Part shown: positions 1 through 64,000 of the stretch, piece by piece | How the letters are laid out: each line of letters opens with the position of its first letter | Position numbering within the stretch: the stretch's first letter is position 1 | From: Candidatus Omnitrophota bacterium | GTDB lineage: Bacteria; Omnitrophota; Gorgyraeia; Gygaellales; Profunditerraquicolaceae | NCBI GenBank assembly: GCA_049517335.1 | Contig: JBEKSD010000003.1 | Location: 45,553-109,552 of the forward strand | Direction of reading: 5' to 3' | Length of the DNA stretch: 64,000 bases | Notes under the pieces: generated by a model | Databases searched by the model: none | What the model was told of the DNA's origin: nothing | Seen by the model: only the letters and a program-made list of their open reading frames with translations | Translations under genes and position numbers: made by a program

Positions 1-285
1 AATCAGCTTTAGGGCTTCTTTGACTGGCTGGCCGGATTTTATTCCAAGCTTCGTTGCGGCAGGTGTGCAGGAATTAATTTTGGCTTTTAAAGCATCCGAT
101 ATTGTGGCTACTCTCACTATCTTGGCGGCAGCGTCTCTAAATTTTTTAGCTACGCTTAAATTTAGATACCCGCACATAATATAACCTCTGCAGCCCTTCA
201 AAAGAACAAAATTTTTAGCCTGCAGATTAGTGGAAAAAGCTTCAATATACCTTGTGCCTATTTTGATTTTCTTATATTCTTTCAA
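1..285 (-). CDS. YunC/DUF1805 family protein (3' end runs off the window)
   Basis: Not in the ORF track. Manual translation from TTG at 285 gives MKEYKKIKIG...KGCRGYIMCGYLN...AAAKIVRVATISDALKAKI...LGIKSGQPVKEALKLI, carrying the family-typical GYIMCGYLN motif. Confidence 0.75.
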   Translation of the reverse strand, partial: MKEYKKIKIGTRYIEAFSTNLQAKNFVLLKGCRGYIMCGYLNLSVAKKFRDAAAKIVRVATISDALKAKINSCTPAATKLGIKSGQPVKEALKLI

Positions 286-293
286 CTTATGTC

Positions 294-1205
294 TTAATTT
301 TTGAAGTTATGCTGGGCTAAATATTTAAAAGCGCTAAGACAAGCTTTGGAGCCTTCCCCTGCGGCAATAATAATCTGTTTCTCCGGCACGTCGGTCACGT
401 CGCCTGTGGCAAAAACTCCGGGAATATTGGTTTCGTTATAACTATTCACTTTTATCTCGCCAAGTCGGTTTTTCTCTACGCCTGCGGCAAATTCGCTATT
501 TGGGATAAGCCCTATCTCTACAAAAACTCCCCCTACGCCCAAGGTTTCTTCTCTATCCTTACGCTTCACTTTAATCCCGCTTACAAATTTATCGCCCAAT
601 ATTTCAACTATCCGGCTGTTATTCCATATGCTAACCTTATCAGAGCTTTCAACCTTTTCTCTCATAATCGCATCTCCAACCAGCGAGGATTTTATATTTA
701 TCAAATAAACGTGCTTTGCGATCTTAATTAATTGTAAAGCTGCATCCAGCGCGGAATTCCCCCCACCGATAACCGCGACTTCCTTACCGGAAAAAAGCGG
801 GGCGTCGCATGTTGCGCAATAGGTAAGACCGCGGTTCCTGAATTCTTCTTCGCCTGCGACGTTAAGCTTCCGGGTCCTTTTTCCAGAAGCGATAATCAGG
901 CTTCGCGCTTCATATTTACTTTTACCGGTTATAACAGTAACTACATCATTTTCTTTTTTTAATTCAACAACTGTTTCATTTTCTCTTACCGGAATATTAT
1001 ACTTGCGCATATGCTCTTCAAATTTAAGCGCCAGTTCCGGCCCGGTAATAAACTGATAACCCGTGTAGTTCTCAATATCCCCGCTCCAGGCAGCCTGTCC
1101 GCCGATATCGCCCGTAATAACAAGCGCATTCAGCATTTTACGCGCCGCATAAACACTAGCGGTAATCCCTGCCGGACCTGCCCCTATAATTATTAAGTCA
1201 TACAT
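294..1205 (-). CDS. trxB: Thioredoxin-disulfide reductase (TrxB/AhpF C-terminal type)
   Basis: GAGPAG FAD motif, CATCD redox motif, GGGNSA NAD(P)H motif, GD near the C-terminus. Confidence 0.9.
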   Translation of the reverse strand: MYDLIIIGAGPAGITASVYAARKMLNALVITGDIGGQAAWSGDIENYTGYQFITGPELALKFEEHMRKYNIPVRENETVVELKKENDVVTVITGKSKYEARSLIIASGKRTRKLNVAGEEEFRNRGLTYCATCDAPLFSGKEVAVIGGGNSALDAALQLIKIAKHVYLINIKSSLVGDAIMREKVESSDKVSIWNNSRIVEILGDKFVSGIKVKRKDREETLGVGGVFVEIGLIPNSEFAAGVEKNRLGEIKVNSYNETNIPGVFATGDVTDVPEKQIIIAAGEGSKACLSAFKYLAQHNFKN

Positions 1206-1208
1206 ATT

Positions 1209-1442
1209 TTAGATACCAAGTGTCTGTTTTATCTTTTCTTTATCAAACCCCACAATAACCGTACCCTCTATGTCAAGCACCGGTACGCCCATCTGGCCGG
1301 ACTTCTTAGTCATTTCGTCGGCCTTTTCAGAATTCACTGAAACGTCATAATCCTGGTAAGGGACATTATTTTCTTTTAAAAACTGCTTCGTCCTTATACA
1401 CCACGGACAGGTAGGAGTGCTGTAAATCAAGACGTTCTTCAT
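1209..1442 (-). CDS. Glutaredoxin-like protein (NrdH/YruB type)
   Basis: CPWC active site and GVPV...IVGFD motif; 77 aa. Confidence 0.9.
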   Translation of the reverse strand: MKNVLIYSTPTCPWCIRTKQFLKENNVPYQDYDVSVNSEKADEMTKKSGQMGVPVLDIEGTVIVGFDKEKIKQTLGI

Positions 1443-1458
1443 AAGGTTCCCCCTTTTC

Positions 1459-1935
1459 TTAAAGTGCGCTTTTTAGCTCTATAAGTTTCTGCAAATGAAG
1501 CTGCTCTTGGGCGATAAGCTGGTCAACAAGAGCAACATTGCCCCCCATTACCACTTTTTTCATGCCTTCATAAAAAATAATCGAATCCTTTTCAAACCCG
1601 ATTCCCTTCTCAATTGCTTCCTTTTCGCTTTTTATCTTCTTTGCTACTTCTGAGCCTTTGCCCGCTTGAGTAAAAACATACTCCCCGGCCAGGGTTTTCA
1701 TATAACTAAGATATTCCCCGGGATAACTTTCCACCGGTTCATAATTTTCTACCGTAGAAAGAATCTGCTCAAATACTTTTATATGTTTTTTTTCTTCCCC
1801 GGCAAGGTAGCGGAATACCTCTTTGGCTTTTTTATGCTTAGACTGTTCATCCAAGGCGCGGTAAAAATCCCTGCCGTTTTTCTCAATCTGTATCCCGATC
1901 CCGACTATTTCGCTGCCGGAAAAAATATTTACCAT
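1459..1935 (-). CDS. Ferritin-like/rubrerythrin-family diiron protein
   Basis: Paired E...FY...ExxH motifs (IEKNGRDFY...EEKKH; FEKDSIIFY...EQLH). Confidence 0.85.
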   Translation of the reverse strand: MVNIFSGSEIVGIGIQIEKNGRDFYRALDEQSKHKKAKEVFRYLAGEEKKHIKVFEQILSTVENYEPVESYPGEYLSYMKTLAGEYVFTQAGKGSEVAKKIKSEKEAIEKGIGFEKDSIIFYEGMKKVVMGGNVALVDQLIAQEQLHLQKLIELKSAL

Positions 1936-1959
1936 TGTTTTCTCCTCTTTTCAGTTTTT

Positions 1960-2418
1960 TTATTTCAAGGGCGGCGGCGTAAGGTTTACTGCTTCTTCCA
2001 CCTCAACCTCGAGCAAATACTCCGGTTTTGGAAGCATGGCCTCGGGATGACGAGAATGCCCTTTTTCATCACGAATATTCTTAAGCAGGCGCTGGGTAAG
2101 ACGACTGGTAATCCGGTCCTCCCAAGCCTTGATAATCTCAGGTCTCAATTCTTCCGGAGGCATAATTCTCCCCTTGCCTTTTAAACAATAGCCGGTAAAT
2201 TTATGCTCGTTTATCGCAGAAATACTCACATAGTGATTATGCAACAGGTTTTCATAAGTCCTTGCGCAATAAACATCCAGTAGATAAACCCTGCCGTTAT
2301 TCTTAATATCGACTATCCCCTTGCATGAAATATGGGGATAGCCGTTCTTATCAATGGTAGCAATAACGACAAATCCCTGATTTTGGAAAAAGTGCATTAT
2401 CTCTTCGCTTAATTTCAT
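1960..2418 (-). CDS. Pyridoxamine 5'-phosphate oxidase-like FMN-binding protein
   Basis: VIATIDKNGYPH...RTYENL split-barrel signature. Confidence 0.8.
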   Translation of the reverse strand: MKLSEEIMHFFQNQGFVVIATIDKNGYPHISCKGIVDIKNNGRVYLLDVYCARTYENLLHNHYVSISAINEHKFTGYCLKGKGRIMPPEELRPEIIKAWEDRITSRLTQRLLKNIRDEKGHSRHPEAMLPKPEYLLEVEVEEAVNLTPPPLK

Positions 2419-3605
2419 TTATTTATTTTTGACGCAAAGCTGCGCCCGAATTCAAAGCAGGCCTTCAAATCAGCTTCTGCGGGAGCATATTTTATCCCGA
2501 GTCCCGGCTGGAATACTTCAAGCCCTGCCTTTTTCAATAACTCTTCTATTTCTGCGACCGCTCCTCCTGCCCAGCCAAACGAACCAAAAGCTGCAGCCAG
2601 GCGCTCCTTTACCTTGAATCCTTTTACAAGCTCCAAAAATGCGGCAATATTCGGAAGTATATCATTATCATGAGTGGAAGAACCGAAAAGGAAACCTTTA
2701 GCGCTAAGCATATCCTTAACCACTTCCGTCCTGTCGGTTGAGGCGATATCATAAATTTTCGCGCTCACCCCTTCGCTTACAATACCTTCCAGTATCTTGC
2801 GGGACATTTCTTTTGTTGCTCCCCACATTGTCTCATAAACAATGATAATTTTAGGCTCTGTTACATTTTTTGCCCAATTCAGGTAAGCATTGATGATTTT
2901 TGCCGGCTCCTTCCTCCAGATAACCCCGTGGCTGGGCGCAATTATCTTAATAGGAATGTTCATTTTATGGACTTCTTCAATCTTACGCAGGATTACCGAA
3001 CCCAAAGGCCACAGTATATTGGCGTAATATTTTTCCGCCTCATCCATGAGCGCGCAACTGTCTACTTCATCGTCAAAACGCTCTACTGTCGCGTAATGCT
3101 GACCAAAAGCATCGTTAGGCATAAGAAGCGCATCTTGCGGGCAATAGGTAAACATGCTGTCCGGCCAATGGATCATCGGTGCTTCAATAAACTTTAAGGT
3201 TCGCTTTCCTAATTTTAATTCATCTCCGGTTTTAACTACCTGAAAATCCCAATTCTGGTAATAATGCCGATATAAACCCTCCTTGCACTTGGCAGTGCCG
3301 ATAACTTTTGCCTTAGGGATTAACTTCATCAACTCAGGAAGCGCTCCGGAGTGGTCGGTCTCAACGTGGTTAGCTATAACATAATCTATTTTCTCAATTG
3401 GGATAATCTGCCTGATATTCTCAATAAGCTCATGGCCAAAACTTCCCAGTACCGTATCCACTAAAGCGGTCTTTTCATCCAGTATCAGGTAGGAATTATA
3501 CGTAGTTCCTCTGTTCGTGGTGTAGGTGTGGCCGTGGAAATTGCGCACATCCCAGTCTATGGCTCCCACCGAATAAATATCAGGAATTATTTTCAAATTA
3601 GGCAT
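2415..3605 (-). CDS. fprA: A-type flavodiiron protein (O2/NO reductase)
   Basis: NHVETDH, HWPD, DAFGQH and PSHG metallo-beta-lactamase motifs followed by a flavodoxin domain (YETMWGAT, GSFGWAGG). Confidence 0.93.
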   Translation of the reverse strand: MPNLKIIPDIYSVGAIDWDVRNFHGHTYTTNRGTTYNSYLILDEKTALVDTVLGSFGHELIENIRQIIPIEKIDYVIANHVETDHSGALPELMKLIPKAKVIGTAKCKEGLYRHYYQNWDFQVVKTGDELKLGKRTLKFIEAPMIHWPDSMFTYCPQDALLMPNDAFGQHYATVERFDDEVDSCALMDEAEKYYANILWPLGSVILRKIEEVHKMNIPIKIIAPSHGVIWRKEPAKIINAYLNWAKNVTEPKIIIVYETMWGATKEMSRKILEGIVSEGVSAKIYDIASTDRTEVVKDMLSAKGFLFGSSTHDNDILPNIAAFLELVKGFKVKERLAAAFGSFGWAGGAVAEIEELLKKAGLEVFQPGLGIKYAPAEADLKACFEFGRSFASKINK

Positions 3606-3635
3606 TTAATCATCCCCCCCCCCTACTCCGTCTAT

Positions 3636-3794
3636 TTATATCTTTTCGAATTGGTCCTTTGGTACTCCGCACTCAGGGCAAACCCAGCTATCGGGAAGTT
3701 TTTCAAAAGGCGTGCCGGGTTGTATGTCTTGGGTTGAATCCCCTATTGCGGGATCATAAATATATCCGCAAACTGTGCACCTGTATTTATCCAT
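3636..3794 (-). CDS. Rubredoxin
   Basis: Not in the ORF track (52 aa): [19 protein letters not shown]...[27 protein letters not shown]; GGAGG RBS upstream. Confidence 0.95.
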
Positions 3795-3807
3795 TAAGAC
3801 CTCCTTA

Positions 3808-4320
3808 TTATTTATGGGTAAAAAGCCCGGTTAGCTGCGCTTCTTCTATTACGTGACCTGCTATCGCTTCCGTAAACGCCCGGTTATCCGGCGGCGATTT
3901 AAATTTCAATTCGGTATCGAGGGCAAATATCTTAAATATATAGCGGTGTGTCCCCGAGGGCGGGCAGGGGCCGTGGTAAGCATTGTCTCCCGCGCTGTTT
4001 ACTCCCTGATCGCCCGGCACACTTGCCTCTGTTATACGCGAAAGGGACGGGATATTATAAACAATCCAGTGCGTCCATAATCCTGCTGGCGCATCAGGGT
4101 CAACCACAAGCAAAGCAAGCGTCTTGGTATTGGCAGGTATATCTTTGATGGACAACTCGGGGCTTAGATCATCGCCCCGACAGGAAAATCTTTGGGGTAT
4201 ATATTCATTATTGCCGAAAGAAGGGCTGGTTAATTTCATATTCGCGCTCCAGGCTAAATTAATAAAAAAAATTCCACTTAAAAAACTTAGGAGCAAAAAA
4301 GAAACTACGGGCTTATCCAT
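3808..4320 (-). CDS. YbhB/YbcL family PEBP (Raf kinase inhibitor-like) protein, secreted
   Basis: Signal peptide; DPDAP, WTHW and [11 protein letters not shown] motifs. Confidence 0.9.
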
Positions 4321-4604
4321 TTTTGGATATTATAAACCCGCGTATTTACTTTGTCACCTTTTATTTCGGAAGGAAGGTCTCTTTTTAATTGAAGCCATTT
4401 TCCTTCGCCTATGCACTGGCGCGCGCTCGCGCACCAATCCACACAGGCGGACAATCTTTCTCTTGCGGTCCATATACCGCAAGAGGGGCATTTAAGCTTA
4501 ATTTCATCAGAAAATATCTCAATCAAATACCCGCAGTTATAACAACTTAACGTTTCTATCTTAATATTTCTTTTATCCTGCCCCGGGCATTTATTTATCA
4601 GCAT
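4305..4604 (-). CDS. Small Cys-rich metal-binding protein
   Basis: Start reassigned to ATG at 4604, overlapping the rrf2 stop. CPG...CxxC...CxxC...CxxWC...C, 8 Cys. Confidence 0.65.
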   Translation of the reverse strand: MLINKCPGQDKRNIKIETLSCYNCGYLIEIFSDEIKLKCPSCGIWTARERLSACVDWCASARQCIGEGKWLQLKRDLPSEIKGDKVNTRVYNIQKWISP

Positions 4605-5008
4605 TATTCCCGCTTTCCAAGAGAAGCGATTGTTATTAAACTCAATTCTTTTTTTACTATCTTCTCTATTCTTCCCAATTTTGCGCTTAAAGCGCATACC
4701 TTAACCGAAGGGCAGACTTTTGCCCTAAAAATACATTCATTGAGTTTCAACGGGCCTTGAAATATCTCCGCCAGTTTCACAAGATAAATCTTTACCGGTG
4801 CGACTTTAAGAGAAAAACCTCCACCCTGGCCTCTATGGGATTTAAGTATGCCTTCCTTATTTAAAACCTGCAATATCTTCCTTAAAAACGGCCCCGGCAT
4901 CTTCAATTCTTTAATCATCCTTGAAACAGGGACAATTTTATCTTTTTGTTTGGCGATGTAGCATACCGCCCTTAAGGCGTAATCCGTATCCCTGGTAATT
5001 AATTTCAT
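4604..5008 (-). CDS. Rrf2 family transcriptional regulator (Fe-S binding)
   Basis: TDYALRA, wHTH, SHRGQGGGF and three C-terminal Cys (ECIFRAKVCPSVKVC). Confidence 0.92.
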   Translation of the reverse strand: MKLITRDTDYALRAVCYIAKQKDKIVPVSRMIKELKMPGPFLRKILQVLNKEGILKSHRGQGGGFSLKVAPVKIYLVKLAEIFQGPLKLNECIFRAKVCPSVKVCALSAKLGRIEKIVKKELSLITIASLGKRE

Positions 5009-5022
5009 CTTTCTCCTTTTTT

Positions 5023-5069
5023 TTAGGGACGTTTTTCAAGCGAGGTTAAAGCTTGAAAAACGTCCCTAA
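5023..5069. repeat. Perfect 19-bp inverted repeat (hairpin) in the rrf2 leader
   Basis: TTAGGGACGTTTTTCAAGC-N9-GCTTGAAAAACGTCCCTAA. Confidence 0.85.
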
Positions 5070-5094
5070 TTTTAAGGCAGTTTAGAGTCGTACC

Positions 5095-5166
5095 TTAGGA
5101 CACTTTACTGCAGCCCTCCTTACAATGGGCTACCGGGCGAAGCATATATTTTACGGTTATATCCAT
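5095..5166 (-). CDS. Putative 23-aa leader peptide MDITVKYMLRPVAHCKEGCSKVS
   Basis: Strong AAGGAGG RBS about 7 nt before the ATG; first ORF after the promoter. Confidence 0.4.
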   Translation of the reverse strand: MDITVKYMLRPVAHCKEGCSKVS

Positions 5167-5187
5167 TCTAGCCCTCCTTTTGGATTA

Positions 5188-5215
5188 AAGATACCATATT
5201 AGTATCATTTGTCAA
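5188..5215 (-). promoter_or_regulatory. Sigma70-type promoter of the rrf2 operon with an overlapping palindromic operator
   Basis: TTGACA-16-TATCTT (TG-extended); GATAC-N7-GTATC palindrome at 5190-5206. Confidence 0.6.
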
Positions 5216-5263
5216 GAAAAATTTTTCTTGTAATTCGGCACTTTAACAATATAATTATGACTA

Positions 5264-5947
5264 ATGAATAGAATTGCTTTAATAATAACTATATTGGCCG
5301 TGAATTTAGTCGCTGCCGGCAGTGCTTTCGCTGCTTCTGAACCTGCGGCAATAACCTTTCCGGAGCAAGCCCAAGCCTTTGCTGAAGAAGTCGCGCAAGG
5401 TAAACCTAAAGAAACCGACGTAACTGTTGTAAAAGAAGAAAAATGCTTAATCGGTATTGAATTCCTTTCCGGTTACGGCCGGGCAAACAAAATCAGGCGT
5501 AAAGAAGACATAAAAGAGATCCCTTTCATGGTTGATTTTGACCTTAACCTTAAACCTTTATTAAAAAAAATTAATTTAAATCCCCCTGTATTAGCACAAT
5601 TCCAGATTGAGCCTTTCGTTACCGACATATATGAGCCGGTTAATGAGAACATTGAGGGAGGACTGGCTTTTTGGTTCAAATTTGGCCTGCTTCCGGAATC
5701 CTTCAAAATACAGCCCTATGCAAAATTCGGAGCCGGCTTTGATTATATGACTCTACATACTATCAATCAAGCCACCCAATTTAATTTTATTTCGCAGCTC
5801 GCCTGTGGCGTGCATTACTTCTTCCTGAAAAATACCGCGCTTACTATTGAAGGCCACTACCGCCACCTTTCTAACGCAGGGATAAAAGAACCTAACCGCG
5901 GGATAAACACATATTTTATTCTCGGCGGGCTTACCTGGCGGTACTAA
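5264..5947 (+). CDS. Lipid A 3-O-deacylase (PagL)/acyloxyacyl hydrolase family outer-membrane protein
   Basis: Signal peptide; FNF...YRHLSNAGIKEPNRGIN catalytic His-Ser motif; aromatic C-terminus. Confidence 0.85.
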   Translation: MNRIALIITILAVNLVAAGSAFAASEPAAITFPEQAQAFAEEVAQGKPKETDVTVVKEEKCLIGIEFLSGYGRANKIRRKEDIKEIPFMVDFDLNLKPLLKKINLNPPVLAQFQIEPFVTDIYEPVNENIEGGLAFWFKFGLLPESFKIQPYAKFGAGFDYMTLHTINQATQFNFISQLACGVHYFFLKNTALTIEGHYRHLSNAGIKEPNRGINTYFILGGLTWRY

Positions 5948-6327
5948 TTCATACTTACCAAAACTATTCCGGTTATAATAAGGAAAGTCCCCAGCCATCG
6001 TTTTGAGCCCACTTTTTCCTTTAGGATAAACTTTGAGACAAGGGCAATGAGGATATAGTGCATGCTATCGGCTGAGAAGGCAAAACTAAGGTCAGCCTTG
6101 GAAAGCACGAAAAGCCAGATACAAAGGGATAGAACGGTAAAGCAAAACCCGATCCAGATACGGGGAATAACAATAAGTTTGATAATGAACCTGAATATCT
6201 TCTTTATGCTAAAGGCCACAGGAAGTTCCATGGAATTTATTGCGGACTTTAGGAATAACTGATTTATCGTATCACAGATACTGGTGAGCATAATCAGGAA
6301 AAGAATAAAAATGAGCCCTGGCTGCAT
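5944..6327 (-). CDS. EamA/SMR (ArnE/ArnF-like) small transporter subunit
   Basis: 4 TM segments; LSKADLSFA...LKEKV...RWLG. Confidence 0.8.
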   Translation of the reverse strand: MQPGLIFILFLIMLTSICDTINQLFLKSAINSMELPVAFSIKKIFRFIIKLIVIPRIWIGFCFTVLSLCIWLFVLSKADLSFAFSADSMHYILIALVSKFILKEKVGSKRWLGTFLIITGIVLVSMN

Positions 6328-6328
6328 A

Positions 6329-6736
6329 TTAAAGGACCCCTTTCTCTTCCGTACTTAGCGAAACAAAAATAACGCCCGTAAGTATCAGTAATATCCCTAG
6401 CCACCTGAGTAAGCCTATCTGTTCATGAAGGAAGATTATAGAAACTACCGGGACGAGGATATAGCTAAAGCTTGCTATCGGGACAGCGACGCTTAAATCA
6501 ATCTTGGAAAGAATCGTTGACCAGATAACAAAGGTAAGGAATACCGATAAGAAAGCAATCCAGAGATAAGGAGAAAGAGAGACAGTCTTAAGAAATATAA
6601 TAAGCTCGGAAAAACTGGATATTCCAAGCCTGTCCGCGTTTAGTGCGCTTTTTTTAAAACAAAAGTTCGTAAATGTTTCCAGAAAATCGGAGAATATTAA
6701 AAACGATAATATTGTAATAGTCAGTTTTTTCTTCAA
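6329..6736 (-). CDS. EamA/SMR (ArnE/ArnF-like) small transporter subunit
   Basis: 4 TM segments; LSKIDLSVAVP...FLHEQI...RWLG. Confidence 0.8.
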   Translation of the reverse strand: MKKKLTITILSFLIFSDFLETFTNFCFKKSALNADRLGISSFSELIIFLKTVSLSPYLWIAFLSVFLTFVIWSTILSKIDLSVAVPIASFSYILVPVVSIIFLHEQIGLLRWLGILLILTGVIFVSLSTEEKGVL

Positions 6737-6802
6737 CGCTTCTCCTTACTCCTTGAATTTCAGAGTATTTTAGCATAAAATAGAAAAAAGGCTAATTATA
6801 AT

Positions 6803-8017
6803 ATGAGTATTCTTAAAGAAATCCCTCCTACCGCAGGTTTCCCTTTACGCTTAAAAGATATCTATTTTGCGCTAGCGGTAGCCAACCACAAGGACCTGCT
6901 TGAAGAAGATTTTAAGCATTACCTTAAAACCCCTTATGCCCGTGTCACCTATTCGGGAACCGCGGCTTTTTATTTTATCTTAGAATCCTTAAAAAAATTA
7001 TCCGGTAAAAAAACTGTGGTCATCCCTGCTTTTATCTGCCCCCTTGTAGCGCTAGCAATTATTAAAGCCGGGCTGAAAGTTAAAATTTGCGATATAGATA
7101 AGGATGGTTTTGATTATAATTACAGACGCCTGGAAAGCCTGTGTAGAAATGACCCTGATATACTGGCGGTTGTGGCTACGCACTTGGCCGGTATTCCGGT
7201 TGACCTCGATAGAATAGCCAAAATAGCGCAGGAGAATAATGTTTTTGTCATTGAAGATTGCGCCCAAAGCTTGGGCGCTGAATACAAGAATCAAAAAGTA
7301 GGAACGTACGGAGATTTCGCTTTCTTCAGCCTCTGCCGGGGCAAGGGGCTGACAATATATGAAGGCGGAATAACGGTAACTAAAAATGCGGGATACGCGC
7401 AGCTGCTTAATAATACTATTGACCGCCTGGAAGATAACAATTTTTTTTCAGAGGCTCTCAAAATACTGGAGCTTTTTGGTTACTGGATTTTTTACCGCCC
7501 CACTCTTTTCTGGTTCGTATTCCGCCTGCCCCAGCTTTATTGGAGGCATAAGAAAAATGCGGTACGCGCAGCAGGAGATTACTTTGATGCGCATCTTCTT
7601 CTGCACCGGGTTTCAGCTTTCCGGAAATCATTAGGTCATGTAACATTTAACCGGCTCAATAGACAAATTTTAGAGCAGAGAGAGAAAGCGACGCACTATA
7701 TAAATAAATTCAAAAATGCCCCCGGCATAAGAGTAATTACCGAGGCGGCTGAAGGCAAAGCTACCTACCCTTTCATTACCCTGATATTTGACGATCCCGC
7801 AAGGCGGGCACAGGCATTAAAAAGACTGGAACATTCTGGAATGGGCGGCTCAATAATTTACCTTAAGGCCATTACCGATTACGAATATTTAAAGAATATA
7901 ATCCCCAGCACTACCTGCCCCAACGCTCAAAACCTTGCTAACCGCCACCTCACCCTTTCCACCAGCACTTTTCTGGACAAAAAATCAATAGAGAATATTA
8001 ATACTCTTCATTTTTAA
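6803..8017 (+). CDS. DegT/DnrJ/EryC1/StrS family PLP aminotransferase
   Basis: SGTAA, VIEDCAQSLGA and FSLCRGKGLTIYEGG (PLP Lys). Confidence 0.85.
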   Translation: MSILKEIPPTAGFPLRLKDIYFALAVANHKDLLEEDFKHYLKTPYARVTYSGTAAFYFILESLKKLSGKKTVVIPAFICPLVALAIIKAGLKVKICDIDKDGFDYNYRRLESLCRNDPDILAVVATHLAGIPVDLDRIAKIAQENNVFVIEDCAQSLGAEYKNQKVGTYGDFAFFSLCRGKGLTIYEGGITVTKNAGYAQLLNNTIDRLEDNNFFSEALKILELFGYWIFYRPTLFWFVFRLPQLYWRHKKNAVRAAGDYFDAHLLLHRVSAFRKSLGHVTFNRLNRQILEQREKATHYINKFKNAPGIRVITEAAEGKATYPFITLIFDDPARRAQALKRLEHSGMGGSIIYLKAITDYEYLKNIIPSTTCPNAQNLANRHLTLSTSTFLDKKSIENINTLHF

Positions 8018-8072
8018 ACGGCTGACTTGGTTTGATTCGAGCGGTGCTGCGAAAGGTAAGACTTGGCAGACG

Positions 8073-8999
8073 CTAAATTAATACTTCTAAGATTCTAAGG
8101 TTGGTTGTTTCGTTGATAGAGGTGACCATAGACTCAGGAAGTTTTTCCGCAGCAATATTTCTAGGATGATCCAAGCGAGAAATAACGGCTTTAAATTTAT
8201 TGGCGAAAGAGGGCTTTGAATAATCCCCGCAAATATCCATACCGATGATCTCACAGTTATCCTTGATTATTTTCAGCATAACCAGCAACTCATCCAGAGA
8301 AAACTTCCCTTCTTCCCAATTGGTAAGACTATCTTCATTCTTCAGGCAATCCTTATCCAGCGAAACATAGGCGTTTTTAACCGGAAGGCTCCTGACCAGT
8401 GATAAAAATAATTCCGGAATATTTTTGTCTTTAAGCTCGCTCCAGAATATCTTACTTAAAAGAAAGTTTCCTTCTCTTCTAAAAGAATTATTCTCGGGAA
8501 TCTTTTCCAAAAATACCCGTGTCGGTTCATGCAGGTAAGGATAAATTTCAAGCCGGCTAGCCTTTAAAGAAACAAAATTACCGCTCTGGATTGACCATGT
8601 TGATATATCGGATGAGGAAACGCCGATTAAGAGACATTTTGAGAGGGCCTTATTGCGCAAGGCTTCAGTCACCCATGACCCGCAGCCGTAACGGGGAGGA
8701 AGAATATCCCAATCAGGATGGTGATCAAAAACAATCAAAGAAAAAGGTTCTCGGAATTGCCGGGTAAGGATGCCTGAGATATGATGGAAGTCGCCCGACC
8801 CCGTAAAGGTAACTGCATTTTCGGTTTCCGGAAGCAGGCGGGCGGCAATCTCATCCTTTAAAGCGCTGTTCATCCATAACCTTACTTTTGGGCCGATTTT
8901 TTCCAAGTCAATGATTTGGGCGGGATATCGCAGGAGGATCCTTTTCTGCTTTATTAAGCTGTCGTCAAAATTAAGGATACGGATGGATTTATTTAACAT
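8073..8999 (-). CDS. Arginase/ureohydrolase-fold protein
   Basis: GSGDFHH, FDHHPD and SLDKD metal-binding motifs. Confidence 0.75.
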   Translation of the reverse strand: MLNKSIRILNFDDSLIKQKRILLRYPAQIIDLEKIGPKVRLWMNSALKDEIAARLLPETENAVTFTGSGDFHHISGILTRQFREPFSLIVFDHHPDWDILPPRYGCGSWVTEALRNKALSKCLLIGVSSSDISTWSIQSGNFVSLKASRLEIYPYLHEPTRVFLEKIPENNSFRREGNFLLSKIFWSELKDKNIPELFLSLVRSLPVKNAYVSLDKDCLKNEDSLTNWEEGKFSLDELLVMLKIIKDNCEIIGMDICGDYSKPSFANKFKAVISRLDHPRNIAAEKLPESMVTSINETTNLRILEVLI

Positions 9000-9012
9000 A
9001 GGGGGGCCTTAC

Positions 9013-10437
9013 CTACGATTTCTTTAAGGCCTTGGAGAGCGCTTCTTCAAAAAGATCGACCCCTAAATCAATCTCTGCTTCCGTAATGTAGAATGACGGC
9101 GCAAGAGTAAAGACGTTCTTGTAATACCCCCCGACATCAAGCACTAACCCGCGCATCTTGCCGCCAGCCGATAATTTGCCGCTCAAACCCAGCTCAACAA
9201 TCTTATCGGTCAATTCCCTGTCCGGGGTATAGCCGTCCTTCCCGCACATCTCCACGCGCAGCGCTAAACCCAAACCATCGACGTCGCCTATCTGGGGGTA
9301 TTTCTTCTGCAGCTTCTTCAGACGTATCTTAAAATATTCGCCTTTCTCGTGCACCATTGTGCCGAAATCAGATTCTTCGATTAATTTCATTACCTCTAAT
9401 CCCACGGCGGTACCGAGGGGGTTGGATGAAAATGTAGCATGGGTTGAGCCCGGAGGGAAGACTTCGGGAGAGATTAATTTCTCTTTCGCCCATATGCCTG
9501 AAATAGGATTAAGGCCGTTAGTCAAGGCCTTACCAAAGACGATTATATCGGGCGTAACGTTAAAATGCTCAATCGCCCAGAATTTTCCTGTCCTGAAGAA
9601 ACCCATTTGGATTTCGTCGTCCACGAACAATATCCCGTATTTATCCAATATATCTTTTAAACCGGCAAAATAGTCGTGGGGAGGAGTGATATAGCCACCT
9701 GTGCCTTGTATTGCTTCGACGTAAAAAGCGACAAACTCGCATTTATTATTCTTCTTGTTGACTACCGAATGATACTCCGTTTCAAATAGCTTTTCAAACT
9801 GCTTTAAGCAGTAAAAATCGCAAAAATTTTTCTTCTTCTCATAGGGGCAGCGGAAACAGTAAGGAAAAGGTATGAACATCGCCCTATCCCCGAAATGACC
9901 GAATCTCTCGCGGTAACGGAAACTCGAGGTAATTGCGCTTGCGGCGAGGGTTCGGCCGTGATAACCGCCCATAAATGCAAACACGAGACTCCTTCCACAG
10001 TGATTCCTGACTAATTTCAGCGAATCCTCCAGAGCGGAGGACCCACCGACATTAAAATGGACCCGGCCCTTCTCCTCAAAGGTTAGCTCATTGCGCTGGG
10101 AAAGCTTAGCTGCCAGCCTGATCTTTTCTTCATGAAGGTACTGACAGGCAAGCTGAGGAAGAGTATCAATCTGTTTTTTTAATACGTTGTTGAGGCGTTT
10201 GTTTTTGTAACCGAAGTTCGCCGCAGAATACCACATCTGTAAGTCCAAAAATTCAGTCCCTTCCCGGTCATACAAAAATGAGCCTTCCGAAGCAACAAAG
10301 ATATTGGGGCTTGCGACGTAATGCACGGTATCGCCCCATGAGCAATATTTGGCTTCCAGTTCCAGTAATTCATCGCCGGCCGCAGCATTTTCCTGCCTCA
10401 GCTTCTGATTACGCGCGTCAAACTGTTTATCATTCAT
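9013..10437 (-). CDS. Class III PLP aminotransferase
   Basis: GYHGRT, EAIQGTGG, DEIQMGFFRTG, FGKALTNG, THATF. Confidence 0.9.
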   Translation of the reverse strand: MNDKQFDARNQKLRQENAAAGDELLELEAKYCSWGDTVHYVASPNIFVASEGSFLYDREGTEFLDLQMWYSAANFGYKNKRLNNVLKKQIDTLPQLACQYLHEEKIRLAAKLSQRNELTFEEKGRVHFNVGGSSALEDSLKLVRNHCGRSLVFAFMGGYHGRTLAASAITSSFRYRERFGHFGDRAMFIPFPYCFRCPYEKKKNFCDFYCLKQFEKLFETEYHSVVNKKNNKCEFVAFYVEAIQGTGGYITPPHDYFAGLKDILDKYGILFVDDEIQMGFFRTGKFWAIEHFNVTPDIIVFGKALTNGLNPISGIWAKEKLISPEVFPPGSTHATFSSNPLGTAVGLEVMKLIEESDFGTMVHEKGEYFKIRLKKLQKKYPQIGDVDGLGLALRVEMCGKDGYTPDRELTDKIVELGLSGKLSAGGKMRGLVLDVGGYYKNVFTLAPSFYITEAEIDLGVDLFEEALSKALKKS

Positions 10438-11099
10438 GAGAAACTCCTTTTAAAATAATCATATACGTCTTTCAAATTGCGGTATGAAAAACAGGTTAAA
10501 TTTTTATCCTTAAAATGTTTCAACAAATCATCTTTGGCGAAAATAATATCCGCATATTTTGACGGGCATATATCCGAGCGGCCGTCACCTATGTATATTA
10601 TTATAGATTCCTTAGTCACATTTGCCAAGAGATTTTTCGTTTTGCAATGTGCGCAAATATGGCATTTGTCGCTCGAGTAAGGGAATTTAGGCACAAGCTC
10701 ATCTTTAACCAGGTGTAACTTATTGGAATAAATCTTGAGGTTCTTTATTCCGTTTAAATGTAAAATGCGTTCTAATATATAATCAAAATTATCGCTTAAA
10801 ACAAAAGTCTTTACTCCTCTTGATGCTAGGCCACGGACAATTTTCTTAAAGTAAGGGTCAATTTTTATGCCAGAGAGGTAATTGTCCAAAGCTTTCCTGG
10901 TTATGCTTAAACCTTTAATCTGGCCTTCCAGGCAGGCGCGGGAGCCGATCTTACCTTTCTGCCACTTTGCTTCCAACTTCACCCAGAGGTCATCCTGAGA
11001 AAAACGCGGGAGCATATTGTCAAACACATCGCAGGTTGCGATAGTGTTATCAAAATCAAAAAAAACGGCGCATTTATCGGGATTAATTAGCTTCATCAA
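10434..11099 (-). CDS. MtnX-like HAD-IB phosphatase
   Basis: DFDNT motif I, CxxCxxCK, GDGRSD motif IV. Confidence 0.85.
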   Translation of the reverse strand: MMKLINPDKCAVFFDFDNTIATCDVFDNMLPRFSQDDLWVKLEAKWQKGKIGSRACLEGQIKGLSITRKALDNYLSGIKIDPYFKKIVRGLASRGVKTFVLSDNFDYILERILHLNGIKNLKIYSNKLHLVKDELVPKFPYSSDKCHICAHCKTKNLLANVTKESIIIYIGDGRSDICPSKYADIIFAKDDLLKHFKDKNLTCFSYRNLKDVYDYFKRSFS

Positions 11100-12105
11100 A
11101 ACCTTTTCTAAAGACGCCCGCTATGGCCGTGCGGCAAAAAGAGCATCTTCCTTCCTCCAGATTATTCTGGGAAACATTAAAGAACTCCCTTTTAATCAGT
11201 AATTTTTTGCATTCCGGACAGTAAGTATCGCTGCCGGAACCGGGGACATTGCCGATATAGATAAATTTAAGCCCTGCGTGGCTTCCTATTTTTTGCGCCC
11301 TCTCCAAGGTTGATTCCGGAGTAGTTTCGTAACCAATAAATTTATATTCAGGGTGAAAGCGCGAAATATGCCAGGGGATATTTTTATCAAGCTTTGCGAT
11401 AAACCCGGCTATCCCGCTTAACTCTTCGTCTGAATCATTCTCTCCGGGAATCAGGAGCGTGGTTATTTCAACCCACACCCCCAGCCTTACCATACGCTCA
11501 ATTGTACCCAGCACAGGCTGAAGAGTGGCCTTGCATATTTTCCTGTAAGATCTTTCTTTAAAGAACTTCAAATCCACGTTTGAGGCGTCCAGATAAGGCC
11601 TGATTGTCAAGAGCGCCTCTTCCGTCATGTAACCGTTGGTTACAAAAACATTAAACAGGCCGTTAACCTTGGCTGACTTAGCCACGTCTAAAGCGTATTC
11701 AAAGAATATCGTCGGTTCAGTATAAGTATAGGATATACTCCGGCATTCACTATCCAATGCCGCTTTCACGATTTCTTTCGGAGAAACTTCTTTTGCCTGT
11801 GCGCCTATATCCGGCGCCTGCGATATTTGCCAATTTTGACAAAAACCGCAACGGAAATTACATCCGGCTGCGGCAATGGAAAAACTCAAGCTACCGGGAA
11901 AGAAATGATACAGCGGTTTTTTTTCAACGGGGTCAACGTACGACGCCACTACCTTACCGTAGCTGTAGGTAAAAAGCTCCCCTGCGATATTCTGGCGCAC
12001 CCCGCAAAACCCAAATCCCTTTTCCCTAATCCGGCAGAAATGGGCGCAAAGATAACATCGCACTAAACCTTTACCTATCTTTTCATAAAGCAGTGCTTCT
12101 TTCAT
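11083..12105 (-). CDS. amrS: AmmeMemoRadiSam system radical SAM enzyme
   Basis: N-terminal CxLCxxxC...GFCGVR, DPVEKKPLYHF, CNFRCGFCQNWQISQ, YTYTEP. Confidence 0.9.
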   Translation of the reverse strand: MKEALLYEKIGKGLVRCYLCAHFCRIREKGFGFCGVRQNIAGELFTYSYGKVVASYVDPVEKKPLYHFFPGSLSFSIAAAGCNFRCGFCQNWQISQAPDIGAQAKEVSPKEIVKAALDSECRSISYTYTEPTIFFEYALDVAKSAKVNGLFNVFVTNGYMTEEALLTIRPYLDASNVDLKFFKERSYRKICKATLQPVLGTIERMVRLGVWVEITTLLIPGENDSDEELSGIAGFIAKLDKNIPWHISRFHPEYKFIGYETTPESTLERAQKIGSHAGLKFIYIGNVPGSGSDTYCPECKKLLIKREFFNVSQNNLEEGRCSFCRTAIAGVFRKGFDEAN

Positions 12106-12124
12106 TTCCCGGCAAACCTAAAAA

Positions 12125-12150
12125 GAAACCCTTAGCCTAAACAGGGTTTC
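12125..12150 (-). terminator. Intrinsic terminator overlapping the 3' end of the small basic-protein gene
   Basis: Minus strand GAAACCCT-N10-AGGGTTTC followed by TTTTT. Confidence 0.65.
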
Positions 12151-12212
12151 CTTCCTTTGTTCGCCTTCTTCGAACGCCAGTTAAGTTTCCCCCTGCGTTT
12201 TCTTTTTCCCAT
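12132..12212 (-). CDS. Small basic protein, probable bL37-like ribosomal protein (26 aa)
   Basis: Not in the ORF track. MGKRKRRGKLNWRSKKANKGRKPCLG; K/R-rich, with a KANxGxxP motif as in bL37. Confidence 0.6.
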   Translation of the reverse strand: MGKRKRRGKLNWRSKKANKGRKPCLG

Positions 12213-12216
12213 AGTC

Positions 12217-12774
12217 TTAATATTTGTAATATTTGGAAGGTATAGAATGCAATATATACCTTACTGCTTCATTAATACATTCATCGATTGCCTTATCCAG
12301 CGAAGCATCTGCGCCTGCCTGGCCCTGAACGCGCCCTACGGAGAAAACCTGTGCGTTGGCATAATCCGCAATACGTATCTCCAAAGCAACATGGGTTTTA
12401 TTAAGGGAAGCCCCTAGTAGTCCGCCGAATTCCCCGCTAGACGAACCGCCGCCGCCGCCTATACCGGAACGGCCTCCTGAGCGGTCCTGCGGCTCAAACT
12501 CCACTAATGTTGCGGTAAGGATCAACTCTGCCTGCTTAAGCGCGGGCTCACTTATCAGAAACCGGTTACTCTTTAATAGCGCGGCAATCAATTTTTCACG
12601 CAAAATAGACGCTGATTCTTTATCCGCCTTGGCGGCCTTCACTTCAAAATCCGCAACTGTAATCTTTGCTTTTTTTCCTTCCGGCATAAAAAGTACCTTC
12701 TTGACCGAAGATATGCATCCGGAGAGCATAAAAACAACCAGGCAAACGGCAATTGCGTAAGTTATTTTCTTCAT
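12217..12774 (-). CDS. CsgG/HfaB-like lipoprotein
   Basis: Lipobox LSGC; ITVADF...LLKSNRF; Gly-rich loop. Confidence 0.65.
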   Translation of the reverse strand: MKKITYAIAVCLVVFMLSGCISSVKKVLFMPEGKKAKITVADFEVKAAKADKESASILREKLIAALLKSNRFLISEPALKQAELILTATLVEFEPQDRSGGRSGIGGGGGSSSGEFGGLLGASLNKTHVALEIRIADYANAQVFSVGRVQGQAGADASLDKAIDECINEAVRYILHSIPSKYYKY

Positions 12775-12791
12775 TCTAGAAAAGGTAAGGA

Positions 12792-13292
12792 TTATTTATT
12801 GCTGTGCGGAGGGGTCTCCGTTTGCGTATTCTCTGTGCTTGTCTCGCCGTTAGGGGTTTCCTGAGGCGCAGCAGCCGATTCGGGCTTTTCAAGGCTGATA
12901 TTCTTTGCAGTATTTTTACCCTCGGCTCCTACGATATAATCTATGCTCAACGTATCCTTTGGCTTTATTTCATCTATGCTTTTAATATTTTCGTAGGTTG
13001 TTTTTTCATCCGTACCGATAACCATATCTTTTTCCTGGTCTGTTTCATAATCAAGGTATTTAACAGTAAGCGATTTTGCGGCAGGGTCTATTGAAAGAAC
13101 TTCACCCCAAACCCATTGCGTTTCCGACTCACTCGGGGGCATAATCGTAGCCGGATTTTGCGGAACAGCTATCTCCTGTGATGCCGGCTGAGTAGCAACA
13201 GTGTCTTCCTGCGAGCCCTCTGCGGCAAAAACAGCACCTATAAATAATAATGAAACCGAGATTACCAAGAGCGATAATTTATTAATCTTCAT
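12792..13292 (-). CDS. Secreted hypothetical protein (OB-fold-like core)
   Basis: Signal peptide; WGEVLSID...IKPKDTLSIDY; acidic low-complexity tails. Confidence 0.6.
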   Translation of the reverse strand: MKINKLSLLVISVSLLFIGAVFAAEGSQEDTVATQPASQEIAVPQNPATIMPPSESETQWVWGEVLSIDPAAKSLTVKYLDYETDQEKDMVIGTDEKTTYENIKSIDEIKPKDTLSIDYIVGAEGKNTAKNISLEKPESAAAPQETPNGETSTENTQTETPPHSNK

Positions 13293-13371
13293 TTTACACC
13301 TCCGTTTATAGTTTAAGTTAAAATATCACATAAAAACCTATTTGTCAAGTTAATGAGTCCTTATTGCTTAG

Positions 13372-13563
13372 CTATTCTTTCGCAATCGCTAAAGTGAGTA
13401 TCCCGGCAAGGATTAAAAGCGCAGGGGCGCTCCCTTTTAAAACCAGCCAGGTCTGACGCCACCATTGCAGCTCAAGCAAAAGATAAACTGCAAGGCCCAG
13501 AAAAAATAACCCCAGAATGACTTTTAAGATTACAGCCGATATTTTCCTGTCTTCCCTTGGCAT
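13372..13563 (-). CDS. Small 2-TM membrane protein
   Basis: 63 aa with two hydrophobic segments; AGGAGG RBS. Confidence 0.65.
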   Translation of the reverse strand: MPREDRKISAVILKVILGLFFLGLAVYLLLELQWWRQTWLVLKGSAPALLILAGILTLAIAKE

Positions 13564-13593
13564 ATTTTCCTCCTAATGTTTGCACCACTTAAT

Positions 13594-14514
13594 TTAAACC
13601 GGCTTTGATTTCCACCTGCGATGAATCCACCCCCATTCTGCCGGGTAGCGGCGTATATAAGACTCAATTATACCTGTTAACTTCTGGATATTTATAAGGA
13701 TGGTCTCCTGAGCGTTGCTTCCTTCCTCCAATACCATCTCCGGCTCAAAGACTATGTTATGCCTATCGTCGTACTGGCGAATAATGAAACACGGTAAGAG
13801 TGATGCTTTAGTGCGTTGGGCTAAAACAACCGGCCCGGTAGCCGTAGCAGCTTTAACCCCGAAAAAATCCACAAATACCCCGGAAGTCCCGAAATTCTGG
13901 TCTAGGGGTATGAACACTGCTTCATTGTTACGTAATGATTCAATGGTAGAGTTAACGCAAACTTTGCGCGGCTGGGCGTAAATTGTTTTTATCCCATAAC
14001 GGTTGCGCATCTTTAAAAAAATATTTTCCACCTTTAAATCACGCATCTGCCGCATTATGCCGACGGTTTTATAGCCCTCTAAACTAAGCTTCGCAAGCAG
14101 GAGCGGGAAATTCCCAAAATGCGCGCTCACCAGGATTACGCCTTTACCCTTGGTAAGGGCGCTGTCCAAGTGTTCGGCTCCTATAATCTTAACGCGCTCT
14201 TTTAACGCCTGGGGCCTGCCCATTAAATACATAAGCTCAATTGCACTTTTAGCCATATAAATGAAACAATCTTTGGCTATACGCTCCAGTTCCGGGGCAG
14301 ACTTTTCATTTCCAAAGGCTATCTTCAGGGAATCAAGCGCGATCTTCCTTTGTTTTGAGGCAAGACGGTATCCTACGAATGCTATTGCGTTTGCAAAACC
14401 ATAAAGACAGCAGGAAGGAGAGAGCTTAACTATAAAAAGGCATATACGCAACCCGAAGCGCGCCAAGAAACGGCTGATAGAAGTACGAATTTTTTTATAA
14501 TCCATAGCCGGCAA
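13594..14514 (-). CDS. Lipid A late acyltransferase (LpxL/HtrB family)
   Basis: HFGNF, DQ...VDFFG, YPAEWGWIHRRWK. Confidence 0.85.
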   Translation of the reverse strand: MPAMDYKKIRTSISRFLARFGLRICLFIVKLSPSCCLYGFANAIAFVGYRLASKQRKIALDSLKIAFGNEKSAPELERIAKDCFIYMAKSAIELMYLMGRPQALKERVKIIGAEHLDSALTKGKGVILVSAHFGNFPLLLAKLSLEGYKTVGIMRQMRDLKVENIFLKMRNRYGIKTIYAQPRKVCVNSTIESLRNNEAVFIPLDQNFGTSGVFVDFFGVKAATATGPVVLAQRTKASLLPCFIIRQYDDRHNIVFEPEMVLEEGSNAQETILINIQKLTGIIESYIRRYPAEWGWIHRRWKSKPV

Positions 14515-15006
14515 TTATAACTTATACCCCGCTTTACGCAGGAATTGTTTTCTCCATAAGATATCCTCATCCGTCTCAATGCCTTTGGGCCTTGAGCCAT
14601 CGATTACCCCAAGTATCCCCCTTGAGCCTCCTACGTTTTCGGCCACAATAACTTCTAGAGGATTTGCAGTCGCGCAATAAATATTGCAGACTTCCGGTAT
14701 ATTTTTTATCGTGTTTAAAACGTTTATCGGATAAGCGTTCCTTAGGAAAATCAGGAAACTATGCCCTGCTCCGATTTCCAGCATATTAGCAGCGGCAAGC
14801 CTTTTTAATTCCTCGTCATTACCTTCGCATCTTACCTTACAGGCTCCGGAAGATTCAGAAAAGGCAAAACCGAATTTTATACCGGGCACGCTGCTAACCA
14901 AAACTTCGTATAAATCCTCAACTGTCTTTATAAAATGGCTCTGGCCAAGGATAAGGTTTACCTCGTCCGGCTTATTTATCTTCACTAATTTTAGTTCTAC
15001 CATCAC
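14515..15006 (-). CDS. Adenosine-specific kinase / DUF355 family protein
   Basis: [29 protein letters not shown]. Confidence 0.85.
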
Positions 15007-16318
15007 TCCCCCCCTTTATTATAATCTTGCGGAAACCGGAAAAATATGCCAAAGACTGCTCCCCGTATACTTTAACGGAAGCAAACAAGAAATCGGGCTC
15101 CCCTAACAGTTTTAAGGGTACCCTCAAAACTAGTGTTTCGTTAAATAAATCAATTTTTACTTCTTCCGGGTTGATTATTCTTGGACCATTAAAAATTTTA
15201 ACTTTATTATATTTACTCACTATCATAATTTTAGGCATTTCTGCGAACGGCTTTTTATAACTATAGCTAAAAAGATAACTTAAAGTAGAGATATGCTTGA
15301 TTACTTCTTTCGGTTTATCTATGCTGATAAGAAGATCGCCGTTGTCAAGGGAATAGTTTATAGGATACATATTTTTATCCTGCGTTAAATCAATAGGGGA
15401 ATAATCCCCGAACAGCTCATTTTTACGCGCAAAAGACAAAAGGTAAAACGCGCTTGACTCTGTCTGACTGCGGTAGCTGAGTATAGAGCGGTGTTTATTC
15501 TTTAATTGCCCTTCGGTCAGATAAAATTTAAACCAATCGATCTGCCCATCGGAGAATTCTTGCGGCGCATCAAGACCTAACTCCGGATGATAATGCCGGG
15601 GCTGCGGCCAGCCTAGGCAATGCACAAGGTAAGGATAAACCTTCGGAGCGTTAATTTGATTTTTCAGGTCCGCCAACGCCACCTGCAGATAGATATAAAG
15701 ACTCTTGTGGTCCACATTTACATCAGCCGGATGCGAAACAAAAATTTCATCCGGTTTATAATTAAGGATAACATTTTTTAAATCCCGCAAAATATTATCC
15801 CCTATATAAGAGGAACCAAAAGAAAGGTTTGTTTTATAAGGCACGCTTGAGATACGCGTGAGCAGGCTTTTATAGGGACGCGCGTCATTCCAGTAATTAC
15901 GCAATATCATAAAGGTGCCGAAATCCGGGTAGCCTAAGAAGATAAGATTACTTTCATCGAGCCCCAGAAGCTTCATCGCTTTCTTTGCTTCGTTCATCCG
16001 CACTTCGCCCATATGGATGAATTCGCTTCTGCGCAAAGTAAACCGCTTTTCATAGACAATAAAAGAAAACTGGTTATGGTCCCCGTTCGTAAGATACACT
16101 ATTTTTACTTCTGAACCCTTGGCAAGAGCCTCTTGGATTACCCCTGCGCAGGCAATCGCTTCATCATCGGGGTGAGGAACAAGGATTAAGATACGCCCCT
16201 TTCTTTTAATTAAGCTGCCTTCCTTGCTATCGGCCTGTTTTGCATTCTGCCTTATGAACAGGAATACGCCAAAACCAAAAACCACGAATATAAAAATCAA
16301 GATTATTTTCTTAAACAT
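14972..16318 (-). CDS. PIG-L/LmbE family deacetylase, membrane anchored
   Basis: N-terminal TM; PHPDDE, TNGD, LGYPD, DH, YRSQ. Confidence 0.85.
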
Positions 16319-16400
16319 GGATTTTATCTTATCATATAAGTCGGAGGTAGTCGATAAATAATTTGAAATGGCCTTGAATTAGGTATATAATTACGAAAAG

Positions 16401-17276
16401 ATGGATAGCTTAAGCCAACATTACGGCCGTATACGTAAAGCTCTCATAATAATCCTGGGGTTAAACTGGCTCGTAGCTCTAGTCAAAATTTTTTACGGAT
16501 TGACTACCAGGTGCGAAAGTATGACTGCCGATGGCTTTCATTCTCTTGCCGACGGCGCGTCTAACATTATCGGCTTAGTCGGGATACATTTCGCCTGCCA
16601 GCCTAAAGACTCAGACCACCCTTACGGGCATAAAAAATACGAGACATTCTTTGCGTTAGGTATTGCCGGTATGCTTTTTCTGGTTGCATTTAATCAGACT
16701 AAACAAGGAATAACCCACCTAACTCAACCCCATAACCCCGTGGTTAACCTCAATAGCTTCATAGTTATACTTATCACCTTGGCGGTTAATTTTTGGGTAA
16801 TGGATTATGAACGCAAACTAGGCATTAAGTTTAAAAGCGATATCCTCATCTCGGACGCAGCGCATACAAAGGCTGATATTTTCACTTCCCTCTCAGTAAT
16901 CTGCGTCCTTATCGTAATAAAACTGGGTTATCCTATACTTGACCCCATTGTCACTATAATCATTTCCGTTTTTATCGCGTATGCCGGATATGAAATTATC
17001 AAAGAGAGCTCCAATGTCCTTTGTGATACGGCTGCGATATTAGACGTGAAAAGAATAAGCGATATCGTACTGGCTGTAAAGGGGGTGAAGACCTGCCATA
17101 AGATCCGCTCCCGCGGCCGGCCCGACGATGTGCATATTGATTTACATGTGCAGGTTAATCCCGATATGCACGTGGATAATGCTCATAAGATTAGTTTTGC
17201 TATTGAAGAGGCGATAAAGAAAGCTTTGCCTGAAGTGACGGATGTTATTGTCCATATAGAGCCTAAATATAACTAG
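16401..17276 (+). CDS. Cation diffusion facilitator (FieF-like)
   Basis: ADGFHSLAD, HPYGH, DAAHTKAD, C-terminal VHIEP. Confidence 0.9.
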   Translation: MDSLSQHYGRIRKALIIILGLNWLVALVKIFYGLTTRCESMTADGFHSLADGASNIIGLVGIHFACQPKDSDHPYGHKKYETFFALGIAGMLFLVAFNQTKQGITHLTQPHNPVVNLNSFIVILITLAVNFWVMDYERKLGIKFKSDILISDAAHTKADIFTSLSVICVLIVIKLGYPILDPIVTIIISVFIAYAGYEIIKESSNVLCDTAAILDVKRISDIVLAVKGVKTCHKIRSRGRPDDVHIDLHVQVNPDMHVDNAHKISFAIEEAIKKALPEVTDVIVHIEPKYN

Positions 17277-18415
17277 AGGCCAGAGAGGACAAAGAAAAAT
17301 CCAATACTTGCGATTATACCCATAAAAGACCCGAAGTAAAATGCCGCCTGCGCGCCATACACCTTCCAGAGTAGTCCTGCCAATATAGAAGCCGGCAACA
17401 ACCCTATTCCTACTAGCGTCGCATGCAGGCCAATTGCTGTTGCGCGTAAGTTTGGGGGAGCAATATCCGTAACTAATGCCTTTTCTACCCCCTCGGTAAA
17501 ACCTATATATAAACCGTAGAAGCCGAAAAGAAACCAGAAATTACTTAACGAGCCGTTGCGCGCGAAACCAAAATAAACTAACCCATAGAATAAATACCCT
17601 AAAACCAGAATCTTCTTTCTTCCTATTTTATCCGATAAATGCGCAGCTGGATAAGATGCTAAAGCATATATTAAGTTATAAACTAAATAATAAAGAATCA
17701 CCAATGGAAGAGACGCGCCTAAAGTTTTAGCCCGGAGCAATAAAAATTGGTTTGATGAATTGCCTAAAGTAAATATGAAAGTAAAAATCAGGAAAAACTT
17801 AAGCCTCTTATCCAGGGAATGCCAATTAAATCTGATTTTCTCATGCTGGGTCCCTACTTCCCTTTTTTTCTCTTTGACAAAAAACAAAAATATTACCCCC
17901 AAAAGAGCTGGAAGCAACGAGAGAAGGAATATATTCTTAAAATCCCCTTTGTAACGCGTGATTAAAAAATAGGCTAAGGTTACTCCGATAGCAGCACCAA
18001 CAGTATCCATAGTCCTATGCAGACCGAAAGCTGCCCCTGACCTGCCTACCTTTGCGCTTTCGGCGATCAACGCATCACGCGGAGCAGTGCGGATGCCTTT
18101 CCCAAAACGGTCTACTACCCGACTAAATAAAACCAAACCCCAACTGGAAGAAATATACAAAAAGAATTTTCCTATCGCAGAGCTAAAATACCCCAATATC
18201 GTAAAAGGCCTTCTGCGCCTAATTTTATCTGAAAAATACCCTGAGAAAACTTTTAGCAGGCTTGCGTTACTTTCCGCTATTCCTTCGATTAACCCCAATA
18301 TGGCCGGGCTTGCGCCCAGCACGGTAACAATATAAACAGGTAAAAGAGGATATATCATTTCACTAGAAATATCGGTCAATAAACTGGTAATCCCCAATAT
18401 GATAATATTAAACAT
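17273..18415 (-). CDS. MFS transporter
   Basis: About 12 TM; DISSEM, DRFGKGIRTAPRDALIA, SDKIGRK. Confidence 0.9.
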   Translation of the reverse strand: MFNIIILGITSLLTDISSEMIYPLLPVYIVTVLGASPAILGLIEGIAESNASLLKVFSGYFSDKIRRRRPFTILGYFSSAIGKFFLYISSSWGLVLFSRVVDRFGKGIRTAPRDALIAESAKVGRSGAAFGLHRTMDTVGAAIGVTLAYFLITRYKGDFKNIFLLSLLPALLGVIFLFFVKEKKREVGTQHEKIRFNWHSLDKRLKFFLIFTFIFTLGNSSNQFLLLRAKTLGASLPLVILYYLVYNLIYALASYPAAHLSDKIGRKKILVLGYLFYGLVYFGFARNGSLSNFWFLFGFYGLYIGFTEGVEKALVTDIAPPNLRATAIGLHATLVGIGLLPASILAGLLWKVYGAQAAFYFGSFMGIIASIGFFFVLSGL

Positions 18416-18418
18416 AGG

Positions 18419-19936
18419 TTATCTTCGTCCTTTTCGGAAAAATTGAGGTATTATTCCAACTAATACCATTATCAGGCAGATTAAAACAAAAATATCTCCA
18501 AAACGTGTATAAAATGCAGGTTTTGCCTGCAAGATATTAACCTCTCCGGTATCAAGCCCGTCAACAAATAAAGCTCTTCCTGATTTATCCTTAACCAAAG
18601 AAATAATCTTGCCGGTCGGTGAGATAAAACCGGAGACACCGGTATTGGCTGCCCGGGCTAAATAAACGCGGTTTTCCACTGCCCGAAAAACCGAGGCCTG
18701 TAAATGCTGCCAAGGTGCTGAGCTTTCTTTATACCAGGCGTCATTGGTGATGTTTACGAGGAAACCCGCCCCTCTTTTCACAAATTTCCGGGCCAACTCC
18801 GGAAAAACATCCTCAAAACAATCAAGGACGGCAAAGCCTGAAGGGAAAATAGTATACTCTCTGCCTCTCTGGATATCTCCGATAGGCACGATTGTCTCTA
18901 AAAAAGGAAAGGTATTTTTTAATGGAATGTACTCACCAAAGGGGACCCGGTGCAGTTTATCGTAACGGCCGACAATTATCCCGGCAGTATCAATCAGCAA
19001 TGCGCTGCCAAAGTAATTTCCCCTGTCTTTAACTACCGCTCCGGCGAGTAATGGGATTTTCATTTCTTTGGCCAAAGAAAAAATTTCTTTATATACCCAA
19101 TCGTCTTCGCCTAATATTCCGGGGACGGCTGCTTCCGGCCAAATAATCATCTGTGGATTCTCCTTAGCCGCTAACCGAGAAAGCTTTAAATATTTTTCCA
19201 GTACAAATTCACTGTATCGCTCGTCCCATTTCAACTCCTGCGGGATATTACCCTGAATCACAGAAATCTTCATCCGAGTTCCCTGCCTGCCAATAGGCAG
19301 GCGTATTCCGTTAATCCTGTAATAACCGTAGCCTAAAGTTAAAATTAGGACCGAGATTAAAAAAATAATAATCCTCTTTAATCTGAGCCTAAGTTTATTT
19401 CTTATTGCCCAGATTATTTCCACAATTCCCACATTGACCAGCATAACTAAAAAAGAAATGCCCCAAACTCCAGTGATATCCGCGACTTGGATTACGGGAA
19501 GATTAAGGTATTGAGAGTAGCCTAAAAGGGCCCAAGGGAATCCCGTAAAAAAGTGCCCCCGGACGTATTCCAGCAAAACCCAGACTGAAGGGATAAATAT
19601 CAGAACGTAAGGCGTAGAATGTTTGGTGCAGGCTCGGATAATCAGGCCGAATATTGCAAAGTATAAAGCCAAATATAGAATCAGGACAATTGTTCCGACT
19701 AAAGTAACATGGGCCAGCCAATAAATAATCCCCGACCAGAAAATTATCCCGGTAATAAAAAACAAAAAGAAGGCATCTTTGCGGGATTTATCCTTTAGTG
19801 CAAAAAATACCGGCACAAACCCAAACCAAGCAAATAGCCAGATATTAAAATTAGGAAAAGATAAAATAAGTAATCCTGCGGACAATAAACAAAGAGGTAA
19901 TCCTTTTGTGATATGCGAAGTTATCTTCCGCAGCAT
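18419..19936 (-). CDS. lnt: Apolipoprotein N-acyltransferase
   Basis: TM N-terminal domain, [35 protein letters not shown]. Confidence 0.95.
19282..19301. repeat. Short palindromic element embedded in lnt
   Basis: CCTGCCT-GCCAAT-AGGCAGG, read through as RLPIGRQG. Confidence 0.6.
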
Positions 19937-22815
19937 TTTTTATATTTCTTGCCTGAACCGCAAGGACAGGGGTCATTACGGCCTACTTTGGGATGCGTTG
20001 ATTGTATTGGCTTTTGAGCTGGCTGTTGCTCCGGTTGTTGTGCGGCAGCATCTAACGCGGATAGTTCGGGATGGGTTAATTCCTGCCTTTCTTCACTAAA
20101 TACCCCTTTAAAATGGGCTGTTCCTGCCGGCTGGAGCTTAAATAGCGTTTCGACAGCCTCTTCTTCAATCGAAGAAATCATCTGATTGAACATAAGGAAA
20201 CCTTCGCGTTTATATTCTATTAAGGGATCCCGCTGACCATAAGCGCGTAAGCCAATGCCTTCGCGGAGGCTGTCCATGGCGTAAAGATGGTCCTTCCATT
20301 TGGAGTCTATTATCTGCAGAAAGACCATGCGCTCCAAATGGCGCATCAAATCAAGCCCGACAGAATTCTCTTTCTTTTCATAAGCAGTAAGTGCAATTTC
20401 ATAAAGGCTGTCTTTCAATTGCTCCTTATGCAAATCTTCCATCTTCTTATCTTCTATATCAAGCCCGAACTTCAATTTCATTATATTGATTAAACCGGGA
20501 AGATCCGGTTCATGCGCGCTTCCCATATAGGTTTCAACTATACCGTCAATTGAACCCCGAAGCATATCCAGCATATTTTCTTTTAAATTCGCCCCCTCAA
20601 GCGTCTGTTTACGCTGGCTGTAAATTATCTCTCTCTGTTTATTCATGACGTTGTCGTAATCAAGGAGCTGTTTCCTAATCTCGAAGTTATGCTGCTCAAC
20701 CCTCCTCTGGGCAATTTCAATGGAACCGGCAACCCAGGGGTGTTCAATTACCTGCCCCTTCTCTAAGCCCAATTTTTCCATAAGGCCGATAAGCCTCTCG
20801 GAGCCGAATAAACGCATAAGGTCGTCTTCAAGCGCAACGTAAAATCTGGATGAACCTGGGTCTCCTTGCCTACCGGAACGGCCGCGCAGCTGATTATCAA
20901 TACGCCTTGATTCATGACGCTCAGTCCCCAAAACATGCAAACCGCCGAGGCTTACAACTTTTTCATGTTCTTCGGCTGTCTCTTTTTTATATTTCTCGAG
21001 TAATTTCTTGTATTCTTCCTGATAATCAGGATGGTCAGCTTTTAACTTCTGCTTGATTACGTTCTTAGCCATAAACTCAGGGTTACCGCCTAAAAGTATA
21101 TCGGTTCCCCGGCCGGCCATATTAGTTGCAATAGTCACGCCCTTGAACCTGCCTGCCTGCGCGACAATTTGAGCTTCCATTTCATGGTATTTTGCGTTTA
21201 AGACCTGATGCGTTATGCCGCGACGCTTAAGCATTTCGGAAAGATACTCCGATTTATCTATAGTTATGGTCCCCACAAGAACGGGCCTTCCGGAATTATA
21301 AAGAGAACTTATTTCATCAACCACAGCATTGAATTTTTCCTCTTCTGTCTTATAAACCCTGTCCGGGTAATTTGTCCGGATTAAATTCCTGTTCGTAGGT
21401 ATCGTGATCACGTCAAGCTGGTAAATGCTTTTAAACTCATTGGCTTCGGTCGCTGCGGTTCCGGTCATACCGGCTAATTTTTCATACATGCGGAAATAAT
21501 TCTGGAAGGTAATGGTGGCCAGCGTCTGGTTTTCCCGCTCAATTTTTAAACCTTCTTTTGATTCCACCGCCTGATGCAGGCCGTCCGACCAGCGCCTGCC
21601 CGGCATCATGCGCCCGGTGAATTCATCTACGATAATCACCTGCCCGTCTTTTACGACGTAATCCACATCACGCTCGAAAAACTCCTTGGCCCTTAATGCC
21701 TGTATAGTGTGGTGCCTGTATTCAATAGTCTCAATGCTGTGCAGGCTCTCCACTCCCCAGAGGCGCGCTGCTTTCATCTCTCCGTTTTCAGTCATGGCCA
21801 CCGTCTGGGCCTTTTCATCGGCAAGATAATCGAACCCCTGGGATAAATCTATGCCTTTATATTTTGCGTTAATTTCGTCTTTTTCGGTAACGCGCCTGCC
21901 TTTAAGCTGCCCGGCTATGGTGTTTGCAGTATAATATTTATCGGTTGATTCTTCTGCCGGGCCGGAGATGATCAAGGGTGTACGCGCCTCATCAACCAGG
22001 ATGGAATCAACTTCATCTACTATCGCATAATAAAACGGCCTCTGTACAAGGTCGCCTAAATTATATTTCATATTATCGCGCAGGTAATCAAAACCAAATT
22101 CGTTGTTGGTCCCGTAGGTTATATCGCAGGCATATTCGGTTTTCCTTTCTTCATCTGGCATATCATGCTGGATTACCCCGATAGAAAGACCTAAGAATTC
22201 ATAAACAGGCCCCATCCACTCTGCGTCACGCCTCGCTAGGTAATCATTAACGGTGACTACATGTACGCCTTTGCCAAACAGCGCATTTAAATACGCGGGC
22301 AGGGTCGCCACAAGGGTCTTTCCTTCACCTGTGGCCATTTCACAGATGCCTCCTTGATGGAGGATTATCCCGCCGGCAATCTGCACGTCAAAATGGCGCA
22401 GTCCTATTGTGCGGCTTGCCGCCTCCCTTACCACGGCAAACGCTTCAGGCAGAATATCCTCAAAAATTTTATTTCTTGTATTTTTGAGTTTTTCTTTTAT
22501 TTTTTCCTTTTCTTCGGGGATGGCCACCGAAGACATCTGTTCTTCCAGGTTCGCTATCTCCTGCTGGTAAATTTCGGATTGTTTCCTGATATGCTCCCTA
22601 AACTCTAGTGACTTTGCCTTTAATTGCGCATCGCTTAAGGCACTGACCTTCTCTTCCCAAGAATTTACCGCGGCGACAATCCCGGCTACCACAACCATTT
22701 TATTCATTGAAGGACTGGGCATTTCCGGATGCAATACTATTTTCACTCCGGGGTAACGCCTGGTAATCGCATTCTGCTTGTTTTTTAGAATAACCTGTTT
22801 TATTAATTTAAGCAT
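19921..22815 (-). CDS. secA: Preprotein translocase subunit SecA
   Basis: [22 protein letters not shown] and C-terminal [18 protein letters not shown]. Confidence 0.98.
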
Positions 22816-23922
22816 CTTGGTTTGTCTTTTGTTTTTTTTAAGTACGCTTCAATGAATTTATCCAGCCCGCCGTCCATAATTGAGGCAACGTCCCCCGTTT
22901 CATAACCACTGCGATGGTCTTTGACCATACTGTAAGGATGCATTACGTAAGAACGTATCTGGCTGCCGAATTCAATTTTCTTTTTCTCGCCACCCCCAAA
23001 CTGCTCCTGCAGCTGGCGTTCTTTTTTCTTCCTTTCAAATTCAAAAAGGCGCGCCTTTAGTATCTTCAAGGCCATCTGCTTATTTTGGTATTGCGAGCGC
23101 TCATTCTGGCATTGGGCTACGATACCCGAAGGGATATGCGTAATACGCACTGCCGAATCTGTCGTGTTTACGCTCTGGCCGCCTGCGCCTTTTGAGCGGT
23201 AAACGTCAATGCGCAGCTGTGTTTCATCTATCTTTATCTCCGCATCTTCTTCTATTTCCGGAATAACGTCCACCGAGGCAAAAGAAGTATGCCTGCGTTT
23301 ATTGGCGTCAAACGGCGAAATACGCACCAGGCGGTGTACTCCCCGCTCCGCTTTCAAATAACCATAGGCATATTCGCCCTCAATTATAGCCGTTACGTTC
23401 TTAATACCGGCTTCTTCGCCAAAGAGTATATCCGTGGTCTTAAAGATATAGTCGTGCTTTTCGGCAAAACGCGTATACATACGCAGGAGCATACTCACCC
23501 AGTCGCATGATTCCGTGCCTCCGGCGCCGGCATTGATGCTGAGAATAGCACCCGCGGAATCAAACGGAGCACCGAGGAGAGTTTTAAACTCTAATTTCTC
23601 GAGTTCTCCGGAAAGCGCTTCAATATTCCGCGCCAGCTCTAAGATTAACCCTGAATCCTCATTCTGGAGTATTTCGGCAAGCTCTTTTAATTCCTGAAGT
23701 TTTTTTGAAATCAATTCCCACGGCTCGACACTGGTTTTAAGGTTCTTTAATTCTTTTACTATCCTAGTTGACCTCTCCGGATTATCCCAAAAACCTTCAC
23801 TTGACATTGACTGAGTTAGTTCATTAATCAGCCTCTTCTTTTTATCAATGTCAAAGATAACCTCTGAGGTTGGCGAGCTTAACCTCTAATGTGTTTATTT
23901 TGCCCTTAATATCTTCAAACAT
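22803..23922 (-). CDS. prfB: Peptide chain release factor 2 with programmed +1 frameshift
   Basis: SPF and GGQ motifs. True start ATG 23922 ([23 protein letters not shown]), then CTT-TGA-C at 23856-23850 with an internal SD (AGAGGT) just upstream. Confidence 0.95.
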
Positions 23923-23940
23923 CTCACGCCTTCCCTTATT

Positions 23941-25014
23941 TTAAGCTTTCCTTATCCCTTTTAAAGCCAATATGAACTCATCCCGGTTATCCGAGAAAGT
24001 TATGGCATCTTCTTCTTTAATCCTGCCTTCTTTGACCAGCTTAACCAGCGCCTGATTAAATGACTGCATCCCAAACACCTCTCCGTCTTCAATAAACTGA
24101 GGTATATCCCAGATTTTCCCTTCCCTGATTAAGCGGCTGATGGTCGGCGTAAGGAGCATAATTTCGCAAGCCGGGATGCGTTTTGTTCCGTCAAAAGAGG
24201 GAACGAGGCGTAAGGATATTACGCCTTTTAAAAGAGTAGATAACTCGTTACGGATTTCATGGTGTTGGTGAGGCTGGAAAAAGTTTACAATTCTTTCCAC
24301 GCTTTTAGAAGCATTCACCGTATGTAGGGTGCTTAAGACCAGCACCCCCGTATCAGCGGCGGTAATAGCCGCGGACATTGTTTCAATATCCCTGATATTA
24401 CTGATAAAGAGGACATCCGGGCTTTGTAAAGTAAAAGCCCTTAAAGCCGCTCCGTATGTGGAAACGTCCAGCTCCAGCTCCCGCTGGTTTACAACCGAAC
24501 TCTTGTCTCTAAAGGTAAATTCAATGGGTTCCTCAATGGTGAGGATGTGTTTCTTACAGTTAGTATTGATATATTCAATCATGCTCGCGATAGTCGTAGA
24601 CTTACCGCTGCCCATTGAGCCGGTCAAAAGCACCAGCCCTCTTGTTTCAAGCGATAATCTTTTTAATGTTTCCGCAGGTAGGTTTAAATCCTCAAAGGTC
24701 TGGACTTCGCTGCGCACATTCCTGATGACCATCGAAGGCCAGTTCCTTTGCCTGAAGATACTTACGCGGAACCTGTGGTTCACCTCTTCAACATAAACCG
24801 CGAAATCAACATCAAGATTATCCTTAAAAGTCTCCCTCTGTTTAGGCGTGGTTAATTCTTCAACCGCCTCCATAATGTCATCTACGCTTAAAATAATATC
24901 ATCAACCGGGATAACTTTTCCGGCAAGCCTCAAATATGCAGACCCGCCTGCGCGGTAAAATAAATCCGAGGCATTCTGGTCTACCATCTGTTTTAATAAT
25001 TTCTTTATGCTCAT
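23941..25014 (-). CDS. PilT/PilU family type IV pilus ATPase (degenerate Walker B)
   Basis: GSMGSGKST, TIEEPIE, STLHT His-box remnant, GMQSFNQ. Confidence 0.85.
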   Translation of the reverse strand: MSIKKLLKQMVDQNASDLFYRAGGSAYLRLAGKVIPVDDIILSVDDIMEAVEELTTPKQRETFKDNLDVDFAVYVEEVNHRFRVSIFRQRNWPSMVIRNVRSEVQTFEDLNLPAETLKRLSLETRGLVLLTGSMGSGKSTTIASMIEYINTNCKKHILTIEEPIEFTFRDKSSVVNQRELELDVSTYGAALRAFTLQSPDVLFISNIRDIETMSAAITAADTGVLVLSTLHTVNASKSVERIVNFFQPHQHHEIRNELSTLLKGVISLRLVPSFDGTKRIPACEIMLLTPTISRLIREGKIWDIPQFIEDGEVFGMQSFNQALVKLVKEGRIKEEDAITFSDNRDEFILALKGIRKA

Positions 25015-25034
25015 AGCTTATGCCCTCGCCTTCA

Positions 25035-26528
25035 TTATACCACTTTCTTGATTTTTGTAGTAGGATTAAATTCCATGTATTTGGCCAGCATTAAGCGGGT
25101 TTGCGCGTCGAGAGCAGGGGCTGAGCCAAGGATGAGGATGACAAGCGGCACCAATGCCCACTCTAAAGTCATCACCACATTTTTAAACCAGCTTACGTGT
25201 TTGGGCCGCTCAGGCAGCGTTGTGCGGCTTAAAATTATCCAGGCCAGGCTTGAAGCAAGGGTGAAATTCAGCAACAGGCCGGTAATCTTAGGAAGGTTGT
25301 AGCTGATTGTCATCTGATTAAAGAAAGTACCCCCCAAAACTAAAGGTAAAGGAGCAGCGAGGAACAAGATATTCGCCCAAATCGCCCAGGTAACGTGGCT
25401 CTCGAGAAGCTGGAAAGAACGCCTTAACTTGGTTAAAAAAGGGATATCCCTGTTCCTTAAGAAGCCGTCGACAACAAAAGGAAAATTCTCCACCCCCCAG
25501 GCCCACCTTCTTTTCTGTTTATATTGCAGACTAATGGTCTTAAACAAATTGCTGGAATAAGCTACATCCATGGAAACAGTTATATATAAAGGCACTACCC
25601 GGTAATCGCCATTATAAAATAAAAACGCCTTCCAATAAATAACGGAATCATCCGAAACCATATCCACCGGCCAGTAATCAATATCGACAAGCGTTTTAAA
25701 ACTCATGCTATGACTTGAAAAAGTAACAAACTTTTCTAGCCGCATGCTTTCTATCAGCTGGCAGAATGAACTGCTGATTTCAACGAGGCGGGCAAATGAA
25801 GGCGCTTCCCAGACATTATTATTGTAAACGGGCATGGGCTGGTAGCTTGCCTGATGAGGTTTCTCAGAAGTCAAAAAATGATAGGCAAGGCAACTGAAGT
25901 ATTTTTTATCCACGCAGGTATCGGCGTCAAAACAGGAAATAATCACCTTTTCATAGGGAATTTTTTTCTCATCAAGCAGTTCTTTGGCTTTTTTCGCCGC
26001 CCAAGTGGCGTTTGCGCCTTTGGTGCGCGACTCAAAAGGGATATTGTCCGGATGGAAGGTGGTCAAAAAGATAAAAAAATCTTTTTTAAACTCCCTTTCA
26101 AGCATAAGGGCATTTTCCCGCGCTTTAGGGTTGCGCTCTTCAAGGGCCAAAACCACGATCATCTTATCTTTAGGATAATCGCAGTTACGTAGGGCTTCAA
26201 ACGAAGGCCTTAGGATCTCCAGGCCTTCCTTATAAGATGGGAATATAACCAGATGATACGGCCCCGGGCAATCTTTACCCGCCGCTAGGCCTTTACACTC
26301 CCTAAGCCAGGCCCTGTTCTTTTGCTTTTGCAGCTTATGATGGGCAATTACTAAAAGCGTGGTCAGGTAGGTGGTACGTATAATCCAGTAAAAATCAAAA
26401 ATGATTATGAGTACCGCGCAGATAACGGGATTAACGACCGCAAGTATCAAGAAAAAAAGGAGTATCCCCCAGGAAAGGGAGCCCGGCAATATTTCAAAGA
26501 ACCTTCTTTTTTTATTCCGGCCGTTCAT
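25035..26528 (-). CDS. Membrane glycosyltransferase family 2
   Basis: PSYKE, KGAN, FDAD, SDD and QKRRW motifs; flanking TMs. Confidence 0.85.
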   Translation of the reverse strand: MNGRNKKRRFFEILPGSLSWGILLFFLILAVVNPVICAVLIIIFDFYWIIRTTYLTTLLVIAHHKLQKQKNRAWLRECKGLAAGKDCPGPYHLVIFPSYKEGLEILRPSFEALRNCDYPKDKMIVVLALEERNPKARENALMLEREFKKDFFIFLTTFHPDNIPFESRTKGANATWAAKKAKELLDEKKIPYEKVIISCFDADTCVDKKYFSCLAYHFLTSEKPHQASYQPMPVYNNNVWEAPSFARLVEISSSFCQLIESMRLEKFVTFSSHSMSFKTLVDIDYWPVDMVSDDSVIYWKAFLFYNGDYRVVPLYITVSMDVAYSSNLFKTISLQYKQKRRWAWGVENFPFVVDGFLRNRDIPFLTKLRRSFQLLESHVTWAIWANILFLAAPLPLVLGGTFFNQMTISYNLPKITGLLLNFTLASSLAWIILSRTTLPERPKHVSWFKNVVMTLEWALVPLVILILGSAPALDAQTRLMLAKYMEFNPTTKIKKVV

Positions 26529-27459
26529 TTGTTTTTGTCCTCATCAGGTCCTGGAAAGGAAATGATTTTACGTTCAACTCAAGTTTGTAAACATTGTCGT
26601 AATAATTATCGTCCGCCGCCTTCTGCGTATCCAGGAAATAGAGTGCGTCTTTTGTTTCATCGTAAAAAACTTTCGTCTCCTTCTTGTTAAGCCTGACAAG
26701 TTCAATGGGTATTGTTTCGGCTTGGGCTTCCAAAACTTCAACTGTTTTCTCCGTAACCACCAGCATATGGTAACTGTCCGAATGCCAGAAAACATCAATT
26801 ATTTTCCTGCCGCCAAGGTTTAAGACTATTGCTGAATCGGAAATTGATGAACCCTCTTCTAATTTTAAGCTGACTATTACTAGCTGAGAAGGATTAAAAA
26901 AAAGCAGCCTTTCTCTATTCGGAGAAAGTTTCCATTTTTTAGGCGCCGGGGTTATCTCAGGAAGCGAGCCGATATCCTGAAAATCTTCTCCCTCAAGGTC
27001 TGATTTATAGATTACATTTTCTTTTACGTCTACGTAATAAATTTTCCCTCTCTCTTCATCCACCCAGAAAGTGGAAATCTTGTCCTTATTCAGCTTCTTC
27101 ACATTAGGCCGCAGAGGAAAAAGAATAACCTTATCAAACCTGCTCACGTGCCCCCCATAGACTTCCGTATCGCTTGACCAGGGATAGTGTTTTTCGAGTT
27201 CAATTTTAATATTATATTTTCCGGGAAGCAGCTCCTGAATGGTGGCAGGGGTCTTTTTATCCAGGAGGGTACCGTTAAGATAAACATCTGCGCCCGCAGG
27301 CTGGGTTTCTATGGCGATTATCCCCGTCTTGGTAAACTTTAATAAACGCATGTTAAATTTATAGCCAAGCGCGTAAGAAAGGATATAGGGCAGGCCGGCG
27401 AAAAACACAAGGACGCTCGCGTAAAAAAGGACCGACCTTATTTTCTGTCCGCTAAACAC
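26512..27459 (-). CDS. PEGA-domain membrane-anchored protein
   Basis: N-terminal TM; TQPAGADVYLNG...TP...LLPGKY; propeller-like C-terminus. Confidence 0.8.
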   Translation of the reverse strand: MFSGQKIRSVLFYASVLVFFAGLPYILSYALGYKFNMRLLKFTKTGIIAIETQPAGADVYLNGTLLDKKTPATIQELLPGKYNIKIELEKHYPWSSDTEVYGGHVSRFDKVILFPLRPNVKKLNKDKISTFWVDEERGKIYYVDVKENVIYKSDLEGEDFQDIGSLPEITPAPKKWKLSPNRERLLFFNPSQLVIVSLKLEEGSSISDSAIVLNLGGRKIIDVFWHSDSYHMLVVTEKTVEVLEAQAETIPIELVRLNKKETKVFYDETKDALYFLDTQKAADDNYYDNVYKLELNVKSFPFQDLMRTKTNERPE

Positions 27460-27722
27460 TTCGCTATCTCCTTCTCCAGCTTAATAAGCATTTTCTTATT
27501 TTTTCTCCCTCCCGCATAGCCGCCTAGGCTTAAGTCGTTCTTAACTACGCGGTGGCAGGGGATAATCAAAGGATAGGGATTCTTCTTTAAGGCTCTGCCT
27601 ACTGCCCGGTAGGCAGCCGGAAACCCTGCTTTTTGCGCAACCCATTTGTAACTGCGCACCTCGCCTAACGGTATTTTTGCAACAACCCTGTAAACCTTTT
27701 TAGTAAAAGTGGTCATCTTCAT
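27438..27722 (-). CDS. O6-methylguanine-DNA methyltransferase (MGMT) family
   Basis: RAVGRAL...NP...IPCHRV active-site motif. Confidence 0.9.
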   Translation of the reverse strand: MKMTTFTKKVYRVVAKIPLGEVRSYKWVAQKAGFPAAYRAVGRALKKNPYPLIIPCHRVVKNDLSLGGYAGGRKNKKMLIKLEKEIAKCLADRK

Positions 27723-28960
27723 TTTCCGATCACCTTTTTTCTGTGCAAGAGGTGATGATAGCTTAGCGCAAACCTGTGTGCCTCATCGCGCACCCTGCGG
27801 ATTAAGTTAAGCGCTGCGTTATCCGACTTAAATTTGACCGGCGTTGCGCTGCCTTTAGTATATATATTCTCTTCTTCTTTGGCAATACTTAGTAAGGGCA
27901 AATTAAGCCCCAGGGCCTCAAGCTCCTTTTGCGCGGTAGCCAGATGCGCAAGGCCGCCGTCAATCAAAATTAAATCCGGCAAGGGTAATTTCTCTTTAAG
28001 CAGCCTTTGATAGCGCCTGCCCACTACTTCAGAGAGCATTTTATAATCATCAATACCTTTCACGGTCTTAATCCGGAAACGCCGGTAATTATTTTTATCC
28101 GGCACGCCTTTATAGAAACTGACCATTGAGCCGCAGGCCTCCTGGCCGCTGATATTGGAAATATCAAAGGCCTCTATCCTCTCAGGCAGCCTTTGCATAT
28201 GCAGCAGCTCTTTTAAGCCCTGAAGTGCAGCAGAAGCAGCAGGGCCTAGCTGCACTGAATTAATCGCGCTTATGGCCTTAATCTGATCCCGGATCTTGGC
28301 CGCCTCTTCATATTGCTGCTGCTTAGACTTTTTTTGCATAATACGGTTTAAGTACTTAAGCAGATATTCTGTTTTACCTTCTAAAATCAGGCGGATATTC
28401 TTAATCAAGACAGCATAATCTTTCCGAGAAATTTTACCTATGCATGGCGCGGGAGAGAGGTTAAGGCGATAGTAAATACAGGCTTTCTTGGGAAGTTTCC
28501 TACAGGAACGAAAGGGAAAAGTGCGGCGGATAATCCTTAGGGCTTCCTTGAGTAATTTCGCGCTTGTGTAAGGCCCAATATAAACGGAGCCGTCATTCTT
28601 TTTCTCGCGGGTTATCTGAATCGCGGGATATTCCTCATTAGTGATTACAACATAAGGGAAACTTTTATCATCGCGCAAAACAACGTTGTATTTCGGCATA
28701 TATCTGTGGATTAAATTCGCTTCGCGCAGCAAGGCTAGGCTTTCCGTAGGGCATAATTCATATTCAATTTTAGAGGCATGCTGCATTAAGGCGGCGGTTT
28801 TAGCGGAAAGCCCACCTGCGAAATAACTGCTCAGGCGCTTCTTAAGCGAATTCGCCTTGCCTACATAGATGACCTGCTCAGAGGCGTTTTTCATGAGATA
28901 CACGCCTGAAGCATCCGGCAGGGCATTTGCTTTTAGCTTGAGCTGATTTATTCTCTTCAT
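27719..28960 (-). CDS. uvrC: Excinuclease ABC subunit C (short form)
   Basis: GVY...IYVGKA GIY-YIG domain, UVR domain, FDISN, DGG, RDEAHRFA. Confidence 0.93.
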   Translation of the reverse strand: MKRINQLKLKANALPDASGVYLMKNASEQVIYVGKANSLKKRLSSYFAGGLSAKTAALMQHASKIEYELCPTESLALLREANLIHRYMPKYNVVLRDDKSFPYVVITNEEYPAIQITREKKNDGSVYIGPYTSAKLLKEALRIIRRTFPFRSCRKLPKKACIYYRLNLSPAPCIGKISRKDYAVLIKNIRLILEGKTEYLLKYLNRIMQKKSKQQQYEEAAKIRDQIKAISAINSVQLGPAASAALQGLKELLHMQRLPERIEAFDISNISGQEACGSMVSFYKGVPDKNNYRRFRIKTVKGIDDYKMLSEVVGRRYQRLLKEKLPLPDLILIDGGLAHLATAQKELEALGLNLPLLSIAKEEENIYTKGSATPVKFKSDNAALNLIRRVRDEAHRFALSYHHLLHRKKVIGK

Positions 28961-28972
28961 CTTTTTTATCTT

Positions 28973-30517
28973 TTAAGCGCTTGCTTTCATCCCTTTTTTT
29001 AACCAGACTAACAGCTCGCCTGCCTCGCTGACCCTGAAGATAAAACAGCAAACAACGTAAGAAACCATACCTGCCGCAACTGCCAGGCTTAAGCTTAATA
29101 ATTTATTTACTCCGATATTAGAAATAAAATAACAGGCCGCCCCCATGCAAACGCTTGAGGCCAGTATTTTTACGAATGAACTCGCGATGTGTCTTGATTC
29201 AAAATCGCCGATTCTCCTACGCAAAACTATAAACAAAATAATAAAGCTGATTATCCCCGATATGGAGGTTGCCAGGGCAAGCCCGGCTATCTTCATGGGA
29301 AACATAAACAGAGAACATAAGACGATATTTAAAACTAAGGTTATACCCGCATTCTTAGCCGGAGTTACGGTATCTTTAAGCGCAAAAAAACATGATTGCA
29401 ATATTTTAACTGCCCCGTAGGCAAATAATCCGATACTATAGTAGAAAAGCGCTTGCGAGGTAAGGTTAGCGGAGTAGGCGTCGAATTTTCCTCCCCTATA
29501 TAAAGTTGAAATAATTTGCCTTGAGAGGACCATAAAGGCAACCGAAGCCGGCAGCATCACGAATAAATTCGCGCGCAGGCCCCAAGAAAGTGTGCGTTTT
29601 AAATCCTGATGATTATCATCCAGCGCCTCTCTTGAAAAAGTAGGCAGGATTGCCTGAGAAAGCGCGTTACTAAAAATACCGATGGGAAACTGAATCAGGC
29701 GGTAAGAAAAATACAGTACCGCTACACCTCCCTCCCCTACGATAAATGCCAAAGAACCGAATATTGAATCAACAAAATTATTCAGCTGATAAATGCCGGA
29801 ACTGGCTACCCGCGGCAGCATGAGTTTAGCAATAGTCCGCGCGCCGGGATGGTTAAAATGCTTGAATAAGCGCAGCCGGAAACCCTTTTTATAAAGAACG
29901 GGGATCTGCACGGCAAGCTGCAAAACTCCTCCTACAAGCACGCCGTAAGCCAACCCGGCAATCCCCTCTCCAAAGAGAAGCGCGAATACGATTATGGAAA
30001 TATTCAGAAGACAGGGCGCAAAAGCGGGAACGGCAAAATGTTTCAACGAATTAAGCACCCCCATTGCATAAGCTGCCAGGCATATTAAAATCAGGTAAGG
30101 GAATATTATCCGGTTAAGTTTTATGGTTGTTTCTAATTTCTCGGGGAAACTGATAAATCCAGGGGCAATAAGGCGCACGATAAGGGGAGAAAATATCATC
30201 CCTAAAATCGTAATAACCATGAGTGTCACAAGGAGCAGGTTCAAGACCACATTCGCTAGTTCCCAAAATTCTTCTTTTGTGTGCTTATGCGCGTATTCGC
30301 TAAATACCGGGACAAGGGCGGCGTTGCTTGCCCCCTCCCCGAGTAAGTCGCGGAAAAGGTTGGGGATCCTGAAAGAAATAACTAATGCCTGGGCGTAAAG
30401 ATAGACGCCGAAGAGCCGGGCAATGACTATATCCCGGACAAACCCCAAGAGCCGCGAAACGAACGTCGCTAGCGCGATGACTAAAGCGGACCTGGCTATG
30501 GATTTATGGGTTGACAT
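28973..30517 (-). CDS. murJ: Lipid II flippase MurJ
   Basis: SRLLGFVRD, FRIPNLFR...GEGA; multi-TM MOP family. Confidence 0.95.
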   Translation of the reverse strand: MSTHKSIARSALVIALATFVSRLLGFVRDIVIARLFGVYLYAQALVISFRIPNLFRDLLGEGASNAALVPVFSEYAHKHTKEEFWELANVVLNLLLVTLMVITILGMIFSPLIVRLIAPGFISFPEKLETTIKLNRIIFPYLILICLAAYAMGVLNSLKHFAVPAFAPCLLNISIIVFALLFGEGIAGLAYGVLVGGVLQLAVQIPVLYKKGFRLRLFKHFNHPGARTIAKLMLPRVASSGIYQLNNFVDSIFGSLAFIVGEGGVAVLYFSYRLIQFPIGIFSNALSQAILPTFSREALDDNHQDLKRTLSWGLRANLFVMLPASVAFMVLSRQIISTLYRGGKFDAYSANLTSQALFYYSIGLFAYGAVKILQSCFFALKDTVTPAKNAGITLVLNIVLCSLFMFPMKIAGLALATSISGIISFIILFIVLRRRIGDFESRHIASSFVKILASSVCMGAACYFISNIGVNKLLSLSLAVAAGMVSYVVCCFIFRVSEAGELLVWLKKGMKASA

Positions 30518-30582
30518 GGGTTTATAATTATGCTATAAAATAAACCGCTTGAATTTTTTTTACGCTAAAAGGAGAAATTAAT

Positions 30583-30846
30583 ATGCCCAGACGCAGAACA
30601 TCATTAAAGAGCAACCGCCAGAACCTAAAAAAACACTTACGTAACTTAAAAGTAAAACAGCAGCTTAAGAAAACGCTGAAATCCCTTCAGGACCTGCTTA
30701 GTGCTAAGAATTTAGCGGAAGCGAAAAAGCTACTGACAAAAGTTTTCTCCCAGCTGGACAAGGCAGCCAAGAAAAAGATCATTCACCCTAAAACAGCCAG
30801 CCGTAGGAAATCCCGCCTAATGAAGCGGCTTAACAAAAGCGCATAA
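30583..30846 (+). CDS. rpsT: 30S ribosomal protein S20
   Basis: LDKAAKKKIIHPKTASRRKSRL; located next to murJ and holA. Confidence 0.95.
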   Translation: MPRRRTSLKSNRQNLKKHLRNLKVKQQLKKTLKSLQDLLSAKNLAEAKKLLTKVFSQLDKAAKKKIIHPKTASRRKSRLMKRLNKSA

Positions 30847-31467
30847 ACTCACGACTAATTTTTCCAAGGCGAAAACGGGCTTTAGTTTACCCATTTTTAT
30901 TTCCGTATCGCATAAGATAAAAAGCTTGAGTCTTCTTCTTAATTCAAAAGGGCCTGCACTCAGCCTTTCCCACTCATGGCGCAACCCGCCCAGTATCCTT
31001 TCCGGCCTCTCCCCCTGATTTAATAACTGATTCAGCACCCTTAATGCCGCATCTATGCTTTTTGAGTCAATCAAGCGGCATAATGTAAACGTATTCAGCT
31101 GAGGCGTTTCCTTAAAGCGGATTACTTTTGCATATTTTGCGGCATTATTAAGAAAACTGTCCCTTCTATCAACGCAGCCTAGATCCAATATAAGGACTAC
31201 GTATTTCTGCGCTTCCTTTAGATATTCCAGCAGGAAATCCTTTAACGCCTCTTTTAACTCCTGCGCTTCTTTAATAACCACCATTCTTTTAGCATTGTTG
31301 CCGGGAAGGTAAAACAGTTTTTCCTGAAGGCTCTTTAAGCTGAGGCCCCTTGCATATAGGGTATCAAGGTTAAACTGTTCTATATTTTCAGGTAAGAATG
31401 AGCTTTTTAGTTTCCTAAGCTGGATATCTTTTGAGGTAGGATCATCACCGACGAATAAATAGACCAT
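30817..31467 (-). CDS. holA: DNA polymerase III delta subunit (short)
   Basis: VYLFVGDD...FNLDTL...KRMVVIKE...D.EIK.G...ALEKL; canonical lptE-holA-rpsT context. Confidence 0.8.
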   Translation of the reverse strand: MVYLFVGDDPTSKDIQLRKLKSSFLPENIEQFNLDTLYARGLSLKSLQEKLFYLPGNNAKRMVVIKEAQELKEALKDFLLEYLKEAQKYVVLILDLGCVDRRDSFLNNAAKYAKVIRFKETPQLNTFTLCRLIDSKSIDAALRVLNQLLNQGERPERILGGLRHEWERLSAGPFELRRRLKLFILCDTEIKMGKLKPVFALEKLVVSLCAFVKPLH

Positions 31468-31476
31468 TACCTTAGC

Positions 31477-32022
31477 TTACCACTGGTCAACAGCCCGCTC
31501 AACAACCCTGCGCGCAAGGTCGACCAAGGCGTTGTTAACTGCCGCACTTTCCGAGATTGCGGTTGTACCGCTAGTATAATAAGTTGTGTCTCCCGTAAAG
31601 TTGTTTTCTTGGTAAAGGAGCTTATTTTCTTTAGTGTCCCAGAGGCTCATATTAATAACGGGACTAAGCCGGTACTCCAAAACATTCTTGCTATTATCGT
31701 ATCTTAAGGGATCCCTGTGAAAATCAACCAGTTCGCCTTTGAGGATTAAATCCGCATTAGGTTCTTGAACCGGCTTAAGGTTTCCGTCGGTAAGGAACTT
31801 ATTGATAACCGCGTTCGTTATATCCGTCTCAAGATGGGGTATGTAGATACGGTACTGGCTTCCAGTATAGGCTTCATTGGTAATATCGGTCTTATTCACG
31901 AAAGGCGTGATGTATATGGTGTGGTATTTATTGGTAATCATTGATCGGGTAGTATAGCCGCAGCCGCATAAAGCAGTAACGAGTAACAAGTAACTAGTAA
32001 TTAATAAAAATCTTTTTCTCAT
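31477..32022 (-). CDS. lptE: LPS assembly lipoprotein LptE
   Basis: Start reassigned to ATG 32022; lipobox LCGC followed by GY; TIYITPFVN; upstream of holA. Confidence 0.8.
   Translation of the reverse strand: MRKRFLLITSYLLLVTALCGCGYTTRSMITNKYHTIYITPFVNKTDITNEAYTGSQYRIYIPHLETDITNAVINKFLTDGNLKPVQEPNADLILKGELVDFHRDPLRYDNSKNVLEYRLSPVINMSLWDTKENKLLYQENNFTGDTTYYTSGTTAISESAAVNNALVDLARRVVERAVDQW
31974..32001. repeat. Heptamer tandem repeat (NAGTAAC x4) in the lptE signal-peptide coding region
   Basis: cagtaac gagtaac aagtaac tagtaat. Confidence 0.6.
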
Positions 32023-32963
32023 TTTTTCATTTTCTCCAGTACCTGAAGCCTCTCGGCAGCCTTTGCCGGCCAAGAAGTTTCGGAATAATTATTTATTATA
32101 TCATTATAATAAATAATGGCTGCGTTATAAGCCTTCTCTTTTTCGTAGAAACGGGCGATATCGTAGCAGCTGGCCGCCTCTTTTTCTTTTAAAGCCGCAA
32201 TATTCTTCTCCGCTTCCTGAGACAAAACTGCGTCGGGATGATCCCGGGCAAACTCCTCAAATTTCTGTTTTGCTTCCTGCATCGCGCCCTGATCATACTC
32301 CGGTCCTTGGGATTCTGCTGCGCGGCAGGTGGCTATCTGGAACCTTGCGGCAGTAGCCCATTCGCTGGAGGGGTAATTTGAGATAACCTTGCCAAACGCT
32401 TCCTCTGCATCATAATAACTCAGCTGCTTTTTTAAAACAAGCCCGAGCATATACTCTGCCTTTGGCGCAAGCGGACCGTAAGTAGAGTTTTCAACTACTT
32501 TAGTAAAGATTTCAATAGCCGGGTTCTCAACCGGTAGAGTAACCCCCAGCGCTTTCCTTTTCGCGCCGTTCATGAAATCTTCTGCGATCTTATACTCACG
32601 CCTGATTATTTCCTGGATCCTTTCAGAGAAAGGATACTTATCGATTACTTTCTGGTAGGCCTGATACGCCTCGTATATATTACCTTTTTCTTCCTCAATT
32701 AAACCGATATAATACTGCGATTCGGAAGCCTCAAAGGACTTAGGATAGGCCTTAAGGAGTTTCTTGAACTCGCGTATCGCGTCCTCATATTTCTTTATAT
32801 CATAGAAACTTTTGGCATACTCAAACTGCTCTTTAGGAGTAGATTTGGGTAAGCTTTTAGGATTTACGAATTTCCCGCTCTTAGGAGTCCAGATCCAATA
32901 AGGATAGGCCGGGGTTAAACCCAAAGTAAGAAGTAAAAATATTATTAAGATGCTGCGCTTCAT
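32019..32963 (-). CDS. bamD: Outer membrane protein assembly factor BamD (TPR)
   Basis: TPR repeats with YPxS motifs, YDQG...A...F, IARFY...AAIIYY. Confidence 0.85.
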   Translation of the reverse strand: MKRSILIIFLLLTLGLTPAYPYWIWTPKSGKFVNPKSLPKSTPKEQFEYAKSFYDIKKYEDAIREFKKLLKAYPKSFEASESQYYIGLIEEEKGNIYEAYQAYQKVIDKYPFSERIQEIIRREYKIAEDFMNGAKRKALGVTLPVENPAIEIFTKVVENSTYGPLAPKAEYMLGLVLKKQLSYYDAEEAFGKVISNYPSSEWATAARFQIATCRAAESQGPEYDQGAMQEAKQKFEEFARDHPDAVLSQEAEKNIAALKEKEAASCYDIARFYEKEKAYNAAIIYYNDIINNYSETSWPAKAAERLQVLEKMKK

Positions 32964-32972
32964 AATGTTTTA

Positions 32973-33001
32973 ACTTTAACATACGGCGGGGATTTTGTCA
33001 A
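32973..33001 (-). promoter_or_regulatory. Sigma70-type promoter of bamD-lptE-holA
   Basis: TTGACA-17-TAAAGT. Confidence 0.5.
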
Positions 33002-33006
33002 CCCGT

Positions 33007-33208
33007 CTAGAACCAATTCAAACTGCCTCCCAAGTCCAAATAAAGATTATAATTCAAGCACTCTAACGAATCCCTATTATAGCAAAGATTGGCAAAAAGA
33101 ATACAAGAATTACATTTACTTAAAATGTCTTTACGGGAAATCGCTAAAGCGTTTAAGATAAGTAAAGGAACTGTCTTTAAGGCATTTAAATATCTGAATC
33201 ATTCCTAG
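33007..33208 (+). pseudogene. Degraded HTH (recombinase/resolvase C-terminal-like) fragment
   Basis: LEPIQTASQVQIKIIIQAL* then a frame change to LAKRIQELHLLKMSLREIAKAFKISKGTVFKAFKYL* (HTH); no intact start. Confidence 0.5.
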
Positions 33209-33415
33209 TAGAAAACTGTCGTTTTTTGTCCGATTTTTTAAGGCCTTAAATTACGTAACTCTTTTGTATGCAATAAGTTAAGAATAAATAACGCATCGAG
33301 CTATGACATTAGTTCCTAGATGTATTAGTTTGCAGGTTAGCGTCGGCATTATATAAACCTAGCTTTTTATTCTCTACAATAAGAAGTTTAGCTACTCTTT
33401 ACGGTATTTCCAGCT

Positions 33416-33784
33416 TTATTCTCCTTTGCTTCTTTCATTCTCTATCGGATAAATTCTAAAAGCACCATATCCTTGGCTATGTATATAATACTCATCACCA
33501 TCTAGCTTTGATTTAACCCTTAGTGGCTTATCTCTCATTATGAAGTCTGTCTTACATATACAAAAATGCTTAAAAGCTTCTTCTGACGAAATTATTACAC
33601 CATTACTTTTCGTCTCCCTACTTCTTTTTATTATCCCTTTAGACTGAGGAGATATTTTTGTTTCTTCTATTCTTCCTGGCTTAACTTCAATCTCGCTATC
33701 TTTCTTCGTTAAATCGCTTCGACAATACCTACATTTTATCGCTTCATCTTGGATTTCCTCGGCACAAAAAGGACATTTCTTCAT
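33416..33784 (-). CDS. Zinc-ribbon domain protein
   Basis: [21 protein letters not shown]; start moved to ATG 33784 after a GGAGGT RBS. Confidence 0.75.
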
Positions 33785-34000
33785 GATATACCTCCCTGTT
33801 TCTTTTATCCACCTGCTCAAAGGCTTTGGGGTTATTAATTAGCTCTGAGGGAAAGCAAGTATGAAAGTCTTACGAAGAGACTTATTTTCTGGAATTATCT
33901 ATATTCCATTTTGGCATATTTCATCTTGGAATATATCATATTTATATAAGACAATCAAGATAAATAGGAAGGTAAATATGGATAAAACGGCTGGTTTATT

Positions 34001-35014
34001 CTATGCGTGTGTTTCAGTAAATTTAATGATATGTTCCATCATATCAACGCATTCTATAGGATACAAACCGACTGCGGTTTCTGCGGAAAGCATCACGTAA
34101 TCCGAACCGTCCAATATGGCGTTAGCCACATCTGAAACCTCCGCCCTTTCAGGGATACGATTCTCAGTCATACTCTCCAGCATCTGAGTAGCGGTAATGA
34201 CAAATTTTCCTGCTCGGTTACATTTTCTAATTATCTCTTTTTGAACTATCGGCACCTCATATATAGGGATAGAAACTCCCATATCCCCTCTTGCGACCAT
34301 AATCCCATCGCAGACTTTGATTATTTCATCAATATTTTTAATGCCTTCCCGGTTCTCGATCTTTGCAATGATCTGACATTTATGCGGATAATTCTTAAGA
34401 TATTCTCTAATAATAACGATGTCATCCTTACTTCTTACAAAAGACTGGGCTATATAATCAATTTTATTCTCTATACAAAAACGTATATTCTCCTTGTCTT
34501 TTGCTGTCAAATCTTTAAAGCCAATTTTAACGCCGGGCATATTAATACCCTTACGCTCCTTAATTAGCCCGGGCATAACCACCCTAGTCTTTAATCTATT
34601 TCTTTGGCGCTCTAAAACTAAAAGAGCAATATTGCCATCATCAATATAAATATGCTGGCCTTTTTTGATCTCATTTAAAGAGTCTTTGTAATCAAACGGT
34701 ATGAGGCTACCTTTTCCTAAAGTATTCTCTTGCGTTAACCAAATGACCTCCCCTTTTTTTACTTTGATAGCCTGACCTACCTTTAGTCTACCAACCCTTA
34801 TGCGGTAACCTTCTAAATCTCCCAATATTTTTGTATTTAGGCGATATTTTTTATTTAGTTTTCTGATGAGCCGTACCAGATGCAAATGAACCTTTAGGCT
34901 AGAGTGAGAGAAATTTAGCCTTGCCACATCCATACCAGCACGCATCATCTTTAAGAGGATACTTTCTTTTTTTGAAGCAGGGCCTAAAGTGCAAATTATT
35001 TTAGTCTTTGTCAT
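34001..35014 (-). CDS. pyk: Pyruvate kinase lacking the C-terminal domain
   Basis: [45 protein letters not shown]; only 337 aa. Confidence 0.9.
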
Positions 35015-35796
35015 TTACGAATTTTCCCCTTATGATTCTTGAGGTTTTTCTCAATACACCTATAATCTTCGATTTCGCAATGCAATTGTTTATTGATTAT
35101 CTCTAAAGCGCGAGATGTTGTTTCCATTTGGATTCTTTTCTTTTGAATACGGTAAAAAATATAGCCGAAGACAAGAAATACAAGAAAAAATAATCCTATC
35201 AGCACCAGTAAATTTCTTAAATTCCTATGCAGCGGGACGGTAAGCGCGCTGAGCCTTTCTGTTACGACAACAGAATAAAGGCCATTTTGCCCCTGTAGGT
35301 GGGCAAAGGCAAATAGTTTCATTTCTTTCTTCGGCTTATCGTCCTTTGTAGGGAACAATAAAATTGCTGTCCCCGAACTGTTAGAATTCAGCTTTTTCAT
35401 AAAAGCATTTAACTGAGACAATTCCTTTGCGTTCAATACCTCTTTGCCGACTTCAAGAATATTTTTACCTACGTGCCTTTTAACCGGATCGCTCAAGATA
35501 GTATGATTATTATCCATAACAAAGGTGGTAAATCTTTCTTGATCATTTATATGTTGTATAAGCTTGTCTATATACCCGGGCTCTTGTTTAATTCCAAGAA
35601 CCCTGCTTTCAATATCATGACTAGCTGACTTGGCAATAATCAGAAGTTCACGTAACTCCGCGTTAATAACAGAACGCTCAAAATCAAAATGATTAATCCA
35701 TCCTAAAGTTAAAATACTACCCACAAACAAAACAGCTAAGGTAAATAACAGCGCATTCCTGAAGCTGATAACTTGCCTAGCTATTCTTTTTATCAT
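35011..35796 (-). CDS. 2-TM protein with periplasmic Cache-like sensor domain and no output domain
   Basis: TM-([13 protein letters not shown]...VGKNI)-TM followed by a short coiled coil (LHCEIEDYR). Confidence 0.6.
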
Positions 35797-36644
35797 TTTG
35801 TTACCCCCTGCCCTATACGAGAGACTCTCGCAACAAAAATTACTACTCCAAATACAATCATCACGAAACAGAGGATTTGCCCCATACTAAACGGACCTAC
35901 AATAAATCCTAATTGCTGATCTGGTTCACGAAAGAACTCTAAAAAGAACCGTATCACTCCATAGCCGATAAGATAGAAAGAGAAAAGCGCTCCAGGAATC
36001 CGCACCTTCTTACGCAGGCTCCAGAGAATAATAAAAAGAAATAGCCCCTCAAATAACGCTTCATAAAGCTGGGATGGATGCCGTAATTGACGCATAGGGT
36101 CTAAAGGAAAATACATACCCCAGGGCACACTAGTAACGCGTCCGTAAAGTTCGCCATTAATAAAATTTCCTAATCTGCCAAAGGTATACCCTAAAGGAAC
36201 AGCGGAAACGAATAAATCCGCAAGTATCCAGAAATTCAACTTAAACTTACGGCAAAAAATTACCGAGGCAGCAATTATTCCTATAAGGGCACCATGATAA
36301 CTCATTCCGTATAGCCCTATATAGTGGAATCCGTTATTAATATCAAAAGGTAAGATGATTTCTAAAGGATGCTTAAGGTAATAGGATAAATTATAAAATA
36401 AAACATACCCTATCCTGCCGCCGGTTAAAAGAGCAATAGTTATCCAAAGAAAATAAGTGTCTATAGACTCTTTTTTAAATTCAATCTTTTCGTTTTTCAG
36501 CCTATACAAAACAAACAAATATACGGTAAGAAAAGCCAAAAGATACATCAGCCCATAATAATGCACCTGTACCGGGCCTATTCTAAGTGCAATAGGGCTA
36601 ATGTGTTCAGGAATATGTTTCCACAAGCTAATGAATTCTTTCAT
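35793..36644 (-). CDS. lgt: Prolipoprotein diacylglyceryl transferase
   Basis: YGLMY, GGRIGY, GMSYHG, GRLGNFINGELYGR, RHPSQLYE. Confidence 0.97.
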   Translation of the reverse strand: MKEFISLWKHIPEHISPIALRIGPVQVHYYGLMYLLAFLTVYLFVLYRLKNEKIEFKKESIDTYFLWITIALLTGGRIGYVLFYNLSYYLKHPLEIILPFDINNGFHYIGLYGMSYHGALIGIIAASVIFCRKFKLNFWILADLFVSAVPLGYTFGRLGNFINGELYGRVTSVPWGMYFPLDPMRQLRHPSQLYEALFEGLFLFIILWSLRKKVRIPGALFSFYLIGYGVIRFFLEFFREPDQQLGFIVGPFSMGQILCFVMIVFGVVIFVARVSRIGQGVTK

Positions 36645-36882
36645 TCAGTATAGAGGTTAAAAAACTCCTTCTTAGTATATATCTTTAAAAGTATACCCAC
36701 AATAAAAAATCACCACAAACACGTTTTCCTCATACAGTTCTTGTGAAATTTGCGAGTTATTTCCGCTAAGGAGGGGCAGTAATATTGCAACTCTCTAGAC
36801 ACAGCTATGGGGAAAACTTAAGAGGTAACTCCCTTAAGAGGAGCCGAACTTATGCATTGACAAGCCCCTTATTAAACAAACA

Positions 36883-37461
36883 TCATTTTCCATGCACCTT
36901 TTTTATCAGCCAAGACATATTTTTACCCAATACGCTCATCGTCAATAACCCCTCTTCGTCTTTTTCAACCTCTCCGATTTCACGGCCTACTCCTATATTC
37001 CAATAGGAAGACCCGACAGTGATCATCTGCCCTATGGTAAAGAAATGGTTTAGGGTATCGAATGCATGGATTGCACCGGAGCGCCTGACCGAAACAACTG
37101 CAGCACCGACCTTACGTTTAAACATTTCGCCGTTCGCTCTGGAAACGAATCCCGCACGCTCAATTAAGGCTTTTATCTGTGCCGTGCAATCGGCAAAATA
37201 GGTAGGTGAGCCTAAGATGATGCCCTCTGCCTGCTCCATTTTTGCGATACACTCGTTTACTATGTCATCGGTTACCGCGCAGCGCTTGTTTTTGGCGGAG
37301 AAACATTTATAACAGGCGATACAACCTTGAATCTTCTCTCCGGCAAGCTGAACGAGTTCAGTCTTAATGTCTTCTTTTTCAAGCTCCTTAAATACATGCT
37401 TTATCAGAATAGCGGTATTACCATCCTTGCGTGCACTTCCGTTAAAGGCAACAACTTTCAT
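36883..37461 (-). CDS. Iron-sulfur flavoprotein (Isf)/flavodoxin family
   Basis: NGSARKDGNT, CIACYKC...C, GSPTYF. Confidence 0.88.
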   Translation of the reverse strand: MKVVAFNGSARKDGNTAILIKHVFKELEKEDIKTELVQLAGEKIQGCIACYKCFSAKNKRCAVTDDIVNECIAKMEQAEGIILGSPTYFADCTAQIKALIERAGFVSRANGEMFKRKVGAAVVSVRRSGAIHAFDTLNHFFTIGQMITVGSSYWNIGVGREIGEVEKDEEGLLTMSVLGKNMSWLIKKVHGK

Positions 37462-37488
37462 GATACGGCCTCCTTTTATAACAACAGC

Positions 37489-38577
37489 TTATAGCTCTAT
37501 TAGCTCATAGTCAAGATTACCCAGCCCTATTTCCTGGGCATACACAAGTTGTTTCATCCCGTCCTTGTCAGGATGAGCTGCCTTAAAAATATCTTGGCCA
37601 CAATTCTTATTCACTATATCAAGACTTGCCTTGTCAATGCTTACAGGATCAAGTGATGCCAGTATTCCGACATCAGGCCCAATCCGCGGGTTCTCCATGT
37701 TCCAACAATCGCATTCTTTACTAATATTAACGGCGAAGTTCAGGAATCCCACTTTGCCTTTCTTGTCTTTAAGCACGGCTAAACTATACTCGGCTATCTT
37801 TTCCTGCGTTTTGTCGCTTCCACCTAAGTCTATGAACATCGCCATAGTAGGACAAACCGCTAAACAACTTGCGCAGCCTATGCATTTCTTGCTATCGATT
37901 ACCGATTTATTGTTTTCGATGCGAATTGCTCCTACCGGACAGATTATTGAACATTCACCGCAGCCAATGCATTTATCCACATTGACAACAGGGGAAACAT
38001 CGCAATGTTGCGCAAGCTTGCCCTCTCTGGTAGCGCAACCCATACCGATGTTTTTCAATGCGCCTCCAAATCCGGTCAAGATATGCCCCTTGAAATGGCT
38101 GACGGCGACAAGCGCATCCGCATCAATAAAGACACTGGCGAGCTTAGCAGTCTTGATGAATTTCTGATTGATTTGGATATCGATTGCGTCTTCTTTCTTA
38201 TTGTCATCCGGGATGAGAACATCCACACCTACCGTCTCTTTTGTGAAACCGTGCTCATGGGCAAGCTGCAAATGGTCCTTAGAGTTTAAGCGCTTGCCGC
38301 GATAAAGCGTGTTTGCGTCTGAGAGGAATGCCTTTGCGCCTTTATGGGCAATCCCGTCGCAGACAACACGCAGATGCTCAGGCCTGACAAAATTAAGATT
38401 ACCCGCTTCTCCGAAATGCACCTTCAGCGCAACCTTATAATCTTTCTGAATGAAATCTAGGACCTTGCTTACAGCAAGCAGTTTTTTAAGCCTATTATTT
38501 ATGCTTTTAACCTTATCAGAATCCTTTACCGCTACGAAATATACTTTACTTTTCATAGGCTGATCTCCCTGCTGCAA
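37489..38577 (-). CDS. DUF362 domain protein with 2x[4Fe-4S] ferredoxin insert
   Basis: KVHFGE, NTLY, SHFKGH...GFGGALKN; two CxxCxxCxxxCP motifs. Confidence 0.88.
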   Translation of the reverse strand: MQQGDQPMKSKVYFVAVKDSDKVKSINNRLKKLLAVSKVLDFIQKDYKVALKVHFGEAGNLNFVRPEHLRVVCDGIAHKGAKAFLSDANTLYRGKRLNSKDHLQLAHEHGFTKETVGVDVLIPDDNKKEDAIDIQINQKFIKTAKLASVFIDADALVAVSHFKGHILTGFGGALKNIGMGCATREGKLAQHCDVSPVVNVDKCIGCGECSIICPVGAIRIENNKSVIDSKKCIGCASCLAVCPTMAMFIDLGGSDKTQEKIAEYSLAVLKDKKGKVGFLNFAVNISKECDCWNMENPRIGPDVGILASLDPVSIDKASLDIVNKNCGQDIFKAAHPDKDGMKQLVYAQEIGLGNLDYELIEL

Positions 38578-38604
38578 ATAACTTTCAAAGTATTCGCAGC
38601 TATT

Positions 38605-39042
38605 TCATATGAGCGCTTTTGCTAATTTCTTACCCAGCTCTTTTGCCTTTTCTAAGTCCACCTTCTTAGGCTTACCTTCCACGAGTAAGGACTCAGTAAC
38701 CTTTTTTAATTTAAATCTCTCTGCCATCGTTTCCAGGCTGCTAAGTGCCTTTCCGCCTCCGCCGTGACTGACAAAAGAAACATAGGGTCTGTTGGTAATC
38801 TTACCTTCAGAGGGATAACAAGTCCGGTCAAAGAAATCCTTTAACGCGCCTGCCATATAACTGAAATAATCCGGGGTTCCAAAACAATAGCCGTCAGAGG
38901 ATAGTAAATCCTCTAAGCTTGCTTCAGATGCCTTTTTTAATATTACATCTATAGCGCAAGATTCAACTCCTTCCTTTACGGCAAGAGCCAATTTTTCTGT
39001 ATTTCCTGTCTGGGTATGATAAACCACTAGAACTTTAGCCAT
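38605..39042 (-). CDS. Flavodoxin/WrbA-like protein
   Basis: YHTQTGNT, GTPDYF...G.LKDFFDR; start likely ATG 39042. Confidence 0.85.
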   Translation of the reverse strand: MAKVLVVYHTQTGNTEKLALAVKEGVESCAIDVILKKASEASLEDLLSSDGYCFGTPDYFSYMAGALKDFFDRTCYPSEGKITNRPYVSFVSHGGGGKALSSLETMAERFKLKKVTESLLVEGKPKKVDLEKAKELGKKLAKALI

Positions 39043-39562
39043 TTTTATTCCTCCATCCCTCATGCATTACGATTTCTTGAAGAGCTAATCTGTCTTTTTG
39101 TCCCAGGCAAGGTTTATCCGGATATCCTAAGGTCAAGAGGTCCACTACTCGGATATCTTGAGGGATGCCCAAAATCTCTTTAACCTGATCTTCATAAAAA
39201 GCCCCGATCCAGCAAGTCCCCAATCCCTCTTCAGTTGCCTTAAGCGCCATATGTTCAATGGCAATAGCCAGATCAATGGGATAAGACAATTGGCCGCAGG
39301 TCATTACCTGGTTATCGGTCTTAGCACAACAGGCGATTACTACCGGTGCTTGAGCCACAAAGGCTTGGTTTTTGGCTGCTTTCATAAGGCGCTGCCGGGT
39401 ACTTTTATCCTGAACCAGAATAAATCTCCATTCCTGCCGGTTACTTGCAGAAGGCGCAAGTCTAGCTGCTTCAAGAATACTCTCGAGTTTTTCTTTCTCA
39501 AGCGCTCGGTCCTGGTAACTGCGCACGCTGCATCTTCTTTTAATCGCTTCCATGACGTTCAT
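39035..39562 (-). CDS. Nitroreductase family protein
   Basis: RCSVRSY, APSASNRQEW, GLGTCWIG, LGYP. Confidence 0.92.
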   Translation of the reverse strand: MNVMEAIKRRCSVRSYQDRALEKEKLESILEAARLAPSASNRQEWRFILVQDKSTRQRLMKAAKNQAFVAQAPVVIACCAKTDNQVMTCGQLSYPIDLAIAIEHMALKATEEGLGTCWIGAFYEDQVKEILGIPQDIRVVDLLTLGYPDKPCLGQKDRLALQEIVMHEGWRNKNG

Positions 39563-39574
39563 AGTTTACTCCTT

Positions 39575-39949
39575 CTAAAAACTGGTTATATTTTTGCATT
39601 GGTCGATCCTACGCATAACCTTGAATCTGTTATTTCTTACACGTTCCATAATTAGTTTATATGGTCTGCCTTTCTTCCATGGGATCTTAAAGTTTTCTCT
39701 AAGCCATCGACCAATCTCTTTATGGCACAATTCTCTGCAAACATGATCCCAAAAAGATTTTTTATCAATATTCACTCGAATTCCATCATATTTTCCCTTT
39801 AATATCAAAACGATATATTTCCATCTTTTATCGAAGTAAGCATCTCTATCCTTAACCCTTATTTTTATACCATATCCTGCGCCTGTAGAATAATGCTTAC
39901 CATTATTCCATACGCTTACTATTATTTTTCTCTTCAGCGCTATACTCAT
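39575..39949 (-). CDS. Basic hypothetical protein
   Basis: Intact 124-aa ORF, K/R/W-rich (WNNG...GAGYG...DRD..F...W). Confidence 0.65.
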   Translation of the reverse strand: MSIALKRKIIVSVWNNGKHYSTGAGYGIKIRVKDRDAYFDKRWKYIVLILKGKYDGIRVNIDKKSFWDHVCRELCHKEIGRWLRENFKIPWKKGRPYKLIMERVRNNRFKVMRRIDQCKNITSF

Positions 39950-39973
39950 TTTTCTATAATTTATTGATAAAAT

Positions 39974-40513
39974 CTAAAATTTAGGCGACGATTCTTGCTG
40001 CTGTTTGCTTTGTTGTGATTCAAGCTCAACATCAATATATGAAACAGAGTAATAATTCACTTCGTGATCAAATTGTTCACCGAATTCCTCGTCAATCCCT
40101 AGGATAGTTTTTCCGTCATTCCACTCTATTGATTTTCGCACAGCATCTTCTTTGCCTGTTCCATATTCTTGTTTTGCATTAGAAATGAACTCATCCCAAG
40201 AAGGATGATATTGATAAGAGTACTGTATGGATATGCCGTATAATCTCCCATTGAAAAAAGAACAAAACACCTGATAAACATTAGGGACTTCTTTCATAGT
40301 CCCCCCATTGTCGATATTGTACATCCGTGAATAAGCCAGATATGGCCTTCCCGGTATTTGCTGATAAGTTACTTTAGATTTAAATTCTTCCTCGCTCATC
40401 CCCAGAGTTAGATCTTCGAAGTTTCTACTTATCGGTTTTTTAACAGTGGCACCATTACCACACCCAATAAGAAATAACATTGGTATGATAAAAATAGTTA
40501 TGACCTTCTTCAC
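39974..40513 (-). CDS. Hypothetical lipoprotein
   Basis: GTG start at 40513 after AAGGAGG; lipobox LIGC; LTLGMSEEE motif. Confidence 0.65.
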   Translation of the reverse strand: MKKVITIFIIPMLFLIGCGNGATVKKPISRNFEDLTLGMSEEEFKSKVTYQQIPGRPYLAYSRMYNIDNGGTMKEVPNVYQVFCSFFNGRLYGISIQYSYQYHPSWDEFISNAKQEYGTGKEDAVRKSIEWNDGKTILGIDEEFGEQFDHEVNYYSVSYIDVELESQQSKQQQESSPKF

Positions 40514-40606
40514 GGTTCCTCCTTGTTCAGAGTATTTAACGAATTCTATTAAGGCAGATATCAATGTGTTCCCGGGAACTTTAGGAAAAGGTTATTTAAG
40601 GTTTAA

Positions 40607-42994
40607 TTAAACTACGATGTTAACCAGCTTTTTTGGGACGATGATGAAATTCCTAATAGGCTTTCCTTCCAGCCAGGATTTGATTTTCTCATCGGAAAGA
40701 ACGAAGACTTTGAGCTTATCTTCGGACAGATCCGCGGGAATATCCATCTTCGAACGAACCTTCCCGTTTACCTGAATTACTATTGTCACAGTATCCTCAA
40801 TTAACATTTCGGGGTTAAACTTAGGCCACTCTGCTTTAAATATACTGTCGCTATTACCTAAAATATGCCAGAGCTCTTCGGCAAAATGCGGAATAATCGG
40901 GGAAAGTAGCAAAACAAGCTTACTAAAAACTTCTTTATCCGAGCCCTGCTGATAAATTGCGTTGGTGAGCTCCATAAGAGAAGCGATTGCGGTATTGAAT
41001 TTAAACTCCTCTACATCTTCAGAAACCTTTTTTATCGTTTTATGCATTATCCGGATGAGTTCGGGGCTGGCTTTACTTTTTAAATTATCCTGAATGCGCC
41101 AGACACGGTTTAAGAATTTAAAAGCTCCTTCGATCCCCCGGTCATCCCATTCCAACTCTGTCTCAGGAGGTGCGGCGAATAAAATAAACAACCGTAAAGT
41201 ATCGGCACCATATTTTGAAATTATGGAATCGGGATCAACGATGTTGCCGCGCGATTTTGACATTACCTCCCCGTCTTTTAAAACCATACCCTGGGTTAAA
41301 AGGCGCTTGAACGGCTCCTCGAAATTAATCATCCCGAGGTCTTTAAAGAATTTGGTAAAAAACCGGGAATATAGCAGGTGCAATATCGCATGCTCTATCC
41401 CGCCGATATACTGGTCCACCGGCATCCAGTATTTTGTTTCTTTCATGTCAAATGGCGCGCCCTCAAATTTCGGGGAACAGAATCTTAAAAAATACCAGGA
41501 AGAATCAAAGAAAGTAGCCATGGTATCTGTCTCACGCCGCGCCGCACCCTTACACTTCGGGCATTTTACATTGACAAATTTTTCTACCTTCCCCAGCGGG
41601 CTGCCGCCTTCTCCGGTAAACGGAGCAGCACTCGGCAATTCTACGGGTAAATCTTCGTAAGGCACAGGCACAACTGCACATTTCGGGCAATAGATCATGG
41701 GAATAGGTGTGCCCCAATAACGCTGGCGCGAGATAAGCCAGTCACGCAGGCGCCAGTGCGTCTCAATTTTACCTATCCCTTTCTTCTCCATCCATTGCGC
41801 AATCTTTATTTTTGCTTCCTGATTTGACAGACCATTAAATTCTCCGGAGTTAACCTGGATACCATCGCCTTCATATGCTTCATCCATTGCCTCAAGAGAA
41901 TCCGGGCCCTTTATTACGATGCGCATGGGTAGGTTATGCTCTCTGGCGAACAAAAAGTCGCGCTGATCATGCGTAGGCACGCTCATGATCGCGCCCGTAC
42001 CGTACTCCATCAGCACATAATCCGCAATCCATATCGGCATTTCCTCATTATTCACCGGGTTAACCGCGAAACATCCGCTGAATATCCCTTCCTTCTTAAC
42101 ATCCGAAGAGGAACGTACGACTTTGCTTTCCTTGGAAACCTTCTCGATGAATTTCAAAACTTCTTTTTCCTGAAAGTTCCCCTTGATGAGTTCCTTGACC
42201 AAGGGATACTCCGGGGCTAAAACAATATAAGTTGCCCCGAAAATAGTATCTACGCGCGTGGTAAAAACAGGAATGATCTTTTCTGAATTTTTGAGGCGGA
42301 AATAAATCTGCACACCCTGGCTCTTCCCGATCCAGTTCGACTGCATGGCCAGGACCCTTGAAGGCCACTGTCCCAACTGATCTAAATCTTCCAGAAGCCT
42401 TTGGCGGTAATCGGTGATCTTCAAATACCACTGCTCAAGGTCCTTCTGTTCGACCTTGGTATTGCACCTCCAGCAGCCGCCGTCAACAACCTCCTCATTG
42501 GCAAGCGTGGTTGAGCATGACGGGCACCAGTTGACATTTGAGGCTTTCTTATAGGCAAGCCCGCGCTCAAACATTTTTAAGAATATCCACTGGTTCCATT
42601 TATAGTAAGACGCATCAGAGGTAGAAATTTCCCTTTCCCAGTCATAAGAAAAGCCCATCTTTTTAAGCTCAACGCGCATCCAATCAATGCATTTATGCGT
42701 CCAAGCGTCCGGCTTGGTCTTATTCTTAATCGCGGCGTTCTCCGCCGGCTGGCCGAAAGCGTCAAACCCCATGGGATGCAATACATTAAAACCCTGGATC
42801 ATCTTGACCCGGGCTGCGGCATCCGCGATGGTGTAATTACGCACATGACCCATATGAATTTTTCCCGAAGGATAAGGAAACATCTCAAGCAGGTAATATT
42901 TCTTCTTATCCGGATTTGCGCTGACATTAAAAATACGCATCCTTTGCCAGCATTCCTGCCACTTTTTTTCTATTTCTCTAAAATTGTAATCCAT
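40607..42994 (-). CDS. leuS: Leucine--tRNA ligase
   Basis: MFPYPSG..HMGH, editing domain, MSKS, GGIEHA. Confidence 0.98.
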   Translation of the reverse strand: MDYNFREIEKKWQECWQRMRIFNVSANPDKKKYYLLEMFPYPSGKIHMGHVRNYTIADAAARVKMIQGFNVLHPMGFDAFGQPAENAAIKNKTKPDAWTHKCIDWMRVELKKMGFSYDWEREISTSDASYYKWNQWIFLKMFERGLAYKKASNVNWCPSCSTTLANEEVVDGGCWRCNTKVEQKDLEQWYLKITDYRQRLLEDLDQLGQWPSRVLAMQSNWIGKSQGVQIYFRLKNSEKIIPVFTTRVDTIFGATYIVLAPEYPLVKELIKGNFQEKEVLKFIEKVSKESKVVRSSSDVKKEGIFSGCFAVNPVNNEEMPIWIADYVLMEYGTGAIMSVPTHDQRDFLFAREHNLPMRIVIKGPDSLEAMDEAYEGDGIQVNSGEFNGLSNQEAKIKIAQWMEKKGIGKIETHWRLRDWLISRQRYWGTPIPMIYCPKCAVVPVPYEDLPVELPSAAPFTGEGGSPLGKVEKFVNVKCPKCKGAARRETDTMATFFDSSWYFLRFCSPKFEGAPFDMKETKYWMPVDQYIGGIEHAILHLLYSRFFTKFFKDLGMINFEEPFKRLLTQGMVLKDGEVMSKSRGNIVDPDSIISKYGADTLRLFILFAAPPETELEWDDRGIEGAFKFLNRVWRIQDNLKSKASPELIRIMHKTIKKVSEDVEEFKFNTAIASLMELTNAIYQQGSDKEVFSKLVLLLSPIIPHFAEELWHILGNSDSIFKAEWPKFNPEMLIEDTVTIVIQVNGKVRSKMDIPADLSEDKLKVFVLSDEKIKSWLEGKPIRNFIIVPKKLVNIVV

Positions 42995-42996
42995 TT

Positions 42997-43383
42997 TTAT
43001 TTTATGCGCGCGGGAAGAAGGGAAACCATTGTTTTTATTCCGTGCAAAACCGCATCAATAGTGCAGGGTTTGGCCAGATAATGGTCCGCCTCCATATCAT
43101 AGCCCTTCCTGATTGAGTCAAGCTCGGCATTAGTGCTGATAATGATTACCGGCCGCCATCGGTCATTAATATTGGTCCTGATCTCTTTTAAAACATCAAA
43201 ACCATTGAGTTTAGGCATAATCAGGTCTAAAAGGATAATATCGGGATTACAGTCTTTTACCATCCTTAACCCCTCTTCTCCGTCAAAAGCCTCAATGACG
43301 TCGTAACCTTCGCGCTGCAAGCGGGGCTTAAGGGTTTCAATTATCTCTTTATCGTCATCTACTAAAAGTAATTTATGCGGCAT
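42997..43383 (-). CDS. Single-domain response regulator (receiver)
   Basis: VDDD, LLDLIMP, KP motif. Confidence 0.9.
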   Translation of the reverse strand: MPHKLLLVDDDKEIIETLKPRLQREGYDVIEAFDGEEGLRMVKDCNPDIILLDLIMPKLNGFDVLKEIRTNINDRWRPVIIISTNAELDSIRKGYDMEADHYLAKPCTIDAVLHGIKTMVSLLPARIK

Positions 43384-43408
43384 ATTTATCCTCTTAATAT
43401 ATAATAAG

Positions 43409-43481
43409 TGGAGCTGAGGGGGATTGAACCCCTGACCCCTTGCATGCCATGCAAGTGCTCTCCCAGCTGAGCTACAGCCCC
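43409..43481 (-). tRNA. tRNA-Ala(GGC)
   Basis: GGGGCTGTAGCTCAGCTGGGAGAGCACTTGCATGGCATGCAAGGGGTCAGGGGTTCAATCCCCCTCAGCTCCA; CCA not encoded. Confidence 0.97.
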
Positions 43482-43493
43482 GAAATTAATCTA

Positions 43494-43534
43494 TTGACCT
43501 TTGTTATTTTAGAATATAAAATAAGCTCCGTCAA
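43494..43534. promoter_or_regulatory. Overlapping divergent promoters for the two tRNAs
   Basis: Plus strand TTGACC-17-TAAAAT (43494-43522); minus strand TTGACG-17-TAAAAT (43534-43506). Confidence 0.65.
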
Positions 43535-43544
43535 TCTTAATCTT

Positions 43545-43627
43545 GCCGAGGTGGTGGAATGGCATACACGTCGGTCTCAAAAACCGATGAGTTCACGCTC
43601 GTGAGGGTTCAACTCCCTCCCTCGGCA
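43545..43627 (+). tRNA. tRNA-Leu(CAA)
   Basis: GCCGAGG acceptor stem, TCGGT-CTCAAAA-ACCGA anticodon arm, long variable arm, GTTCAAC T-loop. Confidence 0.97.
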
Positions 43628-43630
43628 TTA
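43614..43630 (+). repeat. att core (tRNA-proximal), 17-bp direct repeat
   Basis: TCCCTCCCTCGGCATTA, identical to 56171-56187. Confidence 0.92.
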
Positions 43631-43647
43631 TCTTTTTCTCTCCTCGT

Positions 43648-44733
43648 CTATAAATCTCCATTTTTGCCTTTCTTTGGCATAACTTTTGGCATAAGACCGG
43701 TATCTATTTTTGTTATCTCTAATCCCCGTGCCACATTCTCCGGCGTAGCGTGTGCGTAATATTTAAAAATAGTTGCGCTATCCTTATGCCCTGTTATTGC
43801 CTTTACCACTTCCACATTGGCTGTATTATCTAAAATGTTAGTTACTACCCAATGCCTAAATATATGGTTAGTGATATTCTTTTTTATGTCTAGCTCCTTA
43901 CAGGCACGCTTTACATAATTTAATAACAGGTCTTTCCCTATAAAATCTGTTCCTTTATGGAATGGCGGGTAGAGCAAACCATCGGGCTTATATTTCTTCA
44001 TCTTCTTCAGGAGGATTATGTGTTCATTAAAAACCATACAATCCTGATCCGTTAATTTTGCTGGTCTTGGCTCTGTTTTAGCATTTCTGATATACACAAT
44101 CTTGCTGGCTAAATCCACATCAGAAATGAGCATTTTCCTAAACTCACTCCTTCGCCATCCTCTAGTAATAACGAAATATATCCAAGCGTAGAAGTAAGGT
44201 TTATTCTTATAAAACCATTTAAGAATCTTTAACCGTTCTTCCTGAGTAGGCAGAATCCAAACTTTCTTCTCAAAAGGAAAACTCCTTATTTCCTTGGGGT
44301 CAAACTTTGTAACCAGTCTTTTATTTAATGCGCTCTTGCCTATTTCCTTCAGATAATCAAGGTCTCTATTTATGCCTGATTTTGACCTTCCCTCATCGTG
44401 TTTACTGTTTTTGTAGTCGTTAAGTAGGCTTTCTGAATAATCTTCCATTGATTGTCTTGACCGCTTCTGAAGAAATATATCAAAGTGATGCACTGTCTCC
44501 AGAAATACTTCTCTCGTAGCATCAGAGGGTCTCTTGCTTTCTAAAACTTGTAAGGCAAAATCCTTGAAAGCAGTATCTTTAGTTAATATCCCCCCAAGTT
44601 CCCGCCTCCCAGCTTCATCCTTGGCATCTTTTTTCCCAGGATATTTGCTTTTGGGGATAGTGGCAAATTTCTGCTTACTATCAACCATCCACCAAATACG
44701 CCAACTATTTTTCCGTGAAACTACTCCAGCCAT
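43648..44733 (-). CDS. Tyrosine integrase
   Basis: GWRRSE (R), K in AKT, HIFRH (HxxR), TGH, KYY (Y). Confidence 0.92.
   Translation of the reverse strand: MAGVVSRKNSWRIWWMVDSKQKFATIPKSKYPGKKDAKDEAGRRELGGILTKDTAFKDFALQVLESKRPSDATREVFLETVHHFDIFLQKRSRQSMEDYSESLLNDYKNSKHDEGRSKSGINRDLDYLKEIGKSALNKRLVTKFDPKEIRSFPFEKKVWILPTQEERLKILKWFYKNKPYFYAWIYFVITRGWRRSEFRKMLISDVDLASKIVYIRNAKTEPRPAKLTDQDCMVFNEHIILLKKMKKYKPDGLLYPPFHKGTDFIGKDLLLNYVKRACKELDIKKNITNHIFRHWVVTNILDNTANVEVVKAITGHKDSATIFKYYAHATPENVARGLEITKIDTGLMPKVMPKKGKNGDL
43674..43694 (+). repeat. Putative integrase arm-type sites (left)
   Basis: TTGGCATAA x2 with a 12-bp period; same motif at 56018-56038. Confidence 0.65.
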
Positions 44734-44737
44734 AAGT

Positions 44738-44902
44738 TTATTGCTTGCCGTCCTTTTTCATTTTACTTAATACTTCAGCTAAGTCATATCTGTGATTTCT
44801 CCCAATTACGAGAGCAGGAATTATTCCCTTCCTCCTGTAATAATCAACCATCGCTGGGGAAATCTTTAATTCCTTTGCCAATTCTTCCTTATCAATAAGC
44901 AT
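44738..44902 (-). CDS. Excisionase / MerR-like HTH recombination directionality factor
   Basis: Not in the ORF track (54 aa): MLIDKEELAKELKISPAMVDYYRRKGIIPALVIGRNHRYDLAEV; directly upstream of the integrase. Confidence 0.85.
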   Translation of the reverse strand: MLIDKEELAKELKISPAMVDYYRRKGIIPALVIGRNHRYDLAEVLSKMKKDGKQ

Positions 44903-44905
44903 TTT

Positions 44906-45481
44906 TTAACCCTCCTGTTTTACCAAAATTCGCTTTCCTAATTGCCTGTTCTTTTTCCTAATTCCACTGTATCGCAAATAATACCCCCCTGTTGCTCTCG
45001 GTCTTTTATCTTTACTTCCAAGATGCCTCCCAAGCTTAATCCCATCTCTTTTTGCTCTTTCTAAACCACTGATTACCCTACTCCTGATAATTTCCCTCTC
45101 CAACTCGCCAAAAACTCCCAAGAGTTGCCAAAATGCTTTAGACACAGGGTCATCTGCCTTAGCGGTATCAATATTGTCCGTAACAGATACTAACCTAATT
45201 TTCCTATTCCTAAATTCTTGGAATAAATTCAAGAGGTGTGATAGGCTGCGGGCTATGCGGTCTAATTTATAGATTACAATAACATCGAATTTCTTATTCC
45301 TCATATCAATTAAAAGCTGATTTAATTGCGGTCTTGATTCTTTGGCGCCGCTAACGCCAACGTCAACATATTCCCTAAAGACCTTTATCTTATGCTCACG
45401 ACAGAAATCCCTAGGTGGCAATAGCTGTGTTTCAGCAACCTGTTTGCCTGTAGAGACTCTGCCATAAATTGCTCCCAACAT
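44906..45481 (-). CDS. Small serine recombinase (resolvase)
   Basis: YGRVST catalytic Ser, GVSGAKESRP, KLDRIARS, ELEREII. Confidence 0.92.
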   Translation of the reverse strand: MLGAIYGRVSTGKQVAETQLLPPRDFCREHKIKVFREYVDVGVSGAKESRPQLNQLLIDMRNKKFDVIVIYKLDRIARSLSHLLNLFQEFRNRKIRLVSVTDNIDTAKADDPVSKAFWQLLGVFGELEREIIRSRVISGLERAKRDGIKLGRHLGSKDKRPRATGGYYLRYSGIRKKNRQLGKRILVKQEG

Positions 45482-45616
45482 AAAACCTCCTTTACTTATT
45501 CCGAATTACCCCTAGTAGGGTTTAGTTATATAAAAAATAACCTATAAATCTGTACCCCCAAAGGATTATTTTATCTTTGAAAATCATGGTCACGGAACTT
45601 TGGGGAAAACAAGAAG

Positions 45617-45832
45617 TTACCAAAATCCATTAGGCTCAGAAATTGGTATTTTTAATTTTCTCCTGCTCCTTTTTATGCGAGAATCTTGTTCAAGCTTGAA
45701 TCGGCAAAAAGGACACGCCTCTGCGCTCACGCCATTCTTTAATATTTCCTTATCTGGATACCACCAACCACCACAAGTCTGACATTCCTCCAAATTTACC
45801 TTAGCCTTTGCTCCTAACGGTTCTTTTTCCAT
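45617..45832 (-). CDS. Small zinc-finger protein
   Basis: CQTC...CPFC; AAGGAGG RBS. Confidence 0.6.
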   Translation of the reverse strand: MEKEPLGAKAKVNLEECQTCGGWWYPDKEILKNGVSAEACPFCRFKLEQDSRIKRSRRKLKIPISEPNGFW

Positions 45833-45921
45833 CTGATTCCTCCTTGTTAATTAAATTATTCCATAAATAAATCAAATTACTAACCCCCACTTTGTTTAAA
45901 TAAAGTCTTGATAAAATAAAA

Positions 45922-45942
45922 ACCCAGTCTTAAAGACTGGGT
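45922..45942 (-). terminator. Hairpin/intrinsic terminator
   Basis: ACCCAGTCTT-A-AAGACTGGGT followed by a T-rich tract on the minus strand. Confidence 0.6.
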
Positions 45943-45974
45943 ATAAAAATTGATTTTAGTATTATACTTAGTTC

Positions 45975-46559
45975 TTAATCGTATTTCTTACTATAAACAA
46001 TCTCCTTGATTGTCTTAATTGTTCTATGATATTTACGTGATAGCCAATCAATAGCATATGAAGGTTTATCTCCTCTTTTCCTCAGTTTCTTAAATTCTGC
46101 CCTAATCTTTCTTTTATACTCAAAATAGTCAATATTTTTAAGGGCTCCGTATTTGAATTTTCTTCCTTTTAATGATTTTTTGATTTCAGGCAAATAATCT
46201 CTTATATCTCCTGAATTTGCCCATTCGGGGATAGATAAATTAATTTCTGCATCTTTACCTTTTGATTCCACTTTGAGCCCTTTAAGAACTGGTTTATTAC
46301 CCCTGAAACCTTGAAGCCCCCATTTTAAACAAAGCCGACTCATAGCAAAAAATGCAATCATATATTTTCTTTTTCTTAGATGATTAAGATTTAAATCCTC
46401 TCCGGCTATCTTCTTTAATTCTGACAAGTCTTTTTGAAATTCGGGTTTGGACTCTAACTCTCTTAGTTTAGCCTGAAGTCTTCTAACATATGGAAGGTAA
46501 ATGATTTTAGGCGGGCAATTCCTATTAGCTAATTCTTTTAACGCTTCTTCCTTTTTCAT
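45975..46559 (-). CDS. Basic protein with C-terminal HTH (element-encoded regulator-like)
   Basis: K/R-rich; AIDWLSRKYHRTIKTIKEIVY HTH-like tail. Confidence 0.55.
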   Translation of the reverse strand: MKKEEALKELANRNCPPKIIYLPYVRRLQAKLRELESKPEFQKDLSELKKIAGEDLNLNHLRKRKYMIAFFAMSRLCLKWGLQGFRGNKPVLKGLKVESKGKDAEINLSIPEWANSGDIRDYLPEIKKSLKGRKFKYGALKNIDYFEYKRKIRAEFKKLRKRGDKPSYAIDWLSRKYHRTIKTIKEIVYSKKYD

Positions 46560-46568
46560 AATGTATAT

Positions 46569-47906
46569 TTACGACTTATTTTTTCTTTGTTTCTTTTTTA
46601 ATTGCTTAATTCTGTATTGCTCTGCTTCTACTATTTCTTTTGCATATGTAACCATTTTATCGTATTCTTTCTTTCCTTTCGCCTTATTAACGAATAATGA
46701 TAAATCCTTAACACCTTGTTCCATATCATAAAATTTATAACCTATAATGCCCATTGCAAATAAGAAAGCAATTTCATTTTTATTCTCCTGATATCGCTGA
46801 TTAAAGAATTCCAGGAGTTGGGGTATATATACATCAATTACAGTAAAAGATATGACCTTCTTATACCAAAATAATGCCCTATCATAGTTCTTTTCCAATA
46901 GCATAAAAAAGGCATTATTGAGGAAAACCACTGGGTGTTCTTTTTCAATCTCGCTTGCTTTAGCAGTATACCCTTTGGCTTTATTTAAATCTCCCAAGAA
47001 ATATTCTAATCTTGCCAATTGGATATAAACACGGAAATGATTTATCGGAAGCCGCAGTAGCTCTATGAAACATTGCTTAGCCACTCTATATTCTTTTTTT
47101 TCAATCAGCTCTTCTCCTATCAATATGTATAATTCGCTGATGATTACGTTAATTCTGCCTTCAATAAGAGGTTTAAAGGTATCGGGTTTCATAGCTGCCA
47201 ACATCTGTTGTAGACCGTTAAATAATTTTAACGCATCGCGCAACCTATTATCAGTAAACAGATGTATTCCAAAAATGAAAATCCCAGCTTCGACAAAGTT
47301 ATCAGCAACCTTTATCTCTTCAAATAATGTGTTGTCAATGTTGAGTATCCAATCACGAGTTCCAGCAATCAAAGCTAAATCGGCATTAAACAGCAACATC
47401 TTATTTTTTAACCACTGATTTAGCCTATAAGTATAATTTAAGCTGAAGCTAACGACATCTTTACCTTCCTTTGTTTCAACGAAAGCGCTGCCCCAAATAA
47501 TTAAATCCACTCCTTGGTTCTCACAATATTGAACCGCTTCTTCACGTTTATTAATAATATCGGAAGCTATATTAATTATTTTCACTTCCTTAGAAATATT
47601 AAAATTATCAAGCTTAATTCTAAGCTTTTCTAATACTTTTTCGAAATGTAATTTTGACTTATCATCTGTTTTAATGCAGAAAATCAATGTGTATTTATTG
47701 GTAGGCAAAATAAATCTTCCGCTTTTACAGAACCAAAACGCCATCCATAAAAGAATTAAGGCAGGAGCAATATATAAGACGAAAGGAATTTTGATTATGT
47801 AGCATATTAACGAAATTAACAAAATACCACCCAATAACCCACCAATGGTTTTGGGTTCTTTCTTTAATGAACCTAAAGCTAAATCAAATAGTCCTTTCAT
47901 ACCCAT
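46569..47906 (-). CDS. 2-TM membrane protein with C-terminal TPR repeats
   Basis: Two N-terminal hydrophobic helices, DLIIWG domain, TPR-like helices. Confidence 0.7.
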   Translation of the reverse strand: MGMKGLFDLALGSLKKEPKTIGGLLGGILLISLICYIIKIPFVLYIAPALILLWMAFWFCKSGRFILPTNKYTLIFCIKTDDKSKLHFEKVLEKLRIKLDNFNISKEVKIINIASDIINKREEAVQYCENQGVDLIIWGSAFVETKEGKDVVSFSLNYTYRLNQWLKNKMLLFNADLALIAGTRDWILNIDNTLFEEIKVADNFVEAGIFIFGIHLFTDNRLRDALKLFNGLQQMLAAMKPDTFKPLIEGRINVIISELYILIGEELIEKKEYRVAKQCFIELLRLPINHFRVYIQLARLEYFLGDLNKAKGYTAKASEIEKEHPVVFLNNAFFMLLEKNYDRALFWYKKVISFTVIDVYIPQLLEFFNQRYQENKNEIAFLFAMGIIGYKFYDMEQGVKDLSLFVNKAKGKKEYDKMVTYAKEIVEAEQYRIKQLKKKQRKNKS

Positions 47907-48065
47907 ATTTTGTTTTTACATTATACCACTATCAACCCAAATATGGCGGGTAAATAAACTATTAATTGTTTGGTTTAGAAACTAATGAGTAGGTATCGAC
48001 GATAAAGCTTAATTACTTTTATAGGGGGGTTTATTTGGCAAACCTAAGGAGTATTTATATAGAGG

Positions 48066-48536
48066 CTATTCCCAACCTTTTATCTTATAGTCAAAGGTTA
48101 TTTTCTTAATCTGCGGGTTGCTTTCATATTTATTAAGGCACCGCTTGTCCATCTTGAAGCCTTTTTGCCTATTTATTCTACACTGTCTTTCAAATTCTAC
48201 CCAAGGCAATAGATACATCCGTATATTATTAGCATCATCAATTGAATCAACTACGACAGCAAGATAAGGCTCACAATCAAAGATTTTGCAGGCAGATAAT
48301 ACTTCTCTTTTGCTTGGGATGGTTACATTGCTATAAGCTTGCCCTCTTTCACGGGTGCGGGCTTTAACACTTATGCCTAGCCTTTCTTTTGTCTTCTTGT
48401 TATACGCTATTAAGTCAATTCCAATATAATCAACATTAACAACCTCATAGCCATACTTAGATAGCCAATACATCAGCATAGCTTCGCCAAAGTCGCCAGC
48501 AATCTTACTATGCCTTGAGCTCTTTCTTATTTCCAT
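48066..48536 (-). CDS. PD-(D/E)XK nuclease (Hjc/restriction-endonuclease-like)
   Basis: GDFGE...GYEV...GIDLIA...ISVKAR; start reassigned to ATG 48536. Confidence 0.75.
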   Translation of the reverse strand: MEIRKSSRHSKIAGDFGEAMLMYWLSKYGYEVVNVDYIGIDLIAYNKKTKERLGISVKARTRERGQAYSNVTIPSKREVLSACKIFDCEPYLAVVVDSIDDANNIRMYLLPWVEFERQCRINRQKGFKMDKRCLNKYESNPQIKKITFDYKIKGWE

Positions 48537-48543
48537 GTAAAGG

Positions 48544-48572
48544 ATTGTATCACCTACTTTAGTGGGTGTCAA
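48544..48572 (-). promoter_or_regulatory. Sigma70 promoter with palindromic operator in the spacer
   Basis: TTGACA-17-TACAAT; CACCTACT-TT-AGTGGGTG at 48551-48568; ATG 7 nt downstream of the -10. Confidence 0.7.
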
Positions 48573-48814
48573 TATGTGGAATTTTATGGGAGAATTGGAG
48601 CGTGGAAAATATTAATGCTGGATTTGGAAAACACTTAAAAGACCTACGCAGAAAAAAGAAGATAACTCAAGAGGAGCTTGCGGAATTGGCTAACTTGGAA
48701 TACAAATACATCCAGCGCCTTGAGGGTAAGAAGCCTTCTTCTCCTACCTTAAACACCTTAGAGAAACTTGCCAAAGCCTTCAGTATAACTCCTTCACAAT
48801 TACTTAAATTTTAA
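48566..48814 (+). CDS. XRE/Cro-C1 HTH regulator (C-protein-like); real start probably GTG 48602
   Basis: FGKHLKDLR..TQEELAE...YIQRLE...PTLNTLEKLAKAF. Confidence 0.9.
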   Translation: MSICGILWENWSVENINAGFGKHLKDLRRKKKITQEELAELANLEYKYIQRLEGKKPSSPTLNTLEKLAKAFSITPSQLLKF

Positions 48815-48818
48815 TTAC

Positions 48819-50033
48819 TTATTTCTCTTTATCCTGTAATTTTGATAAAGAAACGGATTTTTTGGATTCAATCTTTAAAAAACCTTTAATTTTAGTCATT
48901 ATCTTCTTATCCCATCTTGATTCATTAACGGCTTTTTCAACTGCATAGGTGTCTATATCAGCGACTTCATCCCACTTGCCGGCTTCCTTTAACGCTTTTG
49001 ATAATTCTTCCCGTTCTTCGCTTCCCTTAGGAGGACAGGAAACTTTCTGTTTTTCGGCAACTTTAAGCTTATTATTGTTGCCTATGATAATGCTGGATTT
49101 TTCTTCTTCGGCATACTGGATAACCGCTTCTTTTACCTTATCTATTTCCTCATCTATTTTGTCAATCTCTCCCTGTTGCTCACGCTTCTTAGCTACAAGC
49201 TTAGCGAAAGTATTTACAAGCTTTACGCCGCTGTCTTTTAGGTATTCATTTACAGGTAGAGCTTCCACTTTATAGAGGTGCTTTCTCTTGGGGCAAAGGT
49301 CAGGATATACGCACCATTCGCAAAGGCTACTTTCATTCGGTAGGAATTCCTCTGTAGCTTCAATCTTATCAATTAGGACTGCCGTATCATTCTTTAGCTG
49401 CTCCAATTGTTTATCAGTCCTCACAGAGGACATTTCCTTGTCAAAAACCACATAATGCCAGATTAACTTGACCTTATTGACATCATTCCAAGTGTCGCTT
49501 ATGCCAATTTGATACAGAGCAAGCTGTCTATCCTCATCAAAATGCGCCTGTCCGGGCAAGGATCCGGAAGTCTTATAATCATGTATCTCATAAGTATCGT
49601 CTTGTGCTTGGGCTAGCCTATCTATGTAACCCCTAAGCTTATATTTACCGTCCCCATTTAAGTCAATCAAAACCTCCCTCTCAAGACCTAAGACCCTGCT
49701 CTGGTCAAAGGGAGAATAGCGCTTATAATAATCCTCAATGCATTTCCTGCCTATGTTTTTGTAGTCCTCAGCGGTTCTATCTTTCTTAGTAACAATAATA
49801 GTATCGTTATATTCCTTATCCCATTGGCTTTCATAATAACCCAATAGCTCCTTTAAGGAATATGTCTTGCATTTAAGGTCTTTATAGAGTTTCTGCATGG
49901 TTTCGTGGAAACGAGAACCCATAAATGCCTCAATGCCTTCTTGTTCACGCTCAATCTTATCTATGTAGGAAAACTTATACCGGAGAGGACAGGATTCAAA
50001 ACTATTTAATCTGGAATGGGAATATATAGGCAT
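48819..50033 (-). CDS. RecB/Cas4-like PD-(D/E)XK nuclease with Fe-S Cys set and C-terminal coiled coil
   Basis: YSHSRL..F.SCP, GYIDRL...IHDYKTS, QLALY, CEWC.....CP. Confidence 0.85.
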   Translation of the reverse strand: MPIYSHSRLNSFESCPLRYKFSYIDKIEREQEGIEAFMGSRFHETMQKLYKDLKCKTYSLKELLGYYESQWDKEYNDTIIVTKKDRTAEDYKNIGRKCIEDYYKRYSPFDQSRVLGLEREVLIDLNGDGKYKLRGYIDRLAQAQDDTYEIHDYKTSGSLPGQAHFDEDRQLALYQIGISDTWNDVNKVKLIWHYVVFDKEMSSVRTDKQLEQLKNDTAVLIDKIEATEEFLPNESSLCEWCVYPDLCPKRKHLYKVEALPVNEYLKDSGVKLVNTFAKLVAKKREQQGEIDKIDEEIDKVKEAVIQYAEEEKSSIIIGNNNKLKVAEKQKVSCPPKGSEEREELSKALKEAGKWDEVADIDTYAVEKAVNESRWDKKIMTKIKGFLKIESKKSVSLSKLQDKEK

Positions 50034-50095
50034 ATTATTTTTGTTTATTTCCGCCTACCCAAAGATTGATAGGTATTAGTTTACATGCTTTTTAC

Positions 50096-50698
50096 TTACC
50101 TTTTTCTTCTGATAAATTTTCTTATTACTTCGTTAAGATTTATTCCCAAACCAAAAAAATTTGGTTTTAATTCAAGCATATCGACATTATCACCGATTTT
50201 AGTTTTAATTTTCCCTTTCCTACCAACAAAATCCTCTAAACGTCCTGCGAGATTTGATAGGTCTCTCATATCAATAGCCATGCCTCGACCTTGTTCATAT
50301 AATTCTTCAACTAATCTAAAGTTTTTATTGTCGTAATCTTTATCCTCATATCTATTATGCCAAATTTCACCATAGCGAATATCGAGATCCGTGGCTGTTT
50401 TATATAAATTCCTAATTCTTTTCACGTGATGAACTTTAACTTCCTGTTGTATCTCACTTAGTATTTCAGAGATTTCTTTAATACTTGTATCATAAAATTT
50501 TAAGGAATATTGTACTATACCTTGAAAGTCACTGTCTACTTTTTTCCAATATTCTAATTCTTTAAGTTTTCGAATATTTTTAGAAATAATTGTAGTAACT
50601 TCTTCAAGATTCTTAATCCATACCTGTAAGTCAAGAAACATATCATCAAAGGTCTGATGAGAATAATCTGTCATTCCCGCTATCATTGACCTACTCAT
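50096..50698 (-). CDS. Hypothetical helical protein
   Basis: AAGGAG RBS; C-terminal LELKPNFFGLGINLN. Confidence 0.65.
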   Translation of the reverse strand: MSRSMIAGMTDYSHQTFDDMFLDLQVWIKNLEEVTTIISKNIRKLKELEYWKKVDSDFQGIVQYSLKFYDTSIKEISEILSEIQQEVKVHHVKRIRNLYKTATDLDIRYGEIWHNRYEDKDYDNKNFRLVEELYEQGRGMAIDMRDLSNLAGRLEDFVGRKGKIKTKIGDNVDMLELKPNFFGLGINLNEVIRKFIRRKR

Positions 50699-50757
50699 TT
50701 TTACTCCTTATAATTTTCAAGTTTTGAAGTTAAAGTTTGATTAGTTTGAAGTCTTGA

Positions 50758-50982
50758 TTATTTTCTGAAAAGTAAATAAAAAATTATTAAAAAGACGATA
50801 AACGGTATAATCAGAGGAAAACCATATTTTTGAATCTGATTAAGCGAAGGCTTAACAATTAGCCCTTCCCTTTCCTTTTTCCTTGCTTCATTTAAATCCT
50901 TATTAATTTGCCAAAATACACCTATAATTGTTACTATAGCAGTTACAGCCGCAATTATCAGACCCCAAACTGGTATTGTCAT
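50758..50982 (-). CDS. Small 2-TM membrane protein
   Basis: Two hydrophobic segments; GAGG RBS. Confidence 0.6.
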   Translation of the reverse strand: MTIPVWGLIIAAVTAIVTIIGVFWQINKDLNEARKKEREGLIVKPSLNQIQKYGFPLIIPFIVFLIIFYLLFRK

Positions 50983-51018
50983 TCCTTTGATTCCTCGGTA
51001 TCCCTTACTTCAATTGTA

Positions 51019-52137
51019 TTAGCTATTTCTTATGCTTTTAAAATTTTCTACATACTCAGCTAAATCATGATAACTTTTCATTTTGAAGTTCCTAAATATT
51101 GACTTATATCTCTCTGGAATTAGACTGCCTCTTTTAAACATTTCAGGATTTACAACATCTATCTCAAAATTCGCATCCTCATAGTAATGTATTTGTCTGA
51201 ATAGCCATTCAGTATAAAAATCTGTTGGTGGAAAAGAATACCCAATAAAAACAATGCGTTTAGTATATGCAAGCTTTTCACGAGTAAGAAGCCAAAGCTT
51301 ATGTAGAAAATTATCCTGATATACGAGCTTATTAGAAACGGGCGGGATAATGCCTATAGCTGTTTTTTCCTGCCCACAAGACTGACATCTTCGAGAATTT
51401 TTTGAAGCAAATCCTGGAAACTTCCTATTTCTCGTTAAAGGGGATAGGGCGGGCTTTTTGTAGCTCTTGCATTGTCTATTTTGACAAACTATCCAATTAA
51501 ATGAACCATGCAACTTTAAAAATAACCCTCGCCTCTTATATTGTTCAATATTTATATTTTTGTCCTTCATTATTCTTATGTAATTCTTAAATTGGGAAGT
51601 TTTAAGGATTGCCAACGTAGTATCGGCTATAGTATCCCAATTAAAAGAGATGATAGTATCACGGGGTTTAAGTTTAGAAAATAAGCTTATTAAGTGTTCA
51701 CAATGTTGCCCTTCACAACGAATAGTTAACATTAAAGTAATAAAATCTATAAGGGATTTTTTAGCTTTTGAGAAAACTGAACCATACCTATCTCCTTTTC
51801 GCAGCATCTTCTCACCAACATCAAGAAAGGTAAAAACCTCTTCTATATTAATATTTTCCCACTCTTTTGGTTCAAATGATTCTATATTATTTTTTAATCC
51901 CCAACCATAAACTAGAAAATTATTTGTCCCCTCATATGTCATACCAAGAGAGTTTATAAGTCTTTCAGAATGTACATCAGTTTTCTTTTGTAGGAATAAA
52001 TCGTAAAAGAAATTCTTCGCTGAAGGCATCTTTGAAAGAGATTCCCTCCAACTATCCTCAATTGGGTATCTTTTTGCACCCATGGTAGCCCCATTACCTA
52101 AAACAAGCATTGTATTATTACACCCAGCAATACTCAT
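51019..52137 (-). CDS. SIR2-like (SIR2_2) protein with zinc ribbon
   Basis: VLGNGA, ISFNWD, LKLHGS, CxxxxC...CxxC, IIPP, FIGYSF. Confidence 0.85.
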   Translation of the reverse strand: MSIAGCNNTMLVLGNGATMGAKRYPIEDSWRESLSKMPSAKNFFYDLFLQKKTDVHSERLINSLGMTYEGTNNFLVYGWGLKNNIESFEPKEWENINIEEVFTFLDVGEKMLRKGDRYGSVFSKAKKSLIDFITLMLTIRCEGQHCEHLISLFSKLKPRDTIISFNWDTIADTTLAILKTSQFKNYIRIMKDKNINIEQYKRRGLFLKLHGSFNWIVCQNRQCKSYKKPALSPLTRNRKFPGFASKNSRRCQSCGQEKTAIGIIPPVSNKLVYQDNFLHKLWLLTREKLAYTKRIVFIGYSFPPTDFYTEWLFRQIHYYEDANFEIDVVNPEMFKRGSLIPERYKSIFRNFKMKSYHDLAEYVENFKSIRNS

Positions 52138-52156
52138 ATCTTTATAATTATCATTA

Positions 52157-52924
52157 TCATGATTTATCCATGGGCATTGAATTTACCATTTCGACTACAG
52201 CGTCAAAAGTAGCCCATCCCCTTTGTTCTTTAACAACAGTATCAATGCAATATTTAATCGTTGTTACATCATATTGTTTAAGCAATTGACCAATAAATCC
52301 TTCAGAAGCCTCTTTCCAATCTTGAGGGCGTTTTCTATTCCAATAATTTATTACTTCACGAGTATCCTTATGCGATGTATCGCCCGTTAATTCTGCTTTC
52401 CAATTATGCAATATGCCGCACATATAACTGAACCTTTTTTCAACATTTTCCTTGGTAATCTTTGGAAACTTATTACAGGCTATCTCAATAGCTTCTTTAA
52501 TTTTCTCAGGTGGAAGGAATTTTAGAAACTTCCTAATACTTACTTTTCCGCTTTCAGATAGTGAGAATTTATAATTATCCTTTAAATTCCAATAACTATT
52601 AACTTCTTCAACTTGTTTCTCTAAACTCTTTGTTACTTGTTTTAAGAATTTCCTGTATTCTTCTAACTGCAACCTACCTTCTTCCAACTTAGCGTTTTCT
52701 TCGGAATAATCAATCTTACTACCTATCTTGGATAGAAGAACCTTCCCCTTACCCTTGTTGCAATCAAAACATGAAGTAACATAATTTGACATATCTTCTT
52801 TTCCACCCTCACAAACTGGTATTATGTGGTCTACCTCAAGTATGGCGACAGGAGGAATTCTGCCGCAGTATTTACAGGTAAAGTTATCTCTTTTAAAAAC
52901 CTCAAACCTTAATTTTTTATTCAT
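52157..52924 (-). CDS. HNH endonuclease with C-terminal helical domain
   Basis: LRFEVFKRDNFTCKYCG...LEVDHIIP...GG....N...SCFDCN.GK. Confidence 0.88.
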   Translation of the reverse strand: MNKKLRFEVFKRDNFTCKYCGRIPPVAILEVDHIIPVCEGGKEDMSNYVTSCFDCNKGKGKVLLSKIGSKIDYSEENAKLEEGRLQLEEYRKFLKQVTKSLEKQVEEVNSYWNLKDNYKFSLSESGKVSIRKFLKFLPPEKIKEAIEIACNKFPKITKENVEKRFSYMCGILHNWKAELTGDTSHKDTREVINYWNRKRPQDWKEASEGFIGQLLKQYDVTTIKYCIDTVVKEQRGWATFDAVVEMVNSMPMDKS

Positions 52925-52931
52925 TTACTAC

Positions 52932-53153
52932 CTAACGTAAAGATTCAATAACCCGTGTAAGCACTTGCCCAAATCTTTCATCAGCAGCCCAATCGTGAAT
53001 ATCGCCAATGATTCCATCAGGATACTTCTCTTTAAATTTACCCTCTAATTCCTTTGGAACCTCAGTAGCAACAATGTTTGTTTTCTCTAATTTTAACCGT
53101 ATAAAACCAAAGTTTGGAATAAAAACCATTCTTTTTTCCATAATAGCCTCCAT
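52932..53153 (-). CDS. Small hypothetical protein
   Basis: Intact ORF in the operon; GGAGG RBS suggests a start at the second Met. Confidence 0.55.
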   Translation of the reverse strand: MEAIMEKRMVFIPNFGFIRLKLEKTNIVATEVPKELEGKFKEKYPDGIIGDIHDWAADERFGQVLTRVIESLR

Positions 53154-53186
53154 AAAAAAGGCAACCCTTTATTTAGAAAGTTGACC

Positions 53187-53504
53187 TTATTTATTTGTAT
53201 CACTAATTTTAAGTAACAGTATAATAAACAAAACCGCAACAACTAAATCAATGAGCTTCCATGTTGATTTATTTAAATAAACAGGAAATATCGGGTTAAA
53301 TAAAAAAGCAGACAATCCAGTTATTATCATCCATCTTGTTTTCTTAAATTTATAAGCTAGTATACATATTAGACCGCTTGTAATGAATATAACTAGACGA
53401 AGTAATACGTAATAACTATAAGGAAATCTGGCTATTAAACAAAGAAGTAACATTACTATTGAAACAATTAATAAAATCTTTATTAATGCGGCATTTTGCT
53501 TCAT
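53187..53504 (-). CDS. Small membrane protein (DUF6804-like)
   Basis: PYSYYVLLR...LFNPIFPVYL...W..ID motif. Confidence 0.65.
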   Translation of the reverse strand: MKQNAALIKILLIVSIVMLLLCLIARFPYSYYVLLRLVIFITSGLICILAYKFKKTRWMIITGLSAFLFNPIFPVYLNKSTWKLIDLVVAVLFIILLLKISDTNK

Positions 53505-53514
53505 GATTGATTAA

Positions 53515-54378
53515 CTAAAAGAAAAACCACGTTCTATTCCTAATAATTGGTATAACAAGTATTAATATAGGCAAAATTATCAATATCCCAATGATTTTAA
53601 GTTTGCGATACTTCGCATTTTTATTCTTAATAGCCTCTATTGCGTAATAAAAAGCTACTATAATTATAGCCCATATCATTACAAGCCCGAAGACCCTAGT
53701 AATAATCTTTAACAAACCTTTTCCTTCATCTCCGGTAAACATAGCTATAAGCGAATCTAACCAAAATTGTCTTGTAGTTAAAAATTTCGTAGCATCATAT
53801 ATTTGGATTATAGAAAAATCTAGTAGGAATTTAAAAACAGAATAAGTAGCTATTGCGATTAAAACCCAAAGCCTTTTTGAAATGCCCCAAAGGGTAAAGT
53901 TAACTTCATCCCTTATATCTCCAAAATCACTTCTTTTAGCGTAGGAATAACCGCAGTAAGCTCCTATAAATGTAGCAGCAATATGGGATATCAAGCTAAA
54001 TTTATTTAGTGGTGACGCCGCAATCCAATAATCTGTTAACTCAGAAAAGCTAAATCCACCTTTTAGAAAAGGTAAAAAAAGAATAACTGGTAGAGCAAAT
54101 CTTCCCAAAAATCCAAAAGCTAAATAGAAAAACAAGTTAAATTTCCTGAACCAATATGCAAATATGCCAACTATAACTGATACAGTAAAGAAACTATAGA
54201 TAACTCCTAATATACTTAAAATCCATTCTTGTAAACCTGATACTATTAGACCTTCTTTTGCGCAAGCATTGAGAAAATCGTTAATTCTTATAGGCGCTGC
54301 GGAAGCATAATAAAGAAATAAGAATGAGCAAAACAAAATAGCAAATATCAATTGTTTGTTATTCTTAATTTTTTCCAT
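53515..54378 (-). CDS. Multi-pass membrane protein, unknown function
   Basis: About 6-7 hydrophobic segments. Confidence 0.65.
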   Translation of the reverse strand: MEKIKNNKQLIFAILFCSFLFLYYASAAPIRINDFLNACAKEGLIVSGLQEWILSILGVIYSFFTVSVIVGIFAYWFRKFNLFFYLAFGFLGRFALPVILFLPFLKGGFSFSELTDYWIAASPLNKFSLISHIAATFIGAYCGYSYAKRSDFGDIRDEVNFTLWGISKRLWVLIAIATYSVFKFLLDFSIIQIYDATKFLTTRQFWLDSLIAMFTGDEGKGLLKIITRVFGLVMIWAIIIVAFYYAIEAIKNKNAKYRKLKIIGILIILPILILVIPIIRNRTWFFF

Positions 54379-54534
54379 GGCAATTACTCTACCGTATATT
54401 GAACATTAACAAAATCAGCCTTTATTAATTATACCACTTCCGTTTCAAAAATGGTTAAGATCTCATTATGCTTCATCACTCCTGTAATGCGAAATTAGAA
54501 TATATCCTACCCCCTTACTCAATTATAATAAATC

Positions 54535-54664
54535 CAGCATTACCCATCTGTATAAGTAAACTGGCGGGAGAATCTGTCATAGATTAATCTGACTAATGGT
54601 CAATCATACTAAACTCAGCATCACCCATCTGTATAAGTAAACGGACTCGAAAAGTCTGTCATAG
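54535..54664. repeat. Two-copy ~48-bp imperfect direct repeat (81-bp period)
   Basis: CAGCATYACCCATCTGTATAAGTAAAC-N11/12-TCTGTCATAG at 54535-54582 and 54616-54664. Confidence 0.85.
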
Positions 54665-54828
54665 AGTATCCCGTATCAATATCAGGTAATTTCCAGCTAA
54701 ACCCAGATAATCCCAAGGTTTAAAGCTAAATCAGGCGGTTTTTGGTTAAAATAAGCTCTCTCCCGCAAGTTTAGGCTCTAACCCCCATAGACCCCCTAAT
54801 CCCCAGCGTTAGTTTCATAATCAGCACT

Positions 54829-55017
54829 CTAGTGGTGGGTTTTACCAGCTAGCGAATGATTTTTACCACCTATGCCTGCACGATTAGGGTTCTTACCAAA
54901 CCGATACGTATATAATGAGCAGGTTTCAGAATCGCAAAGCCTGACTAAAGAAGGTCTGCCTCCAACACATTCCAGACACTTTGCTCTGATTGCTTTCACT
55001 GGTGTTAAGCATTTCAT
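54829..55017 (-). CDS. Small Cys-rich phage/MGE-type protein
   Basis: TPVKAIRAKCLECVGG....VRLC....CSLYTYRFGKNP; AAGGAGG RBS before ATG 55017. Confidence 0.7.
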   Translation of the reverse strand: MKCLTPVKAIRAKCLECVGGRPSLVRLCDSETCSLYTYRFGKNPNRAGIGGKNHSLAGKTHH

Positions 55018-55138
55018 TCTACGTAAACCTCCTTCATTGATTGGACTAAACAATAATCCGTAGACATCATTGCTTGCAGTAACAAACCTTACAGCAGCAA
55101 ATACTGGGCATGACAGAAGTCTGGGAAGCTGACACGCA

Positions 55139-55276
55139 ATAACTCATTAAATTACTCATAAAGACACAATTACTCACAAGACCCCCCCTAGACTCAAATT
55201 AACTCATATGTGTAACTATGAACAAAATAGCAACAAAACTAGTTGTTACACAATATGTATAACAGTAGTTACACAT
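55139..55276. repeat. Repeat-rich putative replication origin
   Basis: ATTACTCA(T/C)A(A)AGAC x2, further ACTCA units, and a perfect 11-bp IR ATGTGTAACTA (55208)/TAGTTACACAT (55266). Confidence 0.5.
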
Positions 55277-55980
55277 TATTGTGTAGCGGGATTTGGGGTT
55301 ACAGGAGTTTTCCAGCATAGAAACCTGTATCCATTAGCCTTTCCTGAAAAAGTGCCCCTTTTACCCTTAACTACCTTTTGAAGCATACCTTCACTGATTA
55401 AATCCTCTATTCTTCTAACAATAGTCATTGGTTCAATTCTTTGTCCATCATTATCCCTTATCATTGCCGCTATCTTTCTGTAGCCGATATATATAATTTC
55501 ACCTGTTTGTTTTTCTAGCTGGAATCTTCTGATATTCTTCAGTATCCAATACATTACATAACCATCTGGGCCTTTATAACGTGCCTCTAGGAAATGCCTT
55601 GCTTCCTCAAAATCAAAAGGGTTCTCTTGAGTGGACTGCTTATAAGAACACTCTTTCAATATGCGGAAGGTGCATTTTTCTTCCGGCTCAATGCAGTAAC
55701 TTTCTAAAGCCTTACAGCCAATGTTACATTCGTGCTTATCTGTCCATTCAACAAAATCAAGAAGCTGCCTCTTTTGTTCATTGTATGCAAGCGGCTTCTC
55801 GCATCTCTGGTTCCACTCTAGGAGTTTATCTTTAACCTCTGATGAACTAAAGCCAATCCTTTTTAGCTCAACAATGATTGCAAAGCTCATCTTACGAAAC
55901 TCATTACCTCTCTTAGCGCCTTGTTCAAAGCAAATCTTTACGCAATCGCGAAGATTATTAAGGTCTTTTTTATCTTCCAT
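55276..55980 (-). CDS. Rep-like protein: primase C-terminal (PriCT/PriL-CTD-like) domain plus winged helix
   Basis: G.RN.....I..ELKRIG......KLLEWN.RC.KPL...E; Cys cluster; YRKIA...TIVRRIEDL...G.L...G...ANGYRF wHTH. Confidence 0.6.
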   Translation of the reverse strand: MEDKKDLNNLRDCVKICFEQGAKRGNEFRKMSFAIIVELKRIGFSSSEVKDKLLEWNQRCEKPLAYNEQKRQLLDFVEWTDKHECNIGCKALESYCIEPEEKCTFRILKECSYKQSTQENPFDFEEARHFLEARYKGPDGYVMYWILKNIRRFQLEKQTGEIIYIGYRKIAAMIRDNDGQRIEPMTIVRRIEDLISEGMLQKVVKGKRGTFSGKANGYRFLCWKTPVTPNPATQ

Positions 55981-56017
55981 ATCGATTTAATCCGCTATTG
56001 CCTGTTAAAAATAAAAC

Positions 56018-56038
56018 ATGGCATAGAAATTGGCATAA
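56018..56038 (+). repeat. Putative integrase arm-type sites (right)
   Basis: ATGGCATAG and TTGGCATAA with a 12-bp period. Confidence 0.6.
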
Positions 56039-56170
56039 AAAATAAAGAAATAGACCAATTCTACGGTTGATTAACTCTACGCAACTTTGTTTAATTTAAG
56101 TGGAATTATAGACGAGATACTGACGAGAATATTACAATGAAAGGAAAAATCCGAATAAGGGCTTGAAGAA

Positions 56171-56187
56171 TCCCTCCCTCGGCATTA
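56171..56187 (+). repeat. att core (distal): duplicated tRNA-Leu 3' end
   Basis: TCCCTCCCTCGGCATTA. Confidence 0.92.
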
Positions 56188-56193
56188 ACTCAA

Positions 56194-56210
56194 CCCGGCT
56201 CTTAGCCGGG
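56194..56210 (+). terminator. Hairpin terminator (likely the original tRNA-Leu terminator, displaced by the island)
   Basis: CCCGGCT-CTT-AGCCGGG followed by CTTATTTTTT. Confidence 0.6.
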
Positions 56211-56211
56211 C

Positions 56212-56829
56212 TTATTTTTTTAGATAAAGCGCTGTCTTATTTTGAATCCTGAGGGCAATTTCCCTGTAACCTGCGGCATTGGGATGGAGAAAATCGCTCT
56301 TCATTGAAGGATTAGTGATAATCTTGTCAAGGATACTTGGAATGAATATCGCTTTTTTCCTGGCGGCTATTCGTGCAAAGAGACCCCGGTAACGCCCCAT
56401 AAACATGCCTGCGCTTATATCTATAAGTGCCACCATTGCGCCTTGAGCCTGTATTCTATCAATCATCTCTTCGGTATTCCTGGTGGTTACTTCTTCAGGA
56501 ACATTCTTTATGAAATCGTTACCTCCAAATTCAATCAATACCAGATAAGGGTCTTTTTGTAATACGTCACTATCCAGACGTTCCAGCCCTTCAGTTGAGG
56601 TGTCGCCGCTTACCCCGGCATTTATCACCGGCATATCTATCAATTTACCCAACTGTGTAGGGAAATCTTCTCCGGTATTTGCCCCATAGCCGAATGTTAT
56701 ACTATCCCCAAAACAAATTATATTCTTACCCCTAGAAGCGGTATTCGCTATTTCTCTTTTTGTGCAACCGATTAACCCAAGAACGCATAAACTTACGAAC
56801 ACGAGAATCAAGAATCTATTTCTTTTCAT
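56212..56829 (-). CDS. SGNH/GDSL arylesterase (TesA-like) lipoprotein
   Basis: Lipobox LIGC; FGDSIT, NAGVSG, GGND, DFLHPN. Confidence 0.9.
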   Translation of the reverse strand: MKRNRFLILVFVSLCVLGLIGCTKREIANTASRGKNIICFGDSITFGYGANTGEDFPTQLGKLIDMPVINAGVSGDTSTEGLERLDSDVLQKDPYLVLIEFGGNDFIKNVPEEVTTRNTEEMIDRIQAQGAMVALIDISAGMFMGRYRGLFARIAARKKAIFIPSILDKIITNPSMKSDFLHPNAAGYREIALRIQNKTALYLKK

Positions 56830-57847
56830 GCCTTAGCCTCAATTGCCCGCAGGCTGCCTCGATATCTTCTCCCCGCGGTTTCCTTAACGTCGCATGCAAG
56901 CCATGCTTCATCAAGTAATCCTTAAACAAGATGATTTCCTGCCTTGGGGGCGGCTCGATATTTAATTCTTTAACAGGATTAGCCGGGATAAGGTTTACCT
57001 TAACTAATTTAAGCTCCTTCAATAGCTTAACCAATTTTTGCGCACTTTCAAGGCTAGAATTCATTCCTTTAATCAAAATATATTCAAAAGTAATCTGCCT
57101 GCCGGTCTTATTTATGAAATCTGCGCAAGCGGCGATCAAATCTTCTAAAGGATAAATTCTATTAACCGGCATAAGCAGTGAGCGCACTTTATCTTCAGCA
57201 GAATGTAACGAAATGGATAACTCAATTTGCAGGCCTTCCTGCGCCAATCTTTCTATCCCCGGGATAACTCCGCTTGTAGAAATAGTAATGCGCCGGGAAC
57301 CAATACCTAAGGCATCGGGTGAATTAATCATTCTCACTGCCTTCATTAAAGAATCGTAATTATCCAAAGGCTCGCCCGTGCCCATAAATACAATATGGGT
57401 TATTTTCTTTGGTCGAATTTGTCTATTCAGGAATAAAACCTCCTCTATTATTTCTCCTGAAGTCAAATTCCTCTCAAAGCCGGCAATGCCGCTGGCGCAG
57501 AAAGAACAGGCGTATTTACAGCCGACCTGGGTTGAAATACAGGCAGTAATGCGCTTTTCCGAAGGGATGAGTACCGACTCGATAAGCTCGTCGTCTTTTA
57601 AGGCAAAGAGGAATTTTTGCGTCCCGTCATGAGATTTGGAAGCCTTAATCAGCTTTAAATCAAATATGCTAAATTCGTTTTTAAGGCTCGTGCGCAAAAA
57701 TACAGGCAGGTTGCTCATTAAGTCAAAATCAACAGCGCCTTTTTTGTAAACCCAGGAAAATATTTGTTTGGCGTGGAATATTGCTTCTTCCCGGTCGAGT
57801 ATAAAATGCTCAAGCTCGCCTAAAGATAATTCCGTAATACTGCCCAT
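56816..57847 (-). CDS. rlmN: 23S rRNA A2503 C2-methyltransferase
   Basis: CISTQVGCKYACSFC, MGTGEP, ISLH, AACGQL. Confidence 0.95.
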   Translation of the reverse strand: MGSITELSLGELEHFILDREEAIFHAKQIFSWVYKKGAVDFDLMSNLPVFLRTSLKNEFSIFDLKLIKASKSHDGTQKFLFALKDDELIESVLIPSEKRITACISTQVGCKYACSFCASGIAGFERNLTSGEIIEEVLFLNRQIRPKKITHIVFMGTGEPLDNYDSLMKAVRMINSPDALGIGSRRITISTSGVIPGIERLAQEGLQIELSISLHSAEDKVRSLLMPVNRIYPLEDLIAACADFINKTGRQITFEYILIKGMNSSLESAQKLVKLLKELKLVKVNLIPANPVKELNIEPPPRQEIILFKDYLMKHGLHATLRKPRGEDIEAACGQLRLRHEKK

Positions 57848-57851
57848 ATTT

Positions 57852-59354
57852 TTATGGCTTTCTTAAAATTTCCTTGTCTACTTTACCGGCGCGGTTCTTG
57901 GGAAGCGAAGAAACAAATTCAAAATAATGCGGAATCTTAAAATGCGCAAGGTGCTGGCGCAGGAAATAACGTAGGTCTTCTTCGTTTACGGTTTTATTTT
58001 CTTTTAAGACTATGAATGCCTTAGGCACTTCTCCCCTTAACTTATCGGTCATTCTCACTACCGCCGTTTCGGCGACATCAGGATGCCTCTGGATGGCGCT
58101 CTCAACTTCCGGCTCAAAAACTATCTCTCCGCCTACTTTAATCATTTCTTTTTTTCTTCCCACGATATAAAGAAACCCTTCTGTGTCAAACCTGCCCAAA
58201 TCTCCGGTGTGGAACCATCCGTTTTTAAGCGTTTCTTGAGTTAACTGCTCGTCTTTAAAATAACCATCGCTAACGACCCAGCTCTTTACAAGCACTTCTC
58301 CGGTTTCGCCGGTTTTTACTTCTTTGTCAGAATCATCTAGAATTTTAACTTCAACCCAGGGAAGCGGCCTGCCTACGCTTTCAATATTTTTTGAGCCCCG
58401 CGGCAGGACAACAGTAGGGGCATTGGTCTCGGTCATCCCCCATCCGTTTAAAAGGTGCGCGTTCGGGCAATATTGATGAAATCGGCGCAGGGCATCGGCT
58501 GAGTTTGAAGCGCCAAAGGTAACCATCCAGCGTAAAGTAGATAAATCAAATGTCTCAAATTCTTTTAAGTGTAAAACCGCATAATACATGGGAGGCACTA
58601 TCCAGAAACAGGTAACTTTAAAGGTTGGTATATTTTTCAGGAATTCCGAGGGGATAAAACGCTCCATTAAAACAAAGGTAAGTCCATGATAAATACAATT
58701 CTGAATGTAAATTAACCCTCCTAAATGCGAAAACGGGAGAGCACATAGCGCAACATCATCTTCTTTTATCCCCCCGACGAAAAAATCCATGGATTTAGGC
58801 GGAGCGCTTAATTGTAAATAGTTGATTAAAACACCCTTGGGTTTGCCGGTGCTGCCTGAGGTATAGAATATAATTGCGTAATCCTTATCTGCAATTTTAA
58901 CTTGCACAACTCCGGTGTCAGTTGCCTGCAGTAAATCAGCAAAGAAAAAGCATCCTTCTTCTTTGTCCTGGCAGGTAATGACCTGTTTTAGCCCTAAGCA
59001 TCTATTTTTCAGGTTCTTTACGCTTAAATTGGCCTTTGGCTTCATAATCAGGAACTTTGCTTCTGAATGCGAAATACAAGAGACCAATTCATCCTCAGTA
59101 AGCATGAAATCCAAAGGAATACAGGTTGCCCCGCTGATCCAAGTCGCAAGGTAAGTAAAAATATATTCCGGCCAGTTCGGAAGGTAGATTGCCACTTTAT
59201 CGCCTTTTTTTAGCCCTAACTTTATAAAGCCGCAGGCAAGGCGCAAACAGCTTTCCTTTAATTGCTTAAAGGTAATCTTCTCTCCCCTGAAAATTACCGC
59301 TGTTTTCAAAGGAGATTGTTCTGCCCTCTTATTTAGAATTTCCGCTATGCTCAT
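57852..59354 (-). CDS. Acyl-CoA ligase (AMP-binding, long-chain type)
   Basis: YTSGSTGKPKG, GWGMTE, TGDLG, GRKKEMI, PKNRAGK. Confidence 0.9.
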   Translation of the reverse strand: MSIAEILNKRAEQSPLKTAVIFRGEKITFKQLKESCLRLACGFIKLGLKKGDKVAIYLPNWPEYIFTYLATWISGATCIPLDFMLTEDELVSCISHSEAKFLIMKPKANLSVKNLKNRCLGLKQVITCQDKEEGCFFFADLLQATDTGVVQVKIADKDYAIIFYTSGSTGKPKGVLINYLQLSAPPKSMDFFVGGIKEDDVALCALPFSHLGGLIYIQNCIYHGLTFVLMERFIPSEFLKNIPTFKVTCFWIVPPMYYAVLHLKEFETFDLSTLRWMVTFGASNSADALRRFHQYCPNAHLLNGWGMTETNAPTVVLPRGSKNIESVGRPLPWVEVKILDDSDKEVKTGETGEVLVKSWVVSDGYFKDEQLTQETLKNGWFHTGDLGRFDTEGFLYIVGRKKEMIKVGGEIVFEPEVESAIQRHPDVAETAVVRMTDKLRGEVPKAFIVLKENKTVNEEDLRYFLRQHLAHFKIPHYFEFVSSLPKNRAGKVDKEILRKP

Positions 59355-59355
59355 A

Positions 59356-60807
59356 TTAAAAACCGTACCAATAATTAACCAAAGGCTTTGCGCCTTCAGT
59401 CTTATCCTGAATAATATTTTTAAGCCGTGTATATTCTAAGAACCCTTCCCTGCCTAGCTCTTTTCCAAAGCCACTTTGTTTAAAACCCCCGTAAGGAAGC
59501 TCGTTAAAAAACATTCCGTAGGTATTCACCCAAATTGTCCCTGCGGAAATTCTTGCGGAAAGTTCTTTTATTTTTGAAACATCCTTGCTCCAAATGCAGG
59601 CAGCCAAACCAAATTTGCTTGTATTTGCCAACTCTGCTGCTTCCTGCAAGGATGAAAATTTATTTATGCAGGTAACCGGGCCAAAAACTTCCTGCTGAAA
59701 GATATCTGCCTTTGGGTTCACTTCGCCAAGCACTGTGGGCTCAAAGAAAAATCCTTCTTTCAATAGGCTATCCCCAGGAATATTACCGCCGCATAATATT
59801 TTTGCCCCCTCTTTTACTGCCTGTTTCAGGAATGCGATAACTTTCTGACGCTGCGCATCGGAAATCAAAGGCCCCATCTGGGTTTCAAAATCACTCCCTA
59901 AGCCTATTTTAATCCGCCGGGCTTTTTCTAAGAAACTAGTGACAAATTTATCGTAGATTTTATCTTCTATTAAGATACGCGACATAGCCGTGCACATCTG
60001 GCCCTGATTCAGGAATATGGAGCAAAGTGAGCCGTTTACCGAAGCTTCCAAATCGCAATCTGCTAAAACAATAGCCGCGGATTTTCCTCCCAGTTCCATA
60101 GTCAACTTTTTGACATTGCCGGAACTGTATTCAATAATTTTCTTTCCCACCTCATTGCTTCCGGTGAAAGAAATCATGTCTACTCTCTTATCGCTACAGA
60201 GCGCCTTGCCGAGTTTCTCTCCACTGCCGTTTAATACTTTAAATACCCCTTCGGGTAACCCTACTTTATGGATAATCTTTTCCAATTCCAGGGCAGTTAA
60301 TGGAGTTAAGCTGGATGGTTTTAAAATAACCGTATTCCCCGCGCTAAGCGCCTGCGCAACTTTCCAGGAAGCGATTAATAAAGGATAATTCCAGGGTACA
60401 ATCAGGACAACTACCCCCATTGGTTCGCGGATAAAGGAGGCATTTACCGCGGCAATTTGGTTGCTGATATTTTTTTCTTCTGCTTTAAGAAAATCCTTTA
60501 AATTATTGGCAAAAAAGTTAAAAGTCTCAGCCGAAGAAGGAATATCCATAAAGGTTGATTCTTTAATCGGCTTACCCGTATTGAAAGTCTCTAACTGAGC
60601 GAGCTCGCCGGCATTATCAAGAATAGCTTGCGCTATTTTTAAGATGAAATCCTTGCGTTCCTCTAAGGAGAGCCTCGGCCAGGGGCCTTTGTCAAAAGCA
60701 ACACGAGCAGCGCTGATTGTCGCATCAATTTCTGCTTCAGAAGCGACATTTACTTCAGCAATAAGTTTTCCATTTGCCGGATTTATTATTTTTTGTTTTG
60801 CGCTCAT
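59356..60807 (-). CDS. Aldehyde dehydrogenase
   Basis: PWNYP, FTGS, ELGGKS, NQGQMC, EVFGP. Confidence 0.93.
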   Translation of the reverse strand: MSAKQKIINPANGKLIAEVNVASEAEIDATISAARVAFDKGPWPRLSLEERKDFILKIAQAILDNAGELAQLETFNTGKPIKESTFMDIPSSAETFNFFANNLKDFLKAEEKNISNQIAAVNASFIREPMGVVVLIVPWNYPLLIASWKVAQALSAGNTVILKPSSLTPLTALELEKIIHKVGLPEGVFKVLNGSGEKLGKALCSDKRVDMISFTGSNEVGKKIIEYSSGNVKKLTMELGGKSAAIVLADCDLEASVNGSLCSIFLNQGQMCTAMSRILIEDKIYDKFVTSFLEKARRIKIGLGSDFETQMGPLISDAQRQKVIAFLKQAVKEGAKILCGGNIPGDSLLKEGFFFEPTVLGEVNPKADIFQQEVFGPVTCINKFSSLQEAAELANTSKFGLAACIWSKDVSKIKELSARISAGTIWVNTYGMFFNELPYGGFKQSGFGKELGREGFLEYTRLKNIIQDKTEGAKPLVNYWYGF

Positions 60808-61805
60808 TTGAATTTCACCTGTTTAAATAATGAAAACAGCCGGGTAAAAGGCACATACCATTTTGAAAGCTGGCCCAGTTGTCCCGAAAGCTTCATCTTC
60901 CCCTGTGTAACTGCGACAAAAGAATCGAGTTTACCTAAAAATACCTGCTCCCAAACCGGACGGGGAGCGGAAATTACAAAAGGCGCATTAGCATCGTTAT
61001 CCAGCCGGATAATCCTCCCCTTTTCAAAAATAAATTTGTAGGCCTCTCCCGTATCATCCAGTTTAACTGCTAACTGCAGAGTCAAATCCAATTCTTTACC
61101 TTTTGAGGCGATAAAATCATCCTTATTTACCAAGTCAACAATAGCCTGAATATGCTCGCGGCTAAACATAGGATAACTGATATCGTTTTTAGTCAGGTCT
61201 TCTTTTAATGCCTCATCCTGCGCATCTAGGGTTTCTTGCTTAAAAAGCCGCGCAATTGAGGCAGTGCGCACAGCTTCTTCCAAGGCTTCAGTTAAATTTA
61301 AAGCATCAGCGAATTTATCGCCAATGGCAACACTACCGTGGTTTTTTAATACCACAAGGTTATCTTGTTTTAATCCTTCAATGACTAACTCCGGCTTGGT
61401 AACCGTAGGTGTTTCCTGTTTTATCACCGGAACTTCACCTAAGTAAAACTTGGTTTCAAAGGTCAGCGCTTTTAAGGAATCATTTAGCGCAAAATACCCA
61501 TTAATCAGCGGCGGATGGCAGTGCACAACCACTTTTGACGGGAAATGCTTATAAACTAAAGAGTGTAGCGGAAGCTCTGAACTGGGATTAGCTTTATCAA
61601 GGCATTTTCCGCTCTCTAATTCTACTTTTACTATATCGCTCTCAACTAAATTGCCTAAATTCGTGCCGCTTGCGGTAATTAGAATATATTTATCATCCAA
61701 CCGGCAGCTGATATTTCCGGATTTAGCCACAGCAAGGCCGGTTTCATAAAGGCGCCTACCCACTTTAATTATTTCTTCTTTAAGAATTTTCTCATTATTT
61801 GGCAT
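60804..61805 (-). CDS. Class II aldolase/adducin fused to a C-terminal SCP2 lipid-binding domain
   Basis: SGNIS, PSSELPLH, HCH and NHG Zn ligands; C-terminal W..VF.GKLD.F.A.TQGKMKLSG.L SCP2 signature. Confidence 0.8.
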   Translation of the reverse strand: MPNNEKILKEEIIKVGRRLYETGLAVAKSGNISCRLDDKYILITASGTNLGNLVESDIVKVELESGKCLDKANPSSELPLHSLVYKHFPSKVVVHCHPPLINGYFALNDSLKALTFETKFYLGEVPVIKQETPTVTKPELVIEGLKQDNLVVLKNHGSVAIGDKFADALNLTEALEEAVRTASIARLFKQETLDAQDEALKEDLTKNDISYPMFSREHIQAIVDLVNKDDFIASKGKELDLTLQLAVKLDDTGEAYKFIFEKGRIIRLDNDANAPFVISAPRPVWEQVFLGKLDSFVAVTQGKMKLSGQLGQLSKWYVPFTRLFSLFKQVKFK

Positions 61806-62721
61806 TACCCACCTCTAAATAAATGTGTTTGGTTATTAATTCTTTTGGCGTTACATCAAAGGCAGGATAAAATCCTTTTACTCCCCGTGGCGCAAGCCGC
61901 ACCCCCTGAAATTCAAGCAACTCCTTATCCGGGCGAATTTCAATTTTTATATCTTTTCCGCTTTTTGCCCTTGAAGGCGGCGGACATAAGACGTAAAAAG
62001 GTATCTTAAAATATTTTGCCAGCAGGGCTAACTGGTAAGTCCCGATCTTATTGGCAATATCTCCGTTAAGCGCCAGATTATCCGCTCCGACCATAACTTT
62101 GCTCACCTTACCCAGCGACATAACCGAGGCTGCCATACTATCAGTAATCACGGTAACATTATAACCAGCCTCGTGCAATTCCCAGGCAGTAAGCCGTGAG
62201 CCTTGCAAATACGGTCGTGTTTCGGCAACAAAAAAACTTATCTTCTTATTTTGTTTCTCGGCAAGCTCAGCGATTAAAGGCATTAAGCCGCTGACATTAC
62301 AATACGTCAAGACCACATCCCCGTCTTTTAAAAGGTGGGCTGCTTCTTCTGCCTGTCTGATGCGCGCATTTTTTAAGGACTCTAAAAAACCAAAAATACA
62401 TTTATCTATCCGCACACCTTGGCTAGCCCAGCCTAAGACCATATCGGTTAAAACTTTAAATGGCAGTGTGGGGCGCGTTTTATTAAGAGTTACGGCGACC
62501 TTTACTAAATCTTTTTTTTGCTCTAAAGAAAGCAGGAATGTATACATTACTAATAATACCTGCCCCACTGCGCGCGTTTTCATCTCCTTAATCGCCTTGG
62601 CTGCCTGCTGATAATTATGCGCTCTTATATATTTTACCTTTTTAGGCAGCAAAGTCTCATCTAAGATATAAATTGTGCCCTTCTTTAACTCAATGGGCCA
62701 GAAAAGCGGAGAAAATCTCAT
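61795..62721 (-). CDS. mtnA: Methylthioribose-1-phosphate isomerase-like (eIF2B-alpha family), divergent
   Basis: TRPT, TYCN, ETRPYLQGSRLTAWEL, NGDIANKIGTY, PAFDVTP. Confidence 0.8.
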   Translation of the reverse strand: MRFSPLFWPIELKKGTIYILDETLLPKKVKYIRAHNYQQAAKAIKEMKTRAVGQVLLVMYTFLLSLEQKKDLVKVAVTLNKTRPTLPFKVLTDMVLGWASQGVRIDKCIFGFLESLKNARIRQAEEAAHLLKDGDVVLTYCNVSGLMPLIAELAEKQNKKISFFVAETRPYLQGSRLTAWELHEAGYNVTVITDSMAASVMSLGKVSKVMVGADNLALNGDIANKIGTYQLALLAKYFKIPFYVLCPPPSRAKSGKDIKIEIRPDKELLEFQGVRLAPRGVKGFYPAFDVTPKELITKHIYLEVGNAK

Positions 62722-63470
62722 TACTTACCTTCCAGTTTTTTAACTACCCCTAAAGCGATCTTGATTAAATTGCTTTCCGCCATGTAATAAAGCGGGTTCA
62801 TAAAGCCCATCTCGCCTGTTACTACGTTATCGCTAACCGCTAAAATTGAGCCGGCTTTGATTTTGTAGGTTTGGGCAATGGTAAGCAGCGTAGAAGAAAC
62901 CATATCTACGGCTTTAGCTCCTTCTTTGCGTTTTGCTTCAACAATTTCTTTTGTTTCGCGAAGCAATGCGTCGGTAGTCCAGCAGGTGCCACGATACACA
63001 TTAACTCCCATTCCCTTGGCCACATCATACAAGGTATCGGCTATTTTCTTATCGGCTAACGTCTTAAAATCCTTATCTACATAATAAGGAGTAACTCCGT
63101 CACCGCGGATAATGTTATCCACCACGAATAAATCCCCGACTTTGATATTTTCATCCAAAGACCCGCAGGTGCCGATACGGATAATATTCGGAATTCCTGC
63201 ATTACACATAACCTCTGTTGTAATGGAAGTGTCAGTTGAGAACCTGCCGCCGTTAATCGCGGTTACTCTTATGCCTTCAAGATTACCCGTGTACATCGTG
63301 TATTCCATAAAAGAAAAATTCTTAACCGGATTTTCAATTTTCTTTAATAGCACTTCCAGCCTGTCCTTTGGCCCGGGCACAATGGCGTATTTGCCCACAT
63401 CCTGCGGCCGCAGCTGCACCATATCCGTCAAATCTTTACCAGTTAGATGAACATCCTTAACCATTTGCAT
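62721..63470 (-). CDS. Nucleoside phosphorylase (PNP/UDP family), divergent
   Basis: IVPGP..R, IIRIGTCG, IRGDG, TTDA..RE, VDMV, VSDN. Confidence 0.85.
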   Translation of the reverse strand: MQMVKDVHLTGKDLTDMVQLRPQDVGKYAIVPGPKDRLEVLLKKIENPVKNFSFMEYTMYTGNLEGIRVTAINGGRFSTDTSITTEVMCNAGIPNIIRIGTCGSLDENIKVGDLFVVDNIIRGDGVTPYYVDKDFKTLADKKIADTLYDVAKGMGVNVYRGTCWTTDALLRETKEIVEAKRKEGAKAVDMVSSTLLTIAQTYKIKAGSILAVSDNVVTGEMGFMNPLYYMAESNLIKIALGVVKKLEGK

Positions 63471-63502
63471 CTTATTTCTCCTTTTATGTTATTTTATGAA
63501 CT

Positions 63503-63567
63503 CGCGGGTCCTGCCTGCCGCGCCATTCTACCATACTCGCTCTTCGCTACGCGCGACAGGATCCTCG
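63503..63567. repeat. GC-rich imperfect hairpin (REP-like) upstream of the phosphorylase operon
   Basis: CGCGGGTCCTG...CAGGATCCTCG outer stem and CGCGC/GCGCG inner stem. Confidence 0.5.
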
Positions 63568-63686
63568 GTTTGTTAGCCACCCGAAAAAAATTAACTACTC
63601 CCTAGCTTTCTTTTCTAAGAGGACGCCCTTCTATTTTTTTACGCATTTGTTGGATATTCTCCTTAAGTACCGTGTCCCCGGAATTC

Positions 63687-64000
63687 TTATTCTTTTACTA
63701 CTTCAATGTGGTCGAAATTATACCACTGGCCGTTTTCATCTCCTGAATATTCAATATACGCCCTAATTATGCTTCCCGGATTAATTATCAGATTTTTATC
63801 GATAAAATCCCTTGGCCTTATAGCGCGGACCTCCATTATTTTTCCCGGAGTATAAACATCGCAAGTCATTGTTTCAGAAATTCCCGGCTTCACCATTTTT
63901 TCTACCTTAATTATTTGTATTTTCATACCTACAGAGATTAAATCTTTCGTAATGTATTCACCGTTCTTGACCAGAGTTTCATTTATTTCTAAAACCTGCG
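63687..64000 (-). CDS. Hypothetical protein (5' end beyond the window)
   Basis: The reading frame stays open upstream of the listed ATG to the window edge (QVLEINETLVKNGEYITKDLISVG-MKIQ...). Confidence 0.55.
   Translation of the reverse strand, partial: QVLEINETLVKNGEYITKDLISVGMKIQIIKVEKMVKPGISETMTCDVYTPGKIMEVRAIRPRDFIDKNLIINPGSIIRAYIEYSGDENGQWYNFDHIEVVKE

Follow-up and report, generated by a model that had tools for sequence, protein, structure and literature searches.

An island in the tRNA-Leu gene of an Omnitrophota peat bacterium and a recurrent family of small tRNA-integrating elements

Island and insertion site

The window analyzed here, a 64,000-nt stretch from an uncultured Omnitrophota peat bacterium, contains a tRNA-Leu(CAA) gene (43544..43628, + strand; ARAGORN; Rfam tRNA, 59.6 bits) that is the integration target of a genomic island, 12,540 bp bracketed by an exact 17-bp direct repeat. 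The attL core (43614..43630, +) consists of the final 15 nt of the tRNA gene, whose 3′ end it rebuilds, plus 2 nt, and the attR core lies at 56171..56187 (+). The initial annotation of this stretch had proposed such an att duplication, and both copies were located by repeat search and are exact; the window contains no third copy of the 17-mer, and none of 100 shuffles reached two occurrences even with two mismatches permitted. A G+C-rich hairpin with a T-run found by consensus scan immediately outside the island (56194..56210, +) is, from its position, probably the displaced terminator of tRNA-Leu.

The site is empty in three family-level relatives (G011, G002 and G014), where tRNA-Ala/tRNA-Leu(CAA) is followed within ~50-150 bp by GDSL and RlmN genes. 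Among the matches listed for 40 relatives, just two short pieces of the island interior were matched. Because three relatives have the site empty and the interior is nearly unmatched in 40, this is a discrete insertion into the 3′ end of tRNA-Leu(CAA) with a duplicated 17-bp core, not vertical DNA; the empty site expected by the initial annotation exists, and a block carried vertically with no empty site was not what the relatives presented. G+C content is 34.7% in the island and 42.5% outside it, where 63 island-sized windows range from 40.6% to 44.5%, a strong deviation that points to recent arrival.

Recombination module

Island genes are on the minus strand unless noted. Nearest attL is a 361-aa tyrosine integrase (43648..44733; PF00589, 1.5e-15; phrog_1, 5.7e-28) with 32 homologues, all in Omnitrophota where the organism is named, the best at 68-69% identity. 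It is followed by a 54-aa excisionase-like HTH_17 protein (44738..44902; HTH_17, 1e-05, at 26.1 bits below the Pfam cut-off of 27; phrog_7735 excisionase, 2.6e-06), which falls in one cluster with the HTH_17 genes that lie upstream of int at 13 related loci, and by a 191-aa small serine recombinase of resolvase/invertase type (44906..45481; PF00239, 5.9e-37; phrog_125, 2.5e-39) with homologues in seven related loci. The integrase, excisionase and serine resolvase of the initial annotation were therefore all matched in both Pfam and PHROGs, the excisionase below cut-off in Pfam, which supports a complete recombination module.

Arm-like paired repeats had also been proposed, and here the outcome was divided. 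The motif TGGCATAR has eight copies in the window, no overall excess over chance (shuffle mean 5.15; 16 of 100 shuffles reach eight). Four of the eight, however, form two same-strand pairs with a spacing of 12 bp placed just inside each island end, the TGGCATAA pair at 43675..43694 (+; copies at 43675 and 43687) and a second TGGCATAR pair at 56019..56038 (+; 56019 and 56031), and no such pair appeared in any of 200 Markov-simulated windows. These are candidate arm-type sites that the integrase may bind.

Regulator and cargo

Beyond the serine recombinase come a 71-aa Cys-rich ORF (45617..45832; weak zinc-ribbon matches below cut-off), a 194-aa basic protein (45975..46559; no match in four libraries) followed by a terminator-like hairpin (45922..45942, −; a consensus-scan hit, not evidence of function), and a 445-aa protein with a hydrophobic N-terminus, judged by eye, and TPR-like repeats (46569..47906; weak TPR matches), of which another Omnitrophota genome has a homologue (E 1.9e-15) adjoining a SIR2_2 gene and an integrase. 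A 168-aa ORF (48066..48572) has weak YraN/UPF0102-like similarity (PF02021, 9.7e-04, below cut-off). A promoter-like site (48544..48572, −; a consensus match only, with 11 of 12 positions and a TG extension) faces away from the only plus-strand gene of the island, an XRE/Cro-CI-type regulator (48566..48814, +). Homologues of this regulator, 50-53% identical, occur in three related loci, and the two that were scanned fall in HTH_3/HTH_26 and PHROG repressor families.

The remaining cargo begins with a 404-aa PD-(D/E)XK, Cas4/RecB-like exonuclease (48819..50033; PF12705, 2.6e-32; phrog_69, 2.9e-30; PADLOC Cas4, 2.7e-08), a 200-aa helical protein (50096..50698; no family match; best Atlas score 0.86, uninformative) and a 74-aa hydrophobic ORF (50758..50982; no family match). 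A 372-aa SIR2_2-like protein (51019..52137; PADLOC Aga_SIR2, 4.2e-07) matches a SIR2_2 cluster in Atlas (0.98 by features, TM 0.74), and 17 of 401 Omnitrophota genomes encode distant homologues of it. Next are a 255-aa HNH endonuclease fused to a DnaD/DnaB_2-like region (52157..52924; PF01844, 1.3e-11; phrog_16986, 1.5e-33; phrog_14314, 3e-31; DnaB_2, 4e-04, below cut-off), a 73-aa ORF (52932..53153; no match in four libraries), a 105-aa DUF6804 protein (53187..53504; PF20619, 2.3e-23) and a 287-aa hydrophobic, probably multi-pass membrane protein (53515..54378; no family match). The SIR2_2-like, HNH-DnaD-like, Cas4-like and membrane proteins are not common to relatives. PADLOC found no complete known defence system on the island; going by domain names, the cargo probably has a role in conflict with phages or other elements.

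Four or five proteins of the island are hydrophobic and seven of its ORFs have no family, as might be expected of a provirus of an unrecognized non-tailed, membrane-containing virus with hydrophobic virion components. This has been proposed for Dehalococcoides IME1, first classed as an 'IME' and then reread as a budding or filamentous virus, and the IME1s as described there have a pI-like ATPase (bioRxiv 10.64898/2026.09.15.751708). The four libraries detected no ATPase of any kind in our island, and no hydrophobic protein is common to any family relative at E below 1e-5, so that these proteins count as cargo rather than as a conserved virion module. We give the provirus the least credence of the readings considered.

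Rep-like end gene and neighboring repeats

At the attR end is a 234-aa protein (55276..55980), here called Rep-like, with a PriCT_1-type helix bundle, conserved cysteines and a C-terminal winged helix, as assigned by fold and distant profiles. It has no direct family match in Pfam, PHROGs, PADLOC or NCBIfam. In its predicted structure (pLDDT 90.8) the bundle spans approximately residues 8-100, and a fold search with this N-terminal domain gave scores that are modest for a helical bundle: the best match was PriX (5of3_C; Z 8.4, rmsd 2.9, 84 residues aligned), followed by the eukaryotic PriL Fe-S domain (Z 6.2), photolyases, RepB' and the pRN1 helix bundle. The fold thus resembles PriX and the PriL C-terminal domain, and fold search assigned the C-terminal domain to the winged helices. 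PF08708 (PriCT_1) was present in 13 of 33 scanned distant profile matches of the family, inside the matched stretch wherever coordinates were compared. Among the proteins reached by the profile are stand-alone proteins of ~240 aa with PriCT_1 and then HTH (P0155, P0165, P0181, P0188) and AEP primases, four PF08708 proteins having Prim-Pol or AEP-TOTE domains ahead of the matched stretch. Unlike them, none of 44 Rep-like family members matches PF08708 directly, and the family, with 54 homologues of the window's protein, has four invariant cysteines (C13, C89, C96, C103) and one nearly invariant, matched to no known PriCT_1 feature. Profile and fold searches found no catalytic primase or helicase domain. 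The primase-CTD/wHTH call first made on this gene is borne out indirectly, by fold and distant profile matches: the protein appears to be a PriCT_1-type helix bundle plus winged helix.

Directly downstream is a 74-aa Cys-rich protein (54829..55053; no family match), the second backbone gene, with homologues immediately after the Rep-like gene in five to seven related loci. The repeats said to adjoin the Rep-like gene were found as two sets. Iteron-like short direct repeats (families D2, D3 and D6; 55131..55279) between these two genes are a candidate origin, although most relatives have a gap of just ~30-110 bp after the Rep-like gene, so that an iteron-like intergenic region is not general. 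Two longer direct repeats (54 nt at 81% identity and 14 nt at 93%; period 81-82) occupy 54519..54668 in a 450-bp non-coding stretch, with no Rfam match.

Structural and transfer genes

As first annotated, the island has no recognizable capsid, terminase, relaxase or T4SS gene: its 17 ORFs gave no family match to capsid, portal, terminase, relaxase or T4SS in Pfam, PHROGs, PADLOC and NCBIfam, an absence only as good as these libraries since seven of the 17 match nothing in any of them. The 92% complete MAG likewise yielded no TerL (PF03237, PF03354), HK97 capsid, VirB4 or relaxase (PF03432). Two repeat-rich non-coding stretches in the island could suit an integrative mobilizable element that lacks its own relaxase and travels with a conjugative system by way of a cryptic oriT, and oriT-only islands have been proposed as common hitchers, according to bioRxiv 10.64898/2026.01.13.699239. 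Relaxase, coupling protein and T4SS families were nonetheless missing from the island and from 229 scanned proteins of its relatives, as were VirB4 and the PF03432 relaxase from the MAG, and we consider such hitching very improbable.

Related loci

The end-gene family comprises 43 further loci, made up of 5 in genomes, 37 in metagenomes and G021; 37 of the 43 are distinct. Where the record names an organism it is Omnitrophota, except for one Endomicrobiales MAG and one bin labeled Planctomycetia. The Rep-like gene is in three of 401 Omnitrophota genomes, as patchy as a mobile element would be expected to be, and homologues were found in none of IMG/VR, INPHARED phages and PLSDB plasmids. In 13 of 14 distinct loci with at least 3 kb of downstream sequence a recombinase lies downstream of the Rep-like gene. 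Counting the window, tyrosine integrases occur in 19 of the 44 loci, HTH_17 genes in 14 and serine recombinases in eight, with large serine recombinases at the integrase position in L046 and L058. Six relatives of 5.6-13 kb are bracketed by tRNA-derived direct repeats of 17-49 nt and repeat both the small size and the Rep-to-int layout. In most relatives it is the 5′ half of the tRNA that is used, and the stop codon of the integrase directly abuts the tRNA. L027 contains remnants in tandem, consisting of pieces of integrase and partial tRNAs. In two relatives a small-terminase-like gene, standing alone, lies between the Rep-like gene and xis (L025: Terminase_2, 7e-10, phrog_51, 1.3e-15; L043: phrog_2538, 6.7e-14).

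A backbone of PriCT_1-wHTH protein, small Cys-rich protein, HTH_17 excisionase and site-specific recombinase thus recurs in many loci, with tRNA-derived flanking repeats and unrelated cargo. Clustering of backbones across genomes and metagenomes recovered the recurrent family that the initial annotation had called undescribed; literature searches found no published description of the end-gene family, and we describe it as a previously undescribed family of small self-inserting elements with changing cargo.

Comparison with known elements

PICIs such as the SaPIs are 10-15 kb, att-bounded islands with int, xis/alpA, an HTH regulator and a replication gene beside repeats, without virion genes, and anti-phage cargo is common in them. 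Our island shares the size, att borders, int, xis, HTH regulator, replication-type gene near repeats and lack of virion genes, but has no pri-rep (primase plus helicase) pair, no terS, ppi, cpm or rpp packaging/redirection gene and no known helper. With IMEs and ICEs it shares site-specific integration at a tRNA gene and cargo, but no relaxase, coupling protein or T4SS was found in it. PICMIs, as characterized in PMC10803314, are defined by a DUF3987/DUF5906 primase and integration beside fis, and can entirely lack packaging genes; the minimal set of int, AlpA/HTH_17 protein and one replication gene without packaging genes is common to both, whereas the island lacks that primase and the fis site and is twice as large because of its cargo. 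Membership in PICIs, PICMIs, IMEs or ICEs was rejected, the island lacking their defining gene sets.

A PICI/PICMI-type phage satellite, excised on induction by a helper, replicated by helper functions and packaged in helper capsids, with nuclease and SIR2 cargo hindering helper or competing phages, would fit the size, int-xis, divergent XRE regulator, replication-type gene near repeats and lack of structural genes, and gains from the small-terminase-like genes of L025 and L043 and from the precedent of PICMIs, satellites that can do entirely without packaging genes. Yet such a gene is in only two of the loci scanned, and the window's element has no recognizable terS, capsid-remodeling or phage-sensing gene; IMG/VR viral contigs yielded no Rep-like gene and the MAG no helper prophage marker, and no Omnitrophota phage is linked to these elements. 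We regard a satellite as unlikely, though the strongest of the alternatives.

Together with PICI-type satellites, tycheposons seem to be the closest analogues. In the account of Hackl et al. (bioRxiv 10.1101/2020.12.28.424599) these elements of Prochlorococcus and other marine bacteria insert at tRNA genes, encode xis, small serine recombinases and integrases of the tyrosine or large serine type, and divide into cargo-carrying and terS-bearing members. Going by that account, the likeness includes small size, tRNA targeting with partial tRNAs at the flanks, an integrase that is of tyrosine type or, in a minority of elements, a large serine enzyme (here L046 and L058), hallmark genes that include xis and a small serine recombinase, a replication-type gene, the division between cargo carriers and terS-bearing, PICI-like members, and tandem remnants of integrase fragments and partial tRNAs (here L027). 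The differences are that our hallmark is a PriCT_1-wHTH protein without a catalytic domain rather than a primase, helicase or polymerase, that the hosts are Omnitrophota of peat and sediment, and that most relatives target the tRNA 5′ half with the integrase stop codon abutting the tRNA.

Excision and replication

Contigs of four peat metagenome runs, which can miss rare forms, contained no attP/attB joint across or around the island, and depth in them was equal for island (7.0-8.4) and flank (8.0-9.7), not elevated as would be expected for an excised, replicating form. In the two runs that hold most of the island, it occurs solely in integrated form, its sequence identical and its depth that of the chromosome. 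The Rep-like gene is carried by 29 whole contigs, none of them circular, and with no homologue in IMG/VR, INPHARED or PLSDB an extrachromosomal stage was never seen. Of the initial annotation, then, the insertion, the recombination module and the undescribed recurrent family stand, while excision gained no support from the contigs, nor did self-replication, given a Rep-like protein without a catalytic domain, flank-level depth and the lack of circular contigs.

The same observations would suit an immobile or decaying island, a prophage remnant or fixed ex-mobile element whose Rep-like protein, having no enzymatic domain, is a mere DNA-binding regulator and whose serine recombinase is unrelated to the element; phage-type genes (HNH-DnaD-like, exonuclease, XRE) are present as well. 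Such decay seems improbable to us, since the att copies are identical at 17 of 17 positions, unusual for a deletion remnant, every recombinase ORF is open and full-length, the small size and layout recur in the six repeat-delimited relatives, the element is missing from the matches listed for 40 relatives, and the G+C deviation points to recent arrival.

Proposed mode of life

We favor, with somewhat more confidence than doubt, a cargo-carrying member of an undescribed family of 5.6-13 kb tRNA-integrating elements, mainly of Omnitrophota, that works like a tycheposon or 'hitcher' island. The element would be held quiescent by the XRE regulator, whose transcription runs away from the promoter-like site of the operon with serine recombinase, xis and int at its end. 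The tyrosine integrase, acting on the paired TGGCATAR sites of both arms, would recombine the core in a direction set by the excisionase. Once excised, the element may replicate through its PriCT_1-wHTH protein, which would bind the iteron-like repeats next to the gene encoding it and recruit a primase or replisome that the element does not encode, with the small serine recombinase resolving multimers. The two pointers to helper dependence are the absent transfer genes and the small-terminase-like gene of two relatives, which the window's element lacks; because it encodes no transfer apparatus, movement between cells would need outside help, from phage capsids, vesicles or DNA uptake. The cargo of SIR2_2-like, HNH-DnaD-like, Cas4-like and YraN-like nucleases and membrane proteins would act in conflicts with phages or other elements.

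Target site and boundaries

The island occupies a tRNA-Leu(CAA) gene (43544-43628, plus strand) that neighbors a tRNA-Ala(GGC) gene (43408-43481, minus strand), both called by ARAGORN. Its attL core (43614-43630) is a 17-mer comprising the last 15 nt of the tRNA-Leu gene and 2 nt more; an exact copy forms the attR core (56171-56187), and no third copy occurs within the window. The 17-bp att duplication claimed in the initial annotation is therefore exact at both ends, and none of 100 dinucleotide-preserving shuffles gave a two-copy match, not even when two mismatches were tolerated. Between the cores lie 12,540 bp with a G+C content of 34.7%, against 42.5% in the remaining window, where same-size windows (n = 63) ranged from 40.6% to 44.5%. 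Directly past the right-hand att copy lies a G+C-rich hairpin with a T-run (56194-56210), followed by a GDSL hydrolase gene and then rlmN.

A DNA search of 40 relatives, all from other genera, found the flanks of the island in every one; the only pieces of its interior among the matches listed were two short ones, in the XRE regulator gene (genome G023) and in the gene for the Rep-like protein (G021). Site occupancy was judged from sequence fetched at the tRNA-Leu sites of seven relatives. The empty site that the initial annotation had proposed to look for was seen in G011, G002 and G014, where the tRNA-Ala and tRNA-Leu(CAA) genes lie within ∼50-150 bp of the GDSL gene's end, with rlmN next; DNA-match coordinates suggest that G003 and G026 are likewise empty. 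Other relatives have the site differently filled. G012 has a 5.2-kb arsenic-type operon there (L016:642-5620; ACR3/SBF-like, DsbD-like, thioredoxin, methyltransferase, ArsP permease and DUF134 genes) that contains no integrase, and G023 has a FeoB gene at the equivalent spot. The family-level relatives G018 and G007 each carry, at the position of the island directly 3′ of tRNA-Leu(CAA), a free-standing LAGLIDADG_3 homing-endonuclease-like gene (L018:1814-2470, E = 5.7e-10, and L019:338-1012, E = 1.7e-08, respectively). Because relatives' sites are empty or differently filled, the island is an insertion into a variable spot and not inherited DNA. In G012 a stretch resembling a tRNA 3′ end was noted by eye ∼130 bp past the tRNA.

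Paired arm-like repeats at both ends had also been reported. Four copies of TGGCATAR do form two same-strand pairs with 12 bp spacing, 45-64 bp inside attL and 133-152 bp inside attR, and 200 windows simulated with a first-order Markov model yielded no pair of such spacing. The pairing thus stands, but the motif itself is no commoner than chance window-wide (8 copies, against a mean of 5.15 in shuffles, with 16 of 100 shuffles reaching 8). We treat the pairs as candidate integrase arm sites.

Gene content

All island genes lie on the minus strand except one, and coding density is 88%. Read along the minus strand from the right end, the island starts with the 234-aa Rep-like protein (55276-55980), a 222-bp spacer with short direct repeats, a 74-aa Cys-rich protein, and a 450-bp non-coding stretch with two long repeats. 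There follow a 287-aa hydrophobic protein, a DUF6804 protein (2.3e-23), a 73-aa ORF, an HNH endonuclease fused to a DnaD/DnaB_2-like region (PF01844, 1.3e-11; phrog_16986, 1.5e-33), a 372-aa SIR2_2-like protein, a 74-aa hydrophobic ORF, a 200-aa ORF with no assigned function, and a PD-(D/E)XK Cas4/RecB-like exonuclease (2.6e-32). Beyond the XRE regulator, the sole plus-strand gene, come a 168-aa ORF weakly similar to YraN, a TPR-like protein of 445 aa, a 194-aa ORF with a terminator-like hairpin after it, and a 71-aa Cys-rich ORF. The series ends with the recombination genes, which bear out the earlier call of int and xis with a second, serine resolvase: a 191-aa serine recombinase (PF00239, 5.9e-37), a 54-aa HTH_17 protein (PHROG excisionase, 2.6e-06) and the tyrosine integrase (PF00589, 1.5e-15).

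Searches of 17 ORFs against Pfam, PHROGs, PADLOC and NCBIfam gave no match to capsid, portal, terminase, tail, relaxase, coupling-protein, T4SS or ATPase families, in agreement with the initial annotation, which had recognized no capsid, terminase, relaxase or T4SS gene. Seven ORFs match none of the four libraries.

The SIR2_2 (PF13289) assignment of the 372-aa protein comes from PADLOC (Aga_SIR2, 4.2e-07) and from Atlas (0.98 by features, TM 0.74), where the aligned part of the matched cluster reaches the SIR2_2 bar; it had no Pfam match and no meaningful match among PDB sequences. A homolog of the 445-aa TPR protein was found near distant SIR2 homologs at one of 11 loci, each with ∼1.5 kb of flank, too thin a basis for naming the two a defined system. 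In another Omnitrophota genome (G165:C36; L083:3576-10128), an integrase (Int_N and PF00589, 3.5e-38), a SIR2_2 gene (3.5e-05) and a homolog of the 445-aa TPR protein (1.9e-15) are immediate neighbors, close to a tandem pair of tRNA-Arg(ACG) genes. SIR2_2 and the TPR protein may, to go by this arrangement, form a mobile two-gene module. The 200-aa ORF had no informative Atlas match, and a HEPN reading of it, from R-x5-H spacing seen by eye, was unsupported and dropped.

The best promoter-like site of the island (48572-48544, minus strand) matches 11 of 12 consensus positions and has a TG extension, a consensus match that is no proof of function; it is directed away from the XRE gene and stands at the head of the operon whose last genes are the serine recombinase, xis and int. 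The 450-bp non-coding stretch (54379-54828) contains two repeats of period ∼82 nt; no ORF of 50 aa or more is listed there, and Rfam gives no match. It could be an operator/promoter region or an uncharacterized RNA; at E up to 0.1, Rfam found the two tRNAs and no other non-coding RNA. A 22-nt imperfect inverted repeat (44300-44321/45932-45953) was considered as the boundary of a segment invertible by the serine recombinase, and rejected, since the two arms match at only 82% and one of them falls within the integrase gene.

The Rep-like protein

The Rep-like protein has no match in Pfam, PHROGs, PADLOC or NCBIfam, and no Pfam domain is recorded for any of its 54 homologs. In an alignment of 44 homologs, C13, C89, C96 and C103 are invariant and C60 nearly so. 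The AlphaFold model (pLDDT 90.8) has a winged helix as its C-terminal half, to which the winged helices of Fur, DnaD N-domain, primosomal DnaB and ORC/Cdc6 align at Z 7.6-8.8. The N-terminal 120 residues were modeled separately (pLDDT 84.6); in fold they come closest to PriX, from the PriSLX primase of Sulfolobus (Z 8.4; 84 residues aligned at rmsd 2.9), with the runner-up 2.2 Z units lower, although such scores are modest for a helical bundle by the search tool's own caution. Behind PriX rank the Fe-S domain from the large subunit of the eukaryotic primase (Z 6.2), photolyases, and the RepB′ and pRN1 primase helix bundles. With Foldseek, the whole model gave only weak winged-helix matches in PDB (E above 0.01), and the N-domain gave no match in BFVD at E up to 0.001, its weak rows being rich in primases.

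Direct sequence matches were lacking: PriCT_1 (PF08708) matched none of 44 family members at E up to 1, and the family profile found nothing below E 0.1 among PDB sequences. The same profile, searched against 1.84 billion representative proteins, hit 137 clusters. We domain-scanned 33 of the weaker hits, chosen because their E-value was weak or because they had extra length; PF08708 is present in 13, inside the matched stretch for those rows with coordinates compared, and four have Prim-Pol or AEP-TOTE catalytic domains ahead of that stretch. Several distant hits of ∼240 aa have PriCT_1 and then an HTH, the same architecture as the Rep-like protein. Because distant hits carry PriCT_1, the initial reading of a primase C-terminal domain joined to a winged helix is probably right, with the rider that no catalytic primase (AEP, Toprim), helicase or nuclease domain was found. 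Lacking a catalytic domain, the protein would be unable to replicate DNA alone.

Distribution and backbone of the family

Alignment-based pattern searches found the Rep-like gene at five loci in species-representative genomes and 37 in metagenome contigs, and none in IMG/VR; adding G021 gives 43 loci, of which 37 are distinct. It was detected in three of 401 Omnitrophota genomes, including that of the window, and was not found among 50,697 INPHARED phage records or 72,556 PLSDB plasmid records. The organisms named for homologs are Omnitrophota (several loci), an Endomicrobiales MAG and a bin labeled Planctomycetia. One Omnitrophota genome (G089:C2; L066:722-2172) has two tandem divergent paralogs with 27-29% identity to the protein of the window.

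The backbone clustering across genomes that the initial annotation called for covered 44 loci, window included, and the Rep-like gene and recombinases do recur together. Neighbors are tyrosine integrases (19 loci), HTH_17 proteins (14), a SpoVG-like gene directly upstream of the Rep-like gene (11), a protein of ∼200 aa with no assigned function (8), serine recombinases (8, two of them of the large type and occupying the integrase position), the 74-aa Cys-rich protein (6) and the XRE regulator (4). A recombinase lies downstream of the Rep-like gene in 13 of the 14 distinct loci that have at least 3 kb there.

Cargo is hypervariable. No cargo protein of the window recurred in related loci at E below 1e-5, apart from a 70-residue HNH-domain match in L024. 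Relatives carry HEPN/nucleotidyltransferase pairs, HNH nucleases, an AbiEii-like ATPase, a Dcm-Vsr-HNH set, a GHKL-ATPase and Toprim pair, and Fic/Doc proteins. Among 229 scanned proteins of relatives there were no capsid, portal, large terminase or tail families; in L025 and L043, a free-standing small-terminase-like gene has the Rep-like gene on one side and xis on the other.

Integration sites of the relatives

At nine loci (L027, L036, L040, L020, L025, L026, L032, L047 and L056) the integrase stop codon falls from 45 nt inside to 43 nt before the 5′ end of a same-strand tRNA gene, the largest overlap (45 nt) being that of L036. The tRNAs are Gln, Leu(TAA), Arg, Met, Ala, Lys (twice), Phe and Tyr. 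A second repeat copy was sought in the three loci with enough upstream DNA (L027:11957-13212, L036:11509-12751 and L040:5374-6529). In L027 a copy of tRNA nucleotides 1-37 lies 8.9 kb upstream; in L036, 41 nt (3 nt of flank and the first 38 nt of the tRNA) recur 7.8 kb upstream; and in L040, 45 nt (4 nt of flank and the first 41 nt) recur 5.6 kb upstream. Most relatives, judged by these sequences, integrate via the 5′ half of the tRNA gene. Since the repeat is the 5′ part of the tRNA abutting the integrase stop, the attP core of such elements would overlap the end of the integrase gene.

Like the island of the window, three loci use the tRNA 3′ end: L037 (25 nt of tRNA-Ser, 8.5 kb), L038 (49 nt of tRNA-Gln, 8.3 kb) and L043 (17 nt of tRNA-Ser, 13 kb). 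L037 is closest in layout, with the Rep-like gene, cargo, a small serine recombinase (35% identity to that of the window), a 56-aa HTH protein and an integrase whose 25% identity is the best match among these loci. In L035, as in the window, the integrase adjoins tRNA-Leu(CAA) on the opposite strand.

In L027 a 109-aa C-terminal integrase fragment (L027:3950-4279) immediately precedes the upstream partial copy of tRNA-Met, and a third partial tRNA copy of 14 nt lies at 2894, which suggests successive insertions and decay at one tRNA. L020 and L040 have a second copy of the target tRNA's 3′ end (24 and 27 nt) just 128-156 bp downstream of the tRNA (L020:8266-8289 and 8422-8445; L040:6511-6537 and 6639-6665), in what looks like a tiny att-bounded scar or mini-element.

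Activity

Activity was assessed in assembled Logan contigs from four peat metagenome runs, one of which may be the source of the window. No joint skipping the island or linking its ends was found, nor any indel at the island, although contigs cannot exclude excision. In a second run one contig spans attL with zero differences from the window. Depth was 7.0-8.4 for island contigs and 8.0-9.7 for flanks, and none of 29 whole contigs carrying the Rep-like gene had the terminal overlaps of a circle. With no joints, flat depth and no terminal overlaps, neither excision nor episomal replication has been seen so far, and contigs exclude neither.

Comparison with known systems

Phage-inducible chromosomal islands (PICIs) are att-bounded, ∼10-15 kb long, and have an integrase with an excisionase or AlpA, all of which the island matches. 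A PICI also has a pri-rep module and origin, whereas the island has iteron-like repeats but only a PriCT_1-type bundle and winged helix, with no AEP, Toprim or helicase; and the terS, ppi, cpm, rpp or capsid homolog of PICIs has no counterpart among its 17 ORFs, a TerS-like gene being seen only in L025 and L043. PICMIs, as described in passages of PMC10803314, have a DUF3987/DUF5906 primase with int and alpA, for which the island has no such Pfam match. They insert downstream of fis, the island in tRNA-Leu(CAA).

The remaining types were compared using both island and MAG (1.45 Mb, 92% complete, with two Xer-like recombinases besides the island integrase). An IME would have a relaxase and/or oriT, but the island has no relaxase match and the MAG no PF03432 relaxase. 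The T4SS/conjugation genes of an ICE were not found in the island, nor was VirB4 in the MAG. A tailed prophage would have capsid, portal, large terminase and tail genes; the island has none, and large terminase (PF03237, PF03354) and HK97 capsid (PF05065) gave no match in the MAG.

Tycheposons integrate at tRNAs with flanking partial tRNA copies, as does the island and as is also seen in relatives. By the description in passages of their source (bioRxiv 10.1101/2020.12.28.424599), their hallmark pool comprises a tyrosine or large serine integrase, xis, a small serine recombinase and a primase, helicase or polymerase; the island has an integrase, xis and a small serine recombinase, and a replication gene of another type. 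Use of tRNA targets, integrase swapping and a division into cargo and terS types are common to tycheposons and the family of the island. By description and gene types, then, the nearest analogs appear to be tycheposons, followed by PICI/PICMI satellites. The elements in excerpts from a preprint on Omnitrophota LGT (10.64898/2026.05.20.726742) are much larger and unrelated. The island, on its gene complement, misses the defining gene sets of PICI, PICMI and ICE and probably that of IME, and no description of the Rep-like element family was found in text searches, supplements aside, as expected of the undescribed family first proposed.

Interpretation

In our best reading, the element belongs to a new family of small integrative hitcher elements and is one of the members that carry cargo. 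Int and Xis would insert and excise it at the tRNA core, with the XRE switch probably governing the recombination operon. As recruiter of replication the best candidate is the PriCT_1-winged helix protein, which is conserved at one end, next to repeats; the small serine recombinase may resolve multimers. Transfer from cell to cell would rely on something outside the element. Until it is seen to excise, replicate or transfer, the single island counts as an ordinary tRNA-integrated island.

A broader joint reading, which we offer tentatively and consider rather doubtful as a whole, is that the PriCT_1-winged helix protein without catalytic domain, its conserved cysteines and the small Cys-rich partner make up a new minimal replication/hijack module that captures a host or helper primase. 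This would define the first satellite-like hitcher family in Omnitrophota, ferrying candidate defense genes among small-genome bacteria, with integrases freely swapped among tRNA 5′-half types with attP overlapping the integrase stop, 3′-end types with a small serine recombinase, and large serine integrases.

Omnitrophota are abundant, uncultured, small-genome bacteria, and to our knowledge little is known of their gene exchange. The 234-aa hallmark gene and the tRNA-derived repeats give a compact marker for elements of 5.6-13 kb with interchangeable integrases and hypervariable cargo. A primase accessory domain without a primase, conserved at an end of each element, hints at an unstudied way to start or borrow replication. 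For Omnitrophota the marker mirrors the role of tycheposons for Prochlorococcus, and it permits testing whether streamlined anaerobes share a tycheposon-like strategy of island building.

Follow-up and report, generated by a model that had tools for sequence, protein, structure and literature searches.

We found that five tightly coupled genes in the genome of a small, uncultured Candidatus Omnitrophota bacterium (GenBank: GCA_049517335.1, contig JBEKSD010000003.1, positions 45,553–109,552 of the forward strand; this 64,000-nucleotide stretch is hereinafter the window, to which all coordinates below refer) code for a nucleoside phosphorylase (PNP'), an MtnA-like isomerase (ISO'), a class II aldolase fused to an SCP2-fold domain, an aldehyde dehydrogenase (ALDH), and an acyl-CoA ligase. 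We tentatively read these genes as an extended DHAP shunt for 5'-deoxyadenosine or a close 5'-deoxy-nucleoside, which might form a recycling arm, yielding DHAP and an acetyl-thioester, dedicated to a neighboring gene cluster. In this scheme, PNP' would phosphorolyse a purine nucleoside to the base and 5-deoxyribose-1-phosphate, ISO' would convert the latter to 5-deoxyribulose-1-phosphate, the zinc aldolase would split this into DHAP and a C2 aldehyde, the ALDH would oxidize the aldehyde to the acid, and the ligase would turn the acid into a CoA (or ACP) thioester; each turnover of the B12-binding radical SAM enzyme of the cluster should release 5'-deoxyadenosine for the module. A preliminary description of this DNA had proposed a conversion of nucleoside to acyl-CoA; all the catalytic motifs that we checked fit that general route, but the role that it assigned to the adjacent rlmN gene finds no support (see below).

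Gene layout and catalytic domains

Families were assigned by Pfam and NCBIfam profile searches, with bit scores compared with the cut-offs of the models. Open reading frame positions and profile matches bear out the earlier claim of five tightly coupled genes followed by rlmN:

62721..63470, minus strand: PNP', a nucleoside phosphorylase of the hexameric DeoD/Udp-like type, 249 aa (PF01048)
61795..62721, minus strand: ISO', an MtnA-like pentose-1-phosphate isomerase, 308 aa (PF01008)
60804..61805, minus strand: open reading frame of the aldolase-SCP2 fusion (Aldolase_II + SCP2)
61263..61778, minus strand: class II (metal-dependent) aldolase domain, residues 10–181 of the fusion (PF00596)
60807..61190, minus strand: SCP2-fold domain, residues 206–333 of the fusion (PF02036)
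59356..60807, minus strand: NAD(P)-dependent ALDH, 483 aa (PF00171)
57852..59354, minus strand: AMP-forming acyl-CoA (or acyl-ACP) ligase, 500 aa (PF00501 + PF13193)
56816..57847, minus strand: rlmN, radical SAM rRNA/tRNA methyltransferase (TIGR00048)
56212..56829, minus strand: GDSL-family hydrolase that carries a lipoprotein signal and closes the run (PF13472)
63492..63594, minus strand: GC-rich hairpin repeat with a covarying stem, in the 5' leader of the operon

The genes overlap by 1 nt (PNP'/ISO'), 11 nt (ISO'/aldolase-SCP2), 4 nt (aldolase-SCP2/ALDH), and 14 nt (rlmN/GDSL), or are separated by gaps of 1 nt (ALDH/ligase) and 4 nt (ligase/rlmN). The GC content of the operon (42.2%) is close to the genome mean (41.9%), which argues that it is native DNA, and the arrangement is not due to chance since it was found again in 76 related loci.

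PNP' matches the PNP_UDP_1 family (PF01048) with 121 bits and has a uridine phosphorylase as its closest PDB entry (3qpb, 1.4e-26), but reaches no NCBIfam equivalog cut-off (the best model, uridine phosphorylase, scores 112.7 against 280.3). It falls short of the models for MtnP (TIGR01694; 24.3 against 274.85), HpnG (TIGR03468; 44.5 against 187.1 bits), and futalosine hydrolase (21.9 against 124.7), and is thus of neither the MtnP nor the HpnG type. In an alignment with Escherichia coli DeoD, Udp, and MtnN, it keeps R37, R98, T101, D214, and H8, and lacks the insert of Udp; M55 stands where DeoD and Udp have an arginine, and V191 where all three have a glutamate. We take the N-terminal histidine (H8) to be the one by which DeoD and Udp contact the 5'-OH, and the replaced glutamate presumably binds the ribose 2'/3'-OH. 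An NGGRFS loop is invariant in PNP', and the protein is 80–88% identical among the loci of lineage A (see below), where RlmN is 46–62% identical. Despite its non-MtnP sequence, PNP' may still work as a phosphorylase of 5'-methylthioadenosine (MTA) or 5'-deoxyadenosine.

ISO' matches the IF-2B/MtnA-like family (PF01008) with 190 bits, passes the subfamily model TIGR00524 (194 against 185.85), and fails the MtnA equivalog TIGR00512 (220.6 against 279); its closest PDB entry is 1t9k (1e-49). It retains the catalytic residues of the MtnA family, namely the cysteine of the T[HY]CN motif (here TYCN) and the aspartate of GAD. A seven-residue loop (DYGTALG) of the genome's own MtnA is absent from all six aligned operon isomerases. 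As canonical versions of both enzymes are encoded elsewhere in the genome (MtnP on another contig, TIGR01694, 304.7 against 274.85; MtnA, TIGR00512, 405 against 279), we consider PNP' and ISO' to be specialized paralogues.

The aldolase domain (PF00596, 129 bits; AF2 model with pLDDT 92) recovered YgbL, FucA, AraD, and the Bacillus thuringiensis 5-deoxyribose-pathway aldolase (6btg) as its top Foldseek matches. Across 31 fused homologues, down to 24% identity, G30, N31, S33, E77, H95, H97, and H156 are invariant; in an alignment with E. coli FucA, they fall in its GNVS, PSSE, HNH, and HHG motifs. The domain thereby has the three histidines and the glutamate of a FucA-type class II aldolase, and we assume the corresponding roles: metal ligands for H95, H97, and H156, catalysis for E77, and phosphate binding for the GN.S motif. 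No other class II aldolase is encoded in the genome.

The C-terminus of the fusion had earlier been suggested to be an SCP2 domain. The Pfam match is marginal (PF02036, 21.9 bits with the gathering cut-off at 21.3; 23.6 bits for the lineage-B protein), and the same match is precomputed for many homologues of the fusion protein. The fold itself is borne out by a structural model (pLDDT 94), which Foldseek superimposed on the Thermus thermophilus SCP2 protein 2cx7 (TMq 0.82, rmsd 1.9 Å, 129 columns); the next matches were 1wfr, alkylsulfatase SCP2 domains, UbiJ-SCP2, and MFE-2 SCP2L, and 40 PDB chains matched at E ≤ 0.001, mostly SCP2 proteins or domains among the matches listed. The domain is conserved to the same degree as the catalytic domain. 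A modeled SCP2 fold is by itself no proof of lipid binding; our guess is that the domain might tether the aldolase to a lipid-handling complex or act as a lid. In a full-text literature search, we found no description of a class II aldolase-SCP2 fusion linked with deoxyadenosine.

The ALDH (PF00171, 538 bits) has betaine-aldehyde and phenylacetaldehyde dehydrogenases as its closest PDB entries and reaches no NCBIfam cut-off (betaine-aldehyde dehydrogenase, BADH, 503 against 668.6). It carries ELGGKS and GQMCTA, which we take to be the Glu and Cys motifs of hydrolytic ALDHs. The ligase scores best with PRK06187 (421.5 against a cut-off of 476). In the PDB, it is closest to FadD5, feruloyl-CoA synthetase, and 4-coumarate ligases, and its nearest relatives of solved structure use fatty or aromatic acids as substrates. 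It is the one protein of the genome that the Acs model picks up, and is not an Acs by the equivalog TIGR02188 (195 against 724.95 bits). Its WGMTET aligns with WWQTET of E. coli Acs, so that a glycine replaces the second tryptophan, which presumably limits Acs to acetate; for this reason the ligase appears suited to acids larger than acetate.

Conservation and genomic context

The grouping of the five genes is kept, in different orders, in two Omnitrophota lineages, A and B, whose aldolases are only about 43% identical. Among the 60 lineage-A loci with at least 1.7 kb of DNA after the ALDH gene (10 more ALDH loci are too short to judge), the ligase follows the ALDH directly in 36, follows after an insert in 14, and is absent from the locus in 10. 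All six long lineage-B loci, two of which share one layout, have the order LIG-PNP-ISO-ALD-ALDH. The ALDH and the ligase are hence conserved neighbors of the module, as the preliminary description had supposed, and recur in lineage B with the ligase at the opposite end. Five loci (L001–L005) show no PNP'; in the one scanned among them (L002), a class IV aminotransferase gene takes its place.

In 8 of the 76 lineage-A loci, genes for a Zn-dehydrogenase and an LsrF-type thiolase lie inside the module. Of these thiolases, those of L058 and L045 were scanned and score 346 and 363 bits with the LsrF equivalog NF006081 (cut-off 297); the L058 enzyme shares 44% identity with E. coli LsrF and retains the lysine aligned with residue 203. 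Oxidation of 5-deoxyribulose-1-phosphate at C4 would be expected to give exactly the known substrate of LsrF, for conversion to DHAP and acetyl-CoA. We identified no LsrK, LsrG, or Lsr transporter in the locus stretches with scanned open reading frames, and a full-text literature search found no description of an LsrF bypass acting on 5-deoxyribulose.

Other neighbors are less constant. RlmN passes its equivalog model (TIGR00048, 382.4 against 290), and its gene occurs in 50/76 lineage-A and 0/12 lineage-B loci; it looks like a housekeeping passenger whose adjacency is incidental, and the radical SAM gene that the module tracks is instead the B12-binding one. The GDSL hydrolase (PF13472, 95 bits), with a lipoprotein-type N-terminus (...VLGLIGC), is found in 43/76 lineage-A and 0/12 lineage-B loci. 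In lineage A, PNP' is preceded on its own strand by genes for the CrcB fluoride channel in 18/76 loci and for a DUF190 protein in 20/76, the end of the DUF190 gene adjoining the start of PNP' in 15 loci. This upstream slot also gathers toxin-antitoxin and other cassettes. The leader hairpin has no Rfam match. By its covariance model (R1), the genome has three copies and relatives as many as 14; the copies occur in either orientation, frequently where a contig ends. We therefore rejected an operon-specific riboswitch or cis-regulatory RNA in the 5' leader in favor of a dispersed repeat.

The module lies inside or beside a "ladderane-type" cluster whose products include a KS with an inactive KS partner, an ACP, a B12-binding radical SAM protein, cyclases, and reductases. 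Because the contig ends, this adjacent KS/CLF cluster lay outside the view of the preliminary description. KS1 has the Cys/His/His residues, KS2 has lost all three (CLF-like), and SRPBCC and PF04199 cyclases, an SDR, and a PanE-like reductase are also present. The B12 radical SAM protein is below the cut-offs of BchE/HpnJ-type models and of the ladderane-associated TIGR04072 (81.8 against 360), with no close solved relative. Of the 201 Omnitrophota genomes sampled, 33 combine the fused aldolase with this radical SAM protein, 3 have the aldolase alone, 1 the radical SAM protein alone, and 164 neither; the two genes are 1.6–9.5 kb apart on a single contig in 28 of those 33. The module shifts position within the cluster as a single block, and is present in 0/63 of a family without the cluster (f30). 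It is tied to the neighboring cluster and is probably not general housekeeping.

Candidate substrates

[quoted passage not shown] The presence of PNP' and ISO' beside canonical MtnP and MtnA parallels that of the Bacillus drd genes, which are paralogues coexisting with canonical mtn genes (PMC6079011, in excerpt). Also consistent with this reading are the count of 28 radical SAM domains that pass the Pfam cut-off in a genome of 1.45 Mb, which has a single class II aldolase, and the linkage to the B12 radical SAM gene in the 33 genomes with both; the retention of the five genes in two lineages despite differing order, and the LsrF-type bypass, point the same way. Less easily accommodated are the conserved SCP2 domain, which would be without a role if the product were acetaldehyde, and a ligase that is not Acs-like at the Trp position and whose solved relatives use fatty or aromatic acids. 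PNP' is not MtnP-like, keeping His8 and having lost the conserved Glu that we take to bind ribose; the families that lack the cluster, and with it the module, must also dispose of 5'-deoxyadenosine; and some loci are without a ligase or PNP'.

Several of these features would suit a biosynthetic rather than a salvage role, which we judge unlikely, wherein a radical SAM enzyme of the cluster would attach the 5'-deoxyadenosyl radical to an acyl or polyketide chain that is unsaturated, and the module would process the adenosylated hydrophobic intermediate. This takes up the lipophilic substrate suggested in the preliminary description and attaches it to a particular cluster. PNP', ISO', and the SCP2-aldolase would strip adenine and DHAP, leaving the chain two ribose carbons longer and ending as an aldehyde, which the ALDH and ligase would convert to an acyl-CoA or acyl-ACP, returned to the KS/CLF system to prime elongation. 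The conserved SCP2 fold, the FadD/4CL-like ligase with its glycine, the altered sugar and phosphate site of PNP', and the canonical MtnP and MtnA already in the genome are consistent with this, as is the setting among KS1/KS2, ACP, cyclase, reductase, and B12 radical SAM genes, where the radical SAM gene is nearly always found along with the module and the latter changes place as a unit. There are precedents in HpnH/HpnG (adenosylhopane) and MqnE/MqnB (aminofutalosine), where adenosyl-radical addition is followed by base removal by a PNP_UDP_1 enzyme. However, the adenosylating radical SAM enzymes known to us have no B12 domain, unlike that of the cluster, which is moreover below the BchE/HpnJ cut-offs and without a close solved relative; PNP' scores 44.5 against 187 for HpnG, its His8 suggests a polar 5' group, the SCP2 fold does not establish lipid binding, and no such intermediate is known. 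If true, this would be a new way to build carbon chains from SAM.

We are more doubtful of a general catabolism of purine nucleosides, in which adenosine, inosine, or guanosine would pass via ribose-1-phosphate and ribulose-1-phosphate to DHAP and glycolaldehyde, and the latter to glycolate, perhaps activated, feeding a host-dependent nanobacterium on scavenged nucleosides. The DeoD/Udp-like PNP' with its Asp214 and His8 would fit, but the Glu that presumably binds the ribose 2'/3'-OH is lost, and we know of no direct ribose-1-phosphate isomerase of the MtnA type. The genome, 92% complete, yielded no phosphopentomutase gene (deoB), and the high identity of PNP' relative to RlmN suggests heavy use, both in keeping with this route, as is a haloarchaeal ribulose-1-phosphate aldolase that yields glycolaldehyde (PMC9700705, in excerpt). 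The module, however, tracks the KS/B12 radical SAM cluster and not the whole phylum, a glycolate CoA ligase would have no evident use, and the SCP2 domain would be unaccounted for.

We give little credence to the synthesis of an unusual starter unit, for example from MTA via 2-(methylthio)acetaldehyde and methylthioacetate to a thioester that would prime the KS/CLF. In type II systems, an ANL ligase, an ACP, and a KS/CLF pair are the usual means of loading non-acetate starters, which the gene content matches, and the ligase pocket seems larger than one for acetate. The DHAP shunt processes MTA in other bacteria (PMC12632272 and PMC10986504, in excerpt). Against this, MtnP and MtnA of the MTA type are encoded elsewhere in the genome, there is no sign of sulfur chemistry in the cluster, and the SCP2 domain is again unexplained. 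An organofluorine metabolism like that of Streptomyces cattleya, leading from 5'-fluoro-5'-deoxyadenosine via fluoroacetaldehyde to fluoroacetate and its CoA ester, is very improbable: the enzyme order is equal and some lineage-A loci have CrcB and DUF190 genes upstream of PNP', but no SAM_HAT (fluorinase-family) protein was found in the 92%-complete genome or in any of 17 genomes sampled from its family (in the set of 201, G059 and G195 are the only genomes with the module that have one), the studied genome has no CrcB, and the upstream slot holds toxin-antitoxin and other cassettes too.

The SCP2 domain, the non-acetate-type ligase pocket, and the cluster context would favor a lipophilic substrate, and the precedent of dedicated 5-deoxyribose paralogues and the LsrF-type bypass would favor 5'-deoxyadenosine.

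Comparison with known systems

Clusters with KS and B12-binding radical SAM genes, called "ladderane", have been reported in Omnitrophota MAGs with their function unassigned (PMC9902471, in excerpt); antiSMASH 'ladderane'-type clusters outside anammox share both kinds of gene with the cluster described here. Unlike the latter, the clusters in the excerpted account of PMC9902471 are given no nucleoside-processing module. With the DHAP shunt/Drd pathway (MtnP or MtnN + MtnK/DrdK, MtnA/DrdI, Ald2/DrdA), as portrayed in the excerpts cited above, the module has three chemical steps and the superfamilies in common. It differs in its DeoD/Udp-like rather than MtnP-like phosphorylase with changed Arg and Glu positions, in an isomerase without the seven-residue loop, in the C-terminal SCP2 domain of the aldolase, in having the ALDH and CoA ligase in the conserved set, and in being embedded in a KS/CLF and B12 radical SAM cluster. 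The fluoroacetate pathway of S. cattleya uses a phosphorylase, isomerase, aldolase, and aldehyde dehydrogenase, in this order, on a 5'-substituted 5'-deoxyadenosine; the module shares the order and adds the CoA ligase and SCP2 domain, with no fluorinase-family gene in the genome or family.

The adenosylhopane and futalosine routes remove the base from a C5'-substituted adenosine on a hydrophobic substrate, and like the module they combine a radical SAM enzyme with a PNP_UDP_1 enzyme; they have no isomerase or aldolase step, PNP' is far below the HpnG and futalosine hydrolase cut-offs, and the radical SAM protein of the cluster is of the B12 type and below those of HpnJ/BchE. Compared with LsrF of AI-2 breakdown, the two scanned thiolases exceed the equivalog cut-off, and their proposed substrate would derive from a 5-deoxypentulose phosphate instead of AI-2.

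The seven-gene run and its enzymes

Seven minus-strand ORFs follow one another head to tail at 56212-63470, overlapping by at most 14 nt and never more than 4 nt apart:

Genes of the run (matches from Pfam and NCBIfam unless stated otherwise)
Gene 1, minus strand: PNP_UDP_1 phosphorylase (PNP′)
Gene 2, minus strand: IF-2B/MtnA-like isomerase (ISO′)
Gene 3, minus strand: class II aldolase whose C-terminus matches SCP2
Gene 4, minus strand: aldehyde dehydrogenase (ALDH)
Gene 5, minus strand: AMP-forming ligase
Gene 6, minus strand: RlmN (exceeds the NCBIfam equivalog cut-off)
Gene 7, minus strand: GDSL hydrolase with a lipoprotein-type N-terminus (Pfam, NCBIfam and sequence)

None of the five module proteins (genes 1-5) reaches an NCBIfam equivalog cut-off; ISO′ exceeds the cut-off of the MtnA-related subfamily model TIGR00524 from the same collection. 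The operon has a GC content of 42.2% against a genome mean of 41.9%, and the contig end, which is also the window's end, lies closely upstream of it. Elsewhere in the window, the stretch at 50000-55000 has a GC content of 32.6% against the genome's 41.9% and may be foreign DNA; ORFs without family matches (e.g., 55276-55980) are found here. The genome (1.45 Mb, 92% complete) encodes a canonical MtnP and a canonical MtnA on contigs other than that of the module, indicating that the module phosphorylase and isomerase are specialised paralogues; Beaudoin et al. describe the same paralogue situation for the drd versus mtn genes of Bacillus (PMC6079011). It further codes for a single class II aldolase, and 28 of its radical SAM domains exceed the cut-off of Pfam.

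The preliminary description had assigned the aldolase C-terminus to the SCP2 family, and the fold bears this out: residues 206-333, modelled on their own with 43 aligned sequences, yielded a structure (pLDDT 94) that superposes on the Thermus thermophilus SCP2 protein 2cx7 (TMq 0.82, rmsd 1.9 Å), with further matches to SCP2 domains from alkylsulfatases, from UbiJ and from MFE-2. The named relatives of the aldolase come from Candidatus Omnitrophota MAGs, the others being entries named no more precisely than 'bacterium' or 'uncultured Planctomycetales'. The fusion is phylum-restricted, and it is easy to express and assay. A 694-aa protein, P0148, matches the aldolase-SCP2 protein over its residues 368-628 and may represent another fusion, perhaps one that includes the isomerase.

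We infer the functions of the module enzymes from sequence, fold and gene neighborhood, with residue roles assigned after published work on DeoD, Udp, MtnN, FucA, MtnA, Acs and LsrF. By PDB matches PNP′ is nearest to uridine and DeoD-type purine phosphorylases; a Protein Atlas search with it returned generic PNP_UDP_1 clusters only. An alignment of eight PNP′ family members with E. coli DeoD, Udp and MtnN showed that PNP′ retains R37 and R98 (which we take to be the phosphate-binding arginines), T101, a Ser-Asp pair with D214 (presumably of the purine type) and the N-terminal His8, and that it lacks the Udp-specific insert. All eight members have Met or Phe at the position that we assume to hold the Arg from the neighboring subunit, as well as Val where the (E/D)ME motif has its Glu, and the family displays a new invariant Arg in its NGGRFS loop. 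The active-site Cys and Asp of MtnA are retained in ISO′, which is without a 7-residue loop found in the canonical MtnA of the same genome. The aldolase possesses three His ligands, a catalytic Glu and a phosphate motif that do not vary across 31 fused homologues with identities as low as 24% and that align with E. coli FucA; structurally, its model (pLDDT 92) is most like aldolases of the FucA type, among them 6btg from the 5-deoxyribose pathway. The ALDH possesses the motifs ELGGKS and GQMCTA, which we regard as signatures of hydrolytic ALDHs. The ligase, the sole match of the Acs model in the genome, resembles FadD5 and the feruloyl-CoA and 4-coumarate ligases in PDB searches and carries WGMTET at the position of WWQTET in E. 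coli Acs; the PDB and NCBIfam matches of ligase and ALDH did not narrow down their substrates.

Conservation in two lineages

Using the window aldolase as query we retrieved 76 loci (lineage A; aldolase identity 61-78%), many of which are cut by contig ends. Gene presence, scored by tblastn at a query coverage of at least 50%, was 55 for PNP′, 69 for ISO′, 76 for the aldolase, 70 for ALDH, 51 for the ligase, 50 for RlmN and 43 for GDSL. Sixty loci extend at least 1.7 kb beyond ALDH; the ligase gene follows ALDH directly in 36 of them, comes after an insert of 0.7-4.4 kb in 14 and is missing from the locus in 10. A scan of 18 insert ORFs from nine loci, together with an NCBIfam scan of six ORFs, revealed two kinds of insert, one with a PlsC-type acyltransferase together with DUF362, PurU-like and DUF748 genes, and the other, present in 8 of the 76 loci, with a Zn-dehydrogenase and an LsrF-type thiolase. 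In close relatives the layout varies: PNP′ is absent from five loci (L001-L005), and in the one scanned (L002:4920-5807) a class IV aminotransferase gene occupies its slot, an SDR gene of the other strand separates ISO′ from the aldolase, and the ligase is missing after ALDH.

The thiolase and its threonine-dehydrogenase-like partner lie within the module at L058:1170-2977 and L045:4622-6510, and the same insert is seen in six further lineage-A loci (L054, L064, L065, L069, L070 and L076); homologues of neither were found in the window's genome. Both thiolases scanned, those of L058 and L045, exceed the NF006081 cut-off, and the former is 44% identical to E. coli LsrF. Oxidation of 5-deoxyribulose-1-phosphate at C4 gives 3-hydroxy-2,4-pentanedione-5-phosphate, the substrate of LsrF, and thiolysis of this compound by the LsrF-type enzyme would release DHAP and acetyl-CoA. 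The predicted activities of the pair could convert a 5-deoxypentulose-1-phosphate to DHAP and an acyl-CoA without ATP.

A single distant protein used as query recovered a second group of 12 metagenome loci (lineage B; GC 54-62%), whose aldolase is about 43% identical. Their order, PadR, ligase, PNP′, ISO′, a short IF-2B-like ORF, aldolase-SCP2 and ALDH, recurs in all six long loci, a pair of which are identical in layout. The ligase is thus grouped with the other four module genes in both lineages, though at opposite ends, which argues for a functional link rather than an inherited order. The earlier proposal that ligase and ALDH are conserved neighbors of the module accordingly holds in both lineages, despite their differing gene orders; that of rlmN as its partner radical SAM gene does not, and we rejected it, as RlmN is missing from the 12 lineage-B loci. 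GDSL is missing from them as well. The short ORF (159 aa; L077:7529-8008 and counterparts in L078-L088), located between the ISO′ and aldolase genes, is similar to IF-2B/MtnA proteins over their C-terminal half but has no GAD catalytic motif; it may encode a partner without catalytic activity or be a remnant.

The GC-rich leader of the operon (63471-63690), which has no Rfam match at E ≤ 1, was considered as a riboswitch and rejected as a regulator, since a covariance model revealed its conserved hairpin to be a dispersed repeat with three copies in this genome:

Hairpin repeat copies (covariance model)
Window 63492-63594, minus strand
Contig C17:45955-46057 of the same genome, minus strand
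Contig C1:223188-223289 of the same genome, minus strand

The hairpin (about 60-130 nt) has a conserved base, GCGGGUG(G/A)C ... CAGGACCCGC, and a variable, covarying inner stem; its strict pattern occurs in this genome upstream of PNP′ and of mtnA only. With the covariance model it was recovered in 10 of 18 genomes of the family, in up to 14 copies each, in either orientation and often at contig ends, and it probably represents a REP- or MITE-like element within the family. Upstream of PNP′, 18-20 of the 76 lineage-A loci have genes for a CrcB fluoride channel and a DUF190 protein, directly adjacent and on the PNP′ strand (L018:5596-6302 and 19 further loci). In L016 the same slot is filled by HEPN/nucleotidyltransferase and HTH/Fic cassettes, so that it looks like a variable insertion site. 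Genes of the SAM hydroxide adenosyltransferase/fluorinase family (SAM_HAT) were seen in 42 of 201 sampled Omnitrophota genomes, mostly of module-free families, the only module-bearing genomes among them being G059 and G195; in the window's genome neither a CrcB nor a SAM_HAT gene was found.

Linkage to a ketosynthase and B12 radical SAM cluster

In lineage B (L077-L087), ALDH is followed by genes for a B12-binding radical SAM protein, a PanE-like reductase, a TIGR04076 protein and two ketosynthases (KS), and in lineage-A loci this block continues on the same strand directly into PNP′, with an ACP gene after the radical SAM gene. These genes also occur in the window's genome, on contig C19 (1-12000, locus L089), in the order YkuD, AccA, PadR, PanE-like, TIGR04076, KS1, KS2, B12 radical SAM, PF04199 cyclase, SRPBCC, SDR, an unassigned ORF, Amidohydro_2 and the contig end. 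KS1 has the Cys/His/His triad; KS2 has none of the three residues left and is chain-length-factor-like. The cluster is type II PKS/FAS-like. A PDB sequence search with the radical SAM protein found distant relatives only, namely AprD4, TokK, the radical SAM core protein 9ccb and CysS.

Across 201 evenly drawn Omnitrophota genomes, the aldolase was matched in 40 (four via the aldolase half only, at 35-39% identity, and one over residues 4-206 only) and the radical SAM orthologue (E ≤ 1e-80) in 34. Both genes are present in 33 genomes and neither in 164, the aldolase alone in three fragmented ones and the radical SAM gene alone in one, counts that are evidence of linkage and no statistical test, as genomes of related organisms do not count as independent observations. 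A distance of 1.6-9.5 kb on a single contig separates the two genes in 28 of the 33 genomes, and neither occurs in any of the 63 genomes of family f30. The cluster is probably what antiSMASH labels 'ladderane' in Omnitrophota, where such clusters are reported as being of unknown function (PMC9902471); the module offers a handle on them, whichever reading of the pathway holds.

Readings of the pathway

All readings share five proposed steps: a nucleoside and phosphate would yield the base and a pentose-1-phosphate, which would be isomerised to a pentulose-1-phosphate and cleaved to DHAP and R-CH2-CHO, with the aldehyde then oxidised to R-CH2-COOH and the acid converted to a thioester. We tentatively favor R = H, a reading that we rate as quite possible, with 5′-deoxyadenosine (5′-dA), which the adjacent B12 radical SAM enzyme should release as a by-product, as substrate, because of the Drd precedent, the paralogy of the module enzymes to canonical mtn genes, the genome's high radical SAM load and the LsrF-type bypass in relatives. 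A somewhat unlikely alternative, in which R is a hydrophobic chain adenosylated by a radical SAM enzyme, stays alive through three observations that fit R = H poorly: the conservation of the SCP2 domain, a ligase pocket that is not of the acetate type, and the joint absence of cluster and module from other Omnitrophota. That the true explanation lies outside those considered here is itself unlikely. The DeoD/Udp-like features of PNP′ and the failure to find deoB in the 92% complete genome speak for nucleoside catabolism through ribulose-1-phosphate and glycolaldehyde, to which we give a low probability, and one lower still to the use of MTA as the source of a starter unit. The fluorometabolite route, suggested by the CrcB-DUF190 pair with its echo of fluoride chemistry, was set aside and is kept as a rival of vanishingly small probability, since SAM_HAT does not track the module, being nearly confined to genomes without it.

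We view the module as a novel form of the DHAP shunt; literature searches (supplements not included) returned no description of the aldolase-SCP2 fusion, the five-gene module or the dehydrogenase/LsrF bypass. If the 5′-dA recycling reading is true, this would be the first case found in which such recycling is carried on to a thioester, by a route built from another phosphorylase lineage and co-inherited with one radical SAM biosynthetic cluster, and the ATP-free bypass that it suggests is directly testable. If instead a hydrophobic chain is processed, the pathway would be the third example of SAM ribose entering a product, after adenosylhopane and aminofutalosine, and the first such incorporation to give an acyl-CoA.
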